DNA of 64,000 nucleotides from Cyanobacteria bacterium P01_A01_bin.123 (GCA_039815185.1 JBCBZT010000039.1:1-64000); one strand, 5' to 3'. Shown: positions 1 to 64,000, counted from the first letter of the stretch. Program-made: numbers and translations. Notes: generated by a model from the sequence alone, not told the origin.

Positions 1-1
1 C

Positions 2-925
2 CAGAGTGCAGCGTTTTCGCCCGATGGCAACACCCTGGCCTCGGCCAGCGCTGACGACACCGTGAAGCTGTGGAGCCTGGAGGGAGAAGTTCTGCAAACT
101 CTCGAAGGCCATAGCGATTTGGTCAGGGGTGTGACCTTTTCGCCCGATGGCAACACCCTGGCCTCTGCTAGCGCTGACAACACCGTGAAGCTGTGGAACC
201 TAGAGGGAGAGGTTCTGCAAACCCTCCAAGGCCATGGCAAAGCCGTCTTGAGTGTAGCGTTTTCGCCCGATGGCAACACCCTGGCCTCGGCCAGCGCTGA
301 CGACACCGTGAAGCTGTGGAGCCTGGAGGGAGAAGTTCTGCAAACTCTCGAAGGCCATAGCGATTCGGTCAGTAGTGTGACCTTTTCGCCCGATGGCAAT
401 ACTCTGGCCTCGGCCAGCGCTGACGACACCGTGAAACTGTGGAGCCTGGAGGGAGAAGTTCTGCAAACTCTCGAAGGCCATAGCGATTCGGTCAGTAGTG
501 TAACCTTTTCGCCCGATGGCAATACTCTGGCCTCTGCTAGCACTGACGACACCGTGAAGCTGTGGAGCCTGGAGGGAGAGGTTCTGCAAACTCTTGAAGG
601 CCATAGCGATTCGGTCAGTAGTGTAACCTTTTCGCCCGATGGCAACACCCTGGCCTCTACTAGCGCTGACAACACCGTGAAGCTGTGGAACCTGGAGGGA
701 GAAGTTCTGCAAACTCTCGAAGGCCATAGCGATTCGGTCAGGAGTGTGACCTTTTTGCCCGATGGCAATACTCTCGCCTCCGCGAGTTGGGACGCAAGGA
801 TTATTTTATGGAATCTAGACCCAGAAGATTTGCTGACTAAAGCCTGTGACTGGCTTCGCCCCTACCTCACCCACAACCCCAACGTCAGCGCCGAAGATCG
901 CGCCCTCTGCCTCAACATCGAGTAG
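2..925 (+). CDS. WD40-repeat protein, 3' part only (5' end lies outside the window); probably the sensor end of a STAND/NLR-like protein
   Basis: The frame is open from base 2 (QSAAFSPDGNTLASASADDTVKLW...). It carries 41-aa GH...W repeats and ends in the cap LWNLDPEDLLTKACDWLRPYL, which resembles the end of the 47056..51966 protein. Confidence 0.9.
   Translation, partial: QSAAFSPDGNTLASASADDTVKLWSLEGEVLQTLEGHSDLVRGVTFSPDGNTLASASADNTVKLWNLEGEVLQTLQGHGKAVLSVAFSPDGNTLASASADDTVKLWSLEGEVLQTLEGHSDSVSSVTFSPDGNTLASASADDTVKLWSLEGEVLQTLEGHSDSVSSVTFSPDGNTLASASTDDTVKLWSLEGEVLQTLEGHSDSVSSVTFSPDGNTLASTSADNTVKLWNLEGEVLQTLEGHSDSVRSVTFLPDGNTLASASWDARIILWNLDPEDLLTKACDWLRPYLTHNPNVSAEDRALCLNIE
62..799 (+). repeat. 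Tandem near-identical 123-bp WD40-coding repeats
   Basis: The unit GTGAAGCTGTGGA(G/A)CCT.GAGGGAGA... starts at 62, 185, 308, 431, 554 and 677, with a partial unit before 62. Confidence 0.95.
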
Positions 926-1721
926 CGCATCCACCTCCAGAAACCGGGTTTCTTGTCAACTTTGCTCTCATCCTCAAACCTAGCTCCAGAAACCCGGTTT
1001 CTCAACACCCCTCAACCCACTGCCCAGCGTCAGAACCCTGGGTTTTCTAAAAACCCAGGGTTCTTGGCCAAGGGACACATCTAGTTCTTTAACTTTCGCC
1101 TGCAACTGGCTCACCCCCTATCTCCTCGCCGACCCCGAGCTTAACCGCCTCGACGACGACGACCCCCTCTGCCCCAACATCAACTAGCCCACCCACCCCT
1201 CAGAAATCGGGTTTCTGATCAACCTTGCAACCACCCTCGAAATCCACTCCAGAAACCCGGTTTCTCAACACCCTTTAAATTACTGTGAGGTATCAGATCC
1301 CTGGGTTTTTCGGAAAACCCAGGGATCTCGGTCAAGGCAAACATCTAGTTCTTTAACTTTCGCCTGCAACTGGTTGCGCCCTTACCTCACCTACAATCCC
1401 AAAGTCAGCGACGAAGATCGGCTCTCTGCCCCAACATCAACTAGCCCACCCAACCCCAGAAACCGGGTTTCTTGCCAACTTTGCAACTACCCTCAACCCA
1501 AGTTTCAGCAACCCGGTTTCTCAACACCCCTCAGCCCACTGCCCAGGGTTAGATCCCTGGGTTTTTCGGAAAACCCAGGGATCTTGGCTACCAACACCTC
1601 TAGCTTTTTGCCCCAACATCACCTGAAAAACTATCCCTCTGCCCCAAACTCAACCCCAGAAACCGGGTTTCTTACCAACCTTGCCATCATCCTCAAATCC
1701 AACTCCAGAAACCCGGTTTCT
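842..1721 (+). repeat. Composite ~260-bp tandem units: WD40-gene tail copy + inverted AGAAACC(G/C)GGTTTCT pair + CCCTGGGTTTT..AAAACCCAGGG hairpin
   Basis: Tail copies start at 842, 1098 and 1362. Palindrome pairs are at 939/988, 1202/1251, 1458/1507 and 1658/1707, each with a 34-nt spacer. Hairpins are at 1032-1064, 1295-1328 and 1551-1584. Confidence 0.9.
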
Positions 1722-1771
1722 CAACGCCCTTCAGCCCAGCCGTCCGGTTTATTTCTGAGATATGTTACACC

Positions 1772-1777
1772 TGTACA
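1772..1777. promoter_or_regulatory. Possible YefM operator core (TGTACA)
   Basis: The palindrome TGTACA ends about 22 nt upstream of the yefM-like ATG. TGTACA is the core of the E. coli yefM-yoeB operator. It is only a hexamer. Confidence 0.35.
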
Positions 1778-1799
1778 AGTAAACAGACATGTCACGCAC

Positions 1800-2059
1800 A
1801 TGAAAATAGTCACCTTCACCGAAGCCAGAAATAAACTGAAAGCCGTTCTAGATCAGGTCGCTAATGATGCTGACTATGCAGTCATCATTAGACGAGATGC
1901 AGATGACGCAGTCGTAATGTCCCTTGAATTGAATATTTCAATAGTTTGCTTGAAACCGTTCATCTGCTGAAATCCCCAGCCAATGCCGCCCATTTGGAAC
2001 GCTCCATCGCCCAGTACAGGCAAGGACAGGTAACCGAGCAAGACTTACTAGATGAGTAG
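1800..2059 (+). pseudogene. yefM: Phd/YefM-family antitoxin, frameshifted
   Basis: It reads MKIVTFTEARNKLKAVLDQV...VVMSLE, then a 5-bp duplication TTGAA-TTGAA (1924-1933). Removing one copy restores YFNSLLETVHLLKSPANAAHLERSIAQYRQGQVTEQDLLDE*. Confidence 0.85.
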
Positions 2060-2105
2060 CCGGAAATTAGCCTGGACCGATGAAGCCTGGAGCGACTATG
2101 TCTAT
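2052..2105 (+). pseudogene. yoeB: Txe/YoeB-family toxin, truncated N-terminal fragment
   Basis: MSSRKLAWTDEAWSDYVY overlaps the antitoxin end and looks like a YoeB start. Similarity stops exactly at the stop codon of the convergent gene (2106). Confidence 0.75.
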
Positions 2106-3203
2106 TCAATCGTGAATGGTGCCGTTCGGCATGATCGTACCTGTGAGCTTAGTGCCCGTCAGCTTCACCATAATCTTGTCGCCAAAGCCGACCCGCGCGC
2201 CGCTCAAGTCCGCCCCGCTGAGATCCGCCCCGCTGAGATCCGCCCCAATCAAATTCGCTTCTCGCAGATTGGCGTGGCTCAGATCCGCTTGCAGCAAGTT
2301 GGCCCGAAACAGCTTGGCTCGGTGTAAGTTAGCCCGGTTCAAAATAATCTTGTGCAAAAAGGCATCGCTTAAGTCAGCATCGCTCAAGTCTGAACCGCTG
2401 AGGTTACGTCCAGAAAAGTCTTTTTCGCTCAGATTAGCGCCGCGAAAATTGGAATTGCTTAAATCTGGGTCGGTTTGCCGGGCTCGGTAAGCATTGTGGG
2501 AGTAACTGCTAGATGAAGCGCGACCATTGCCGCTAGCCGATCCAGACCGACTGCTTGCCCCGTTTGTATAGCTAGCATCGCGCCCGGTGCCAGCACCGTT
2601 GCCATTACTTGACACTTGGTACCCTGTCGCACTGTTGGCGCTGCTGCTGGCTTTGCTAGTTGTGCTGCTGGCATCATAGGTGCCGTAGGGTTTGCCCCCG
2701 TTCTGGGAACTCCCATTCTGGGCTGACCCGTTTTGAGTCGCCCCGCTTTGAGCAGACTGATAGCGCTGATAATAGCTCTGGTAACGCGACTGATAGCCGC
2801 TGTTATAGGTCGCGTAGGGCGGACGATGGCCATAAGCGGCATGGGCGGCATAGGCAGAAGATGGGCCATAGGTAGAGGCTCGTGCCTGGGCTTCTCTGCG
2901 AGCCCGATAGCCCGATGCATAGCTCGGAGAACCCGTAGTGGCAGTACTAGCCGAGGCCTGCGATCGCGCCCCGGATTCCACCTTAGTCTTACCACTGCTG
3001 CCCTTGAACTTACGCAGGCGATCGCGGGCGTGATTCAACTGCTTTAATTTTTCCTGGGCCTTATGCACCAATCGCTCATTTTCCTTGGGGATGCGATCGG
3101 GATGCCAAATAAAAACCAGGTCTTTATAGGCCTGGTTAATGTCCTCCAGGGAAGCACCAGGCTCTAGGTCGAGCACTCTATAGGCTTTGTCTATCTCGTA
3201 CAT
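2106..3203 (-). CDS. J-domain (DnaJ) protein with low-complexity linker and C-terminal pentapeptide repeats
   Basis: AYRVLDL...WHPDR contains the HPD motif. A(D/N)LSG pentapeptide repeats lie at the C-terminus. Confidence 0.9.
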   Translation of the reverse strand: MYEIDKAYRVLDLEPGASLEDINQAYKDLVFIWHPDRIPKENERLVHKAQEKLKQLNHARDRLRKFKGSSGKTKVESGARSQASASTATTGSPSYASGYRARREAQARASTYGPSSAYAAHAAYGHRPPYATYNSGYQSRYQSYYQRYQSAQSGATQNGSAQNGSSQNGGKPYGTYDASSTTSKASSSANSATGYQVSSNGNGAGTGRDASYTNGASSRSGSASGNGRASSSSYSHNAYRARQTDPDLSNSNFRGANLSEKDFSGRNLSGSDLSDADLSDAFLHKIILNRANLHRAKLFRANLLQADLSHANLREANLIGADLSGADLSGADLSGARVGFGDKIMVKLTGTKLTGTIMPNGTIHD

Positions 3204-3432
3204 TAAGCTTTAGGGATAGTTGCGTTGCCAACATTGCTCAGACCAGCGCGCCTCCGCCTGCGCATTTGTATATTTATGTTTTTAAAGATAGCGTTCTTCT
3301 AGCTGTGATTATGGCGGAAGCGTCCCAGATTAAACCAGAACCACAGCAAAGCTTAAAGATTGGGGTATCTGATTTAAGTCGTCCAAAAAGCCCCTAAGAT
3401 TAAAAAGATCTGTTGGCAGAAGGCGAAGGACA

Positions 3433-4374
3433 ATGCGAATTTTGGTAATGGGGGGAACCCGCTTCATCGGAGTGTCTTTGACCAAACTGTTGGTGGCTCA
3501 AGGCCATGAAGTGGTGCTGTTTAACCGAGGCAATAAGCCTGCCCCCGTTGAAGGGTTGCAGCAAATCCAAGGCGATCGCAAAGATGCAGCCCAGCTCAAA
3601 GACAAGCTGGCCGGGGAATCCTTTGACGCCATTTTTGACAATAATGGTCGAGAACTCAGCGACACCCAGCCGTTAATTGAACTGTTCAACGGCAAGCTAC
3701 AACACTTCGTCTATGTCAGTTCTGCCGGGGTGTATCTCAAATCAGATCAAATGCCCCACATTGAAGGCGATGCTGTAGACCCCAACAGCCGCCATAAAGG
3801 CAAGTTTCAAACCGAAGCCTATCTCGAAAGTCAGGGTGTCCCCTTTACCGCCGTTCGCCCGGTTTATATTTACGGCCCTCAAAACTATAACGATCTAGAA
3901 GCCTGGTTTTTTGACCGCATCACCCGCGATCGCCCCTTGCCCATCCCCGGTAGCGGCATGGCCCTGACCCAGCTGGGCCACATAGAAGATTTGGCCCAAG
4001 CCATGGTGGCAGTGTTGGGAAATTCCCAAGCCATTGGCCAGGTTTATAACATCTCAGGCGATCGCGCCGTCAGCTTTGATGGCCTCGCCCGCAGTTGCGC
4101 CGTTGCCGCAGGTAAAGCACCAGAGTCGATCGAACTGGTTCACTATGATCCCAAACAGTTTGATTTTGGTAAGCGCAAAGCCTTTCCCATGCGGGTTCAG
4201 CACTTTTTTACAGCCATTGACAAAGCCAAAGCCCAACTCAACTGGAAACCCAGCTTTGACCTTGTTTCCGGGTTAAAAGACTCGTTTGTTAAAGACTATC
4301 TGACCAGCGATCGCGGCAGTACAGATATCGATTTTTCCCTCGATGATCAGATTCTAGGGCGCGTCACCCGTTAA
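3433..4374 (+). CDS. NAD-dependent epimerase/dehydratase family protein (CSP41-like)
   Basis: It has a GGTRFIG Rossmann motif plus YVSSAGVY and RPVYIYGP. Confidence 0.85.
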   Translation: MRILVMGGTRFIGVSLTKLLVAQGHEVVLFNRGNKPAPVEGLQQIQGDRKDAAQLKDKLAGESFDAIFDNNGRELSDTQPLIELFNGKLQHFVYVSSAGVYLKSDQMPHIEGDAVDPNSRHKGKFQTEAYLESQGVPFTAVRPVYIYGPQNYNDLEAWFFDRITRDRPLPIPGSGMALTQLGHIEDLAQAMVAVLGNSQAIGQVYNISGDRAVSFDGLARSCAVAAGKAPESIELVHYDPKQFDFGKRKAFPMRVQHFFTAIDKAKAQLNWKPSFDLVSGLKDSFVKDYLTSDRGSTDIDFSLDDQILGRVTR

Positions 4375-4385
4375 AGTCAGCGCTA

Positions 4386-4877
4386 CTACTGGCGGCGGGA
4401 ATGACGCTTTTTCCGAGAAATTTGAGCAGCGGCGGCAGCCTCATAGATTTGCACCATACCCGTTTCTTGAACACCGCAGATTAGGGCAGGGCCATCAGGG
4501 CTGCCAATTTTGATCAGTGCACCCAAGCGATAGACTGTGCCAGGGGTCAAACCGGTTTCCAAAGGGGCGCTGATATTCAAAGTGAGCGGGTAATCCAGCT
4601 GATCGATGCGGGTGATGTCTTGGCATTCTCCCAGGGGGATGGTTGTGCTGTGGGTCGTTGGCTTGGCGTAAAATTCAGCTTGAATGGTGGGTGTCAGGGC
4701 TAAAAGCGCGATCGCATTCGTACCTTGAAACGTCACCGAAAGCTGCACTGCAAAAGGCTGAGTTGCCGACAAGATAGCCGTATCAGCCATCGCGTTTGCG
4801 TTTGGGTCTAACACCTCCAGAGGCGAAAGTTCACAGGCAATGGGGATCGACGTTAGGTAGAGCGTATCCATTGGCAA
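4386..4877 (-). CDS. Hypothetical protein (beta-rich, basic tail)
   Basis: 163-aa ORF starting 3 bp after the upstream ORF ends; no motif recognised. Confidence 0.65.
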   Translation of the reverse strand: MPMDTLYLTSIPIACELSPLEVLDPNANAMADTAILSATQPFAVQLSVTFQGTNAIALLALTPTIQAEFYAKPTTHSTTIPLGECQDITRIDQLDYPLTLNISAPLETGLTPGTVYRLGALIKIGSPDGPALICGVQETGMVQIYEAAAAAQISRKKRHSRRQ

Positions 4878-4880
4878 GTG

Positions 4881-5234
4881 TTACAGCCCCAACTGTTTGA
4901 CAACGATTTCCTGGGCTCGTTCTGACAGTTTATCAAGCATGATGCTATCAGAATCTGAGTCGATCAGCCCTTCTTTTTGCATTAGCTCGACCATGGTTTG
5001 GTAAATGATATCTTCTGCCTTTTGGGCTTGTTCAGACAGCCAAAGATGGGTTTCTTTGTCTTCTGGGAATTGGTCAATGCAGCCATGGGTATAGTTGCGA
5101 AATCGACGAACCTGTTGAAGGAGTCGAGCCAAGTATCCGGGACACTCGCAGGCAATCACCTCGGCGGCTCTGCAAACCTCAAGCAATCCTTCATCGGACA
5201 AGTTTGAAAGCGGAATCGTTCTCAATTCGGTCAT
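4881..5234 (-). CDS. Hypothetical small helical protein with CECP motif
   Basis: 117-aa ORF with a CAGGA RBS-like sequence upstream; contains IACECPGYL...GC...ETH. Confidence 0.75.
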   Translation of the reverse strand: MTELRTIPLSNLSDEGLLEVCRAAEVIACECPGYLARLLQQVRRFRNYTHGCIDQFPEDKETHLWLSEQAQKAEDIIYQTMVELMQKEGLIDSDSDSIMLDKLSERAQEIVVKQLGL

Positions 5235-5594
5235 TTGTGCTTAATCCTGTCTGTACAAACACGTAATTTATAATGTCAATAAGCAGTACTTGATACAGGG
5301 CTTTTGGGTGATCGGATGACTCAATCCCCGAGCGCTACACACCGATATACAAAGCACGCAGCTATTAATATAAACCTCGTTCCCATCCAAAGCCATAGGG
5401 TTTCCTTGAACTAAAAATGCTGATTTTCAAATCGGATACAGTTTAGACATCTAGACTTAGGCCTTGAAAGTATCTAGGGTAACCTTGGAATGTTTGGATA
5501 TGTCATCAGAATTTTGTATCAGGATTTTGTGTCCAGCTAAAGCCTGGAAAATTTGAGCCAATTTGAGCCATCTATGGCGGAGTGTTTATTCCCA

Positions 5595-5987
5595 ATGAAT
5601 GTTCTAACCCCAACCCAAGTTGTTGCTGCCTACTTTAATCAAATGCAGGCGATGAATCCTGCCCAGTGGCAAGCGTTGTTTGCCACTGGCGGAGTTAGCT
5701 ACGATCCGATTGGCAACCCACCCAGCTATCCCGAGACAGAGGCCGAAAAGTTTTTTGCCATGCTGGGTGCAGCGATCGAACAAATGGAGGTGGTGCCAGA
5801 GGCAATTTTTCCAGTCGGTCAGCACCATGTGGCGGCCAAATGGACCATGCGCGTGGTTAGCAAACAAGGACGCCAAGGTGAAGCCGAAGGCATCACGACT
5901 TTTGTTCTAGATGACGTTGGCAAGATTAAAACCGTGTCGTCCTATTGGGATGACAAAGCGTTGATGGCTCAGTTGCGGGGCGGATAA
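5595..5987 (+). CDS. NTF2/SnoaL-like (ketosteroid isomerase-like) protein
   Basis: Pattern VAAYF...ALFA...DPIG...EGITTF...GKI...SYWD. The start is uncertain (5553, 5574 or 5595). Confidence 0.8.
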   Translation: MNVLTPTQVVAAYFNQMQAMNPAQWQALFATGGVSYDPIGNPPSYPETEAEKFFAMLGAAIEQMEVVPEAIFPVGQHHVAAKWTMRVVSKQGRQGEAEGITTFVLDDVGKIKTVSSYWDDKALMAQLRGG

Positions 5988-5993
5988 TCGGGT

Positions 5994-6788
5994 ATGAAAG
6001 CTTTAAAGCTGCTCAATGTTGCCCGAACTTTGCTGTCCGTGTACTACGCCTACATGGTGGAATATCGGGCCGAGCTCCTATTTTGGGTGCTCTCGGGTAC
6101 ATTTCCATTGATTCTCATGGGAATTTGGACAGAGGCGGCTCGCAGTGGTCAATTTGGCCTGTCCCCGACAGAATTTGTCCGCTATTTTTTGGCGGTGTTT
6201 ATGGTGCGTCAGTTTACGGTGGTCTGGGTGGTCTGGGAATTTGAGCGGGAGGTGTTGCAGGGCAAGCTTTCCCCCTTATTGCTGCAACCGATTGATCCCG
6301 TGTGGCGGCACTTTTTTAGTCACGTGGCTGAACGGTTTGCTCGCTTGCCCTTTGCCATGATTTTGATTGGGTTCTTCCTGTGGTTATATCCCGATGCCCG
6401 TTGGATGCCAAGTCTAAAGGGGTGGGGGCTGGGCTTAGGGGCGATCGCGCTGTCATTTTGCCTCCGCTTTTTGATGCAGTACACCCTGGCTATGCTGGCG
6501 TTTTGGACGGAGCGAGCCAGCGCCATTGAACAGTTTTTCTTTTTGCTCTATCTGTTTCTTTCCGGCATGATTGCGCCATTAGAGATGTTTCCCGAAGCAG
6601 TGCGGGCAGTGGTGCTGTGGACGCCGTTTCCCTACATGATTTACTTTCCAGCCAGTGTATTGGTCGGGTTACCCGTTGATTTGGGTCAAGGGCTGCTGAC
6701 GATCGGGCTTTGGGGCGCTGTATTTTTCGGCATCAATCGTTGGCTGTGGCGCAAAGGGCTTAGGCAATATTCGGGGATGGGGGCGTGA
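5994..6788 (+). CDS. ABC-2 family transporter permease (DUF990-like)
   Basis: Multi-TM protein with YRAE, G.LS..LLQP and FLSG..APLE.FP motifs. Confidence 0.85.
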   Translation: MKALKLLNVARTLLSVYYAYMVEYRAELLFWVLSGTFPLILMGIWTEAARSGQFGLSPTEFVRYFLAVFMVRQFTVVWVVWEFEREVLQGKLSPLLLQPIDPVWRHFFSHVAERFARLPFAMILIGFFLWLYPDARWMPSLKGWGLGLGAIALSFCLRFLMQYTLAMLAFWTERASAIEQFFFLLYLFLSGMIAPLEMFPEAVRAVVLWTPFPYMIYFPASVLVGLPVDLGQGLLTIGLWGAVFFGINRWLWRKGLRQYSGMGA

Positions 6789-7570
6789 TGGGGCGTTATT
6801 TCAAAGTATTGGGGTTGTTCTGGCAAACCGCGATCGCGGCTGAGCTAGAGTATCGGCTGAATTTTTTGGTCGCCACGCTGAGCAGTTTGGGCAACTTGGT
6901 GGGCAGTTTGTTTGGGCTGTTTTTGTTCTACCGTACGGGTTACCAGTTTCAGGGTTGGAGTTGGCAAGAGGCGATGGTTGTGCTGGGCATTTTTACGCTA
7001 ATGCAGGGCTTTTCCGCCACATTTTTAGTGCCTAACCTGAACAAAATCGTCACCCACGTCCAAGAAGGCACCCTCGATTTTGTCTTGCTCAAGCCTGTTA
7101 GTTCTCAGTTTTGGCTTTCTGCTCGCACCCTGTCCCCCTGGGGATTTTCCGATTTGCTGTTTGGTTTGATTATTATTGTCTATGCAGGCGCTCAGCTCCA
7201 GCTGGCGTGGTGGACTTATTTGCTAAGCCTTTTGCCGCTGCTGTTTGCAGTCGTGAGTCTGTATAGTCTTTGGTTTATTTTGGGGGCCACTAGCATTTGG
7301 TTTGTCAAAATCTACAATGTCACCGAGGTGCTACGGGGGCTGCTGGAGGCAGGGCGGTTTCCAATGGTGGCCTATCCTGCCGCTTACCGGGTATTTTTTA
7401 CCTTTATTATTCCGGTGGCGTTTTTGACTACGGTGCCGGCCCAAATGATGCTGCAACGAGCTGAGGGAGGCTGGATTCTCGGATCGGCACTTTTAGCCGG
7501 GGCACTCTTGCTCGGATCAAACTTGTGGTGGCGGTTTGCCCTGCGGTTTTATACCAGTGCGTCGAGCTAG
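6785..7570 (+). CDS. ABC-2 family transporter permease (DUF990-like)
   Basis: EYRLNF, EGTLDFVLLKP, GRFP..AYP and YTSASS end; overlaps the upstream permease. Confidence 0.85.
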   Translation: MMGRYFKVLGLFWQTAIAAELEYRLNFLVATLSSLGNLVGSLFGLFLFYRTGYQFQGWSWQEAMVVLGIFTLMQGFSATFLVPNLNKIVTHVQEGTLDFVLLKPVSSQFWLSARTLSPWGFSDLLFGLIIIVYAGAQLQLAWWTYLLSLLPLLFAVVSLYSLWFILGATSIWFVKIYNVTEVLRGLLEAGRFPMVAYPAAYRVFFTFIIPVAFLTTVPAQMMLQRAEGGWILGSALLAGALLLGSNLWWRFALRFYTSASS

Positions 7571-7699
7571 ACTCAATTTTTCCTGGAGGCGCTAAATCTT
7601 GTAGAAGTCTTAAAAGATTCTGGGTCTATTTTGGGAAAAATTGACTGTGAAAGCCCATTCAATCATGCCATTACGAGTCCACCCAACCCATTGCCCACT

Positions 7700-8872
7700 A
7701 TGAGAATTCTTGTTGCAAGCCACACCTACATCGTTGACCTCAACTGCGAAAAGCTGCGTGCCCTGGCCAACCTGGATGATTCGGTGGAAGTGACCATTGT
7801 GGTGCCCAAGCGCTGGAAACCTGGTGGGGTACAAAATCGCCTGATTGAAACCCAACCCCAACAAGCAGGGCGGTTTCGGATCGTGCCCGTTTCTAACTTT
7901 AGTGAAAACAATCAGGGGTTACTGCTGTTTGGGGCAGACTTGATTAAGCTGCTGCGGGAGTTTCGACCCCACATCATTCAGGTGGAGCAGGGGTCTAAGG
8001 CACTGGCCTATGCCCAAACAATTACGCTCAATCGGGTATTGGGGTTAAAGGCCAAAAATGTCTTTTTCACCTGGTGGAATTTGCCTTACGAGCTGAAATT
8101 TCCGGTTTCACTCATTGAGCAGTACACCCTGGGACAAACCAATGGGGTGGTGGTTGGCAACCAAGATGGGGCGGACATTTTGCGCGATCGCGGCTATGGT
8201 GGCCCGATTAAGGTAATGCCCCAGCTTGGCATAGACGAACAGTTGTTTAAACCCCAAGACCAGCCTGAGTTAGCCCAAAGTTTGGGCATTCAACCCGAAG
8301 ACTTTGTCATTGGTTTTGTGGGCCGATTTGTAGAGGAGAAGGGGCTGTTGACCCTGGCCCAGGCGGTGACAAAACTGGGCGATCGCCCTTGGAAATGGCT
8401 GCTGCTAGGACGCGGCTCCTTAAAAGAATCAGTGATCAAAATCGCTGAGGAGGCAGGCATTCGCGATCGCTTGATTTGGATCGAAAGCGTCCCCCACGAT
8501 GATGTGCCGCGCTACATCAATCTGATGGATACTCTGGTGCTGCCGTCAGAAACCACCTATCGTTTCAAAACGCTGACCGCTGTGGGTTGGAAAGAACAGT
8601 TCGGCCATGTGATCATTGAAGCCATGGCCTGCCGAGTCCCCGTCATTGGTTCTGATTCAGGGGAGATTCCCTACGTCATTGGTGATGCTGGGTTGGTATT
8701 CCCAGAGGCAAATGCTGAGGCGTTGGCAGACTGTTTGACGAAGCTAATCGATCAGCCCAACTTGAAAGAAGACCTGGCTCAAAAAGGCTACGATCGCGCC
8801 ATGGCTCAATACACAAACCACGCCCTAGCACAGCAGCAACTCGACTTTTACCAGGAACTTGTGACTCATTAG
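7700..8872 (+). CDS. hpsO: GT4 glycosyltransferase, HpsO-like (hormogonium polysaccharide biosynthesis)
   Basis: MRILVASHTYIVDLNCEKLRAL start; EQFGHVIIEAMAC GT4 signature. Confidence 0.8.
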   Translation: MRILVASHTYIVDLNCEKLRALANLDDSVEVTIVVPKRWKPGGVQNRLIETQPQQAGRFRIVPVSNFSENNQGLLLFGADLIKLLREFRPHIIQVEQGSKALAYAQTITLNRVLGLKAKNVFFTWWNLPYELKFPVSLIEQYTLGQTNGVVVGNQDGADILRDRGYGGPIKVMPQLGIDEQLFKPQDQPELAQSLGIQPEDFVIGFVGRFVEEKGLLTLAQAVTKLGDRPWKWLLLGRGSLKESVIKIAEEAGIRDRLIWIESVPHDDVPRYINLMDTLVLPSETTYRFKTLTAVGWKEQFGHVIIEAMACRVPVIGSDSGEIPYVIGDAGLVFPEANAEALADCLTKLIDQPNLKEDLAQKGYDRAMAQYTNHALAQQQLDFYQELVTH

Positions 8873-8934
8873 AGTCGTCCGAGACCCAAGATAGCGCGGG
8901 TTTTTCACCGTTAGATCGCTGCTATCTTTACGGC

Positions 8935-9903
8935 ATGAAGACGACGCGCGCATTAAAATCGATTCCCCTAGCCGTTGGACTTTCCACCACTTTGGCTTCA
9001 TGTACTGGTGTGCTCGGGGGGCCACTGGTGCTTGAGATTCAGCCGATTCAGGTTTGCAATAATTCAGGCACGACTTGTGCCGGGATGGATTTGTTTGCAG
9101 CGGCTACCCAAAAAATTTGGGCTCAAGCCGACATCGAAGTGGTGTTTCTTAGCCCTAACAAGCTGTTTGCCAGTGATTTGCTGGTGATTGACAATAATCC
9201 CAATTTGCTGGATTCAGAATTTTATCAAATGTCTTTCACTGGCGGAGCTGGAGCCTTTGGGCGTCATCCAGATTCTAGCCGCAATGAGGGCCCGATTAAT
9301 TTATGGTTTGTCGATGAAATTGAATCTAGCCTAGGCAGAGCGTTTGGGTTAGCTTGGGTGGGGTCAAACGGCGTTTTGATCAGTGACGATATTCTAGATT
9401 TCAATGGCGGTATTGGCCGCATTGATACCATCGCTCACGAGATTGGGCACAACTTGGGATTACGGCATACCACGTTTGGAGCAGGTGGGGCAAACAACTT
9501 GATGACATCCGGTTTGGTACGGGCAGTTCCTAGCAGTACTGATGATATTGCCCCCGACGGTGCCGCACTAGATCAACTCAACTCGTCCCAAATCAATGAG
9601 GCTCGCGACAGTTCCCTACTGAGGGACAATACAGGAAGTTCGATCATCAGCGGCATTATTGATCTACTCTTGAGTCCTGATGATGATCCGCTTTTAGATC
9701 AAGGTCAAACTGCTGCGGTTACTATCGATCAAAGTTATGGCAGTTATCGTTCAGCTCCAGCTCAGCCCCCGGCTAAAGCGATTCCAGAAACCGGGTTCTC
9801 GGGATGGGTGTGGGCAGGCATCGCAATTGTGGGGGGGTGGGGTGTTTGTTGCAGGCCTCGTGGGGCATCGCCGCAGCGTTCAAATCGCCCACCGCTGGAT
9901 TAA
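8935..9903 (+). CDS. Zinc-dependent metalloprotease (metzincin-like) with lipobox and PEP-CTERM-like tail
   Basis: HEIGHNLGLRH zinc motif, NLM Met-turn, LASC lipobox, and a C-terminal IPETG + hydrophobic stretch + basic residues. Confidence 0.75.
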   Translation: MKTTRALKSIPLAVGLSTTLASCTGVLGGPLVLEIQPIQVCNNSGTTCAGMDLFAAATQKIWAQADIEVVFLSPNKLFASDLLVIDNNPNLLDSEFYQMSFTGGAGAFGRHPDSSRNEGPINLWFVDEIESSLGRAFGLAWVGSNGVLISDDILDFNGGIGRIDTIAHEIGHNLGLRHTTFGAGGANNLMTSGLVRAVPSSTDDIAPDGAALDQLNSSQINEARDSSLLRDNTGSSIISGIIDLLLSPDDDPLLDQGQTAAVTIDQSYGSYRSAPAQPPAKAIPETGFSGWVWAGIAIVGGWGVCCRPRGASPQRSNRPPLD

Positions 9904-9923
9904 CCCTTGGGAGGACTTGAGTC

Positions 9924-10568
9924 ATGCGAATCTTGGCCATTGGGCTAGTGACAGGTGTTGCCGTGGCGCTACTCGTTGGGGTTTTGATCCAAAATGGCGT
10001 GGCTAATTTAACGCCGCCCACCCCTGAAGCCACCCCTGAAATGGTGACAGATCCATCTGAAGCGCCACCAGAGACAGGTGATGATGTGATGCCGTTACCG
10101 CCGACCGAGCAAACGGTGGTCTCTGCAAGTGGGCAATATATTTTGGAGATTACCGCCTCAGATGGGTGGGATTCAACGAGTGCGATCGCGGCCTTGTATC
10201 GCAATAGTGCTCATCAAGACGAGCGAGAATTGCTCTGGCAGCGATCGCTGCCCCAAAGCTATGGCCCCAAATATGCCGTAGTCAGCAATCAAGGGCAGGT
10301 GGTGATGCTCGACGAATGGATCAATGTCGCCAGCCCCTATGCCGTTATGGTGTTTGACCAAAATGACAATCTGCTGTCTCAAACCAGCTTTGACCGTTTA
10401 CAAACGCTCCTAGCGGTTCCCCGGCGTCAGATTGTTGACCAGGCGATGCAGGGCTGGTGGATTTCTGCTCCTCCCAAATTAAATACCGAATCAGCTGCGG
10501 TCACGGTTAAAACCGCTGGCAAACAACTGATCATCGATTTAACGACGGGTGAACTGACGGCACTCTAA
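9924..10568 (+). CDS. Hypothetical membrane-anchored protein
   Basis: N-terminal TM, Pro/Thr-rich linker, beta-rich domain; GGAGG RBS upstream. Confidence 0.7.
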   Translation: MRILAIGLVTGVAVALLVGVLIQNGVANLTPPTPEATPEMVTDPSEAPPETGDDVMPLPPTEQTVVSASGQYILEITASDGWDSTSAIAALYRNSAHQDERELLWQRSLPQSYGPKYAVVSNQGQVVMLDEWINVASPYAVMVFDQNDNLLSQTSFDRLQTLLAVPRRQIVDQAMQGWWISAPPKLNTESAAVTVKTAGKQLIIDLTTGELTAL

Positions 10569-10583
10569 GCCACCCACCTGTCA

Positions 10584-12070
<1,487 letters not shown>

Positions 12071-12146
12071 ATTGATCGGCATCGTAGCATGAGCCTAAGC
12101 TGCACAGACAGAGTTATTAAAAGTTGACGGTTTGTATGGCGTTGTT

Positions 12147-14222
12147 TTAAGGATTAGGAACTTCCTTCTCTTCTGGTTCAGCCAGTTCCTCGGGTTCTGG
12201 GTCTGAGACTACATTATCAACCGCCACAGTCAAGTTGTAAGCAATCGGTTGCGCTGCGGTAGACACCACAGCAATCTCGTAATACCCCGTCTGAGTTAAT
12301 CGGCCTGACCAAGTTGTTTCGGCTGAATCAGCTAACAAGAAGGGAGTCGCATCATCAGGCCGAGGCACATACAGTGAAAACTGCGTAGACTCGCCAGGGG
12401 CTTGCAAATTAACGCGCATGAGCTGTCCTTCACTCAGGCTGAGCACATAGACCATGCCTTGGCCTGGATCAAGCCGCCCCTCGGTTTGCGTCCGATAGGC
12501 ACCGGATTCAAAGGTGAGTTCACTCAGTCGCTCATCATTTTCCATGGCCCGGACCTGATCTTCAGCAATGCCGTGCCAGATTTGGCCAATGGGTTGATTA
12601 ATGAAGTCTGCGGTGGCTTGGTCGGGAAATAGATGCAGAAATTTGGCATCAGTGAGGTCATTGAGGGCACGGCTGCTGACGTAAAGCGCATTGACTCGGG
12701 TTTGCCACTGTTCGCGATCGCCCACACCGTAGTTCCCCAGATTTTGACGGGCCGGCGTGCTGAGATTTTGCTCCATGATGTCGAGCATTTCCGCCGCAAT
12801 CGTATCCCAGCGAAAGCGTAGCTCAGCGTCTTCAGGGCTATCGGTTAGGGTTTTGCCCTGGAGATCGGGGTAGCGGCTGTAAAAAATCTGATCAATCAGC
12901 GGTACGAAATACTCGCGGCTAATCCCCAGGTTTTCTCGCCGTTCTCTTAAGGTGTGCTGACGCGCTTGTTCTTCCGCGCTCACAGCTGAACCATCGGTCG
13001 TTTCTTCGGTGCGATCGCCGATGCCCCCCGGTTGCCATTGTCCCGACACCCACCACACCAAGCCCACGGCCCCAATCAACACGAGCAGCCCAAAGATTGC
13101 TTGTAAAAAGCCAGCACCAGAAGGCGATCGCGCTCCATTAATCGGCGTAACAGGATATTGGCTTACTTCTGAAAGATCAGGGGCAGCGGGATCATAAGTG
13201 AGGGGGGCAGGGGGGGATGGACGAGGGGGGGGTGGGGTAAAACTAGACGGTGCCACAGGTGCAGCCGGGCTTACGGCTACGGTGGCCGCAGTTGTGGGGA
13301 TGACGCCGTTGCCTGAGGTGGGTTTTTCAGAGGGGTTACCGACAATCGGTGGGGAAAAGCCTAAGGCCTGCATAACTTCAGTTGCAGATTGAAAGCGATC
13401 GCTGGGTCGAGCTGCCAACATCCGATCGAGTACATCACCGAAGCGTGGACTCAAACTCACCTGGGGTCGCCAATTCCAAGCCTGATTGCGACGGTCATAG
13501 AGCTCATAGGGATCTTGACCACTGAGTAACACCAAAGCTGTGGCAGCTAGCGCATAGAAATCGCTAGCGGGGGTGGCCTCTCCTGCACTGAGCTGTTCCT
13601 CTGGGGCGTAGCCAACTTTGCCCAAACGAGTCAAGACTGGATTTGAATCGGCACCCGGTAAGGTATGACTCAGCTGATAGTTAACGTTAGCGACCAGCTT
13701 TTTGACGCCGCCAAAGTCAATCAGCACAGGCAACTCGTCAACATTGCGCAAAATAATATTGTCAGGAGAAATATCCCGATGTATCACACCAACACTGTGG
13801 ATGTAATCGAGCACAGGTAGTAGGTGATAAAAGAGCTGCTTAACTTCCATTTCAGTAAAGCAGCCCCCATACCCCCGGCGGGTATTAAGCAGCTCCAAAT
13901 AGGTCGGCCCCTCAACATAGTCTTGGACTAAAAAGAGACGTCCCTTAGTTGCAGTTTGCACCCGCAATAGCTCCCGAAACCGAGGAATTTGAGGATGTTG
14001 AAGTTGATATAGCACCCCGGCTTCTCGTTCAAACAGCTGTTGAGCCTTTTGCAGCGCTGCAGCCCCTTCAACCTGGGGGACAAATTCCTTCAGCACGCAC
14101 AGCTCATTAAAGCGGTGGTTATCTTCTGCCAGATAGGTATGGCCAAATCCCCCTCGGCCCAGCTCTTTAAGCAGGCGATAGCGAGACCCGAGCGGTGGCC
14201 CTGCCTGAATATCTGGCATCAT
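12147..14222 (-). CDS. Ser/Thr protein kinase (Hanks type) with TM and extracytoplasmic domain
   Basis: LGRGGFG, HRDISPDN, DFG and GYAPEEQ; Pro-rich linker; one TM. Confidence 0.92.
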   Translation of the reverse strand: MMPDIQAGPPLGSRYRLLKELGRGGFGHTYLAEDNHRFNELCVLKEFVPQVEGAAALQKAQQLFEREAGVLYQLQHPQIPRFRELLRVQTATKGRLFLVQDYVEGPTYLELLNTRRGYGGCFTEMEVKQLFYHLLPVLDYIHSVGVIHRDISPDNIILRNVDELPVLIDFGGVKKLVANVNYQLSHTLPGADSNPVLTRLGKVGYAPEEQLSAGEATPASDFYALAATALVLLSGQDPYELYDRRNQAWNWRPQVSLSPRFGDVLDRMLAARPSDRFQSATEVMQALGFSPPIVGNPSEKPTSGNGVIPTTAATVAVSPAAPVAPSSFTPPPPRPSPPAPLTYDPAAPDLSEVSQYPVTPINGARSPSGAGFLQAIFGLLVLIGAVGLVWWVSGQWQPGGIGDRTEETTDGSAVSAEEQARQHTLRERRENLGISREYFVPLIDQIFYSRYPDLQGKTLTDSPEDAELRFRWDTIAAEMLDIMEQNLSTPARQNLGNYGVGDREQWQTRVNALYVSSRALNDLTDAKFLHLFPDQATADFINQPIGQIWHGIAEDQVRAMENDERLSELTFESGAYRTQTEGRLDPGQGMVYVLSLSEGQLMRVNLQAPGESTQFSLYVPRPDDATPFLLADSAETTWSGRLTQTGYYEIAVVSTAAQPIAYNLTVAVDNVVSDPEPEELAEPEEKEVPNP

Positions 14223-14422
14223 AAAGGTTGTCTCCTCACGCTTAATTCACAGGCGGTTCTTTAGAGGATAGTTCAGCCTAGCCCAGCCATCATCGTAGCG
14301 AATTGAAAAACTTCTAAAGAATTAAGACGTTAAAATACAGAATGGCTTTCGACTGACTCACTCCTGACGTCTTAATTCTGTATTCCTTCGCTATCGGTGT
14401 TTTCTGGATTAAGTCAAACACC

Positions 14423-15367
14423 TTAATCTGCTAACTGAATACTGTTGGGGATTAATTGCGCAGTCCAGATACCCAAATCGGGGTCGGGGATATGTTGGCG
14501 CAGTTTAGCTGCGATCGCGGCGGCAGCATCAGCCGTTTCAGCCAGGGTAAATACGGTTGGCCCAGAACCCGACATTAGCGTGCCGATACCCCCTAAACTC
14601 ATTAAAACTTCTTTCAGGTGTGCCACTTGGGGATGGGCAGACAGCACCACTTTTTCGAGATCGTTCGATAGATCTTGTCCAATGGTGGCTCCGGCTTGAT
14701 CAATAATGGCGCTGACAATATCACTAGAGCGAATAGACTGTTGGCGAGCCCGCATCTGATCAAGGTCTTGGATGTATTGATCACCAAATTGCTGACGATA
14801 GGTTTGGTAGGCCCAAGGGGTAGAAACGGACAGGCTATGATATTTTGCCAGCACTACCGATAAATTATCCAGACTTTTGAGTGGGTCGAGGGCTTCCCCT
14901 CGACCGGTGGCGATCGCGGTACCGCCCACCACACAAAAGGGAACATCAGACCCTAATTTGGCACCCAGGGCTTGCAATTCACTTTGGGTTAAGCCCAGTT
15001 TCCACAGCATATCTAAGCCCACCAGAACGGCTGCTGCATTGGTGGATCCACCTGCTAAGCCAGCCCCCACGGGAATTTGTTTCTCAATGGTGATTTCGAC
15101 ACCCCCAAATTTGGTTAGCACATTGGGAAAGGTTTGGGCGAGTAACGCAGCAGCACGATAGGCCAGATTGGATGCATCGGTTGGCACTAGGGGATGATCA
15201 CAGCGGATGCGAATATCGTCGGTGCCCAGACTGCGCACCGTGACTCGATCGCACAGGTTAACACTCTGCATAACCATGACGAGTTCATGATAGCCATCGC
15301 GGCGATCGCCCACGATCTCTAAATACAAGTTGATCTTGGCCGCTGCCAGCAATGAATATAGACGCAT
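14423..15367 (-). CDS. ispE: 4-diphosphocytidyl-2-C-methyl-D-erythritol kinase
   Basis: AKINLYL, GAGLAGGSTNAAA, GSDVPF and MSGSGPT. Confidence 0.97.
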   Translation of the reverse strand: MRLYSLLAAAKINLYLEIVGDRRDGYHELVMVMQSVNLCDRVTVRSLGTDDIRIRCDHPLVPTDASNLAYRAAALLAQTFPNVLTKFGGVEITIEKQIPVGAGLAGGSTNAAAVLVGLDMLWKLGLTQSELQALGAKLGSDVPFCVVGGTAIATGRGEALDPLKSLDNLSVVLAKYHSLSVSTPWAYQTYRQQFGDQYIQDLDQMRARQQSIRSSDIVSAIIDQAGATIGQDLSNDLEKVVLSAHPQVAHLKEVLMSLGGIGTLMSGSGPTVFTLAETADAAAAIAAKLRQHIPDPDLGIWTAQLIPNSIQLAD

Positions 15368-15371
15368 AACG

Positions 15372-16196
15372 CTAAAAGCTGCCTTCCCCCTGAATTCTAT
15401 TACTCAATACCACCCAATTTTCGACACTCAGGTTTTCAGCCCGTACCTCTGGCGCCAGCCCTAGGGTTGTGAACAGTGCTGCCAAGCGATCGCGTTCGAC
15501 AATGTCTCTTATATTATTGCGCAGCATCTTACGACGACTGGCAAATCCTGCCTGCACCAGTTGGGCCAGCAACCTAGGATCATCGGCAGCAGGGATAAAG
15601 CGCCGGGGACGGAGTCTGACCACTGCTGAAGTCACCTTGGGTGGCGGATAAAATGCCTGAGGCGGCACCTCACAAATCCATTCGCACTCAGCTAAATACT
15701 GCATCCGTACTGACATGGCGCCATAGGTTTTAGATCCGGGTGGTGCACAAAGGCGATCGGCGACTTCTCGCTGCACCAGCAACACAATTGCCTCAAACGG
15801 CAAAAGCGGCGGTTGATTGATGCCCCCCACCAATTTTTCCAAAATTGGCCCGGTAATGTAATAAGGGATATTTGCAACGACTTTATTGGGTTCGGCGATC
15901 GCGTTGTGACCCAATGCACCGAGTAAATCTAGGGTCAAAAAATCAGTCTCTAATAAATGGAACCCTGGATGGGCAGCAAATTTTTGCCGCAGCAGTTTGC
16001 ACAAGTCACGATCGACTTCCACGGCAATGACCGTTTCAGCCTGGTGCAACAGGCGCTCGGTGAGTACCCCTTGGCCAGGCCCAATTTCCAACACGCGATC
16101 GCCGTCCTGCAGCTGAGCTGAACTGACAATCTGCGCCAGTACAGCCTGACTCGTGAGCCAATGTTGCCCAAAGCGTTTGCGGGGTCGAGCAGCCAT
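15372..16196 (-). CDS. rsmA: 16S rRNA adenine dimethyltransferase (KsgA)
   Basis: KRFGQHWL, LEIGPG, ANIPYYIT and PPPKVTS. Confidence 0.97.
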   Translation of the reverse strand: MAARPRKRFGQHWLTSQAVLAQIVSSAQLQDGDRVLEIGPGQGVLTERLLHQAETVIAVEVDRDLCKLLRQKFAAHPGFHLLETDFLTLDLLGALGHNAIAEPNKVVANIPYYITGPILEKLVGGINQPPLLPFEAIVLLVQREVADRLCAPPGSKTYGAMSVRMQYLAECEWICEVPPQAFYPPPKVTSAVVRLRPRRFIPAADDPRLLAQLVQAGFASRRKMLRNNIRDIVERDRLAALFTTLGLAPEVRAENLSVENWVVLSNRIQGEGSF

Positions 16197-16634
16197 GGCA
16201 ACAACCTCTCAAGATAGTTATTTTCCACAATACCCCCGTCCACGATCAGCCCTATCAATCTTCTGGGTTGGCGGATCCCATAGAAAGGGGGTCTGACCAC
16301 ATTTACGGTAACGTAGGCTACTTATTGAGCTGAGATAGCAGAAAATTGCGGTAAATACTGAATTATAAAGAAGGGAGTATCCGTATTTACTCTCAAGTGC
16401 CCTACAGAATCCTTAAATCCTAGTGGCCCAAAAACCAATTTTTCGGTGGGAAATACCCAAGTGGTTTTAGCCTCAAACTCGTTAGATTTATAGCGTCATC
16501 GATTTTCAACCTGAGGTCAAAATATTTGACCTGTCTGAATAGGTTTACCTCAATCACTTGAGAAAGCCGGAAGAATTTAAAGTTCGTTTTTTGACATCAA
16601 ACGCTACCGCACAGACCACTACAAGGAGAATTCC

Positions 16635-17384
16635 ATGAAGTTTAACCGCGTCACTGCATTTGTGACCGTTGCCACAGCCGCAGCCAGTTTCTTTTATGGT
16701 GGCGCTGCCAACGCAATGAATCTAAGAAGTGATTTGCAAAGCACTTTCAGCCAGTATGTTAACCAAGAGGGTGCATTACTCAATGATGCTGGCCTTCAGC
16801 AACTGGATGCCCAATCTCTGTTTTGGAACGGAGTTGATCCCATCGATGTCTTCTTCGTGAATGAGGGTGCAGCTTTTAAGAGTCAGCTTGATTACAGCAT
16901 CAATGGCGATGCATCGGTTACCCTCTTCGACAATATTTCTTCCCAAAACAGCGTCTTGCCAGAAGGTGACGGCGTGCTTGCGTTGGGTGAAGGGAAGCGG
17001 GTTGGTGAATTCGACGGCCCGACTCAAATCGATTTCTTCCTCAAAGCTGACGGCTACGATAATCCCGACGGGTATGTTTATGGGGCAGACGCCTCAGCTA
17101 ACCCCGATGGTTTGCAGCACATGGTGGCCTTTAACTACTATGACGATGTTGCCGATGAATACTGGACGATCATCGGTTTTGAGGATCTCTACGGTGAATT
17201 GGGGGCCAAAGATGCACCCAACCAAAATTCTGACCGTGACTTCAATGACGTTGTTTTCGCCGTTCGCGGTGTTCAAGGGGAGACCGTCGTGAAAACGCCT
17301 GAACCTTCTGCCATGCTGGCCTTTGTCGGCCTTGGTTTGGCGGGTGGTTTGAAGCAAATCCGTCGCAAGAAGACCGTTGCATAA
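16635..17384 (+). CDS. DUF4114-like PEP-CTERM surface protein
   Basis: Signal peptide; NPDGLQH, GFEDL and SDRDFND; TPEPS + TM + RRKK tail; AAGGAG RBS. Confidence 0.85.
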   Translation: MKFNRVTAFVTVATAAASFFYGGAANAMNLRSDLQSTFSQYVNQEGALLNDAGLQQLDAQSLFWNGVDPIDVFFVNEGAAFKSQLDYSINGDASVTLFDNISSQNSVLPEGDGVLALGEGKRVGEFDGPTQIDFFLKADGYDNPDGYVYGADASANPDGLQHMVAFNYYDDVADEYWTIIGFEDLYGELGAKDAPNQNSDRDFNDVVFAVRGVQGETVVKTPEPSAMLAFVGLGLAGGLKQIRRKKTVA

Positions 17385-17433
17385 GATCGTCGACCATCGG
17401 GTTAGACCGACCTCTTAAGTGACCAATTTATGG

Positions 17434-17472
17434 CGTAATAAGGCATATCCCAGTGGGATATGCCTTATTACG
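17434..17472 (+). terminator. Long hairpin after the PEP-CTERM gene (likely terminator)
   Basis: CGTAATAAGGCATATCCC-AGT-GGGATATGCCTTATTACG followed by TTT. Confidence 0.7.
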
Positions 17473-17477
17473 TTTAT

Positions 17478-17582
17478 GTAGGCGCTGGGCAGATTGCTTC
17501 ATGCACCTGGTACCGCTGGGATGCTCAACACACAAGCAATCTGGTTCGCTGTAGCGCACAAAGCTTTGTGGCTACGGCCATA
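17478..17582 (+). mobile_element. ~105-bp MITE-like dispersed repeat, copy 1
   Basis: Aligns with 30801-30905 (reverse complement) and 38736-38840. Confidence 0.75.
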
Positions 17583-17592
17583 ACATCTTGAT

Positions 17593-18143
17593 CTATTCAT
17601 CATCTTCAAATACGGGTGACCAAATACTATCTACCGCCATCTGCCAACCGGGCAAAAGGTCTGGCAACGTCAAAATATCCCCCTCCTGAAGCATCAGTAC
17701 CGCTTGGCTCGGACGATACACCTCCAGCTGATGAATCCTAGGGTCAACCAGTACCCAACTTCAGTGCCCAACTCAAGAAATGCTTGAATTTTCTGCCGCA
17801 GGTTTTCCATCGAATCCGTTTTTGATTTCACCTCAAAGGCAAGATCGGGCACGAGCTGGGCAAAGTCTTCAGTTGTCCGCCTGAGCCGAGAGGCTCGAAT
17901 AAATGATGCATCAGGGGCACGCACGTCTTGACTCGCATTGGGTAGAACAAAGCCTGCACTCGAAGCTGCAACCCGTCCAAGTCGCCGAGGATTCACCCAC
18001 GTCCATAGTTGCGCCACGATCGCCGCCACAACCTCGTCAGATTCATATCCGGACGGGCTCATAATTGTAATTTCTCCATCAACCAGTTCCATTTGCCAAT
18101 CGGGATGCTCAGCCTGGAGCGTTTCTAAATCTTTAATTTTCAT
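17593..18143 (-). pseudogene. Uma2-family (PD-(D/E)XK) endonuclease-like gene with a 1-bp frameshift
   Basis: ELVDGEI, RAPDAS and PDLAFEVKS. Adding one G to the GGG run (17754-17756) restores ...EVGVLVDPRIHQLEVYRP...DLLPGWQMAVDSIWSPVFEDDE*. This could be a sequencing error. Confidence 0.8.
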
Positions 18144-18210
18144 GCCTACCTTAGCTTTGAAGACCATCAAGCTTTTTCCTAAGGTGCAACATTCCAATCA
18201 TAGGAGAAGC

Positions 18211-20157
18211 TCACTGGGGTGTATTTTGCAGATAGTCATCATAGCGGTGTTGCAATTGCTCAACAGTGAGGGCTTGGGTCCAATATTCAACCAGGGCATG
18301 GCCAAAGGCCCAAGCGGTGCGATCGCTGCGGGATGAGTTTTCTCGCAGTAGGGGCCAAAGTTTGAGCAAGTCAAAGGCGGGAAAGGCATTGCCGCCGTGT
18401 TCATCATCGGGCAGCTCGGGCGGGCTGAGTAGAGTGTAAAGATCGTAGGCCATCTGGAGTTTGCCAATTACAATGGGCAATTGCTCCACGGGAACTTGCT
18501 CAGCTAGCACATAAGCCAGGGCGGGTGACCCGGTTGTCAGGGTAGAGATAAATTGTAGAACGGGGCTTTTAAGCAAAGCGGTCAATCCTTGGGTGGTAGA
18601 CATTTGCACCCTGTAGCGATCGATGATGCGGGCAGCGGCAAAGATGCGGGACTGGCGATCGCGCAAAAACCGAGCCAACCGTTGCTGTTTGGCTGGGTCA
18701 ATTAATTCCACCAATGCCATCGACAAGGCATCTGCGTTCCAAGCCTCGCGGGGGGGCTGAGCTTGCCGGGTAACCAGGGGTAAAACGCGGGTACAGATTG
18801 GGCTGAACTGTTCAATTCGATATTGGGTGGCCTCGCGGATCGAAATCTCTTTGGGGCGATCGCCCCCTTGCCAATCGTAGGGGGGATGCCATTCTCGGAC
18901 GGGTCTCAATCGGTCCACCTGGGTAATCACGGCAACAACCGGAACCGCTGGCGCTTGCCGTTGCCAATCCTTGAGAAAGTCCACATCCATTTGTAAGGCT
19001 GGATCAAGGGCCGGGGTCAGTATCAACAGCAGATCCACTTGGGCGGCAAAATCGAGCACTTGTTCACGAAAGTCGCTGCGGTTGACCTGCTCATAACCGG
19101 GGGTGTCCCAAAGGGTTAAGGCCTCACCAGTAGGAACTTGCCACTGGTAACGCTGAATTTGGTCGGTACTGGGCAAGACATCTACCGCTGCTCGTTCAGA
19201 TTGAAACAGCGTGTTGATCAAACTGCTTTTTCCCGCACCTGTACGACCCACCAGTAACAAATTGACCGGCTTTTGTTCAACAGCTTCAACGGGCTCTGCC
19301 TGGTCAAAAATAACCTGCAGGGTTTGAGTTTTTGCCTCCGGTAGTGGCGGTGAGTCCTCGTCAATATCGAGGGATGGCAAGGTGCCGCTGTAGAGGGCGA
19401 TCGCTTGGCGGGCTAAGTTACGCAGAGCGGCTTCGCGCATCAGGTGGCTGAGATTCAGCATCAGCTGCTGCGTGGCGCGATCGCTGCTTCCCTGACTGGC
19501 TTGCTTAGCTAAGGCCGCAGCGGGGTTAATCAACCATTGCGCCCAATTCCAAACCTGCAACAATCGACGGGCAGAAGGCTCTAGTTTTTGGTATAGCTCA
19601 TAGCCCTGGTAGGCTTGGCCCACGGTCATTTGCCCCAATACGGGGGACAGTTTCTGCATCCACTGATCCAGGTCATCTACGGTGCCGCGAATCAAGGCGT
19701 AAGCCTGGGGCACATAAATGTTCAGCAGTGGATACTTGACTGCGGGATGGTAGACGTGAGCGATCGCCGTGACAAGCTGCTGACACCGTTGCCAAAATTG
19801 TGGCCAGTCTTGCCACAGGGGGGCATCGTCTTTAGCCGCGCTCAGAACAGCTTTGATCGCGATTTCCGCTTCGCGGGTCGCGTCTGTCGCAGATGCATCG
19901 GAGACGGTCTCAGCCTCGGGCAAGGTCGCGGTCAGTTCTTGATTTGCGGCTGCGATCGCTGATTCTAGCTGAGCCGTTACCGGCTTTGTCCAGCGGACGA
20001 GCAGCCACCGCCAGCCCACCAGTGCCAAGACGACCAGCGCCCAAATCCAATTCAACCCCCAGGTGTGGATTTGCCACCCCGCTGCCACCAGCAGGAAACT
20101 GCCGATAACAACTAGCGGTAAGGCGAGTATCCCCCACTGTAAAAGGGTTAAACGCAT
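18211..20157 (-). CDS. Membrane-anchored TRAFAC GTPase (MMR_HSR1/Era-like)
   Basis: Two N-terminal TMs; GRTGAGKSS, DTPG and TQVD. The ATG overlaps the upstream stop codon. Confidence 0.85.
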   Translation of the reverse strand: MRLTLLQWGILALPLVVIGSFLLVAAGWQIHTWGLNWIWALVVLALVGWRWLLVRWTKPVTAQLESAIAAANQELTATLPEAETVSDASATDATREAEIAIKAVLSAAKDDAPLWQDWPQFWQRCQQLVTAIAHVYHPAVKYPLLNIYVPQAYALIRGTVDDLDQWMQKLSPVLGQMTVGQAYQGYELYQKLEPSARRLLQVWNWAQWLINPAAALAKQASQGSSDRATQQLMLNLSHLMREAALRNLARQAIALYSGTLPSLDIDEDSPPLPEAKTQTLQVIFDQAEPVEAVEQKPVNLLLVGRTGAGKSSLINTLFQSERAAVDVLPSTDQIQRYQWQVPTGEALTLWDTPGYEQVNRSDFREQVLDFAAQVDLLLILTPALDPALQMDVDFLKDWQRQAPAVPVVAVITQVDRLRPVREWHPPYDWQGGDRPKEISIREATQYRIEQFSPICTRVLPLVTRQAQPPREAWNADALSMALVELIDPAKQQRLARFLRDRQSRIFAAARIIDRYRVQMSTTQGLTALLKSPVLQFISTLTTGSPALAYVLAEQVPVEQLPIVIGKLQMAYDLYTLLSPPELPDDEHGGNAFPAFDLLKLWPLLRENSSRSDRTAWAFGHALVEYWTQALTVEQLQHRYDDYLQNTPQ

Positions 20158-20810
20158 CAATCTCCTTGGCTATCTGGAATACCGAGGTCGTCTGCTGCTT
20201 CAAAATCTAGAAACTCTGACTCGGCTTTGGGCAACAGGTCTTGTCCAGTTTCTTCTGGGTCTTCCCGAGATTCAACCCCCGCCCCTGTTTGACAAACAAC
20301 AGGCAACCCTGCCCCTTTGAGCCCCCGTAAGATGCGTTCAGGCGTTTCAGGAAACAACACAAACAGTGGATAGGTAGCCTCTGCGGCCTCGTTGAGCAGA
20401 TGGCGGTGGCGGGCAGGCATTAGCCACTCATAACCCCGATCGATCAAAATTTGGGTTTGCCGCCAGCGACTCAGCAGGGCAGAAAAATCTTCTTGGGGAC
20501 GGTGGATAAATACAAACACTTCAATCCCAGTTTTGATCTTCCACTCAGGGTCACACATCAAAAGCACAACGTCACTGGGTAAGGGCACCACCTCCCCAGC
20601 TGTGATCGGCATCCCAAGGTGGTTAGTTTGGACAGTCGGTTGCCGAACGCGAATGTTGGGTAGCGGAATTGGAATGATGCTTTCAGACGGTCGCCGCATG
20701 CTGGGCAACAGCTCTAAATAAGAACGGTACTGCTTGAGCAACTCGATCGCGCCTCGGTAGTGGCTACAGGTGGCTAACAGCGTTTCGTATTGACTCTGTC
20801 TAACCGACAT
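20157..20810 (-). CDS. Hypothetical protein (cyanobacterial conserved type)
   Basis: 217-aa ORF with LLMCDPEWKIKTG; coupled to the GTPase gene. Confidence 0.75.
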   Translation of the reverse strand: MSVRQSQYETLLATCSHYRGAIELLKQYRSYLELLPSMRRPSESIIPIPLPNIRVRQPTVQTNHLGMPITAGEVVPLPSDVVLLMCDPEWKIKTGIEVFVFIHRPQEDFSALLSRWRQTQILIDRGYEWLMPARHRHLLNEAAEATYPLFVLFPETPERILRGLKGAGLPVVCQTGAGVESREDPEETGQDLLPKAESEFLDFEAADDLGIPDSQGD

Positions 20811-21143
20811 AAACTTTGCAAGTGTCTACGCTTCCAGTGTTCCCCACATTGTAACGAAATGGTTCAGAGTACGGATTGGAGCATACTCTCCCCAATGGGG
20901 GTGTTAACCCAACGGTCGATATTGGCGTTGAAATTGACCCTTTATGTAGGTTTTAGGAAAGGGACGATGGCATAATCAAATCCTCAATTAATCAGCTCAC
21001 CAACCGTATCAGCTGCAACAAAAATTAGGAGGGTTCATCTCTGCTGCATGGTAGCATCGGGCCAACGCGGTGGGATGGTCAATCGTGCTCTCACCACAGT
21101 TCTTAAGGTCGGTCGTCAATTGCACTAAGGGTGAGGGAGTATT

Positions 21144-21575
21144 ATGCCGTCAGATAAATTTAGTGATGCGGAACGGACTTTTTTAGAAAAGGTGATGCAG
21201 AAGGCTAGCCTCCCAGACATTTATGATGCAAGGGATCTAACAATCGTTGTATTTCGCACCATGCGAGATTTGATGACAACAGATGCTTCCGATCGCACTC
21301 AGGCTGCTTTCAAAGACGAAGAGATTGCCCAACTTTGGAAAGATGACAATCCTATCGTGGCGTTTCTGAGTCGATTTCGCCCCCCCCTTGAAATTGATAC
21401 CGAAACGTTTTTGCGCCGAATTAAGCAAGAAGGTGGGGTTCCTAAAGACGTCTCAGCTGAAGCTGTGGTGATTGCTGTATTTTCGACTGCGAGAGAAGAG
21501 CTTTCACCAGCGCAAGTTCAAGAGATTTCCAACAGTCTTCCCGATGGCCTAAAAGTCATGTGGGAGCAGATTTAG
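21144..21575 (+). CDS. DUF2267-like protein
   Basis: FLEKV...DIYDARDLT..VFRTMRDLM...LP...W; GGAG RBS. Confidence 0.7.
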   Translation: MPSDKFSDAERTFLEKVMQKASLPDIYDARDLTIVVFRTMRDLMTTDASDRTQAAFKDEEIAQLWKDDNPIVAFLSRFRPPLEIDTETFLRRIKQEGGVPKDVSAEAVVIAVFSTAREELSPAQVQEISNSLPDGLKVMWEQI

Positions 21576-21600
21576 AAGCTTCTGCTCGGGTTTCAGGTGG

Positions 21601-23832
21601 TCATAATTGAGGCTCTAGCGTACAGCAGCAATGGGCTTCAAGGTGCTGTATAACCTTGGAGAAGAGTTCATCCCGTCGAAACGGCTTACCGATAAAATCA
21701 TCACATCCGGCATCTAAGATTGCCTGACGTTGTTCTTGAAAGGCGCTAGCTGTAATGGCAATCACAACGGGTTTAGGCAATCGGGTTTGCTGCTTGATCT
21801 GACGAGTAGCGATATAGCCATCCATAACAGGCATACGCATATCCATCAAAATTAAGTCTGGGTGCCAGCTTTGCCATATCTCGATGGCTTCTTGACCATT
21901 TTGGGCTTCCTTGACCACAAAGCTTGGGGCAGAGAAAATCTTGTTCAAAATCAGACGGTTAACGGCAGCGTCATCAACAACTAGAATGCGATAGGGTCGT
22001 TGCCCGGGGCGCAGTTCAGCAGTCTGGTTAAAGACAGGGGACTTGACGCTAAGGGGAGAATAGATGGGGAAAACTGGAATCGTGACGCTAAAGGTTGAAC
22101 CTTGGTTGAATTGACTGCGAACTTCGATTTTTCCACCCATAAACTTGACAAGGCCATGGCTGATGGCAAGACCCAAACCATTCCCTTCAAGGGATTGTAA
22201 TCCTGCTTGCGTTTGGTTGAAGGCCGTAAATAAAGCATCCATTTCTGATTTAGCAATGCCAGGGCCAGTATCGATTACGTCAAAGGTCAGCCAATATTGT
22301 TCAGAATGCGCCAAGTCTAAATTTAGTGCCTTCAATTCAGATGATTCAGAGGACTTAGCCTGGACCTGAACCTGTCCTGACTGTGTAAATTTAACTGCAT
22401 TGCCAATCAAATTAATCAGGATTTGGCTCAGCTTACCTTCATCGACCCGAATCCATTGCGGCAGTTCGAGAGACCGTTCAACAATCAGATTTATCCCTTT
22501 GGCCTCAGATTTGAGCTTAAATATATTTTCTAAATTGGTAAGCAAAGCATCCAGATCAACATTTTGCTCATTGAGGCGGGCTTGACCTGATTCAATCCTG
22601 GAGATTTCTAGAATGTCATTGATGAGTTTGAGCAGATGCTCACCGCTGCGATTAATAATGTTGACTGACTCATGGTGATCAGCAGATAGGGTTGTATCGC
22701 TTTGAATCTGCTGGGCAAACCCTAAAACTGCATTCAGCGGAGTCCGCAATTCGTGACTCATGTGGGCCAAAAATTGGCTTTTAGCACGATTCGCGGCATC
22801 AGCAGCTTCTTTCGCTTGTTGCAGTTCGTTGGCCTGCTGCTGAGTTTGATGAAGTAACGCTTCAGACTGCCCCAGCAACTGCTTCACAAAATGCATATAG
22901 TTATTAAAAGTCTGGGCCAAGGTGCCAATTTCATCTTGAGTTGTGATGGGCACGTGTAGATCGAAGTTGGCATCTCGAATCGACTGCTGTGCCGTCTGGG
23001 TCATGACTTGCATCGGACGAAGGATCATGCGGTTGAACATAATCACTAGCAACAACGCGATCGCACCAGATACCAACGCGCTACCCACAAGACTTTGTAT
23101 CTGAGTAACCAGAGCACTCCTCATCAAGGCTTCTGCTTCTGCTTGTTCTTCTTCGGTGACTTGGGCAAGGGCGATGACTTTTTCGAGTAGGCTATCTAAG
23201 TCTGTAATAAAATCGCTTTGGTTAAGTCTCGCCATCCCTAATCTCAGCAGCTCCAAGTCCTCTGGCTGGAGATTCGCTGGATTCACTTGCTCTAGCAGCA
23301 TCTCTACCCGATGCATATAGTCAGTTATCGCCGCTTCATGGTCTGCCAAAATCGCGCTCCCGATGGCGGCTTCCTTGTCAGTCACTCCAGGATGGTTGTC
23401 CTCAGCGATCGCGAGCTCATCTGAATCTGTGAAGGCCTGCCAATTTTGCTTGAACGCGCCATAATCTTTGGCAAAGTGGAGGAGTTCTGCTTCGATTTGT
23501 GGGCCGGGATCTTCCACCGTTGTGATTGCTAAGGCAGCTTCTAGCTGCTTTGACAGCTGCCGCGTGTGGAGTAAAAGCTCAACCAAACTTCCTTGCAAAT
23601 TAATGATGTAGTTTAGGTCATCATTAACTTCTTCATGGATAGTGTGGGCTCTGTGCATAACCCGATTAGAGGTCAGAACCCCAATCGTGATGCCAGTCAT
23701 CATGAGTACAAATGCAAACCCATATCCAGCCGACATCTTTTGACTCAAAGGCCAGTGCCCAAACCGTCTTCCCAGGCTTGTCTTAGTCAGGGCGTGCATG
23801 AATTGGCTGTAAAGGGATTTACCCATACCCAT
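21601..23832 (-). CDS. Hybrid sensor histidine kinase (2 TM, HAMP, HisKA, HATPase, REC)
   Basis: [33 protein letters not shown] and ILMDMRMP. Confidence 0.93.
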
Positions 23833-23937
23833 TATCTAGAGTCTACATAGGATTTTCTCTATATATATTATTCACGCTGAAACGATAAACATCGGTCTGC
23901 TTCAGCAAATCCTCATTTGGTTATGAGTTATGCCGCT

Positions 23938-24693
23938 TTAGACGGCTAGGAACTTTTGAATCACGCTGTTGCTCAACTCACTGGTCGGGCCAGAGGCAAC
24001 GATTCCCCCCTTTTGCATGGCGTAGTAGTAGTCAGCTTGACGCACAAAGTGGAGATGTTGTTCAACTAACAAGACGGAAATCCCAGTAGTTTCGATGATG
24101 CGCCGCACGGCGGCTTCAATATCGAGAATGATAGAGGGCTGAATCCCTTCGGTGGGTTCGTCGAGCACCAGCAATTTGGGGTTGCCCATCAGCGCCCGAG
24201 CGATCGCCAGTTGTTGCTGCTGTCCACCGCTGAGATCACCGCCCATGCGGGACAACATCGTCCTGAGCACGGGGAACAGTTCAAAGACTTCTTCGGGAAT
24301 GGTTTTGTCGTTGCCCTTGCGACCCTGGGGCCGCGCTTCCATACCCAACAGCAGGTTTTCGGCTACCGTCACGCGGGGAATGACTTCGCGGCCTTGGGGG
24401 ACATAGGCAATGCCCAGTCGGGCTCGGCGATCGGGGGAAAGGGTATTGATTGAAAGCCCTTCGTATTGAATATCGCCGCTGCGCGATCGCACCAATCCCA
24501 TAATATTTTTCAGCAGTGTGGTTTTGCCCACACCATTGCGACCAATCAGGCACACCATCTGCCCCTGGGGCACCCTCAAATCCACATCGCGCAGAATGTG
24601 ACTTTCCCCATAGTAAAAATTGAGGCCTGAGACTTTTAGCGTCGGCACCGTGGTAGCAGTATCCATCGGCATTGCAGCAGCAGTGGCAGTCAT
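23938..24693 (-). CDS. urtE: Urea ABC transporter ATP-binding subunit
   Basis: GRNGVGKT, LSGGQQQQL and DEPTEGIQP; operon context. Confidence 0.95.
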   Translation of the reverse strand: MTATAAAMPMDTATTVPTLKVSGLNFYYGESHILRDVDLRVPQGQMVCLIGRNGVGKTTLLKNIMGLVRSRSGDIQYEGLSINTLSPDRRARLGIAYVPQGREVIPRVTVAENLLLGMEARPQGRKGNDKTIPEEVFELFPVLRTMLSRMGGDLSGGQQQQLAIARALMGNPKLLVLDEPTEGIQPSIILDIEAAVRRIIETTGISVLLVEQHLHFVRQADYYYAMQKGGIVASGPTSELSNSVIQKFLAV

Positions 24694-24697
24694 CGCA

Positions 24698-25825
24698 TTA
24701 GGAAGGGATAAAGTTCTTCAGGGCATCGGCTTCTAAACGCTGCACCGCCTCTGGAGGCAGATTCAGCAGATTCAGCAGGTATTGGTACTCCCGTGCTTCG
24801 GTAGCATTGATATCGCCAGAGCTGATGACTTCGTAGCTCAGCTTCAGTACAGTTTCTCGTTGAGCATCGGTTTTGAGCTGGGGCACCAGTTCTTCGAGCG
24901 GCAGGCGTTTGCCCAGATAGTTTTTGAGTTCTTCTCGCAAGTCAGCTTGTAAGGCTGGGTCATCGGCAAACCGCTGACTCAACCGAGTTAAAATCGCCGC
25001 TTCTTCATCAGGGGTAAATTGCTGATCAGCCCAGGCCATCGTCACTGCGATCCGCAAAATCAGCATTTGATCGGGGGTGAGGCTGGCTTCTTGCCCCAGA
25101 TACACCTCAATCACGCGGGGATCGTTTTGCACTTCGTCCATGGTGCCTTCACACAGCACACTGCCTTCGTGCAGCACGGTGACCTGGCGGGCAATTTGTC
25201 GAACAAACTCCATGTCGTGTTCAATCACAACAATGGAGTGGCTTTCGGCCAAAGCTAATAGCAGTTCGCCAGTTTGCGCTGTTTCTTCGTCGGTTAAGCC
25301 CGCAACGGGTTCATCGACCAGTAATAGATCGGGAGACTGGGCCACTAACATGCCAATTTCTAACCACTGCTTTTCCCCATGGGACAGCAACCCGGAGGGC
25401 ATGTCGGCTTTGGCGCTGAGGCCAATGGTTTCTAGCAATCCGCCTATGGTACGTTTTTCGGCGGGGGGCGTTTTTGTAAACAGGGTGGTCAGGACGTTTT
25501 TGTCTCGATTACAGGAGAGTTCTAGGTTTTCACGGGGGGTGAGGTTGAGATAAACCCGGGGAGTTTGAAACTTGCGACCAATCCCTAAGCGCGCAATCTC
25601 GTGCTCTTTTTGCCGACTCAGATCTTTGCCTTTGAAACGAGCGACGCCTGTGGTCGGCTGGACTTTGCCCGTAATCACATCTAAAAAGGTGGTTTTGCCT
25701 GCCCCGTTGGGGCCAATAATCACCCGCAGCTCGCCCTCATTCATGGAAAAGTTGAGGTTGTTGAGGGCTTTGAAGCCATCAAAGCTGACGGTAACGTTGT
25801 CGATTTCTAAAATCTTGTTGCCCAT
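24698..25825 (-). CDS. urtD: Urea ABC transporter ATP-binding subunit with a C-terminal TerB-like extension
   Basis: GPNGAGKT and LSHGEKQWLEIGM; about 130 extra aa follow EVYLG. Confidence 0.93.
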   Translation of the reverse strand: MGNKILEIDNVTVSFDGFKALNNLNFSMNEGELRVIIGPNGAGKTTFLDVITGKVQPTTGVARFKGKDLSRQKEHEIARLGIGRKFQTPRVYLNLTPRENLELSCNRDKNVLTTLFTKTPPAEKRTIGGLLETIGLSAKADMPSGLLSHGEKQWLEIGMLVAQSPDLLLVDEPVAGLTDEETAQTGELLLALAESHSIVVIEHDMEFVRQIARQVTVLHEGSVLCEGTMDEVQNDPRVIEVYLGQEASLTPDQMLILRIAVTMAWADQQFTPDEEAAILTRLSQRFADDPALQADLREELKNYLGKRLPLEELVPQLKTDAQRETVLKLSYEVISSGDINATEAREYQYLLNLLNLPPEAVQRLEADALKNFIPS

Positions 25826-25851
25826 TTTGGATTTTGGATTTTGGATTTTGG
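25824..25851 (+). repeat. STRR-type heptamer tandem repeat (ATTTTGG)x4
   Basis: Four exact copies between urtC and urtD. Confidence 0.85.
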
Positions 25852-25876
25852 ATTATGAAATCCTGGGTGCAAAAAG

Positions 25877-27052
25877 CTACTTTTTATCGACCAGCGTTTG
25901 CTGCTCTTGTTGAATGTTGGGATCTAGCTCTAGGCTGGGATAGGTGGTGACAGCTTGAGGGCGGCCAGACAGCGATCGCAGCTGGTCTTTGGCGTCATAG
26001 CGCAACCAGCCAATAATGCCGTTAGGTAAGGCAGTAACGACTAGCAAAAACAGTGCGCCTTGAAAAAATAACCAGACCTCTGGAAATTTTTCACTCAGCA
26101 AGCTGCGGGCTAAGTTCACCAACACGGCGCCTAAAATGGCCCCGACAAGCGTGGCCCGTCCGCCCACGGCGACCCAAATTACCATCTCAATCGAAAAGGC
26201 AATATCCATGAATTGGGGTGAGACGATACCTGACTGGACGGTGTAGAGAGCACCCGCAATCCCCGCGATCGCACCCGAAACGGCAAATACCAACACCTTA
26301 AACCCAGTGGGGTCATAGCCTGAAAACCGCACCCGATTTTCATCATCACGGATGGCAATCAGCATACGGCCAAACCGTCCGCTCGTCAGCCAGCGACAGA
26401 GGGTGTAGATCAACACCAAAAACACCACCGACAAAATATAAAATACGAACTGCATTTCGGAGCTGCCCACCTGGTTGCCAAATAGCAGCGCAGTATCCGT
26501 CTTCAGACCGTTGGTGCCGTTAATCAGTTTTTGTTGACCGTTGAAAAAGTTAAAAAAGACCACCAGGGCTGCCTGGGTCAAAATTGAGAAGTAAACCCCA
26601 CGAATTCGATTGCGAAACACTAAATAGCCCAAGACCCCAGCCACAATGCTGGGAATTAGGACAACAGCCGCCAAGGTAAATGGGAAAGAAGAAAACGGAT
26701 GCCAAAACCAGGGCAACTCCGTCACACCATACAGCGTAAAAAACTCGGGTAACTGCCCCGGATCAATGGAGCTGAGCTGGAGGTACATGGCAAAGCCGTA
26801 CCCGCCTAGTGCAAAGAATATGCCGTGGCCCAGACTTAACAGGCCGGTAAATCCCCAAATTAGGTCAATCCCTAGGGCAACAATCCCCAAGGACAAAAAG
26901 CGGCCAATCAGCCCTAGGCGAAAGCCAGAAATCATGAGCGGCAAAATTAGCACCATCAACAGGGCGATCGCTAACACAATGCCTATCTCAATTAGCAGAG
27001 CATTGTTTTTTTGCGGTGCTTTCTTGGGTTTTGCAATTCGATCAGTTGCCAT
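25877..27052 (-). CDS. urtC: Urea ABC transporter permease
   Basis: DLIWGFTGLLSLGHG, GVYFSILTQA and AIRDDENRVRFSGY. Confidence 0.95.
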   Translation of the reverse strand: MATDRIAKPKKAPQKNNALLIEIGIVLAIALLMVLILPLMISGFRLGLIGRFLSLGIVALGIDLIWGFTGLLSLGHGIFFALGGYGFAMYLQLSSIDPGQLPEFFTLYGVTELPWFWHPFSSFPFTLAAVVLIPSIVAGVLGYLVFRNRIRGVYFSILTQAALVVFFNFFNGQQKLINGTNGLKTDTALLFGNQVGSSEMQFVFYILSVVFLVLIYTLCRWLTSGRFGRMLIAIRDDENRVRFSGYDPTGFKVLVFAVSGAIAGIAGALYTVQSGIVSPQFMDIAFSIEMVIWVAVGGRATLVGAILGAVLVNLARSLLSEKFPEVWLFFQGALFLLVVTALPNGIIGWLRYDAKDQLRSLSGRPQAVTTYPSLELDPNIQQEQQTLVDKK

Positions 27053-27133
27053 TTCTTCTGCCTAAACCTCGTCCCCATCCAGATCCATTTTTTTTCTAAA
27101 CCAAAGCATTCAACTTGCCAAATTAAATGGGGT

Positions 27134-28315
27134 TTACAACTCCACAGCTCGCCCCTTCTGGGGAAAGATTCCCGCCGGACGCACCTGCAAAAACGCGATA
27201 ATCAACGCAAATACCATCACCTTTGCCATGCTGGTCGTGGCAAAAAAGGTGAAAAAGTCGACGACGGGTTTGAGCGCTTCCATGGGCATCAACATCAACG
27301 ATAGAGTACCGGAACCGACCAAATAGGTGACAATGCCAATCACCAAGGCAGCCACAATGCTGCCCACGAGTTTGCCAACCCCACCCACAACGACGACCAT
27401 AAAGGCATCCACGATGTAGTTACCGCCTAAGTTAGGGCCAACAGACCCCAATAGGGTCACAGCGCATCCGGCAATGCCGGCCAATCCTGAGCCGAGAGCA
27501 AAGGTGAGGGCATCGACCCGATCAGTGGGGATACCCAGGCAAGCACTCATGCCGCGATTTTGAGTCACTGCCCGTATCCGCAGACCCCAGCTTGACTTCT
27601 GCAAAAACCAGTACAAGCTCACCATACATACCACCGTCAAACCAATGATGAACAGGCGTGCGTAGGGAAATTGCAGCGTTGAGCCCAAGGCTAAACCGCC
27701 GCGTAGCCAACTGGGAGCAGTCACATCTACGTTGCGGGCACCGAACCAAAGTTTTGATATCGCATCTCCGGCATTTTGATTTAGCAAAACACCAATGACT
27801 AAGGCGATCGCCCCAGACAAAGAGACTAAAATCGCCGTCGCCAGGGTTTGAATCTGCGACCAGTCAGTAAAGCGCCTGAGTACCCAGCGCCCACCAAAAT
27901 AGAGCACGCAAAAGAGGACAAGCCCAACCACCATGGCCCAGTTCACGCTGCGAACAAACTGACGCAAAATTAAGCTCACACCCCAGGTTGCCAGCAGCGT
28001 TTCTAAAGGTCGTCCGTAAAGATAGCGAATCACACTGCGTTCTAAAGCAATACCCACCAGCGCCGCCACCAGAAACGAGAGGGGCAGGGCTGCAAAAATA
28101 TAAAAATCCAGGGCTGATTCTCCCAAGGCTTTGAAGCCATTTTGCACCACATAGGTGGTGTAAGCCCCCAACATCATCATTTCCCCATGGGCCATGTTGA
28201 TGACGCCCATTAACCCAAACACAATCGCCAGCCCCAAGGCCACAATTAACAGCACCGCACCAATGCTAATGCCGTTAAAGAGCCCTCCAACTAAGCCCTC
28301 TATCACAGCGGTCAC
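27134..28315 (-). CDS. urtB: Urea ABC transporter permease
   Basis: FGLMGVINMAHGE, YGRPLETLLATWG and IRAVTQNR. Confidence 0.95.
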   Translation of the reverse strand: MTAVIEGLVGGLFNGISIGAVLLIVALGLAIVFGLMGVINMAHGEMMMLGAYTTYVVQNGFKALGESALDFYIFAALPLSFLVAALVGIALERSVIRYLYGRPLETLLATWGVSLILRQFVRSVNWAMVVGLVLFCVLYFGGRWVLRRFTDWSQIQTLATAILVSLSGAIALVIGVLLNQNAGDAISKLWFGARNVDVTAPSWLRGGLALGSTLQFPYARLFIIGLTVVCMVSLYWFLQKSSWGLRIRAVTQNRGMSACLGIPTDRVDALTFALGSGLAGIAGCAVTLLGSVGPNLGGNYIVDAFMVVVVGGVGKLVGSIVAALVIGIVTYLVGSGTLSLMLMPMEALKPVVDFFTFFATTSMAKVMVFALIIAFLQVRPAGIFPQKGRAVEL

Positions 28316-28570
28316 CTACATACACACAATGTTTATTTTTGAAGGCAGATAAGCCTGTTCATACCATCAAGTCCGTTTAATCCATCAATGGTATTGGAGT
28401 CAAGTGACCCAAAACTGTTCACTTCAAACTCGATTAGAGCCGCAATAACGCCAGTGTTGACTTGTCAGGTCAAGGGTGATTCACATTCAGCAGTAAAGGG
28501 GATCCAAGGCGAGACCTGCCTCAAATCCCCCACCTTCGACTTAGGCTAAGGCAGTTACATTAGCCTGAGC

Positions 28571-29896
28571 TTAAGCTTCTTCGTACTTACCGCCCTTTTC
28601 AGGATCAGACCAGTCGCAGGCAAATCCGATAGTATCGGGTACGTACTGGTTCCAGGGCACCGGATCGATGGGGCCATCAGTAGACCAAACAATCTCAAAC
28701 AGACCATCATCACGCACTTCACCCATGCGCACCGTCTTGGAGATGTGGTGATTGGTATTCATCGTCACCAACCCTTCTGGTGCATCAAAGGTTTGGCCGT
28801 AAGCGGCTTCCCGCACAGCAGCCAAGTCAGTTGTTCCCGCTTGCTCTACGGCTTGCTTCCACAAATAAACCATAATATAAGCGGCTTCCATGGGGTCATT
28901 GGTGACCCGCTCATCGCCATATTCGGTTTTGAAGTCTGCAACCCACTTCTCGTTTTCGGGGCTTTCAACCGTCTGGAAGTAGTTCCAAGCAGCGTAGTGG
29001 CCCACAAGGAACTCTTTACCGATTTGACGCACTTCTTCTTCTGCAATACTCACCGACATCACGGGGTATTTGTCTGGCCCCATGCCAGCGCCCTGAAGCT
29101 GCTTAAACAGGGCCACGTTGCTGTCACCGTTGAGACTGTTGAAGATAACGCCACCATCGGGGAGCGCTGCCTTAATCTTGGTGATGATCGGGGTAACTTC
29201 GGAATTCCCCAGGGGTAGATAATCTTCGCCGACTGTTTCGCCACCCAGAGCCGTCAGTTGCTCTTTAATAATGGTATTAGCGGTACGCGGGAAAACATAG
29301 TCAGAGCCCACCAGGAAGAATTGCTTCCCTTTGTTTTCCAGTAGCCATTCCACCGCAGGCTCAATCTGCTGGTTAGGAGCGGCACCCGTATAGAAAATGT
29401 TTTTAGAGCACTCTTGACCTTCGTACTGCACGGGATACCAGAGCATGTGGTCTTTTTGCTCAAACACGGGCAGGACTGCCTTGCGGCTGGCTGAAGTCCA
29501 GCAACCGAAAACAGTAGCGACCTGATCTTGATCGATCAACTTTTCGGCTTTCTCAGCAAAGGTGGGCCAGTCAGAAGCTCCATCTTCTACGATGGCTTCT
29601 ATCTGCTGGCCTAGCACACCACCCGCTTCGTTAATTTCTTTAATAGCAAGTTGTTCAGCCTCCACCACTGTGGTTTCACTAATGGCCATTGTGCCACTTA
29701 GTGAGTGGAGAATCCCCACTTTGATCGTGTCACCCCCGCCTGCGTCAGCTGCTTCTGGCGCTTCCGTCTCCTCAGCGCCAGAATCCGTTGCAGCGGTTTC
29801 ATCCGTACTGCTAGTACAAGCCTTGAGCAGCATACTCGTGCCCAAAGTTGCAGAACCGTATAAAAGAAACTTCCGTCTATTGAATCGTGATGTCAT
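28571..29896 (-). CDS. urtA: Urea ABC transporter substrate-binding lipoprotein
   Basis: RRKFL/LKAC signal; [23 protein letters not shown] and YPVQYEG. Confidence 0.96.
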
Positions 29897-30026
29897 TGAA
29901 TTCTCTCACTCCCAAGTCAAGCCACTATCGTATTTGCGTTCAAACCATAGGCCCATCCAAAGCCGCAAATCTTCCCGAGTAAAAACTCAGTTTTTTTTAA
30001 CTCAGATGTAGTCTAGATGCACAGCG

Positions 30027-30068
30027 ATATTAGGGTTAGGGTACAACAAGAATTGTGCTCAACTATAC
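30027..30068 (-). promoter_or_regulatory. NtcA-activated (class II) promoter of urtA
   Basis: The minus strand has GTA-TAGTTGAG-CAC (one mismatch to GTA-N8-TAC), exactly 22 nt before TAATAT (TAN3T -10 box). Confidence 0.75.
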
Positions 30069-30146
30069 ATTTTTGCCTCAATAGCGGTTTTTTGACAACA
30101 AATCTTAGCTCTGAGCCTCTGTGAATATGCTGAAACGAGGGCACAT

Positions 30147-30767
30147 CTAAATTACTGGGGTCGATTCCACAAATCCGTGAAATTGAATAAAGTCGGTAAT
30201 GGTGTCTAGGCCCTGTTGGGTTTTGAGGTTGGTAAAGACAAAAGGCTTGTCGCCGCGCATTTTGCGAGCATCCCGCTCCATCACCGACAGATCTGCGCCG
30301 ACTAGGGGGGCGAGGTCGATTTTGTTGATAATCAACAGATCAGATTTGGTGATGCCGGGGCCGCCCTTGCGGGGAATTTTCTCTCCAGCGGCAACATCAA
30401 TCACGTAGAGGGTGAGATCGACCAGTTCTGGGCTAAAAGTAGAGGCCAGGTTATCTCCTCCGCTTTCCACAAAGATGACATCAAGGGCGGTGAGGCGGGC
30501 TTCTAATTCCTCAATGGCTACCAAGTTAATAGAGGCGTCTTCTCGAATCGCCGTGTGAGGACAGCCGCCGGTTTCAACGCCAATGATGCGATCGCGCTCT
30601 AATGCCTCACTCCGCACCAAAAATTGGGCATCTTCTTGGGTATAAATATCGTTGGTGACCACTGCGATCTGATAGCGATCGCGCATTGCTTTACACAACG
30701 CATCGACTAACGCAGTTTTGCCCGATCCCACTGGCCCCGCAATACCAACGCGAAAAGGAGAGACCAT
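30147..30767 (-). CDS. ureG: Urease accessory GTPase
   Basis: [22 protein letters not shown] and NKID. The longer ORF-track start lies inside the repeat, so ATG 30767 is preferred. Confidence 0.96.
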
Positions 30768-30800
30768 AGATGTCTTGGTTCCAATCATTATGCCTGCCAG

Positions 30801-30905
30801 TATAGCCGTAGCCACAAAACTTTGTGCGCTACGGCGAGCCAGATTGCTTGTGTGTTGAGCATCCCAGCGATACTCGGTGCATTAAGCAATCTGGCCAGCG
30901 CTATA
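30801..30905 (-). mobile_element. ~105-bp MITE-like dispersed repeat, copy 2
   Basis: Ends TATAGC...GCTATA; internal inverted repeat CCAGATTGCTT/AAGCAATCTGG; inserted between ureF and ureG. Confidence 0.8.
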
Positions 30906-30913
30906 TAAACTTG

Positions 30914-31615
30914 TTAGCTTCTAAATAATCGGCTGTAGAGCGTTTCATGCTGCATGCTGGCGATCGCGAAGCCCCAACCACGGCTGGACAGCGCGTCATC
31001 GGGGAGGATCAAAATTTCGTCAGCAGCGGTTTCTAACTGGGCGGTGAGGTCGATTAAGAGCCGCTGCCCTGTGGTTTGGCCCAGGGGAACCAGCTTAACG
31101 GCGGCGTTGATTAAATTTGTCGCCCAGCTTTGTAAGTAGCCCAGAAGCGCTGCGAATTCACTGATTTGCCAATGGGCAGCGGTCAGACCAAAGGCAACGG
31201 CAAAGTTCCAAGACTCAGCAGGTTGGTTGGGCTGAGCAGTCAGTAACTGAGGGGCGAGTTCGGGGTAAAGCTGGGTCATGAGGCGAATCAGCGATCGCCC
31301 CATTTGCCAGCTTTGGGCTCGCAGTTCAGCCGTTTCTCGAGTCGCTGATAACCAGTGATTCCAGTGGGCCAGCATTTCCCTGTCTTGATTCACCATGGCC
31401 CGGTGGCTGCGCACCATCACGGCTGCTTCGATACGAATCGAACCGCCGGTTAATGCTTGGCCCAACCAATGATGAACCTCGGCAGCCGTACGAATCATTG
31501 CTCTTTGCACCAAGGTTTCTAACCCCTCTGAATAGGTGTAAGCACCTACCGGTAGGGTTGGACTGGCCAGTTGCAGCAGTTTGAGTAGTGCCGCAGCATC
31601 AGGAGGTATGGACAT
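30914..31615 (-). CDS. ureF: Urease accessory protein
   Basis: LQLASPTLPVGAYTYSEGLE and HETLYSRLFRS. Confidence 0.96.
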   Translation of the reverse strand: MSIPPDAAALLKLLQLASPTLPVGAYTYSEGLETLVQRAMIRTAAEVHHWLGQALTGGSIRIEAAVMVRSHRAMVNQDREMLAHWNHWLSATRETAELRAQSWQMGRSLIRLMTQLYPELAPQLLTAQPNQPAESWNFAVAFGLTAAHWQISEFAALLGYLQSWATNLINAAVKLVPLGQTTGQRLLIDLTAQLETAADEILILPDDALSSRGWGFAIASMQHETLYSRLFRS

Positions 31616-31698
31616 AGGTGGGGAGGCGTTATTTCGGATTTGTGTTTTTGGCTTTTGGATTGTGCTGCTATTGGATTGTGCTTCGAGTTGCCGTTGCC

Positions 31699-32181
31699 TC
31701 AGTGGGCGTGGACATGGGGATGATGGCTCGGGAGGGCGGTATTTCCATAGGCACCGGCTTCAGGGTTAAACGGAGTGGTGTCGTGGGTTACGCTCAACCC
31801 CAGCTGCACCAGCATCGTTTCTAAAACTGGGTCGGGGGCTAATCGTAGGTGGTTGAGGGCAACTTCTAGAGCGACATGACGGTTGCCTAGGTGATAGGCA
31901 CCGCGTAATAAATCTAGCGGGGTAGACGCAGTGACGGTCAGAACGGGTTCGGGTTTCGCCAAGATTTTGATCCGAATGCGATCGCAGTCTGGAACCAACA
32001 CATCTCCGTTGTGTAAAACCGTCCCTCGGGGCAATTGCAGGTGTACGGGTTGGCCGTCGTCGGTGGTGAAGCGATGGCGCGATCGCGTCCGTTGTTCTGC
32101 CGTCAATGACAGCGTTAATAATTGGGTATCGAGAGCCGTTTCAGCCCCCGAGTGAGCTAAGCGACGGGTCAAAACCAACAT
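31699..32181 (-). CDS. ureE: Urease accessory nickel chaperone
   Basis: [15 protein letters not shown] and PFNPEAGAY; His-rich tail. Confidence 0.95.
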
Positions 32182-32315
32182 ATGCAGCGTCCTCAAGACG
32201 ACCGTAAGCTGGCCCTGATTGTATCGCAGTCAGGGTTCTAAACTTTGCCCAAGTCTAGACCTAGAGATTTTTCTAACCGAAACTGTTAGATCCCAAGTTG
32301 GACTTGAGATGGGAT

Positions 32316-33071
32316 TCAACCAAACCGATAGCCAAAGCCTCGTAGGGTAGTGACATATCTAGGTTTACTCGGATCAGGCTCAATTTTTTCTCGCAGCCAG
32401 CGGATATGGACATCTACCGTTTTGCGATCGCCCATAAACTCGGGGCCCCAAATCTGTTCAATCAGCTGCTCTCGTGACCAAACCCGTTTGGGATGCTGCA
32501 TAAACAGTTCTAAAATCCGAAATTCTTTGGGTGACAGGTTTACTTCGTGGTCACCCACCGTTACCCGGAGTTCATTTTGAAACAGCGTAATATCTTCGAA
32601 TGTCGTCACGGGTTTAAGCTCACTACGTTGATTAGCTTGGTGACGACGGAGCAAGGCCCGGCAGCGAGCAATCAACTCTCCCATCCCAAAAGGTTTAGCC
32701 AGATAATCATCCGCACCCACCTCTAAGCCCACCACCCGGTCAGTTTCGCTACTTTTGGCACTTAAAATCAATATCGGAATATTAATGTCGCGACGACGAG
32801 CCAATCGACACAGGTCTAACCCATCAATGCCAGGCAGCATCAAATCTACGATGGCAAGATCTACCCGCGATTCATATTGATGTGGATCAACAGCCGGACA
32901 TAAAAACTCTACAGCGGCAGTGCCTCCTTCAGCCGTGGTAACCTCATAGCCTTCTTCAGTTAGGGCTAAGGCAACGGCATCGCGAATCAGATCTTCGTCC
33001 TCTACGATTAATATTCGTTTGTTGTGGAGAGACACCACCGATTGGTAAGACGCTTCTACAGAGACAATCAT
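32316..33071 (-). CDS. OmpR/PhoB-family response regulator (SphR-like)
   Basis: REC domain (VEDE, DLMLP, KPF) plus wHTH (KTVDVHIRWLREKIE, GFGYRF). Confidence 0.9.
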   Translation of the reverse strand: MIVSVEASYQSVVSLHNKRILIVEDEDLIRDAVALALTEEGYEVTTAEGGTAAVEFLCPAVDPHQYESRVDLAIVDLMLPGIDGLDLCRLARRRDINIPILILSAKSSETDRVVGLEVGADDYLAKPFGMGELIARCRALLRRHQANQRSELKPVTTFEDITLFQNELRVTVGDHEVNLSPKEFRILELFMQHPKRVWSREQLIEQIWGPEFMGDRKTVDVHIRWLREKIEPDPSKPRYVTTLRGFGYRFG

Positions 33072-33418
33072 TTAGTTTTGGTAATCTAAAATATCTAGAT
33101 GTCTAAACGTAATGCGTTAACGTGAAATCTCAACTGATTGGGAATCAGACCCTCTGCTTTGACCCAATGTCTCTCAACTTATCGAGAGAAAATCATCCGC
33201 ACCGAGACCGTCAGCAGCGACGCCCCAAAGATTTGCTTGAGCAAAGCTCTGGCTGCTAAATCGCAAACCTTAATCACAGCAGCCGATGAGGATAACGCCC
33301 GCGCAGATCAGCAGCGCCGCGTTAATGGACACATAACCCTACTGATAGTAAGGCCAGGCACCTAGAGGAATCCACGATCATCATCGGGAAGACGGCTTAA
33401 GGCTTCACGAAGCTAGCG

Positions 33419-34402
33419 TTAAGGTTTGGTAAACTCGGCATCATTTCTCGGCAAAACCTCCGTATGCATGCGGTTAGACAGGGATTGTCGGTGACGCTGT
33501 AGGGCGATGAGTTGTTGTTGGAAATTCAGCATTTGCTGCTTGTAGTAATCGCGCTCAGCGGCTAACGTCTGGCAACGTTGGCGGAGATGGCTGTGCTGCC
33601 TCAATTGCTCCGTGAGTTCTGCTTCCAGTACATCTACTTTGAGCTGGGTGGTCTTTACCTCATGAAACAGCTCAAACATAATGGCTTGAGGGGAAGATGC
33701 CAATGCTAAAGCTTCTGTTTCATCCACATCATCGCAATTGCGCCCAAGACTCGTTTGATCACTTGGATGCCAAGACTGATCTGCCTCATTGATATCCGCA
33801 AGACTGACATTATTTGAGGATGAAGCCTCCAGCGTTAAATTAAGCGGTTGTAACGACGCTTCCATGCGCGTCAAATGGAGTTGATGTTGGGTGACGGTTT
33901 GTTCAATGTCTTGAACAGATTGACAAATGCTGTTTAACTGAGTGCCTAAATTAACCGTTAACATTCTGGCTGCATAAACCTCAGCTTCGAGATCGACGCG
34001 GGGCTGATGGCTCGGCTGGGCCATGTGCCTCTCTCCACCACAGCGCTGCTGGAGCTGCAACAAGTAGTTTTGGATGTCGATCTCGCTCCGCTGGAGCAAG
34101 ATCTTAAGCCTTGTCAGAGACCGATACTGTCGGTCTAGGACACTATCAATAGCCGCAGCAAACTCATGGAGCATCCGAGTCTGCCAATGGTGCTTTTGGG
34201 TGAGTTGATGCTGTAAAAGGGCGATCGCTTTTTGCTGGGCATTGGCAAAATTCTCGGTCTTGGCCAATTGAGACTCGACAAATTGCTGCGACTGAACTCG
34301 CAATCGCAGTTCAGCCAATGAATACATGGCTTGATCGAGGGCTTGCTGAAGGTGACAAATGCGCTTCACAAGCCTGAAATCGAGGGATGCTTCTTGGGTC
34401 AT
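33419..34402 (-). CDS. Hypothetical coiled-coil protein
   Basis: 327-aa Q/L/E-rich heptad-like ORF. Confidence 0.7.
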   Translation of the reverse strand: MTQEASLDFRLVKRICHLQQALDQAMYSLAELRLRVQSQQFVESQLAKTENFANAQQKAIALLQHQLTQKHHWQTRMLHEFAAAIDSVLDRQYRSLTRLKILLQRSEIDIQNYLLQLQQRCGGERHMAQPSHQPRVDLEAEVYAARMLTVNLGTQLNSICQSVQDIEQTVTQHQLHLTRMEASLQPLNLTLEASSSNNVSLADINEADQSWHPSDQTSLGRNCDDVDETEALALASSPQAIMFELFHEVKTTQLKVDVLEAELTEQLRQHSHLRQRCQTLAAERDYYKQQMLNFQQQLIALQRHRQSLSNRMHTEVLPRNDAEFTKP

Positions 34403-34722
34403 AAAACCAGAGACAAACGGTGGATGATACAGCCCTGCGTTTGGTTAATCTATCAGAGTTGAGCAGAAATCGCTGATTCAGCGAACCATCTTGAGCAAAA
34501 AATGATGTGCTCAAAACATCGATCAAGCGTTACAACAGATGCCAGCTTAAAAACGATACGAAAATGAATTCCTCAATAGCTTTGATCAAGCCGTTTAGTC
34601 CTGATGGTTCAGATGTATCAATCGCCAATCGATTTCTCCAAGCCTTAAATTTCTGACAATCAATCTTGCATCAAAAATTAAACAAATCTTAAGTTCCTGC
34701 TGTTAGCCTTCAACCAGTCTGT

Positions 34723-35238
34723 GTGGTGCTAGCAGAGAGTAAAAAGATTGTGCCTCTTTTAACCGCGTTTTTGGTTTTATTGATTGGAGATTTCATCGCT
34801 ACATTTTTATACCACGTTCCCGAACATGTCTTTGGCAAGCTTCACGCCGTGGTTCACCATAGCCCCCAACGCAGTTTTATCCGTTACGCGGTCTTAAATC
34901 GCCACCCCATAGCCCTAGTTAGCGGTTTTCTGGGGGCGTTTCCCTACTTAGTCATCATCCCACTTCTTTGGCAACTTTCCCCTATGGGCTTGGTGCTGGG
35001 CTTGGTACTCGCCGAACTCCATGTGATCTGGCGACATTGCTTCTCCCGACCGACGCCAATGTGGCTTCAGGTCGCCTGTCGGTATCTTTTTGTTACCACG
35101 CCAGAGCGTCATTGGCTGCATCATAGCAATGCCAATTTGGCCTATGGTGACGTGTTTACGTTTTACGATAAGCCCGCTCAAACCTGGCTCAAAATGTTGA
35201 GGCACTGGCGACGACGTTATCGGTTACGGCGGGCTTGA
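34723..35238 (+). CDS. Sterol desaturase/fatty-acid hydroxylase superfamily membrane protein
   Basis: His boxes HVPEH, HAVVHH, HVIWRH and HWLHH, with TM segments. Confidence 0.75.
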   Translation: MVLAESKKIVPLLTAFLVLLIGDFIATFLYHVPEHVFGKLHAVVHHSPQRSFIRYAVLNRHPIALVSGFLGAFPYLVIIPLLWQLSPMGLVLGLVLAELHVIWRHCFSRPTPMWLQVACRYLFVTTPERHWLHHSNANLAYGDVFTFYDKPAQTWLKMLRHWRRRYRLRRA

Positions 35239-35339
35239 TTGGAGCTACCCCCAGATTTGGAATTTGTCCCTCAAGATGCTTCAAAACAGGTTGTGCTCGT
35301 GTTACGGGGGACAATTGTGGATCTGGATGGGGGTAATGT

Positions 35340-36392
35340 CTAGAGCATCGGGCTCAAAACCGCAATTAACTGTTCAATTTGAGCGTCTGTACCCACGGTG
35401 ATTCGTAATTTATCGTCTAGCCCTGGCTGTTTGAAGTAGCGGACTAAAATTCCTTGGGCTTTAAGGGCTAAGTACAGTGCTTCGGCATTTCTTGCTGGCG
35501 GTGTTGCTAGAACAAAGTTGCCTTGGGAAGGCAAAACGGCAAAGTCTAGCTGGGTTAGCGCCGTGGTAAGTAAGTCGCGCGATCGCTTGACGCGCTCAGC
35601 ACAGGCATTTTTATAAGCCTGGTCAGCCATGGCTGCGGCACCCACCCGCAGGGCGATCGCGTCCATGTTATAGCTATCTTTTACCTTAAACAAAGGGTTG
35701 ATCAAACCGGGCTGGGCAATGGCAAAGCCCAAACGCAACCCCGCCAGCGAATAGCCCTTCGACAGGGTTCGCAGCACGATCACATTCTCAAATTCTTGCA
35801 CTAGCGGCAGGGCAGTGGTTTCAGCAAAATCCACGTAGGCTTCGTCAATCACGACTATCCCGGCTGTCCGTTTGGCCAGGTGTCGCAGGTCTGCTAAGGG
35901 CACAGCATGCCCTGTAGGGCTATTGGGTGTCGCAATCAGCGTCAGGGCTGCTTGGGTTGCCACGAGCTCCTCAATGGGTAGGTGAAAGTCTGGGCCATAG
36001 GGAATTTCAATCGTGTGGGCGGGCTGAAACGAAGCCAGGGTGGGATACAGCACATAGGTGGGTGTGGGATAGGCAATGGGGCGATCGCGCCCTTCCACAC
36101 AGGCTCGCATCAGCAGGGTCAACAGTTCATCGCTGCCGTTGCCTAGTAAAAGCCAGGTTTCAGGGACACCTAAGGCTTGACTCACTGCCTGACAAAAGTT
36201 GCGGCCATAGGGGTCTGGATAGCGCCTTAGCCACTCACCGTCGAGGGTTTGCAGCACTGCGATCGCTCGGGGTGAGGGCGGATACGGGTTTTCATTGGTG
36301 TTGAGTTTGAGTACTGGTGCGCCGGGTGGGGGCTGCTCACCAGGCATGTAGCCGGGTGTCGCGTCAATGGCGGGGCGAAAATAGGACATCAT
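35340..36392 (-). CDS. hisC: Histidinol-phosphate aminotransferase
   Basis: KLNTNENPY, GNGSDE, DEAY and RTLSKGYSLAGLRLG. Confidence 0.93.
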   Translation of the reverse strand: MMSYFRPAIDATPGYMPGEQPPPGAPVLKLNTNENPYPPSPRAIAVLQTLDGEWLRRYPDPYGRNFCQAVSQALGVPETWLLLGNGSDELLTLLMRACVEGRDRPIAYPTPTYVLYPTLASFQPAHTIEIPYGPDFHLPIEELVATQAALTLIATPNSPTGHAVPLADLRHLAKRTAGIVVIDEAYVDFAETTALPLVQEFENVIVLRTLSKGYSLAGLRLGFAIAQPGLINPLFKVKDSYNMDAIALRVGAAAMADQAYKNACAERVKRSRDLLTTALTQLDFAVLPSQGNFVLATPPARNAEALYLALKAQGILVRYFKQPGLDDKLRITVGTDAQIEQLIAVLSPML

Positions 36393-36595
36393 ATCGGTCT
36401 TGAGAGGAATCTAAAATCAATAAACCCGAACGAGGACTCCGACGTTAGGATAGTCATGGTGTTCTGAAGCTTTGTGTTGGGAAACACTTGGCAGCAGTCT
36501 GCCCCGTAATCATTTCAACCACTCTATCGATGATCAACCGCGCCGGCATCAACAAAGCTGCTTCTGAGCCTGGGTCCTCTCCTATTGTTCGTTCG

Positions 36596-38533
36596 ATGCA
36601 GTCTACCAAACCAAAACGGATCCGCTCTAAACTGGGTCGCAGTAGCTTCAGTGCCGCAGCGACTGGGCTATTGACAACGGGGTGGCTGTTGATTCAAACC
36701 CTAGCGCCCCTGCCTTCCCTGGCCCAAACTGCCGACACTGAAGATCCAGATGAGCTGACCTACAGCGGATTGCTGGAAAAAATTGATCAAGGGCAAGTTC
36801 AGCGGGTTGAGATTGATCCCACCCGTCAGGTTGCCCTGGTTGAGTTAGAGGGACAAGCAGAAGATGAGCCCGATCAGCGGGTAGATTTATTCGCGAGCGA
36901 TCGCAACCCTGAGTTAGTCGAACGGTTGCGGGAGAATGATGTTGATTTTGACGTAGTCGCCTCTTCGGATAACAGTGCCCTCACCTGGCTAGCCACTAAC
37001 TCACTGTTGGCCTTGATTGTCATTTTTGCCCTACTGATGATTTTGCGGCGATCGGCCAATGCTTCTGGTGGTGCCATGAACTTTGGCCGTTCCAAAGCAA
37101 AGTTTCAAATGGAAGCCAAGACCGGCGTGTTGTTCGATGATGTTGCAGGCATTGAAGAAGCCAAAGAAGAGCTTCAAGAAGTCGTCACCTTTTTAAAGAA
37201 GCCTGAACGCTTCACCGCTATTGGGGCGCGGATTCCCAAAGGGGTCCTGCTGATTGGCCCACCAGGAACGGGTAAGACACTGCTGGCTAAAGCGATCGCG
37301 GGTGAAGCCGGGGTTCCGTTTTTTAGCATCTCTGGTTCTGAATTTGTGGAGATGTTTGTCGGCGTTGGCGCTTCTCGCGTCCGCGATCTGTTTAAAAAAG
37401 CAAAAGAAAGCGCCCCCTGTATTGTCTTTATTGATGAAATCGACGCTGTGGGGCGGCAGCGCGGTACCGGTATCGGCGGCGGCAATGATGAACGCGAACA
37501 AACCCTCAACCAGTTGTTGACCGAGATGGACGGGTTTGAAGGCAACAGCGGCATCATCGTGATTGCTGCGACCAACCGACCCGACGTATTGGATTCGGCA
37601 TTGCTGCGACCCGGTCGTTTCGATCGTCAAGTGGGTGTTGATTTACCCACCTACAAAGGGCGACTGGGAATTTTGCAGGTTCATGCCCGCGACAAGAAAA
37701 TTTCTGAAGAGGTCTCCATCGAAGAAATCGCCCGACGCACTCCGGGTTTCTCCGGCGCTGACTTGGCAAACTTGCTCAACGAATCGGCAATCTTGACTGC
37801 CCGCCGCCGTAAAGATGCCGTCACCATGCTAGAAGTCAACGATGCGATCGATCGCATCACCGTAGGTATGGCCAAAACTCCCCTGCTAGACAGCTATAAA
37901 AAGCGGCTAATTGCCTATCATGAAGTCGGCCATGCCTTAATCGGTGTGCTGCTCGACCATTGTGAACCCCTCGATAAGGTGACCATTATTCCCCGTTCTG
38001 GAGGCTTGGGCGGTTTCACCAAGTTCGTTCCCAATGAAAGCCGTTTGGATGATGGGTTGCAAAGTCGAGCCGAAATTATCGATAACATCACCATGACCCT
38101 GGGGGGACGGGCTGCAGAAGAAGAAGTCTTTGGCCACGACGAAGTCACCTTTGGGGCCCAGGGCGATATTCAATCCGTAGCAGCCTTAGCCCGTCGCATG
38201 GTGGCTCGCTATGGCATGTCTGACCTCGGCCCATTAGCTTTAGAAACCTCGGGTGGCGAGGTGTTCTTGGGGCGCGATCTAATGCCCCGCTCGGAATATT
38301 CTGAAGCCGTGGCGACTAAGATCGACAAGCAAGTCCGTGCGATCGCATTCCATTGCCACGCCCAAGCCCGTGAGATCTTGCACCAAAATCGTCCGTTGAT
38401 GGATAAGCTGGTAGACCTGCTGCTCGACATCGAAACTATGGATGGAGATGACTTCCGCAAGGTTGTTAGCGAGTTTACCCAGATTCCTGAAGAGACCTTG
38501 GCTAAGCGAGAGTTGGCTAAACAGACCAGCTAG
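36596..38533 (+). CDS. ftsH: ATP-dependent zinc metalloprotease FtsH
   Basis: Two TMs; [15 protein letters not shown] and HEVGH. The start is uncertain (ORF open from 36488). Confidence 0.96.
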
Positions 38534-38668
38534 AGCAGACAAGCGAAACGCAATGCATCAATAAGAACTGGCAATCGTTAATCGGCGATCGCGGTGAGTT
38601 CTGTCTGCCCTCGCAATTGTGCTGTCCTTAATCGTTGGACCGTGGTTCTACTAATCCTGCAGGGTGTC

Positions 38669-38702
38669 AGATCCCTGGGTTTTCCGAAAAACCCAGGGAT
38701 CT
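38669..38702. repeat. REP-like hairpin AGATCCCTGGGTTTT..AAAACCCAGGGATCT
   Basis: Same element as at 1295-1328 and 1551-1584. Confidence 0.85.
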
Positions 38703-38735
38703 CTTAGCTCAGACATCATCAAAAATGCTGTGAAT

Positions 38736-38840
38736 TATGGCGCTGGCCAAATTGCTTAATGCACCAGGTAGCGCTGGGATACTCAATACATAAGCAATCT
38801 GGCTCGCCGTAGCGCACAAAGTTTTGTGGCTACGGCTATA
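38736..38840 (+). mobile_element. ~105-bp MITE-like dispersed repeat, copy 3
   Basis: TATGGCGCTGGCC...GGCTACGGCTATA; aligns with the other copies. Confidence 0.8.
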
Positions 38841-38899
38841 AAAACGGGTACCGCTCGCCACACTTGGGCTTAGATGCAGCAGAGCTTGAGCATGGTCGT

Positions 38900-38968
38900 A
38901 GAAACCGGGTTTCTCATGCTGAGCGCTGAGTGCCCCATTGACACCCCTTGCTCAGAAACCCGGTTTCT
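38900..38968. repeat. Inverted pair of AGAAACC(G/C)GGTTTCT palindromes
   Basis: At 38900-38914 and 38954-38968 with a 39-nt spacer; same motif as in 939-1721. A single variant copy is at 52456-52470. Confidence 0.85.
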
Positions 38969-39154
38969 GCAAGGGGCGACGATCAGCAGGGACTAAAGTC
39001 ATAATTACCCGTAGCGAGTAACCTACAGTCTCCGAAATCATGTCTACGATCGGTGTGGACTCTACAGACAACCCCATCACATCAGGAGACAGGATGACGG
39101 CTACACTGCATCAAACTTCGCAACAATCCTGAACACTTTGAACAACCCAGCCCG

Positions 39155-39394
39155 ATGCAGCAGATGGCTTTAACACTGATGTTGCTGGCGATTGAACCCC
39201 GACTGCTAGACATGAAGCAGGCGATTCAGCGCCCGAGCGATCCAGACTTCGATCGCTACTATGTTTCGTCGCACATGGACTATTTGACCCACGCCCGCGA
39301 TCGCCTTGTCGATCTTGCTGCCATGCCAGGGCCAATTTACACCATTGGGCTAATCGAAGCTTATCCGAAATTCCCCATTCAGCTCATTCGTTAA
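39155..39394 (+). CDS. Hypothetical small protein, possibly a frameshifted remnant starting near 39094
   Basis: 79-aa ORF. An RBS-preceded ATG at 39094 is in another frame and stops after 12 codons. Confidence 0.35.
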   Translation: MQQMALTLMLLAIEPRLLDMKQAIQRPSDPDFDRYYVSSHMDYLTHARDRLVDLAAMPGPIYTIGLIEAYPKFPIQLIR

Positions 39395-39516
39395 TCTTGG
39401 ATAACCCTATCTCTCGCTTAAGTTGTCCTTAGCTATCGTGGCTAAAATAGCTGATAAGGCCTGCTGACCTTGAATGTTGGATTAGGCGTAGACAGCGATC
39501 AGGGTGGCAACAGAGC

Positions 39517-40815
39517 ATGGTGTTAGATCTTTCTCAGTTTTACCAAGCGTGTAGTCCCAGTAAATCTCTCAGTTTTGACCAGGGCGATCAGGGATATTAC
39601 ATTGATTTTTCCCCCGTCCGGGGCGGCAGTATTATTCAAGAATTAGGACGCACAATTACGCGACTTGCCCCCGATAGCCCGACCTGTCAACTGTTTACTG
39701 GACATGTCGGCTGTGGTAAATCAACAGAGTTGATCTGCCTAAAAACCCTGGTGGAACAGAACAACTTTCACGTGGTTTATTTTGAATCGAGTGAAGATTT
39801 AGATTTAGCCGATGTGGATGTGACTGACATTTTGCTGGCGATCGCGCGTCAAGTCAGCGAGAGTTTAGAGTCCATTGAGATTAATTTAGACCTGCCCTAT
39901 TTCCATCAACTTTTTCAATCCATTGGGGATATCTTTAAACCCGCATTAGCGATCGCAGACCATCAGTTTTCCAACACCATCGCGGAGATTACCGCCCGCA
40001 CTAAAAACAGCCCAAAACTGCGGAGTCAACTGCGACAGTATTTAGAACCCCGCACTAACGGTATCTTAAATGCTTTAAATCAAGAATTGCTAGAACCTGC
40101 GATCGCAACCTTAAAACAGCGAGGCAAACAGGGATTGTTGGTGATCATTGACAATCTTGATCGGATTGATAACACCCCAGGGGTAGCCGGTCGTCATCAA
40201 CCCAGCTACCTATTTATTGACCGAGGGGAACAGCTGAAAAAGCTTAACTGTCATGTTGTTTATACCCTGCCTTTAGAATTAGTTTTCTCTAGCGATTTAG
40301 GCCTGATTACTAATCGTTTTGGTGTGGTGCCCAAAGTATTAGCAATGGTACCTGTCCGTCACCGAGATGGACAGCTCAGTCCTGAAGGCATGGTGCTGCT
40401 GCGACAATTGGTACTGGCGCGCGCTTTTCCCGGAATTGCTCCCGAACAGCGTTTAGCGTGGCTGGATCAGGTATTTGATGCCCCAGAGACCCTGGATCGG
40501 TTGTGTAGCGTTAGCGGCGGCCATGTCCGTAACCTACTGGTGCTGCTGTATCGCTGTTTGCAACGAGAAGATCCGCCTTTATCGCGGACTTGCGTTGAGC
40601 AAATTCTTCAACAACGCCGCAGTGAATTATTGCTGGCGCTGTCGGTGCCAGAAATCAAATCACTCCAGCGGGTAATGGCGGAAAAACACATTCGCCACGA
40701 CCCTAGTGAACAAATGCTGTTACACAGCATGTTCGTTTTTGAATATCGCAATGGGGGTGAGAGCTGGTTTGATATCAACCCCATTCTGGCAGAGTCCCCG
40801 GAGTTTCAACCATGA
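39517..40815 (+). CDS. P-loop ATPase (AAA+/KAP-like), paralog 1
   Basis: Walker A GHVGCGKST, Walker B VIIDNLD, and SGGHVR; ATGA overlap with the next gene. Confidence 0.88.
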   Translation: MVLDLSQFYQACSPSKSLSFDQGDQGYYIDFSPVRGGSIIQELGRTITRLAPDSPTCQLFTGHVGCGKSTELICLKTLVEQNNFHVVYFESSEDLDLADVDVTDILLAIARQVSESLESIEINLDLPYFHQLFQSIGDIFKPALAIADHQFSNTIAEITARTKNSPKLRSQLRQYLEPRTNGILNALNQELLEPAIATLKQRGKQGLLVIIDNLDRIDNTPGVAGRHQPSYLFIDRGEQLKKLNCHVVYTLPLELVFSSDLGLITNRFGVVPKVLAMVPVRHRDGQLSPEGMVLLRQLVLARAFPGIAPEQRLAWLDQVFDAPETLDRLCSVSGGHVRNLLVLLYRCLQREDPPLSRTCVEQILQQRRSELLLALSVPEIKSLQRVMAEKHIRHDPSEQMLLHSMFVFEYRNGGESWFDINPILAESPEFQP

Positions 40816-43760
40816 GTGATGACGATTCATCCCAAGGATCAATTCCAGAATCAGATCCAGAATTGAGCCAGTGGTCAACAGAAAATGATGCCGCTTTAAC
40901 CGCCCTCATCCGAGCGATTCAGCTATCAGCGGGCCAATTTTCGCTGATTTTAGCCCACTGCAACTATGGCGATCTGCGCGATCGCGTCATCCAACATCTC
41001 AGTCAACGCAATGATCTGGGGCTGACTTTCTTGCACTTGCCCCCCGACGTCAGCTCCCTGTTAACCACGCTGAAAGAGGCCGACCCTGAAACCCTAGACG
41101 CCAAAGAAGGCTCAAATAATAACCCCAGCGCCTTGATGGTGCTGGGGTTAGAGGCGGTTGATCAGCTGCAAATCTTGCTCAGCACTGCCAATCGAGCCCG
41201 AGAAGAATTTCGTAAATCTTTTCCCTTTGCGATGGTGTTATGGGTCAACGACGCCATTTTAAGGCAATTGATTCGCCGGGCTCCTGATTTAGAAAACTGG
41301 GCAACGCCGATCCATTTCACAGTGACACCGCCGGCGTTGCTGAAGCTGCTACAACGCACCACCGACGATGTGTTTGCCAGAGTCATGGAAGCCGGGGCGG
41401 GGCGATTTGTCAATGCAGCCAATTTATACCCCGATGGCGAAGAGAAACAACGCATTAATGCCCTGGAAGCCGCCCTGCGCGAGCTAAAACTGCGCCAGAT
41501 TCAACCGGAAGCTGCACTCCAGGCCAGCTTAGAATTCGTCCTGGGACAAGACACTTGGGATCAGCCCGAGACTGCTCTGGCACATTACGAACACAGCCTC
41601 GCAATTTGGCCCCCCGACCAAAATCGCTCTCGTCAAGGGTGTGTGCTGTTTTACCTAGGGCTGTGGTGGCGGGCTCAGGCGGTGCGTCACCGAGAGCAAT
41701 ATACCGAAGCTTGTGAACAATCGCTAGACTATTTTCGCCAAGCGATTGGCGTCTTTCGCAGCAGCGATCGATTTGATTTAGAAGCCCGTTTTATCAACGC
41801 CTTAGCAGAAGTTTTGCAACGGCTGGAACGATGGGATGAACTGGCGGATGTCGCCAAGCGGGGCTTAACCCTGCACCAACAAGGCGTATCCCTAGCATCT
41901 CTGGCAGCTGGACAGATGGATCAAAGCGTCCGCTTAGCCCATGACTACGGCATGATGGCCGATGTGGCGCTATCTCAGCAGCAGTGGTCTGTCGCTCAAA
42001 CTCACGCCGAACAAGCCTTAGAGATCTTAAATCAAGTCAATCAGGCGATCGCCAATCATGCTGGACCTCGCCCCGATGCTTCCCTCGATTGGGCTCGGGC
42101 CTACCACCGCCAACAGTATCACTTTAGTTTGGCCCGAGCGTTGTTGGGCATGGGCCAATATCACGGAGCCATTACCCAGCTTGAAATCGCTCAACACCTA
42201 GGCAACCCCAAATATGATCCCCAGCTCTACATTCGCATTTCTCGCCAGCTCCAATTGCTCTACTACCGTCAAAAGCGCTATTTAGAAGCCTTTCAGATTC
42301 GCCAAATTTACCGCACCGTCGAACAGCAGTATGGTCTGCGAGCCTTTATCGGGGCCGGGCGGTTGCAGCCCCACCAAGTGGTGCAAAGTCCAGCCCTAGC
42401 TGTGCCCGATCAACCCGATGACATCCCCCCTGAAATCGTTGCCTCTGGGCGTCAACCCGACGTGGAACGGCTAGTACATCGCATGTATCGACCTGACTAT
42501 AAACTCACCGTAATCTACGGTCAGTCTGGGGTAGGCAAAAGTTCCATGATTGAAGCAGGGTTAATCCCGGCGTTGCAGCAACAGGTGATTGACAGCCGCG
42601 AAGTCGTACCCGTACTGCTGCAAATCTACGCCCATTGGGTGAAGCAGTTGGGGGCTCAGCTGGCGATCGCTTCCCATCCTGACGACACCAACCCCGTAGA
42701 TCTGCCGTCGTTAGACGCTCAAGCCACAATTTTGGCCCAACTACAAACCAATGCTGACCACAATCGATTAACCGTCCTGATTTTTGATCAGTTTGAGGAT
42801 TTTTTTGCCACGACGGCCAGCCAAGCTTCTCATCGCCCGTTCTACAAGTTTTTAGGACAGTGCTTGGCCCTCCCTTACATCAAAGTGGTGCTGTCTTTAC
42901 GTGAAGACTACATCCACCATCTGCTGGTATTCAATCGCCTAGTCAACCTAGATATTATCGACAATAACATCCTCGATAAAGCCATCCTTTATCACATTGG
43001 CAACTTCACCAAATCCGATGCCCGCCAACTGATTCAGCAGTTGACCCACCAGGCCCAGTTCCATCTAGAACCTGCTTTGATCGATCGCCTAGTGTATGAT
43101 TTGGCTGAGGCATCCGAAGAAGTCCGCCCAATTGAACTGCAGGTTTTGGGGAACCAACTCCAAACCGAAAACATCACGACTCTAGCCCAGTACGAGACCT
43201 TTGCCAATGGAGATCGCAGCTCCAAAGAAGTCATCGTCGAACGCTACCTCGACGCAGTGATCAAAGACTGTGGTCCCGAAAATCGCCGCGCCGCTGAACT
43301 GGTGCTTTACTGGCTGACCGACGAAGCCGAGACCCGCCCCCTACGCACCAAAGCTGAATTGGCCACCAACTTAGACTCTGAAGCCCATCGCCTCGATTTG
43401 GTACTCAAGATTCTGGTTCACTCCGGAATTGTGTTGCTATTGCCGGCTCACCCGATCGAACGCTATCAGTTGGTTCATGACTATCTGGTAACTCTAATTC
43501 GTCGCCAACGCGGGGCTAAGCTGCTCCAAGAAATTGCCATCCTGCGTCAGCAAGAAGCCGATAGCCGATCTGCACTAATGCGTCAGATAAGAAATAGGCT
43601 AAGAATAACTATAGTAGGCAGTATACTAGCGCTTTTTCTTGGAGTTTTGGTTGTAGCACTAGCTCTAGAAATTCAATCTCTGAGAAATGAAGTTCGGGCT
43701 GACAAAATAAGAATCAAGGAACTTGAAAGAATACTTGATCACCTCCAAAATGAGCAATAA
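40812..43760 (+). CDS. TPR + STAND NTPase (nSTAND1-like) + TM protein lacking a WD40 domain
   Basis: Degenerate P-loop-like N-terminus, TPR-like helices, GQSGVGKSS, LIFDQFE, LSLREDY and YQLVHDYL, then a TM and a short coiled-coil tail. Confidence 0.85.
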   Translation: MSDDDSSQGSIPESDPELSQWSTENDAALTALIRAIQLSAGQFSLILAHCNYGDLRDRVIQHLSQRNDLGLTFLHLPPDVSSLLTTLKEADPETLDAKEGSNNNPSALMVLGLEAVDQLQILLSTANRAREEFRKSFPFAMVLWVNDAILRQLIRRAPDLENWATPIHFTVTPPALLKLLQRTTDDVFARVMEAGAGRFVNAANLYPDGEEKQRINALEAALRELKLRQIQPEAALQASLEFVLGQDTWDQPETALAHYEHSLAIWPPDQNRSRQGCVLFYLGLWWRAQAVRHREQYTEACEQSLDYFRQAIGVFRSSDRFDLEARFINALAEVLQRLERWDELADVAKRGLTLHQQGVSLASLAAGQMDQSVRLAHDYGMMADVALSQQQWSVAQTHAEQALEILNQVNQAIANHAGPRPDASLDWARAYHRQQYHFSLARALLGMGQYHGAITQLEIAQHLGNPKYDPQLYIRISRQLQLLYYRQKRYLEAFQIRQIYRTVEQQYGLRAFIGAGRLQPHQVVQSPALAVPDQPDDIPPEIVASGRQPDVERLVHRMYRPDYKLTVIYGQSGVGKSSMIEAGLIPALQQQVIDSREVVPVLLQIYAHWVKQLGAQLAIASHPDDTNPVDLPSLDAQATILAQLQTNADHNRLTVLIFDQFEDFFATTASQASHRPFYKFLGQCLALPYIKVVLSLREDYIHHLLVFNRLVNLDIIDNNILDKAILYHIGNFTKSDARQLIQQLTHQAQFHLEPALIDRLVYDLAEASEEVRPIELQVLGNQLQTENITTLAQYETFANGDRSSKEVIVERYLDAVIKDCGPENRRAAELVLYWLTDEAETRPLRTKAELATNLDSEAHRLDLVLKILVHSGIVLLLPAHPIERYQLVHDYLVTLIRRQRGAKLLQEIAILRQQEADSRSALMRQIRNRLRITIVGSILALFLGVLVVALALEIQSLRNEVRADKIRIKELERILDHLQNEQ
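41925..43586 (+). repeat. ~1.65-kb direct repeat, copy A (TPR end + STAND NTPase core)
   Basis: Colinear nucleotide similarity to 48157-49820; differences are largely synonymous by eye. Confidence 0.9.
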
Positions 43761-44117
43761 ATTCTTTAGACTAATCCTATTGGTTTTCCATATATTTGAG
43801 CAGATAGATAATACTAAAAATAGTCTAACCGTATGTATCAAGTTAATTTGAGGCAGGGTTTCATCAAGGGCGGCGGGACTCGTTTCGTTAATGGTTGCAG
43901 TAACATCGAGGTCGTCGCGATGGGCACTGCCGAGGTTCAGAGTGTTGATTGGATTAGTTGCTAAGGCATCGGGGGCCGAAGTTGCGTCTTGGGTTTGGTT
44001 AACGTTGATGGCGGTGTTGGCGAGATTGGTTTGGCGCAGGTCGTTGGCCTCGGGTGTGGCGTAAGCGTAGGGTGAGATTGCAACATTGGCGACTAAGGCG
44101 AGTGTGAGGTGTTTCAT
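43665..44117 (-). CDS. Hypothetical secreted T/N/A-rich protein, 3' end probably spurious or truncated
   Basis: GGAG RBS and signal-peptide-like MKHLTLALVANVAISPYAYA. Composition turns AT-rich below ~43850 and the ORF overlaps the convergent gene. Confidence 0.5.
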   Translation of the reverse strand: MKHLTLALVANVAISPYAYATPEANDLRQTNLANTAINVNQTQDATSAPDALATNPINTLNLGSAHRDDLDVTATINETSPAALDETLPQINLIHTVRLFLVLSICSNIWKTNRISLKNLLLILEVIKYSFKFLDSYFVSPNFISQRLNF

Positions 44118-44373
44118 GGTTTGGACTCCGGTAGGGCGGGTGAACTGTTCGCCTTGAGTCTTATGATCTAGCGGATTGCTGAGAGGCCTGTGACTGGAAA
44201 ATAAGTACGGCTTAATAGCAAGCTAAGAATGCCCTATGTGTTTAGGCACGAAGGGGAATACGGTATCGAGGCGAAATTTGCAACCCATGATCAATTGTGC
44301 AGTTACATTTTTTGAGGCATCTGCTACTCTACGGCTTACTTGAGATAAAAATAAAGAGCAGATTGAAAAATCC

Positions 44374-45699
44374 TTGAGGTACATTTTGATAGACTTGCAG
44401 AGTTTCTTCTCCGCCAGCAATCCTAGCAAGGCTCTATCCATAAGCGACCCTGAGGATCAGATGTACTATATTGATTTCTCCTCAGTGCGAGGCGGTCAGC
44501 TTACTGAGGCCTTAGAACGAACAATAGTAAGGCTTTCTCCAAATGAGCCGACCTGCCAACTATTCAGTGGCCATATTGGTTGTGGTAAGTCAACAGAATT
44601 ACTTCGTCTTAAGTCAAATTTAGAACTACAAGGGTTCTATGTCGTTTATTTTGAGTCCACTGATTATTTAGATATGGCAGATGTCGATATCACAGATATT
44701 CTGCTAGCCATTATTCGCCGAGTTAGCGAAAGTTTGGAGGAAATAGGGATCAGACTCAGCTCCAATTATTTTAGTCACATTTTAAATGAAATATCAGATC
44801 TCCTGAATGTACCGATTTCATCGTCCAGCACAATGAATATTTCTACAGGAATCTCAGAGGTTGGAAGACGGGCTCGGGTTAGTCCAAAAATCCGGAGTCA
44901 ATTAAGACAATATCTAGAACCCAGAACCAACAGTATTTTGGAAGCTATAAACGTTCTACTACGGTATGCCACTGAAAAGCTTATGCGGCAAGGTAAAAAG
45001 GGAATTGCTATTCTTATTGACAATTTAGACCGTATTGATTCTCGCTCAACCATTGCAGGACGTTCACAACCAGAATATATTTTTATTGATCGGGGAGAGC
45101 AATTAAGAGCATTGGATTGCCACTTAGTATATACGGTACCAATATCTGTTATTTTCTCCAATGACGGTGAAACGTTGAAGAATCGATTGGGCGGCGGTAT
45201 TCGTCCTAAAGTTCTACCAATGATTCCTGTAAAACATCGAGATGGTAGCCGTCATGAGGAGGGTATGTCTCTGTTAAGACAGATGGTTCTAGCACGAGCA
45301 TTTCCGAGAGCTAACACAGCACAGCGTTTCAACTTAATCTATGAGATTTTTGATTCTCCTGAAACCTTAGACCGTCTTTGCTTCATAAGCGGCGGTCACG
45401 TGCGGAACTTGTTGGGACTACTCTATCGCTGCCTACAAGAAGAAGATCCCCCATTTTCGAGATCCCTACTAGAAAAGATGATTCGAGAGACACGAGATGT
45501 ATTAGTACTGTCAATTTCTGAAAGAGAGTGGAAATTTTTAATAGAGGTAGTGAAGACCCAGATTGTAAGCAGCGATAAAGATCTTTGGACTCTTCTAAGA
45601 AGTCTATTTCTATTTGAATATCGAGATCAGCAAGGGAGCTGGTTTGACATAAATCCAGTTCTAATAGAAACAGAGAAATTCAAGTCTTTTCAACTATAG
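44374..45699 (+). CDS. P-loop ATPase, paralog 2
   Basis: GHIGCGKST, ILIDNLD and SGGHVR; clearly homologous to 39517..40815; AT-rich. The start may be TTG 44386. Confidence 0.88.
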   Translation: MRYILIDLQSFFSASNPSKALSISDPEDQMYYIDFSSVRGGQLTEALERTIVRLSPNEPTCQLFSGHIGCGKSTELLRLKSNLELQGFYVVYFESTDYLDMADVDITDILLAIIRRVSESLEEIGIRLSSNYFSHILNEISDLLNVPISSSSTMNISTGISEVGRRARVSPKIRSQLRQYLEPRTNSILEAINVLLRYATEKLMRQGKKGIAILIDNLDRIDSRSTIAGRSQPEYIFIDRGEQLRALDCHLVYTVPISVIFSNDGETLKNRLGGGIRPKVLPMIPVKHRDGSRHEEGMSLLRQMVLARAFPRANTAQRFNLIYEIFDSPETLDRLCFISGGHVRNLLGLLYRCLQEEDPPFSRSLLEKMIRETRDVLVLSISEREWKFLIEVVKTQIVSSDKDLWTLLRSLFLFEYRDQQGSWFDINPVLIETEKFKSFQL

Positions 45700-45713
45700 A
45701 TGCGTTATTAAAA

Positions 45714-47063
45714 GTGGTTGACAATCGATTCCTTGAAGTCTTTAATCCTGTAAATGTCGTAAATGACGACCGCTACTATGTTGACTTTTCTCTGGTGACA
45801 GGTGAAAGAGTTCTTGAACCAATGAGAAGAACCATTTGCCTTAGCAAGCCAGATAGCTTTACTAGCCAACTGATTACAGGTTATGGTGGTTGCGGCAAAT
45901 CAACAGAGTTAATAAATCTAAAGTCAAAACTCATCCGAGATGGGTTCTATGTTGTTTACTTTAGATTTGAGCGCCAGCTAAATGAAGTAGATGTAAGGCC
46001 AACTGATATTATTTTATTAAGCATTGCTTATCGAGTCATTCAAAGCTTAAAAAGAGACTTCGAAATTAACCTTGAACCTAATTTTTTCATAAGAATATGT
46101 ATCTGGTTAGCGGATGTTCTTTTGGGCATATTTCGTCTTCAGTTGAATTTTGAAGTGGAGCGGGAAATCCCAAAGGTGGGCAAAGTTAAGATTTCGATTA
46201 AACCAAAAGATACTACTAGGAATCTAAGTAAACTCGAATTTTGGGATCGCATTAAACCTTCCTCAAATAATATTTTAGACTTCGTCAATGAGATTCTTCA
46301 TAGGGCTACTGGCAAGCTAAAACAGCTTAATAAGAAAGGCCTTGTTGTTATTGTAGACAACCTAGATCACCTGGACAAATCGACAGATTTATCTCTACTA
46401 GAACAGGTATTTATTGACAGGAATGAACCTTTAAGCCAACTAAAATGCCATATTATTTATACACTCCCAATTTCATTAATTTATTCCAAGAAATATGAAT
46501 CTTTAAAGAGACTAGGTGGTGGCATTGATCCAAAGATATTAAGGATAGTTCCTGTGCAACTTCGCGACGGCAGCGAGAATTTAGAGGGAATTAAACTTCT
46601 TAAGCAAGTAATTCTTTCAAGAGCATTTCCACACGTTCATGTCGATAAACGCTATAGCCTTATTAGCCAACTATTTGACAATCCAGAAAGCCTAACCAGA
46701 CTATGCAGAATAAGTGGTGGAAAGGTACAAAAACTTTTGGAAATTCTTAATAATTGTCTGCAAAGAGTATACCCAAAAATTCTCGTCAAAGGAGATATAG
46801 AATATGAAATAAAGCAATATTGCAATAGGCTCTTATTTAGAATGACAGAGGAAGAACGAAAGATAGTTTGTCAGATACTACAGAACATTGATCCAGAGAT
46901 TGCGTTAGAAAAGCGTGAACTTCTTTTGTATGGAATTCAAAAGGGACTTATCCTGGAATATAAAGATCGTTATAAGGGAAGTTGGTTTGGCCTTGACCCA
47001 ACTTTTTTAGAGATCGAGGAGTTTCAAGCTATAGTCAAATCAAAAAACTCTAAACATGAGTAG
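45714..47063 (+). CDS. P-loop ATPase, paralog 3 (more divergent)
   Basis: GYGGCGKST, VIVDNLD and SGGKVQ; very AT-rich; overlaps the next gene by 8 bp. Confidence 0.85.
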   Translation: MVDNRFLEVFNPVNVVNDDRYYVDFSLVTGERVLEPMRRTICLSKPDSFTSQLITGYGGCGKSTELINLKSKLIRDGFYVVYFRFERQLNEVDVRPTDIILLSIAYRVIQSLKRDFEINLEPNFFIRICIWLADVLLGIFRLQLNFEVEREIPKVGKVKISIKPKDTTRNLSKLEFWDRIKPSSNNILDFVNEILHRATGKLKQLNKKGLVVIVDNLDHLDKSTDLSLLEQVFIDRNEPLSQLKCHIIYTLPISLIYSKKYESLKRLGGGIDPKILRIVPVQLRDGSENLEGIKLLKQVILSRAFPHVHVDKRYSLISQLFDNPESLTRLCRISGGKVQKLLEILNNCLQRVYPKILVKGDIEYEIKQYCNRLLFRMTEEERKIVCQILQNIDPEIALEKRELLLYGIQKGLILEYKDRYKGSWFGLDPTFLEIEEFQAIVKSKNSKHE

Positions 47064-50000
47064 ATTGCAATCTACAAGAGAAGATGACTCTCACAGCGTG
47101 TTTGACAAAAAAACGCTACATACCTTGATAAGGACAATTTCATTCTCAGTCAATCAGTTTTCTCTTATCATTTTACGCTGCAATTATCAAGAACTGGGTG
47201 CAAAAATACTGGAGAGGCTGAAAGGAGTTGATGACCTTAGTATTCAGGAAATAATTCTGCCGGTATCCGCTACAACTCTTTACACCACGATCCAGACAGA
47301 ATTCAGGAAAATAGAATCACAGCCTTCTGCACTAATAATTTTAGGATTAGAAGGCATTAAATCATTAGATGACTTATTAGTTTCTGCCAACCAAGTTAGG
47401 GACGAATTTCGAAAAAGCTTTTCTTGTCCTGTGATTTTATTATGTGACGATGAGGCTTTGCAGAAGTTAGTAAGGCTAGCTCCCGATTTCTATAATTGGG
47501 CAACACTTATACAAGTCAATATTTCCACGCCAATATTATACAAATTTATGCGGACAAAAGCGGATAATATTTTTGCTTTGGCTTCCGAAATAGACTTGAA
47601 AAACTTTCAGAATAGAAAGCTTATATATTCAGAAGAAATAGCACGGCAAAAGAAAGAAATTGAGTACGCCTATTCTGATTTTCAGGATCATTATGCGAAT
47701 TCTAATCCAGAAATTGTAGCGATCCTAGACTTTACTTGCGGACTAGAACTTCATGCCAACAACTTAACTTCTGATGCTCTAGAGAAATATTCAAACAGTT
47801 TGGACTTCTGGCGGGAAAAGGACTCAGAGAGATTAGGTGTCTTGCTATTCTATATGGGGATTTGCTACTACCATCATGCTCTTAATCAGCATGAGATTAC
47901 TAGATTCTCTGAGCAAGCAAAGAACTGCTTTAAAGGCTGTTTGACAACATTCGAACAGGGGAAGCATCTTGACCTAGTGTCAAAATACATCGGGCAAGTT
48001 GGCAAAGCCTTGGAGCGAATGGAGGCTTGGGAAGACCTGGAGATACTTGCATCAAGGGCATTGAGCCTCCATAGTACTCTCTACAATTCAGCATATTTAG
48101 GAGGAGGTAGCGATTCCCTATCTAAAGTCGCACTATATCAAGCACAATGGGAAAATAGCATACGTCTGGCTCACGATCACGGCATGTTAGCCAATGTGGC
48201 GCTGTCTCAGCAGCAGTGGTCTGTTGCTCAAACCCATGCTGAGCAGGCTCTAGATATTTTGAATCAGGTCAACCAAGCGGCCGCCCCTGGGATTCCGTCA
48301 CAAACTAATGGATCTTTGAATTGGGATAGAGCTTACTACTGCCAGCAGTATCACTTTAGTTTAGCCCAGGCGCTGTCGGGCATGGGACAGTACCACGAGG
48401 CCATTACCCAACTTGAAATTGCTCAACACTTGGGTAATCTCGAATATGACCCCCAGCTCTACATCCGCATTTCTCGCCGGTTGCAGCTGCTCTACTATAG
48501 CCAAAAACGCTATTTAGAAGCCTTTCAAATGCGCCAAATCTACCGCACTGTCGAACAACAGTACGGTCTGCGAGCCTTTACTGGCGCTGGACGGTTGCGG
48601 CCTCGTAAAACGTTGCACAGTCCAGCGCTAGACGTCCCCGATCAACCCGATGACATTCCCCCCGAAATTGTTGCCTCTGGGCGTCAACCCGATGTGGAAC
48701 GGTTGGTGCATCGCATGTATCGGCCCGACTATAAACTCACCGTGATCTATGGCCAGTCTGGGGTTGGTAAAAGCTCCATGATTGAAGCAGGGCTGATTCC
48801 GGCGTTGCAGCGCCAGGTGATTGACAGTCGTGAAGTCGTGCCTGTGCTCCAGCAAATTTATGCTCATTGGCTCAAGCAGTTGGAGGTTCAGCTGGTGCTC
48901 GCATCCCATCCTAAGGGTGCCAAACAGGCCTCAAAAACACCCTACCTAGACACGCCAGCGGCGATTTTGGCCCAACTCCAAACCAATGCCGATCGCAATC
49001 AACTGACGGTCCTGATTTTTGACCAGTTTGAGGAATTTTTTGTCACGACAGCTAGCCAACCTCACCATCGCCAGTTTTACGAGTTCTTAGGACAGTGCTT
49101 GGCCTTACCCTATGTCAAAGTCATCCTGTCTTTGCGCGAAGACTATATTCACCACCTGCTGGCTTTCAATCGCCTTGTCAATCTAGACATTATCGACAAC
49201 AACATTCTCGATAAGTCCATCCTCTACCGCATTGGCAACTTCACCAAGCCCGACGCCCGCCGGCTGATTCAGCAGTTGACCTACCAAGCGCAATTTCCTT
49301 TAGAACCTACTTTGGTAGAGCGTCTGGTGGAAGATTTGGCTGGAGGCTCTGAGGAAGTTCGCCCGATTGAGCTGCAAATGCTAGGGGAGCAGCTCCAAAC
49401 CGAAAACATCACAACCTTAGCCCAGTACGAGACCTTTGCCAACCGCGAACGCAGTTCAAAAGAAGTGATTGTCGATCGCTATCTCGACTCAGTCATCAAA
49501 GACTGTGGCCCCGAAAATCGTCGTGCTGCCGAGATGGTCCTCTACTGGCTCACCGACGAAGCCGAAACCCGTCCCCTGCGCACCAAAGCTGAACTGGCCA
49601 CCAATTTAGGCTCTGAAGCCCATCGCCTCGATTTGGTACTCAAGATTTTGGTTCACTCCGGGATTGCCTTGCTGCTGCCCGCCCACCCGATCGAACGCTA
49701 TCAGCTGGTTCACGACTATCTAGTAGCCCTGATTCGCCGCCAGCGTGGGGCCAAACTGCTCCAAGAAATTGCCATACTGCGCCGGCAAGAAGCGGATAAC
49801 CGCTTTGCCCTAGTCCGTCAAAAACGTCTGCTGCGAAACGGCGGTATTGTGCTTGCCATCAGTTTGGGAGTGATGTCGATTCTAGGCACCTTAGCTAGCC
49901 GGATTCAAACCCAAAATCAGCTAATCCAGTTGAGATTAGATGCCAGTAATGCCCTCGAACTTTACGAAATTTCTCAAACGGAGGGGTTGCTCGCTGCCCT

Positions 50001-51966
50001 GGAAGCAGCCCAAAACCTACGCAAACTAGACGCAACCGAGCAAGCTAGGATCGTAGCGATGGTGCTACAGCAGATGCTGAATCAATTTACTCAAGACCAC
50101 ACCTTCATTACCGACCAGAATGAAATTTTGGCCCTTAGTGTTAGCCCAGACGACACCTTACTGATCACGGCGGATGCCGAAGGATTTGTCAAACTTTGGA
50201 CGATAGCCGGAGAATTAAAGCACACGCTGCCGCGCCAAGACGGTTCTATTTGGGGGGTCGAGTTTAGCGCCGATGGCAAAACTTTTGCAATCGCGGGCAC
50301 CAATGGGCAGGTCTCCCACTGGGATTTAAACGGCAAGCAGATTACCCAGTGGTCAGCCCACAGCGATAGTGGCGTCGCGAGTTTGGCCTATCATCCCAAT
50401 GGCGATCGCATCGCCACTGCTGGGGCAGACGGCAGTGTCAAGGTGTGGGATACTGATGGCAACTTAGCCAAGGCCTGGATCGCCTCCACTGAAGGTGAGG
50501 TGATTGCCAACCTGAGCTTTAGCCCTGACGGCAATTATCTGGCAACCGCAGGCTACGATGGCCAAGTGCAAGTTTGGAATATTGAAGGCCAACTCGTTCA
50601 TCGTTTTGATCATGCTGAAGCAGTGTTGGACTTGAGTTTTCATCCCCGGGGTAATCAACTGGCCAGCGTTGATCAAGTCGGCAATATTTACCTGTGGGAT
50701 TTGGAACAAGGGGAGTTGCTGCAAACAATGGGGGAAGGCAGTCAACCGCTGGCCGCAGTTCGCTTTACCGAGGACGGCAACCAACTGGTGGTTGCGGGTG
50801 ATTTGGGCATTGTGCAACTTTGGGATATACGTGGCTACAAACTGACAGATTTAGTCGGCCATCAAAGTTGGGTTTGGGCCCTTGATCGCCGACCTAATGG
50901 TCAATTTATCTCCGCTGATATCAGTGGCAAAGTCCAAATCTGGGATGTGACCGATCGGGCTCAGGCGCGCTGGTCTGCCTACGACGCGATCGCGTGGAGT
51001 GTTAACTTTAGCCCCGATGGCCAAACATTGCTGACTGCTGGGGAAACCGGGATAGCCACTCGCTGGGATTTAAACGGCGATCGCTTGACTCAATACGAAG
51101 GGCACGGGGCCGTCACGATTGGTGATCTAGCCCCCCAACAAAACATTTACTGGGCTGAATTTAGTGCCGACGGCGATCGAGTGGTTACCGCCGGTCAAGA
51201 CGGCACTGCTCGGGTTTGGTCTTTAACAGGGCAAGAACTAGCGCTGCTCAATCACGAAGAAGCCGTCGTCAACACGGCCACTATTAGCCCAAATGGTGAC
51301 TCCATCGCAACTGGCGACGGCTTAGGCGACGTCCGGCTATGGAGCATCAATGGAGAGTTACAACAAACCTTAGAAGCCCATTCAGAGAGGGTTTTAAGCG
51401 TCCGCTTTAGCCCCGATGGTCAGTATTTAGCAACCGCCAGTAGCGATCGCACCGCGCAGATTTGGGATCTTCAAACTCAAAAACCCATCGTTCAGCTCGA
51501 AGGCCATCAAGACACGGTATCTTGGGTTGCTTTTAGTCCCGATGGTCAGGCCGTGGTCACCGCCAGTCACGATGGCACCGCCCGCCTTTGGGATCTGCAA
51601 GGCAATCTGATCACCGAACTGATTGGTCATTCCCGCCGAATTACCTGGGTAGGGTTTAGTCCCAAAGGCAATTACATCGCCACTGCCAGTGCTGATAATC
51701 GAGTAATTCTATGGCGCTATCAGGGCAGCCAAACCCATCAAATGCGACAGTTCACCGGCTATGCGGGCGAGGTCTTTAGTGCCTCATTTAGCCCCGACGA
51801 ACAAACCATTGCGGTTTCAGATAGTACGGGAACCATCACGCTATGGCCCATCGAAAACCTCGATATGCTAATTGAGCGCGGGTGCGATTGGGTCCGCCAG
51901 TTCAATGCCCCCAAGGGTAAAGAACGTTCCGAACTTAGCAGTGTCTTGGCTGAATGTAGTCAATAG
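47056..51966 (+). CDS. TPR + STAND NTPase (nSTAND1-like) + TM + 14 WD40 repeats (NLR-like protein)
   Basis: GQSGVGKSS, LIFDQFEE and YQLVHDYL; hydrophobic GGIVLAISLGVMSILGTLA; 14 WD-ending blades counted; cap LDMLIERGCDWV. Confidence 0.9.
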   Translation: MSRLQSTREDDSHSVFDKKTLHTLIRTISFSVNQFSLIILRCNYQELGAKILERLKGVDDLSIQEIILPVSATTLYTTIQTEFRKIESQPSALIILGLEGIKSLDDLLVSANQVRDEFRKSFSCPVILLCDDEALQKLVRLAPDFYNWATLIQVNISTPILYKFMRTKADNIFALASEIDLKNFQNRKLIYSEEIARQKKEIEYAYSDFQDHYANSNPEIVAILDFTCGLELHANNLTSDALEKYSNSLDFWREKDSERLGVLLFYMGICYYHHALNQHEITRFSEQAKNCFKGCLTTFEQGKHLDLVSKYIGQVGKALERMEAWEDLEILASRALSLHSTLYNSAYLGGGSDSLSKVALYQAQWENSIRLAHDHGMLANVALSQQQWSVAQTHAEQALDILNQVNQAAAPGIPSQTNGSLNWDRAYYCQQYHFSLAQALSGMGQYHEAITQLEIAQHLGNLEYDPQLYIRISRRLQLLYYSQKRYLEAFQMRQIYRTVEQQYGLRAFTGAGRLRPRKTLHSPALDVPDQPDDIPPEIVASGRQPDVERLVHRMYRPDYKLTVIYGQSGVGKSSMIEAGLIPALQRQVIDSREVVPVLQQIYAHWLKQLEVQLVLASHPKGAKQASKTPYLDTPAAILAQLQTNADRNQLTVLIFDQFEEFFVTTASQPHHRQFYEFLGQCLALPYVKVILSLREDYIHHLLAFNRLVNLDIIDNNILDKSILYRIGNFTKPDARRLIQQLTYQAQFPLEPTLVERLVEDLAGGSEEVRPIELQMLGEQLQTENITTLAQYETFANRERSSKEVIVDRYLDSVIKDCGPENRRAAEMVLYWLTDEAETRPLRTKAELATNLGSEAHRLDLVLKILVHSGIALLLPAHPIERYQLVHDYLVALIRRQRGAKLLQEIAILRRQEADNRFALVRQKRLLRNGGIVLAISLGVMSILGTLASRIQTQNQLIQLRLDASNALELYEISQTEGLLAALEAAQNLRKLDATEQARIVAMVLQQMLNQFTQDHTFITDQNEILALSVSPDDTLLITADAEGFVKLWTIAGELKHTLPRQDGSIWGVEFSADGKTFAIAGTNGQVSHWDLNGKQITQWSAHSDSGVASLAYHPNGDRIATAGADGSVKVWDTDGNLAKAWIASTEGEVIANLSFSPDGNYLATAGYDGQVQVWNIEGQLVHRFDHAEAVLDLSFHPRGNQLASVDQVGNIYLWDLEQGELLQTMGEGSQPLAAVRFTEDGNQLVVAGDLGIVQLWDIRGYKLTDLVGHQSWVWALDRRPNGQFISADISGKVQIWDVTDRAQARWSAYDAIAWSVNFSPDGQTLLTAGETGIATRWDLNGDRLTQYEGHGAVTIGDLAPQQNIYWAEFSADGDRVVTAGQDGTARVWSLTGQELALLNHEEAVVNTATISPNGDSIATGDGLGDVRLWSINGELQQTLEAHSERVLSVRFSPDGQYLATASSDRTAQIWDLQTQKPIVQLEGHQDTVSWVAFSPDGQAVVTASHDGTARLWDLQGNLITELIGHSRRITWVGFSPKGNYIATASADNRVILWRYQGSQTHQMRQFTGYAGEVFSASFSPDEQTIAVSDSTGTITLWPIENLDMLIERGCDWVRQFNAPKGKERSELSSVLAECSQ
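48157..49820 (+). repeat. ~1.65-kb direct repeat, copy B
   Basis: Colinear with 41925-43586. Confidence 0.9.
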
Positions 51967-52088
51967 CAGGGTGCGTAAAACCTTTTCTAACTAGATCAAC
52001 AGCAACCCCTACCCCTGAGGGCAATTGAGGCTGAGTTCCTTAAGAGGACAAGGTTCTAAAGGGCGCTTGCTGTTGTGAGTTGCCTACC

Positions 52089-52195
52089 ATGAGCCCTAAC
52101 CAGATGACTCAATCTACCGAGTATCACCCTATTACTCAGCCTACAGACAATCTGGTTCGCAGCCGCAGACGAAGCATTACCTCGGCTGCTGTATA
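52089..52195 (+). mobile_element. Degenerate fourth copy of the ~105-bp repeat
   Basis: Ungapped alignment over ~70 nt keeps CCAGAT, ACCGAGTATC and CAATCTGG.TCGC; ends in TATA. Confidence 0.55.
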
Positions 52196-52223
52196 ATTTG
52201 CTTATCATTCTAGAGGTTTTTTG

Positions 52224-52436
52224 ATGAAGACCTTGATGCCCCTTACTCTAACAGCCATCACCCTAGGATTTGTCTCTGCCGTTGCCAATCCGGCCCAACT
52301 CAAACTCGTATCAACCCGCATAGAAACCGAGCGGCAGTTCTCATGGGTTTACCAACCACCGATTGGAGGCGAGCGTAGCGGTCAGCAAGGTACCCGATTT
52401 GAGTCTCGTCCTGCAGATTGGGTCGAACAGATTTAG
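52224..52436 (+). CDS. Small putative secreted protein
   Basis: AGAGG RBS; signal-peptide-like MKTLMPLTLTAITLGFVSAVA; YQPPIGGERSGQQGTR motif. Confidence 0.55.
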   Translation: MKTLMPLTLTAITLGFVSAVANPAQLKLVSTRIETERQFSWVYQPPIGGERSGQQGTRFESRPADWVEQI

Positions 52437-52525
52437 ACTCTCGATGGGTGTCTTTAGAAACTGGGTTTCTCACCGATGCAACAACACAATCAAGCTTTTG
52501 GCAAAAATACCCCAGTGCTTGCACC

Positions 52526-53419
52526 TCAACGTTTTACACCCGTTGTAGCAATGCCCTGAATAAATTGCCGCTGCCCCACCAGAAACAGACCCACTACGGG
52601 AATTGTGGCAATGACCACTGCCGCCATCAACAGCGGCCAATCATTGGTGAACTGCTCTTGAAACGCCGCCAAGGCCAACTGCACCGTTTGCAACTCGGGG
52701 CGAGTCGTAAACACTAGGGGTTTGAACAAATCGTTCCACTCGCCAATAAACGTAAATAGAAACAACGTCACTAAGGCCGGGCGGGCCAGCGGTAAGAGGA
52801 CTTGCCAAAGAATTTGTAGCCGATTGGCCCCGTCTAAGGCAGCCGCTTCTTCTAGTTCAACGGGCAGCGTTTGAAAATACTGACGCATCAAGAAAATGCC
52901 AAACCCATTGGCCGCTGTCGGCAAAATCAGTGCTCCATAGGTGTTAATCAAGTGGCCCCACTTCAGCACCAAGAAAATAGGAATCACCAGCAACTGAAAG
53001 GGAATCACTAGCGTGGCCAGGATGGCCAGCAACAATCCCTGTCGCCCTCGAAAGGATAGCCTTGCTAACACATACCCAGCTAAGGCAGAAGTCGTAATCT
53101 GTAGGCCTGTTACCGCGATCGCTACCAGCGTCGAATTGGCAAACGCCAGTAAAAAATTACCTTGTGCCCAAGCCATTCGATAGCTGTCCAACGACCAGGC
53201 TGAAATAGGCGCGATCGCCCCCGTCTGAGTAATTCCAGCAGGAGAGAAAGAAACCCACAACACCATTGCCAAGGGCCACAAAACGACCCCCGCCCCAATG
53301 ACCAGCAGGCCGACTATTCCCCAGCGTTTTCCCTGAGCCAACCGGGAAAATGGTTCAGGTGTTGGCCCCAGTGAATCCACAGTAGGCAAATTCTCACTGG
53401 TTACGATAGGGAATGGCAT
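52526..53419 (-). CDS. Carbohydrate ABC transporter permease (MalG-like)
   Basis: EEAAALDGA EAA loop, WNDLFKPL and QRQFIQG. Confidence 0.92.
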   Translation of the reverse strand: MPFPIVTSENLPTVDSLGPTPEPFSRLAQGKRWGIVGLLVIGAGVVLWPLAMVLWVSFSPAGITQTGAIAPISAWSLDSYRMAWAQGNFLLAFANSTLVAIAVTGLQITTSALAGYVLARLSFRGRQGLLLAILATLVIPFQLLVIPIFLVLKWGHLINTYGALILPTAANGFGIFLMRQYFQTLPVELEEAAALDGANRLQILWQVLLPLARPALVTLFLFTFIGEWNDLFKPLVFTTRPELQTVQLALAAFQEQFTNDWPLLMAAVVIATIPVVGLFLVGQRQFIQGIATTGVKR

Positions 53420-53653
53420 AGATGACTCAATGCGAGTTTGGCAAAACTAATGCTATAACGATAGCCAATCAAGATAACCGATAGGAATGAGAAGCAATGG
53501 TCAATCTTGGCAGTTAAACCCTAGACTGTGTAAAGTGTGAATTTAGGTATCATACTTTTGAGGAATTCCAGATTGAACTAAAACTCCATATCCTCAGGGG
53601 TTTATCCGTAACTACTGTATGAAAACACTTGTAAAGCAGGGATAGTTAAAAAC

Positions 53654-54349
53654 ATGCCGCAGCTTGAAGCCAGCCCCGTGATTGACTTCCAGAGTGAAGC
53701 ATACAAAGACGCTTACAGTCGAATCAACGCCATCGTGATCGAAGGTGAGCTGGAAGCCAACGCCAACTACAAGCAGCTGGCTGAGAGCCTGGCTGAGAGT
53801 AAGGACGAACTTCTAAAGCTTGCCAAGATGGAAAATCGGCATATGAAAGGGTTTCAGGCCTGTGGTCGCAACTTAGACGTAACCCCAGACATGACCTTTG
53901 CAAAAGCGTTTTTTGCCTCACTTCACAACAATTTTCAAACGGCTTGGCAGGAGGGACGCATCGTCACCTGTTTGCTGATTCAGTCCTTAATCATTGAAAC
54001 CTTTGCCATTTCTGCTTACAACATTTATATCCCAGTGGCAGATGACTTTGCCCGCAAAATTACTGAGGGCGTGGTCAAAGACGAATATTTGCACCTCAAC
54101 TTCGGCGAAGAATGGCTGAAGGCCAACTTTGAGTCAGCCAAGACAGAACTTGAAGCAGCCAACCGCCAAAACCTGCCCTTGGTTTGGAAAATGCTGAATC
54201 AAGTTGAGCAAGATGCTGAAATCTTAGGCATGGAAAAGGAAGCCCTGGTCGAAGATTTTATGATTACTTACGGCGAAGCCTTGGCCAACATTGGCTTTAG
54301 CAGCCGTGATGTGATGCGACTCTCTGCCCAAGGTTTGGCAACAGTCTAG
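53654..54349 (+). CDS. ado: Aldehyde-deformylating oxygenase
   Basis: [16 protein letters not shown]; di-iron ENRH and DEYLH motifs. Confidence 0.97.
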
Positions 54350-54541
54350 ATCGGGTTGCCTCAGCATCGATTGCACCATAGCCATGCAGTCTGTGCACTT
54401 AGCAATCCCAGTAATTGCGCCCCCATTGGCTTGATTGCCCGCCTTTGAGTGGTAATGGGCTTGCCAAGGCGGGGGCGTCACTGGATGATGGCTTTATTCA
54501 TTAAGTTACCTGGATACAGCCAGGGTTCGTAGTCACACCTA

Positions 54542-55567
54542 ATGTTCGGTTTAATCGGTCACCTTACAAGTTTAGACCACGCCCAAGCGGTGGCGCGGGA
54601 TTTAGGATATCCGGAGTACGCGGATCAGGGCTTAGATTTTTGGTGCAGTGCCCCTCCCCAAATCGTAGATACGATTCGGGTTAAGAGTGCGACCGGCCAA
54701 GAAATTGAAGGTCGTTATGTGGAATCGTGCTTTTTGCCTGAAATGCTAGCCGCTAGGCGTATCAAAGCCGCAACCCGCAAGATTATCAATGCCATGGCCC
54801 ATGCCCAAAAAAACGGTGTAGATATCACGGCTTTGGGAGGGTTTTCATCGATCATTTTTGAAAATTTCAACCTGAACCAGATCACTCGGGTTCGTAACGT
54901 CGCCTTAGACTTTCGACGATTCACCACAGGCAACACCCACACTGCATACATTATTTGCCGTCAGGTCGAACAAGCCGCAGCCAAGCTGGGTATTAACTTA
55001 TCAGACGCCATCGTAGCTGTCTGTGGGGCAACGGGGGATATTGGCAGCGCCGTGTGCCAATGGCTGAATGCCCGGGCTGACCTCAAAGATTTGTTGTTGA
55101 TTGCCCGCAACCAAGCCCGGTTACAAGTGCTCCAGGAAAAGTTAGGGCGCGGTAAGGCGATGAGCTTAGAAGCTGCCCTGCCCCAAGCCGATATTGTGGT
55201 TTGGGTCGCCAGTATGCCCAAAGGGGTCGCCATCGACCCGCAAACGCTTAAGCAGCCGTGCTTAATGATCGACGGCGGCTACCCCAAAAATTTAGCCAGC
55301 CAACTAGACTGGCCCGGTATCCATGTCCTCAACGGGGGGATCGTTGAGCATTCCCTGGATATCGACTGGCGAATTATGAGCATTGTCAACATGGATGTAC
55401 CTGCCCGTCAGCTATTTGCCTGCTTTGCTGAGTCTATGTTGCTAGAGTTTGAAAAGTGGTACACCAACTTCTCTTGGGGACGTAATCAAATTACCCTAGA
55501 AAAAATGGAACAAATTGGCCAAGCCTCTGTAAAGCACGGCTTCCGCCCTTTATTAATTAATAGCTAG
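54542..55567 (+). CDS. aar: Long-chain acyl-ACP reductase
   Basis: [18 protein letters not shown] and FACFAE; follows ado. Confidence 0.97.
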
Positions 55568-55597
55568 TGTTGATTGATAGCTAATTTCCTTAAGCCC

Positions 55598-56581
55598 ATG
55601 CCTCCCGTTGAACGCCGCCCCATTTTGCTGGATTTTGAGAAGCCCCTGGCAGAACTGGAGGCACGCATCGCCCAAATTCGAGAATTGGCTGAGAATAACG
55701 AAGTTGATGTATCAGCCCAAATTCATCAGCTTGAAGCTCGGGCTAATCAACTTCGCCAAGAAATTTTTACCAGCCTGACCCCAGCCCAAAGGCTTCAGGT
55801 CGCCCGCCATCCCCGTCGGCCCAGCACATTAGACTACATCCAGGCAATTTGTGAAGAGTGGATTGAACTCCACGGCGATCGCAGAACAGGGAGAGACGAC
55901 CCGGCAATGGTGACCGGCATTGCTCGTTTGGATAATCGGCCCGTGGTGCTAATTGGGCACCAAAAAGGACGCGATACCAAAGATAATGTGATCCGTAACT
56001 TTGGCATGGCGTCTCCTGGGGGATATCGTAAGGCACTGCGGCTGATGAATCATGCCAACCGCTTCAATATGCCAATTCTGACCTTCATCGATACCCCAGG
56101 CGCTTTTCCAGGATATGAAGCTGAAGAAATGGGTCAAGGGGAGGCCATTGCCTATAACTTACGGGAGATGTTTGCCCTAGACGTACCGATTATTTGTACG
56201 GTAATTGGGGAAGGTGGTTCAGGGGGAGCCTTAGGCATTGGCGTCGGCGATCGCCTGTTGATGTTTGAACATTCAGTCTACACCGTGGCCAGTCCCGAAG
56301 CCTGTGCAGCAATCCTTTGGAAGGATGCAGGGCGTTCAGCCCAAGCAGCCGAGGCACTTAAAATTACGGCTTGGGATCTTAAGGGGCTAGGCATTCTTGA
56401 CCAACTCTTACCCGAACCCATTGGCGGTGCACATGCTAATCCCTTAAAAACCGCCGCTAACTTGAAATCAGCTTTGCTGCAAAATCTCAATGCCCTGTTG
56501 GCCCTATCTCCAGATCAGCTGCGTCAACAGCGCTACGATAAGTTTCGACAAATTGGTGTGTTTACTGAAGCGGTTGCCTAG
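55598..56581 (+). CDS. accA: Acetyl-CoA carboxylase carboxyltransferase alpha subunit
   Basis: [19 protein letters not shown] and GEGGSGGAL. Confidence 0.97.
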
Positions 56582-56655
56582 GGGCGCTTTAACGTTATGC
56601 TGACCAAGGGATCGCTGCAATTAGGGGGCTAATTGGCTAAGATCTCCCCAGATTC

Positions 56656-56676
56656 GTTAACATTTGTTAACATAAT
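56656..56676 (+). promoter_or_regulatory. HLR1-like (RpaB) direct repeat overlapping a -10 box
   Basis: TTAACATT-TG-TTAACATA has one mismatch per half to (G/T)TTACA(T/A)(T/A) and runs into CATAAT. Confidence 0.55.
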
Positions 56677-56681
56677 GAGAG

Positions 56682-56831
56682 GCATACAGCAGATATCGCG
56701 GCTATGGAAGCCTCTGGTGCATGATTTTCTAAATCGTTTTTAAGGTTCCTTTAATAGCTCCCTCGGTTTGGAGTGATTCCATTTTATTTAGGCAACGTGG
56801 TTCAGGTCAGTCAGGTTAGCAAACTGACTTT
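56682..56831 (+). ncRNA. psrR1: Candidate PsrR1 (SyR1)-like sRNA; boundaries approximate
   Basis: Blocks GGCATAC, CGGCTATGGAA and CTCCCTCGGTTT match my recollection of PsrR1 (not verified by alignment). There is an HLR1-like promoter and a GTCAGT...ACTGAC-TTT terminator-like end. Confidence 0.5.
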
Positions 56832-56884
56832 GCACTCAGCTTAGGTTTTACTTGCTGGCTCAATCAAGCAGATATCAAACTTTC

Positions 56885-57610
56885 ATGACTACCTCCACAA
56901 ATCGTCGTGTTCTGATCACCGGAGCAAGCAGCGGAATTGGCAAAGAAACAGCCCTGACCTTTGCTAAGGCTGGCTATGATTTAATTTTGGTCGCCCGCTC
57001 CATGGAAAAATTGCAGGCGATCGCTGATGAAGCGCAAAGTTACGGAGTGCAGGCTACAGTCCACACCCTTGATTTGGCGCAAGTAGAACAGGTTAAATCC
57101 CAAGTGCAAGCTCTGATGGCCCACAATGGTTTTATCGATATCTTGGTTAACAGCGCTGGCATGGGATATACCCAACCGCTTGCAGAAACCCCTCTGAACG
57201 ACTGGCAACGGGTCATAGATCTGAATCTAACCAGTGTTTTTCAATGCATCCAGGCAGTGTTGCCCAGCATGCGCGATCGCGGCCAAGGCGTCATCATCAA
57301 TGTTGCTTCCGTTGCTGCCCATTCAGCTTTCCCCGATTGGGGGGCTTACAGCGTTAGTAAAGCTGGGTTAGTGAGTCTATCGCGCATTTTAAGCGCAGAA
57401 GAGCGGGGCAATGGCATTCGGGTCATCACCATTACCCCTGGCGCAGTAAATACACCCATCTGGGATACTGACACCGTTCAAGCCGACTTTGACCGCAGCA
57501 GTATGCTAACGCCGGATATTGTGGCCAATTCGATTGTCCACGCAGCCACCTTGCCCCAGCACGCCGTGATTGAAGAATTAACGTTAATGCCTAGCGGCGG
57601 AGCCCTTTAA
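56885..57610 (+). CDS. SDR-family oxidoreductase
   Basis: TGASSGIG, NSAG and YSVSK; usual ado-aar-accA-SDR-folE order. Confidence 0.92.
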   Translation: MTTSTNRRVLITGASSGIGKETALTFAKAGYDLILVARSMEKLQAIADEAQSYGVQATVHTLDLAQVEQVKSQVQALMAHNGFIDILVNSAGMGYTQPLAETPLNDWQRVIDLNLTSVFQCIQAVLPSMRDRGQGVIINVASVAAHSAFPDWGAYSVSKAGLVSLSRILSAEERGNGIRVITITPGAVNTPIWDTDTVQADFDRSSMLTPDIVANSIVHAATLPQHAVIEELTLMPSGGAL

Positions 57611-57703
57611 CCCTTCCCTCGGTGATGACTACAGCAATCTGGCAGTTTTTGCTGCCTGGATTTTTCGACTGCAATTTTTGAAGATTTCAACCCTAATTAA
57701 ACT

Positions 57704-58450
57704 ATGACTATCGCATCCTCAAACGGTACCAACGGAACTCGCGCGGCCGGTCAACTCAACGATCATGACCGCCCTGTCGCCGTGGCTGAAAAAGCTACGC
57801 TAGTCCGCCCCGACCGCAGCAAGACTCACAGTTCGGCGGCTAAGCCTGACACTACCGAAAATACCGATAGTGAAGACTCTGCCAAGGAAGCTATGATGGC
57901 GTCTGTCCGTACGATGCTCTTATCCGTTGGTGAAGACCCTGATCGGGAAGGATTGCTTAAAACTCCAAAACGGGTGGCTGAAGCCATGCGTTTTCTCACC
58001 AGCGGCTATGAGCAGTCGTTAGAAGAACTCGTAAACAATGCCATTTTTGATGAAGGTCACAATGAAATGGTGTTAGTGCGCGACATCAATGCATTCAGCC
58101 TTTGTGAGCACCACATGCTGCCCTTTATGGGGCGAGTCCATGTGGCTTATATTCCCAACCAAAGGGTTGTTGGCTTGAGCAAGCTAGCCCGCATTGTTGA
58201 GATGTACTCGCGGCGGTTGCAGGTGCAAGAGCGGTTGACCCGCCAAGTAGCAGAGGCCATTCAAGAAATTCTAGACCCCCGTGGCGTAGCAGTCGTGATG
58301 GAAGCAAGCCACATGTGCATGGTCATGCGCGGGGTTCAAAAACCGGGCTCTTGGACGGTGACCAGCGCGATGCTGGGTGCGTTCCAGGATGATTCTAAGA
58401 CTCGTGATGAGTTTCTCAGCCTAATTCGCCATCAACCGTCGTTTTTCTAA
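57704..58450 (+). CDS. folE: GTP cyclohydrolase I
   Basis: [23 protein letters not shown] and HMCMVMRG. Confidence 0.97.
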
Positions 58451-58507
58451 GGCGTGTCATCAATTAAACGCGAAAAGCTTTATGGCTAGACTCGACTAAA
58501 CGAACTA

Positions 58508-58562
58508 AGGGCTGTCACCGCTGTTCTAAAAACAGTGGACAATCTAATTGATGACAGCCCCT
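58508..58562. terminator. Inverted repeat between convergent folE and trpF
   Basis: GGGCTGTCA ... TGACAGCCC arms. Confidence 0.45.
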
Positions 58563-58608
58563 AGACGCAGCGGTGGCAAAAATGTCATTGTATGCTGTAC
58601 ATCGGGAC

Positions 58609-59277
58609 CTAAACCAACCCAGCGTGTTGGAGGGTTGCAAAGAGTTGCTGAACCTTTGACAAGTTTTTATCTCCAGGTGATCGTTCTAGGCCGCTAGAGA
58701 GATCAATGCCATCAGGATGGGTTTGATCGAGGGCACTCAGGATATTGTCTGGATTGAGACCCCCAGCTAAAAACCAGGGCTGCCCAGGTCGAAATGTTTG
58801 TAAGCTAGGCCAGTCTAGGGTTTTACCAGTCCCCCCGAGCTGGTCTGGATGATAGGCATCGAGCAAAAAGCCATCCACGATATCTTCATAGGCAGCAATT
58901 TGCTGGAGGCTTTCAGGGGTCTTGACGCGTAAGGCTTTAATTATCTCTACGTTAGGCAGGGCTGTGCGGAGCTGTTGGCAAAAATCGGGCGATTCGCTGC
59001 CGTGGAGTTGGATGGCACTTAAGCCTGCGATCGCGACCGTTGATTCAATTACGGGCAAAGGGGCATTGGCAAAAACGCCGACAAACGTCACTGGGATAGC
59101 TCTAGCCTCATCGGCTACTACCGTATCCACAATGGTGCGAATTTGTACAGGACTGACGTAGCGTGGGGAAGCCTCCACGCAGATAAATCCTAGCGCGGTG
59201 GCGCCAAGTTGCGCGATCGCGCGGGCCTGCTCAGCCTGAGCAATGCCACAAATTTTCACCCGCAGTGTTTGTTTCAA
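58609..59277 (-). CDS. trpF: Phosphoribosylanthranilate isomerase
   Basis: RVKICG, QLHGSE, GGTG, LAGGL and DLSSG. Confidence 0.95.
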   Translation of the reverse strand: MKQTLRVKICGIAQAEQARAIAQLGATALGFICVEASPRYVSPVQIRTIVDTVVADEARAIPVTFVGVFANAPLPVIESTVAIAGLSAIQLHGSESPDFCQQLRTALPNVEIIKALRVKTPESLQQIAAYEDIVDGFLLDAYHPDQLGGTGKTLDWPSLQTFRPGQPWFLAGGLNPDNILSALDQTHPDGIDLSSGLERSPGDKNLSKVQQLFATLQHAGLV

Positions 59278-59395
59278 AATTTCAACCTACTGTTAACTCT
59301 GTTGAACAAAGACCAAGCAATGTTCCGTGGCTCCCTATAATCCTGATTGACAGCCCTCTTTAAACAACCACTGACATAGATTTGGGAGATACCTC

Positions 59396-59671
59396 TTGCT
59401 TTATTCAAGCTTTTTACTGGCTGCTTATACCACCCCTACAACCCCGGAGTGGTCTCTTAAGGTGGCTTTGATTATGATTACCTGCAACCTCTTTGTGATT
59501 GCCATTGGCCGATATGCGATTCAAAAGCCAGGGGCTGGCCCAGCTTTGCCATTTAGCCTACCGGGTTTGTTTGAGGGATTTGGTGTCCCTGAGTTGCTGG
59601 CCACAACTAGCTTAGGTCATGTGCTGGGGGCTGGGATGATTCTTGGTTTGGGTAACGCAGGGTTACTGTAG
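59396..59671 (+). CDS. psaK: Photosystem I subunit PsaK
   Basis: WS..VALIM..CNL and LLATTSLGHVLGAG.ILGL; GGAGA RBS before TTG. Confidence 0.92.
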   Translation: MLYSSFLLAAYTTPTTPEWSLKVALIMITCNLFVIAIGRYAIQKPGAGPALPFSLPGLFEGFGVPELLATTSLGHVLGAGMILGLGNAGLL

Positions 59672-59740
59672 GCCGGGCTAATCTTTTAGGGAAAACCAGC
59701 GATTTACAAATCATCTGGTTTTCTCTCCAATAAGTTTTCA

Positions 59741-59782
59741 ACGAGTCAGCCCAAATTGTGTTTACAATTTGGGCTGACTCGT
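59741..59782 (+). terminator. 19-bp perfect hairpin after psaK
   Basis: ACGAGTCAGCCCAAATTGT-GTTT-ACAATTTGGGCTGACTCGT. Confidence 0.7.
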
Positions 59783-60069
59783 CGCTATGCTATGGATCTC
59801 GGCCCTCAACAAACTCTAGCTCTGATCGATACTGGTGTAACTGTGCTCAAAATTGGGTTCTTAGGGGTCGCAATTACCCGGCTATGGCGAAACTCAAACC
59901 CATACCCTGTGCTACCCCGATGTAGAACAGGAGTCAATGTTGAAGGCAAGCTCAGTACAATAGAGAAAGATTTGAGTTTCTTGACGGCCCCTCGCCTGCA
60001 GAATGAACCCAGTTAAGGGTTAGGTCATTGGTTCGGGGTTGCTGCGTTGTATTCAGTGAGAGTCGATTT

Positions 60070-61272
60070 ATGCAGTCTCGTTGGCGCGTGGGGTCGCTAT
60101 TTGGCATTCCCCTTTATGTGGATTCTTCCTGGTTCTTGGTGCTGATTTTGGTCACCTTTCTCTATGGGAGCAATCCGGCTTGGCAATCGACGTTTGGGTT
60201 GGGGCCAGCCTGGATAGCCAGTTTTTCCCTAGCATTGCTGTTGTTTGCATCGGTGCTATTACATGAGTTGGGCCATAGTTTTGCAGCGATTTCCCAAGGC
60301 ATCACGGTTAACTCCATTACTCTCTTTTTGTTTGGGGGAATTGCCTCAATTGATAGAGAGTCTAAAACGCCGGGACAAGCCCTCCAGGTCGCGATCGCGG
60401 GCCCACTCGTTAGCTTTGGCCTGTATCTGACGTTAACCCTATTTCTCAAGACCGTAACGCTGCCAGAACTGGGGGAAACGCTGCTCTACAACGTGGCCCA
60501 AACCAATCTAGTGTTGACGCTATTTAACTTGATTCCGGGCTTACCTCTCGATGGTGGTCAAGTGCTCAAGGCGTTGGTGTGGCAGGTGACCGGGAGTCGG
60601 ATTCAAGGGGTTCGCTGGGCTGCTCGGGTAGGTCAGATTTTGGGGTGGAGTGCGATCGCGGCGGGGCTCTTGGCTTACTTGGGGGCCCAGCGGTTCGACT
60701 TCTTGTGGATTGCTTTGCTGGGGTGGTTTGCAGTACGTAATGCGGGGGCTTACAATCGGCTCTCAGATTTACAAGAAGCGATCGCGGCGCTGAATGCCCA
60801 AGACGCCATGGTGCGAGAGTTTCGAGTGGTTGATGCTAATCTCACGCTGCGCCAATTTGCCGATGACTATTTGCTTCAGGAAGGACGACCCCCCGTGTAT
60901 TTTGCGGCGTCAGACGGGCGCTACCGGGGGTTAGTGTCGATTGATGATTTGCGGGCGGTGGAGCGTAGCCAGTGGGAGACTTTGACGCTACAAAGTATTG
61001 CTAAACCCCTGACCAGCATTCCTGCTGTACGAGAATCCACCACACTGCAAACGGTGATCACTAGCCTGGAAGCCCAGCAACTCACACGGATTACAGTGTT
61101 GACACCTGCCGACGCAGTAGCTGGCATCATTGATCGAGGGGACATTGTGCGCGCGATCGCAAAAAATCTCAACCTTAAATTATCTGAGGCTATCATTCAG
61201 CGCATCAAAGAAGAAGGCACCTATCCCCCAGGACTACAACTGCAAACAATTGCCGAATCGGTAGGCGATTAG
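60070..61272 (+). CDS. Site-2 protease (M50) with CBS domains
   Basis: HELGH, AGP and FNLIPGLPLDGG; C-terminal CBS pair. Confidence 0.92.
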   Translation: MQSRWRVGSLFGIPLYVDSSWFLVLILVTFLYGSNPAWQSTFGLGPAWIASFSLALLLFASVLLHELGHSFAAISQGITVNSITLFLFGGIASIDRESKTPGQALQVAIAGPLVSFGLYLTLTLFLKTVTLPELGETLLYNVAQTNLVLTLFNLIPGLPLDGGQVLKALVWQVTGSRIQGVRWAARVGQILGWSAIAAGLLAYLGAQRFDFLWIALLGWFAVRNAGAYNRLSDLQEAIAALNAQDAMVREFRVVDANLTLRQFADDYLLQEGRPPVYFAASDGRYRGLVSIDDLRAVERSQWETLTLQSIAKPLTSIPAVRESTTLQTVITSLEAQQLTRITVLTPADAVAGIIDRGDIVRAIAKNLNLKLSEAIIQRIKEEGTYPPGLQLQTIAESVGD

Positions 61273-61332
61273 GGGGCGACTTAGCTGCATGAAGGGATAA
61301 TCTTCGTCAGGTGTTGCGTTAAAAACGCTACG

Positions 61333-62445
61333 CTACGAGCAAGGTTCTGCACTCCACTCTTCAGTACCGCGTCCGGGGCGACAGGAGGTTTGAACGCCAA
61401 TCCAGTCTACTTGCCACTCTTCTCCGGCGGGGACGAACTCCAGACGATAGCGCAAACTGCGTATGGAGTCGTCTGGTAGATTCTCTAAAATTAGGGTGAC
61501 TGCGCGACTGTTGTTGCCTTGCTCAATCACGACGGATTCGCGGTAGTCGCCTTCCATGGGTTCTTTGCTGCCAAAGGCTTCGAGGGCGATTTGGCTTGGA
61601 TCTGGCCCAATGGACGATACGCCATCAGGCAGGTCGGTCGGCGCATAAAGGCTGCGATCACTAGGGCTGCTCAATATACTGGGGTCAATGATTTGGGGTT
61701 CATCTGAATCAAGGTCTTTCAACGTCTCGGTCAGTTCTGCCGATGCCTTGTCTGTCGTGGCTGACGGATTTTCCCCAGGGTTAGGCGATGATTGCTTGGT
61801 TTCCTTTGAGGCATCATTTTGAGGGTTAGCCGCGACACGACCCAGATCAAACTGACTCACTAAGTCGAGATTGCCCCCGTCAAATTCGTAAGTGCGTACT
61901 GCTTCTAAGGTTGGGCAACAGGGGGGATCATCCGCTGCTTGTGTTAGCAAATTCACCTGCACTTGGCCTTCGCTAAATCGAATGGATTGCACCTGGACGC
62001 GATCGCCCAAGTAGGCGACCGAAACGGGTCTAAAGCGATCGCCTTGCTGGGTAGCCAAGGCTAGATAAACGGAAATCGTGGTTCCGGTGCTAACGCTAAT
62101 CAAACTGGCAGTGGCGGTAGTGCCATCTTTTAAGTCTCCCAGGGTAGTGGGGCTGGGGGGATCAAGAAATTCCACCCGCCGGCCATCAGCGTTGTCAAAC
62201 CGACCGTTGACCAACTGCACTAGACCTACATCGGGAATCGTATATTGGGCATTGCGGAGCTGTTCGACCAACTCACAATCTGCGGCTTGTCCCCCCGTGG
62301 ACGCTGCCAATCCCTCACAAGAATAGGCTAGCAGGGGAGAATCACTGGAAACTTGGGATGAGCCCCCGCCACTACAACTGGCCAGTCCTAAGCTTATCCC
62401 CAAGGTGATCAGACCGACTTGAATCCGCTGATGAAGCATCTGCAT
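61333..62445 (-). CDS. Hypothetical lipoprotein
   Basis: LASC lipobox; DPPCCPT; C-terminal DDS.R..RY...C.PGRG...C domain. Confidence 0.7.
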   Translation of the reverse strand: MQMLHQRIQVGLITLGISLGLASCSGGGSSQVSSDSPLLAYSCEGLAASTGGQAADCELVEQLRNAQYTIPDVGLVQLVNGRFDNADGRRVEFLDPPSPTTLGDLKDGTTATASLISVSTGTTISVYLALATQQGDRFRPVSVAYLGDRVQVQSIRFSEGQVQVNLLTQAADDPPCCPTLEAVRTYEFDGGNLDLVSQFDLGRVAANPQNDASKETKQSSPNPGENPSATTDKASAELTETLKDLDSDEPQIIDPSILSSPSDRSLYAPTDLPDGVSSIGPDPSQIALEAFGSKEPMEGDYRESVVIEQGNNSRAVTLILENLPDDSIRSLRYRLEFVPAGEEWQVDWIGVQTSCRPGRGTEEWSAEPCS

Positions 62446-62571
62446 CCTCCTAGCATGATCAAACGTGTCATACAGGCTAGTGACTGCCTGCCAAGGTAAA
62501 GCCTACTTAAACTGACGCTGAATGACCACAATTGAGCGTGATGATTCACAATCCATAACTCACACAAGTGT

Positions 62572-63999
62572 TCATTCACTCCCTGCAAAGCCATAGGCCG
62601 TGGCCACATAGTAGTTTTTGATGGTAATGCCAAATCTCTCCACGACAACGACTTCTGGATCGCTGATGCGTTTAAATTGAGCGCTCAGTGCTGGGGTAAG
62701 CGGGTGCCAATCGTCATAAACCAGCACCGCATCTTGATTGCTCAAATCAGTTTGACCCATCCAAACGTCAAACTGATCGCGTCGATCAGACAAGGCATAG
62801 ACATTCGGATCATTGAGTTGGTAAGCCAGGGCTGAGGCTGAACGATAGTCAGTGGTCGCTAGAAATCCGCCCCGGGGCAATTGTGCCTGTTGAACAAGCA
62901 CCACTGGCGCAACGGTTACCCAGCCAAAGGGCATGCGGCTATCGGGGTCAGCAGTTGCCTCGTTGCTTACCAGAGCCGACAAAGGTAACACCGTCGTATG
63001 AATCACAATCAAGCTAATCAGCAACACGCCATAGATTTGCTGCCCCCAGACCCATCGGCGGCGACGCAAGTAAATTAGTGGTGCGATCGCGCCCAATGCT
63101 TCACCCTCCATAGGTTCAGCAGATCTGTTTAACAGCAATCCCGGCATCAGGGGAAACAGCATGACATAGGCCATGATGTTCCAGTAGTAATAGGCAGTCG
63201 AAAATAGGGCAATCAAACTGAGACCTACGGTTGGCAAGACAAAAGTCCAAATTGCAACTCGGCTATATAGCGTTTTGGTTCTGTCAACAGGAAACGACGG
63301 TTGTCGTCGATTCAAAATCAATCTGACAATCAGTTCCACCAGCCACGGGGACAGCAACAGGGTTGAAAATAGCCAAAATCCAATGGGTTCAAAGGGTTTG
63401 ATTCGTAGCCCAGTTGCACCGCTATTAAGGCTGCGACTGGTGTAATACTCAAATGACTGGTAGTCGTTGGTAATATTCCAAATCAAAATTGGCAATAGGC
63501 TGATGAGCACAATCGCGATCGCGCCATATAAGCGGCGATCGCGCAGTAGAGGCCATAGGTGGCGATCGCGGATCACAACCCCCACAAACGCCAACGCAAT
63601 AAATAGCGCGTTATACTTCGCTAGCCCAGCCACTCCTAGGGCTAAAGCTGCGCCATAAAGCCGTCGACTCTCTCCATGACCATCTTTTACGTAGCTATCT
63701 AAAAAGCGAACAAACTGATAGCCAGCGATTAAGCAGGCGCTAATGAGCAGATGATCATTCCAGGCTAGGGCCAGAAACAGAAAAAACAGTGGCGAAGCCA
63801 GCACTACCATGACCATGAGCCAAAAGGCAGGTTTGCCTTGGCGACCGTAGAGATAGCGGCAAATGCGATATTGCGTATAGAAAAACAGCAGTGTAGTGCA
63901 TAAATTGGGGAAGCGTAGGGCAAAGCGCGATCGCCTCAGAATCGCACTCATGCTTCCTTGAATCCAGGCCAGTAGTGGCGGATGATCGTAATAAGACCA
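62572..63999 (-). CDS. Glycosyltransferase family 39/ArnT-like membrane protein, 5' end outside the window
   Basis: The frame is open to the window edge (WSYYDHPPLLAW...); GLAKY and PILIWN; many TMs. Confidence 0.85.
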   Translation of the reverse strand, partial: WSYYDHPPLLAWIQGSMSAILRRSRFALRFPNLCTTLLFFYTQYRICRYLYGRQGKPAFWLMVMVVLASPLFFLFLALAWNDHLLISACLIAGYQFVRFLDSYVKDGHGESRRLYGAALALGVAGLAKYNALFIALAFVGVVIRDRHLWPLLRDRRLYGAIAIVLISLLPILIWNITNDYQSFEYYTSRSLNSGATGLRIKPFEPIGFWLFSTLLLSPWLVELIVRLILNRRQPSFPVDRTKTLYSRVAIWTFVLPTVGLSLIALFSTAYYYWNIMAYVMLFPLMPGLLLNRSAEPMEGEALGAIAPLIYLRRRRWVWGQQIYGVLLISLIVIHTTVLPLSALVSNEATADPDSRMPFGWVTVAPVVLVQQAQLPRGGFLATTDYRSASALAYQLNDPNVYALSDRRDQFDVWMGQTDLSNQDAVLVYDDWHPLTPALSAQFKRISDPEVVVVERFGITIKNYYVATAYGFAGSE

Positions 64000-64000
64000 A

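Follow-up and report, generated by a model that had tools for sequence, protein, structure and literature searches.

Assemblies of the ORC, RFC and TnsC type contain both active and inactive subunits, which complement one another at the ATP sites. In the EACC1 two-gene system, a 5' gene whose product has a single conserved transmembrane helix (EACC1) is paired with a 3' gene for a caspase-fused protein. STAND NTPases of the nSTAND1 clade have been assigned to predicted conflict systems, with EADs or enzymatic effectors fused at the N-terminus, by Kaur, Burroughs, Iyer and Aravind (eLife 2021, PMC8195603), and ternary conflict systems combining a chaperone NTPase with an inactive STAND protein are described by Kaur et al. 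(eLife 2020, PMC7159879). In the literature as far as searched, neither a description of the gene pair considered below nor a functional study of an ATPase/STAND pair was found, the latter in agreement with a preliminary description of the locus.

The window, i.e., the whole 64,000-nucleotide stretch of cyanobacterial DNA that was analysed, contains at positions 39517-51966 three paralogous P-loop ATPase genes of about 430-450 codons and two large partner genes, all on the plus strand. They are interpreted here, with about as much confidence as doubt, as a tandem pair of modules, each a two-protein NTPase receptor for NLR-like surveillance or cell-fate decision, i.e., a conflict system.

Organization of the locus

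The features, all on the plus strand (+), are as follows.

39517-40815 (+), A1, 432-aa small P-loop ATPase; GHVGCGKS (Walker A, aa 62) and VIIDNLD (Walker B-like, aa 209)
40812-43760 (+), S1, partner 1, 982 aa; overlaps A1 by ATGA; no WD40, the protein stopping about 30 aa past the transmembrane helix
40812-41456 (+), S1 N-domain (aa 1-215), inactive AAA+ fold, predicted A1 docking site
41457-42431 (+), S1 helical TPR-like arm (aa ~216-540); Pfam TPR_12 sub-threshold
42447-43493 (+), S1 nSTAND1 NTPase (aa 546-894); GQSGVGKS and LIFDQFE intact
43611-43667 (+), S1 predicted transmembrane helix (aa 934-952); hydropathy 2.91, N-terminal flank basic
44374-45699 (+), A2a, ATPase paralogue, 441 aa; TTG start, 55% identity to A1, motifs intact
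45714-47063 (+), A2b, ATPase paralogue, 449 aa; GTG start, 38% identity to A1, 14 nt past A2a
47056-51966 (+), S2, partner 2, 1636 aa; N-domain, TPR, nSTAND1, transmembrane helix, WD40 region
47056-47670 (+), S2 N-domain, inactive AAA+; ~36% identity to the S1 N-domain
48679-49725 (+), S2 nSTAND1 NTPase (aa 542-890); Pfam PF20703
49840-49896 (+), S2 predicted transmembrane helix (aa 929-947); hydropathy 2.04
50053-51963 (+), S2 WD40 repeat region, ~640 aa, by Pfam; closest solved chain 2ymu_A
41947-43585 (+), left-hand member of a direct repeat of 1.65 kb; covers the latter half of the TPR arm and nSTAND1, 81.4% identity to right copy
48179-49820 (+), right copy of the direct repeat, partner of 41947-43585
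43600-48178 (+), mostly low-GC cassette; comprises the end of S1, a short minus-strand ORF, both A2 ATPase genes and S2 codons 1-374
42670-48946 (+), ~6.28 kb absent from related-strain contigs; junction 42665/42670 to 48945/48946

The A1/S1 stop/start overlap (ATGA, 40812-40815) and the 8-bp A2b/S2 overlap (47056-47063) were read directly from the DNA, and a motif scan of these genes found all five reading frames open and all NTPase motifs intact. The duplicated ATPase-partner module, the overlaps at both partner starts and the tandem ATPase paralogues of the second module (A2a, then A2b) had all been noted in the preliminary description and were confirmed. The neighbours in the window have housekeeping functions (ftsH, ado/aar, accA and an ABC permease gene), which counts against a purely immune reading.

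The small ATPases

The Walker A motifs of A1, A2a and A2b are GHVGCGKS, GHIGCGKS and GYGGCGKS, and the Walker B-like motifs VIIDNLD, ILIDNLD and VIVDNLD. The predicted model combines NTPase core, lid and winged helix in the manner of ORC/Cdc6, and in Foldseek it comes closest to ORC1/Cdc6 and to two archaeal ATPases, 2qen and 2fna (E 2.8e-5 to 6e-4); for ORC1/Cdc6 the Foldseek probability is 1.0, with TM-scores of only 0.25-0.30 and a moderate model pLDDT of 70. More than 3500 database relatives were found, and identity across cyanobacterial orders is 56-63%, unusually conserved for a fast-evolving defence gene and likewise an observation against a purely immune reading.

With IDNLDR, the Walker B motif resembles the KAP/NACHT type. 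The KAP profile (PF07693, cut-off 20) scores 21.8 bits for A1 and 18.8 bits, below the cut-off, for A2b, with A2a unmatched at E<=0.01. KAP P-loop NTPases carry transmembrane helices inserted in the NTPase domain, whereas A1 and A2a are without them (maximal 19-residue hydropathy 1.35 and 1.25); A2b contains a single hydrophobic stretch, aa 124-142, with a value of 1.91.

The partner proteins

The partners begin with a domain of about 200 aa that is predicted (pLDDT 87) to adopt the AAA+ fold but has no Walker A motif. In Foldseek it matches RFC, ORC and MuB (E 1.6e-5 to 1e-3), and VIA-align superposes it on TnsC with Z 12.1 (rmsd 3.5 A over 155 residues) and on ORC and RFC subunits with Z about 10; these comparisons assign the AAA+ fold to what had earlier been called a degenerate P-loop-like domain. 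Membership of the ORC/Cdc6-RFC-TnsC group of AAA+ proteins holds at the level of fold only, for this domain and the ATPase alike. A Pfam search with alignment member 1 found no family at E<=1, and the 60 members of the N-domain alignment gave scattered weak Pfam matches only, the best at E 0.0047. C50, Y52, R130 and D159 of the S1 N-domain are invariant across 59-60 aligned homologues. With 2250 N-domain cluster representatives at E<=1e-3, besides the ATPase relatives above, the observation is not due to chance. The N-domain is predicted to be a catalytically dead AAA+ domain serving as a socket for the small ATPase.

After the TPR arm, both partners carry an nSTAND1 NTPase (Pfam PF20703, cut-off 27.1; S1 117 bits, S2 115.8 bits) with GQSGVGKS and LIFDQFE motifs; the corresponding scores of the C15, C104 and C113 paralogues are 94-102 bits. 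A hydrophobic segment follows the NTPase, with Kyte-Doolittle values of 2.91 in S1 (aa 934-952) and 2.04 in S2 (aa 929-947); among 58 homologues it attains a hydropathy of at least 1.6 in 41 and stays at or below 1.2 in eight. Only S2 of the two partners has a WD40 region (Pfam E 4e-93; E 4e-185 to the cyanobacterial chain 2ymu_A and about 1e-54 to the Apaf-1 WD40 domain), in which no tandem similarity was detected at the nucleotide level; WD40 is present in 46 of 50 homologues with complete tails. S2 accordingly shows the STAND/NLR arrangement of a central NOD followed by C-terminal repeats (nSTAND1, then WD40), and S1 has lost the repeats. The architecture first proposed for the partner, of TPR, STAND NTPase, membrane helix and optional WD40, is supported, with the STAND part now placed in nSTAND1 and the helix predicted.

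No N-terminal effector or adaptor (TIR, caspase, nuclease, CARD/EAD) was detected on the partner chain by Pfam, NCBIfam or PADLOC, and none of the window's modules encodes an effector domain, as the preliminary description had said of nucleases, TIR domains and caspases. A match to an already described defence system, which that description had proposed to look for with PADLOC, did not appear: PADLOC-DB v2 gave no family above weak matches and no Avs, bNACHT or other system protein, the best being PDC-S20 (E 1e-4, for A1 and A2a) and HEAT-ARM_XIII for the WD40 region.

Conserved pairing and predicted docking

Pairing was surveyed at 80 loci, with 79 ATPase copies having at least 1 kb of downstream DNA. 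The N-domain lies directly downstream of the ATPase in 67 of these 79 copies, and 12 are without a partner; the STAND part is also downstream in 53 of 64 copies with at least 4 kb, and WD40 in 42 of 57 with at least 7 kb. The window's genome has three remote ATPase paralogues (23-26% identity by tblastn), each with an N-domain-TPR gene downstream, in one case beyond an intervening transposase gene. Within the window, identity between S1 and S2 is 23-45% in aa 1-378, yet 62-100% in aa 379-900 (81.4% over 1648 nt in the DNA repeat), and the ATPases of the two modules, 38-55% identical, diverge along with the N-domains while the nSTAND1 parts stay alike. In the trees, A2a, A2b and the S2 N-domain belong to one major lineage and A1 and the S1 N-domain to the other.

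These data bear on one alternative, that ATPase and STAND genes are independent neighbours, or that the second module is a decaying duplicate. S1 does lack a WD40 region, A2a and A2b start with TTG and GTG, A2b is placed on a very long branch of the ATPase tree, and among the listed sequencing runs with window DNA none is recorded as RNA. However, incidental adjacency does not fit the stop/start overlaps, pairing across orders that is kept even by the remote paralogues, mirrored ATPase and N-domain trees, or open frames with intact NTPase motifs; it is very improbable, and largely refuted already by the conservation data.

The ATPase/socket complex was predicted with ipSAE 0.80 (runs 0.78-0.81), against 0.26 for the best of three controls, and the runs share at least 96% of contacts with partner pLDDT of at least 72. 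Of 157 solved complexes, 116 attain the ipSAE mark, as do 2 of 215 mismatched pairs; this calibration is rough because custom alignments were used. The pass may partly reflect resemblance to AAA+ heteromers with solved structures (RFC, ORC). In the model, the interface comprises P-loop residues 64-65 and residues 213 and 216-218 beside Walker B of the ATPase, and 124-134 and 147-168 of the socket, including the invariant R130 and D159. From conserved adjacency, co-divergence and this prediction, the ATPase is predicted to dock on the dead AAA+ N-domain. The docking first suggested from the DNA has thereby gained backing, and neither of the findings that were to count against it, ATPase homologues usually lacking such partners or no interaction being predicted, was obtained.

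An interface that covers the ATPase nucleotide pocket would also suit a different division of labour, in which the small ATPase is an assembly or reset factor (clamp-loader- or MoxR-like) that would spend ATP at its interface with the socket on loading, priming or recycling the STAND protein, the output coming from the nSTAND1 oligomer. ATPase and socket have folds of the ORC/RFC/TnsC group, members of which act as loaders, and ternary conflict systems with a chaperone NTPase and an inactive STAND protein are reported in PMC7159879. Fusions speak for this possibility as well as for the receptor module. Of 46 longer proteins carrying the ATPase, 33 have it C-terminal to a TPR or NTPase region and 13 have it N-terminal, followed by further domains that in 12 of the 13 include an nSTAND1-like PF20703 (precomputed Pfam lists); none carries the socket domain, and direct ATPase-nSTAND1-like fusions exist without it. 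On the other hand, MoxR and vWA genes are absent at the locus, the ATPase is solitary in the 12 unpaired copies, and minimal N-domain-TPR pairs without STAND retain it, so that it has a role where there is no nSTAND1 to load. A loading or reset function appears unlikely.

Proposed mosaic origin of the second module

The cassette at 43600-48178 has a GC content of 0.33-0.44, except for about 0.55 at ~43900-44200 (the minus-strand ORF), in surroundings of about 0.50, and its 374 S2 codons cover the N-domain and the initial half of the TPR arm. In related strains, contigs contain one module only, consisting of one A1 and one hybrid S1(5')/S2(3') gene, and thus the locus recombines; presence/absence and hybrid-gene polymorphism among related strains was seen in three runs of three studies. 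Divergence from relatives amounts, in run X2, to 190 of 1354 nt over 49133-50486, versus 57 of 3827 in A1/S1. Recombination within the nSTAND1 coding region may have set beside the first cassette a second of a different ancient lineage (two ATPases, the socket and the first half of the TPR arm), and the same event would have left S1 without a WD40 region.

Broken family copies occur as well, with one TAG in the window's own genome (C104) and stops in G168, G164, G306 and G314, and CHAT or caspase genes adjoin family members in L074, C113 and C94. Broken copies, transposase insertion, strain polymorphism, the divergence in run X2, such neighbours and the 1-7 N-domain matches per genome are signs of the conflict type.

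Distribution and synteny with ftsQ-ftsZ

Among 401 genomes sampled across the phylum, 100 gave an N-domain match. Some families have the domain almost throughout (25/25, 42/45, 6/6), with none found (0/29) or 3/225 in others, and the matches per genome are not strict copy numbers. The gene pair is a module typical of filamentous cyanobacteria, a group in which similar pairs had been expected from the preliminary description.

In 23 of the 80 loci (Nostocales, Oscillatoriales and Coleofasciculaceae), the ATPase gene has ftsQ and ftsZ upstream in divergent orientation, and a quick tree places all 23 of these ATPases in one clade (SH-aLRT 99). Among 25 near-complete genomes selected for carrying the N-domain, this arrangement lies within 6.1 kb in 11, a second, minimal ATPase/N-domain-TPR pair lies 3-8.5 kb downstream of ftsZ in six, and 15 have a family member at most 10 kb from ftsZ. 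An orthologous lineage syntenic with ftsQ-ftsZ is a further observation against a purely immune reading.

Together with the near-universal occurrence in some families, the high ATPase conservation and the absence of an effector, this synteny speaks for an alternative to immunity, a signalling device with a housekeeping or developmental function in multicellular cyanobacteria. It would link a cue from the envelope or periplasm to cell division or to the integrity of septa or filaments, with the window copies as extra paralogues. However, the synteny may be inherited gene order, not functional linkage, because kin are not independent, and the window's own genome has no module beside ftsQ-ftsZ (C92). 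The mosaic, strain-polymorphic window copies and the existence of broken copies also weigh against such a device, as does the filing of nSTAND1 with conflict systems in PMC8195603. We regard it as rather unlikely.

Proposed working

NLR-like surveillance or a cell-fate decision is the most likely role of the window copies. An immune role for the system is no more than plausible, because no effector is present, no PADLOC family rises above a weak match, and one lineage lies beside ftsQ-ftsZ. In the receptor proposed here, ligand binding by the WD40/TPR sensor parts would come first and would free the nSTAND1 switch, which would oligomerise as STAND proteins do and bring the docked small ATPases together in clusters. 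The ATPase nucleotide site at the socket interface may then switch, relaying the signal to targets encoded elsewhere, for which CHAT/caspase proteases or the division machinery are candidates; the ATPase would then be the output arm, as first suggested. The unpaired ATPase copies, the moderate ATPase model and the lack of nucleotide-level tandem similarity among the WD40 repeats count against this scheme. A single N-in helix would place the S2 WD40 region outside the cytoplasm, a location that cannot be general because the hydrophobic helix is not universal.

Comparison with known systems

Compared with the nSTAND1 clade as described in PMC8195603, the S1 and S2 NTPases share the PF20703 match, a distribution centred on filamentous cyanobacteria and, in S2, the C-terminal WD40 repeats of many STAND proteins; in contrast, the window partners start with a dead AAA+ domain and TPR rather than an effector or EAD, and the module has a separate ATPase gene and a membrane helix between NTPase and WD40. 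Apaf-1 and the bacterial Apaf-1-like STAND-WD40, Avs and bNACHT proteins (Nature 2026, PMC13581612) resemble the module in having a nucleotide switch with a WD40 beta-propeller sensor, whereas the window modules are without CARD, caspase, nuclease or TIR and add a second ATPase as a separate gene and a predicted transmembrane helix. The 5' gene of the EACC1 system differs from that of the window, which encodes a soluble 430-aa ATPase and is accompanied by no caspase.

The iSTAND ternary systems (vWA-MoxR) of PMC7159879 likewise combine an active AAA+-type NTPase with a catalytically inactive NTPase-fold module in multicellular bacteria; however, the inactive domain in S1 and S2 is not a stand-alone protein but an AAA+ core of ~200 aa on the same chain as an active STAND, and no MoxR AAA+ or vWA gene was found in the 33-58 kb segment of the window. 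As for the ORC/Cdc6, RFC and TnsC assemblies, the folds of both ATPase and socket resemble theirs, but there is no relationship at the sequence level (PDB sequence searches gave E 0.15-0.2 at best), the vicinity of the modules has no genes related to DNA or transposition, and the inferred role of the modules is signalling rather than loading.

Organization of the two modules

The preliminary description had proposed a duplicated module of an ATPase and a STAND-type partner, with tandem ATPases in the second copy, and this was confirmed by the ORF list and by translation as five plus-strand genes, in which small P-loop ATPases (A1, A2a, A2b) precede large partner proteins (S1, S2).

39517-40815, plus strand: A1, small ATPase, 432 aa
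40812-43760, plus strand: S1, large partner, 982 aa
44374-45699, plus strand: A2a, ATPase paralogue, 441 aa, TTG start
45714-47063, plus strand: A2b, ATPase paralogue, 449 aa, GTG start
47056-51966, plus strand: S2, large partner, 1636 aa
53654-56581: cyanobacterial alkane locus (Ald_deCOase, E 2e-119; probable acyl-ACP reductase; then accA)

Both of the ATPase/partner overlaps described from the outset were seen in the DNA, an ATGA shared by the end of A1 and the start of S1 and 8 bp shared by A2b and S2; A2a and A2b are separated by 14 nt. The Walker A motif is intact in all three ATPases (GHVGCGKS, GHIGCGKS and GYGGCGKS in A1, A2a and A2b) and is accompanied by a Walker B-like motif (VIIDNLD, ILIDNLD and VIVDNLD, respectively). 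A2a is 55% and A2b 38% identical to A1. Matches of the ATPases to Pfam are marginal, with A1 matching KAP_NTPase at 21.8 bits (cut-off 20) and AAA_22, ATPase_2, AAA_16 and NPHP3_N below the cut-off, and an NCBIfam search gave weak P-loop matches to RsgA only. A2b alone has a hydrophobic stretch (aa 124-142, hydropathy 1.91) in a helical insert between Walker A and Walker B, presumably the position at which KAP NTPases bear membrane helices; its tree branch is very long (3.07).

The partners both contain an nSTAND1 NTPase (PF20703; S1 aa 546-894, 117 bits; S2 aa 542-890, 115.8 bits; cut-off 27.1) with unbroken GQSGVGKS and LIFDQFE motifs. A single strongly hydrophobic 19-residue segment follows the NTPase (S1 934-952, hydropathy 2.91; S2 929-947, 2.04), with basic residues on its N-terminal side, and WD40 repeats (PF00400, E 4e-93) occur in S2 only. 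The proposed partner layout of STAND NTPase, predicted membrane helix and optional WD40 region was thereby borne out, and the modules encode no effector, as had been claimed.

The host is a cyanobacterium, and its locus is flanked by ftsH, an ABC permease, aldehyde decarbonylase accompanied by the probable acyl-ACP reductase, and accA. The gap of 1 kb separating ftsH from A1 contains a short element (38731-38842) of very high copy in the metagenome contigs, with a summed depth in run X2 of about 660, against about 21 in its flanks. It has many loose ends at both edges, palindromic stretches occur around 38660-38710 and 38900-38970, and its appearance is that of a MITE-like dispersed repeat. 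Just upstream of A1 in this long intergenic region is a small ORF (39155-39394, plus strand; about 80 aa). Scans for promoters (22 vs 17.7 +/- 4.0) and terminators (13 vs 13.4 +/- 3.5) scored no higher than shuffled sequence. None of the nine sequencing runs listed with this DNA is recorded as RNA.

An inactive AAA+ domain as a predicted socket for the ATPase

The first 200 or so residues of S1 and S2, here called the socket or N-domain, gave no convincing Pfam match: in an alignment of 60 sequences, member 1 had no match to any family at E<=1, while scattered weak ones were seen for the other members (best E 0.0047). ESM Atlas searches with the socket returned hypothetical-protein clusters of Cyanobacteriota only, and PDB sequence searches gave best E values of 0.21 for the ATPase and 0.15 for the socket, with no match at 0.01 for the TPR-nSTAND1 part. 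A structural model from 60 homologues (pLDDT 87.2, pTM 0.80) has an alpha/beta AAA+ core, matched in Foldseek to RAD17-RFC, MuB, a delta'-like protein, ORC and TnsC (E 1.6e-5 to about 5e-3); VIA-align placed it on TnsC with Z 12.1 and rmsd 3.5 A over 155 residues, and on ORC3/4/5, RFC subunits and dynein AAA modules with Z of about 10. Because the model has the AAA+ fold and the sequence no G-x4-GK[ST] motif, the socket is a dead AAA+ domain, which gives a more exact identity to what had been called a degenerate P-loop-like domain. Residues C50, Y52, R130 and D159 are invariant. The ATPase model is weaker (pLDDT 69.9), with best matches to ORC1/Cdc6 and the archaeal ATPases 2qen and 2fna (E 2.8e-5 to 6e-4, TM-scores 0.25-0.30), and fits a layout of NTPase core, lid and winged helix. 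A transposon-type reading of the TnsC/MuB-like fold was rejected, as no transposase is present at 33-58 kb and the pair is chromosomal and syntenic.

Modeling of A1 with residues 1-215 of S1, using alignments paired by locus, three runs and three controls, predicted the interaction that had been suggested for ATPase and partner N-terminus, with a median ipSAE of 0.80 (runs 0.78-0.81) against 0.26 for the best control, part of which score may reflect likeness since RFC/ORC-type AAA+ assemblies are already solved. Among complexes of solved structure, 116 of 157 attain the ipSAE mark, as do 2 of 215 mismatched pairs, counts that are rough here with alignments of our own. Contacts agreed by at least 96% between runs, with partner pLDDT of at least 72. 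The predicted interface comprises ATPase residues 5-17, 64-65 (P-loop), 90-98, 213 and 216-218 (adjoining Walker B), 338-350, 366-374 and 400-405, and socket residues 27-45, 82-85, 124-134 and 147-168, including R130 and D159. With contacts at the P-loop and next to Walker B, the socket in the predicted complex therefore covers the nucleotide pocket of the ATPase in the manner of neighbouring AAA+ subunits. R130 might act in trans on ATP; in the model it is positioned in the helix before strand 4, away from the classical arginine-finger position.

Conservation of the ATPase and partner pair

A scan for ATPase relatives, with one genome per species, revealed at least 592 loci, of which the best 80, with 82 ATPase copies, were kept; judged by record title, nearly all are from filamentous cyanobacteria. 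Among these best 80, a socket is directly downstream in 67 of the 79 copies with at least 1 kb of downstream sequence, a STAND part is also present in 53 of 64 with at least 4 kb, and WD40 in 42 of 57 with at least 7 kb. Similar pairs, as had been expected, thus occur in other filamentous cyanobacteria, and most of these ATPase copies have the partner. The 12 partnerless copies belong mostly to an Oscillatoriales subfamily of ~450 aa (e.g., L026, adjoining shikimate dehydrogenase), and one, at L074, has its ATPase fused to TPR and follows a gene for a CHAT protease.

The window's genome (8.09 Mb, 133 contigs) has nine family members and several N-domain proteins. Three remote paralogues, 23-26% identical by tblastn, each have an N-domain-TPR gene downstream: at C94:57454 an overlapping partner of 365 aa, at C49:125335 a partner that extends past the contig end, and at C94:72233 a partner separated from the ATPase by a transposase gene. 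Retention of the pairing at this identity is strong evidence that the ATPase and the N-domain-TPR protein form a functional unit.

Several individual loci deserve record. In Anabaena azotica (L020, 3063-7679), a complete long-form partner has no ATPase within 3 kb upstream and is followed by a second, complete module. Two loci labelled Actinomycetota and Candidatus Sericytochromatia (L028, L060) have ATPases nesting tightly in Oscillatoriales and Coleofasciculaceae clades, and these contigs are probably mis-binned. On contig C104 of the window's genome (L083, 3967-5316, minus strand), the ATPase of a paralogous module is broken by a single TAG stop, and a DUF3747-Amidase_3 (AmiC-like) gene is divergently upstream of it.

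Effector-type neighbours (CHAT, caspase) occur beside particular copies only. Besides L074, the fifth long-form partner of the window's genome (L084, G000:C113:1-9000, 4769-8849, minus strand), which has no ATPase upstream, is accompanied on the same strand by DUF1822 and an 845-aa CHAT-CHASE2 protein, a possible protease link, and the ATPase at C94:72233 is divergent from a caspase-GUN4 gene. A search that scored 8000 candidates found 46 longer relatives of the ATPase at E<=1e-10. The ATPase is C-terminal in 33, where some 500 residues precede it that include TPR and, in some cases, an nSTAND-like NTPase, and in one of these Sigma70_r4 comes before it; it is N-terminal in 13, 12 of which have PF20703 in precomputed Pfam lists and one of which is an ATPase-AAA_35 protein with a weak CHAT match. 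Scanning ten of the 46 gave TPR, nSTAND1-like, AAA_35, weak CHAT and Sigma70_r4 domains. No TIR family is present in the precomputed Pfam lists of the 46, which is weak evidence against a TIR fusion. The socket profile matched none of them, which fits a docking domain no longer needed after fusion of the two chains.

A swapped ATPase-plus-socket cassette

S1 and S2 are mosaic. Residues 1-378 of S1 and 1-374 of S2 are 23-45% identical, third codon positions in this 5' part are saturated (about 0.25 identical), and its GC content is 0.47-0.60 in S1 and 0.31-0.47 in S2, whereas residues 379-900 are 62-100% identical in 40-residue windows. A single direct repeat was found by blastn (41947-43585 vs 48179-49820; 1648 nt, 81.4% identity). 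Between its copies lies a mostly low-GC cassette (0.33-0.44, except ~0.55 over ~43900-44200), which takes in the final ~40 codons of S1 and the 5' third of S2 together with A2a, A2b and a small ORF on the minus strand. This ORF (43665-44117, minus strand, 150 aa), between the modules, has a signal-peptide-like start, overlaps the end of S1 with its 3' end, and was without match in a Pfam search.

Quick trees of the ATPase and of the N-domain agree: one major lineage contains A2a, A2b and the socket of S2, and the other A1 and the socket of S1. In the ATPase tree A1 is next to loci of Trichocoleus and Halomicronema type, and in the N-domain tree the S1 socket shares a major group with these loci. 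Rows from the window's own genome have long branches. Two ancient ATPase-plus-socket types are thus joined to nearly the same TPR-C/nSTAND1 switch; ATPase and socket move jointly and separately from the remainder of the socket's own polypeptide.

Contigs of related strains from three metagenome runs of three studies (X2, X5, X6) join 42665/42670 to 48945/48946, skipping 6275-6279 nt, and thus the relatives have a single module, consisting of A1 and a hybrid gene that is S1 in its 5' part and S2 in its 3' part, WD40 region included. The two-module and one-module states are one recombination between the 1.65-kb repeats apart, which could have been an insertion or duplication in the window or a deletion in the relatives. 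Compared with X2, the window differs at 57 of 3827 nt in A1 and the 5' part of S1, at 190 of 1354 nt in 49133-50486 (nSTAND1 end, membrane helix, first WD40 blades) and at 66 of 1280 nt in the later blades, differences between contigs that cannot yield rates; a 145-nt patch adjoining 49133-50486 is too diverged for alignment. Tandem Repeats Finder detected no repeats in 39000-52500, so the S2 WD40 array is not of the highly similar, shuffling kind. The window is a natural experiment in which the ATPase-plus-socket cassette was swapped on a nearly unchanged switch, and it reveals which parts belong together and how recombination makes new receptor variants.

Distribution, membrane topology and linkage to ftsQ-ftsZ

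The N-domain profile matched 100 of 401 genomes sampled across the phylum, being near-universal in some families (25/25, 42/45, 6/6) and found in 0 of 29 and 3 of 225 genomes of others searched, the latter count covering twelve further families. Genomes have one to seven matches, and most of the ORFs concerned are 1650-1850 aa long. In a search of 1.84 billion cluster representatives, 2250 matched at E<=1e-3 and 659 at E<=1e-30, and all 150 representatives listed have the domain N-terminally or close to that end (one begins at residue 164). The family is present in most large filamentous cyanobacterial genomes sampled, with several copies each. The helix after nSTAND1 has a hydropathy of at least 1.6 in 41 of 58 homologues, 1.33-1.59 in nine and at most 1.2 in eight; WD40 is found in 46 of 50 complete tails, and two of the 50 have less than 150 aa. 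If the helix is single and N-in, the WD40 region would be outside the cytoplasm, though not family-wide since some members have no helix.

Flanking-gene clustering showed ftsQ and ftsZ divergently upstream of the ATPase in 23 of the best 80 loci (of at least 592), in Calothrix, Fischerella, Nostoc, Iningainema, Lyngbya, Okeania, Coleofasciculus, Kastovskya and Oscillatoria. In 25 near-complete genomes selected solely for N-domain presence, the same arrangement occurs in 11 (ATPase to ftsZ 1.4-6.1 kb), a second, minimal pair is 3-8.5 kb downstream of ftsZ in six, and a family member is within 10 kb of ftsZ in 15, where chance, with few copies per 4-8 Mb genome, would give a percent or two per genome, kin not being independent. 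ATPase-family members flank ftsQ-ftsZ on both sides in two genomes (G098, G206), in the first of which gshB and hflX are downstream of ftsZ and the ATPase-family member further on. In a 3.8-Mb filamentous genome (G071; L088, G071:C1:2822000-2838000), the minimal pair downstream of ftsZ has reversed gene order (socket-TPR, ATPase, hflX, gshB) on the strand opposite to ftsQ-ftsZ. All 23 ftsQZ-adjacent ATPases form one clade (SH-aLRT 99, quick tree). They are a single orthologous lineage, in this position from a time before the orders diverged. No module is present beside ftsQ-ftsZ in the window's genome (C92). The deep linkage of this one lineage gives a concrete way to test how surveillance and division might be coupled in multicellular bacteria.

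Proposed role

In animals, plants, fungi and bacteria, STAND/NLR receptors have a central part in immunity and cell death, and each is usually read as a single chain that comprises sensor, switch and effector. In the present modules a dead AAA+ domain, which apparently binds a separate ATPase, occupies the place of the effector, and the sensor may be located across the membrane; if correct, this would be another way to wire an NLR-like switch. Such a two-protein switch is our best reading, with about an even chance of being correct. WD40/TPR parts would sense a ligand, nSTAND1 would then oligomerise, the sockets would gather docked small ATPases, and these would switch and act on targets encoded elsewhere. 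That the ATPase is instead a loader or reset factor, and not the output, seems unlikely.

For the window's copies, a conflict or surveillance role of the switch is favoured by paralogue numbers, by broken copies (C104 of the window's genome; stops in four other genomes), by the transposase insertion in the C94:72233 pair, by strain polymorphism and cassette swapping, by the CHAT/caspase neighbours, and by the published assignment of nSTAND1 to conflict systems (PMC8195603). It is disfavoured by the lack of an encoded effector, by at most weak matches to PADLOC families, by the housekeeping neighbours of the modules, by the high conservation of the ATPase, and by the linkage of one lineage to ftsQ-ftsZ. 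The main rival, developmental or division-linked signalling, is considered somewhat improbable. Equally tentative, and rather doubtful as a whole, is a joint reading in which ATPase and dead-AAA+ socket would be an exchangeable plug-and-socket unit with at least two ancient specificities, forming the core of a large undescribed family (cf. the minimal ATPase and socket-TPR pairs); the long form would be a bacterial NLR that spans the membrane and has a second AAA+-type switch, not an enzyme, as its output. In this reading the system would have arisen beside ftsQ-ftsZ and, in multicellular cyanobacteria, would couple sensing at the membrane or beyond it to cell fate or an arrest of division.

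Comparison with known systems

A literature search for Anabaena all2124, a possible family member, gave only unrelated uses of the name, and nothing was found on all3855/all3856, guessed members of the family. Searches of the main text of open-access papers gave no functional study of the pair, in agreement with the preliminary description. PADLOC profiles gave no family above weak matches to the window's proteins, and thus no described defence system was recognized at the locus beyond these. By its profile match the NTPase of S1 and S2 is assigned to nSTAND1. The overall design is that of STAND proteins, but S1 and S2 do not have the N-terminal effector by which these are defined. The iSTAND/VMAP ternary system, as described in PMC7159879, was rejected since MoxR and vWA are absent here, and the EACC1 system from the same source was also considered and ruled out for this pair. 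A 2026 survey of prokaryotic STAND proteins covers nSTAND clades, WD40 sensors and Apaf-1-like cyanobacterial proteins, with no mention of this ATPase/STAND pair in its available portions (PMC13581612). A 2026 preprint reports nSTAND1 with a ParA graft and, in other systems, components that resemble ORC/Cdc6 (10.64898/2026.10.19.760177). To these the window adds a tandem, chimeric two-module locus, a co-swapped ATPase-plus-socket cassette, the single-module state in related strains, and a controlled prediction of the putative ATPase/socket complex.
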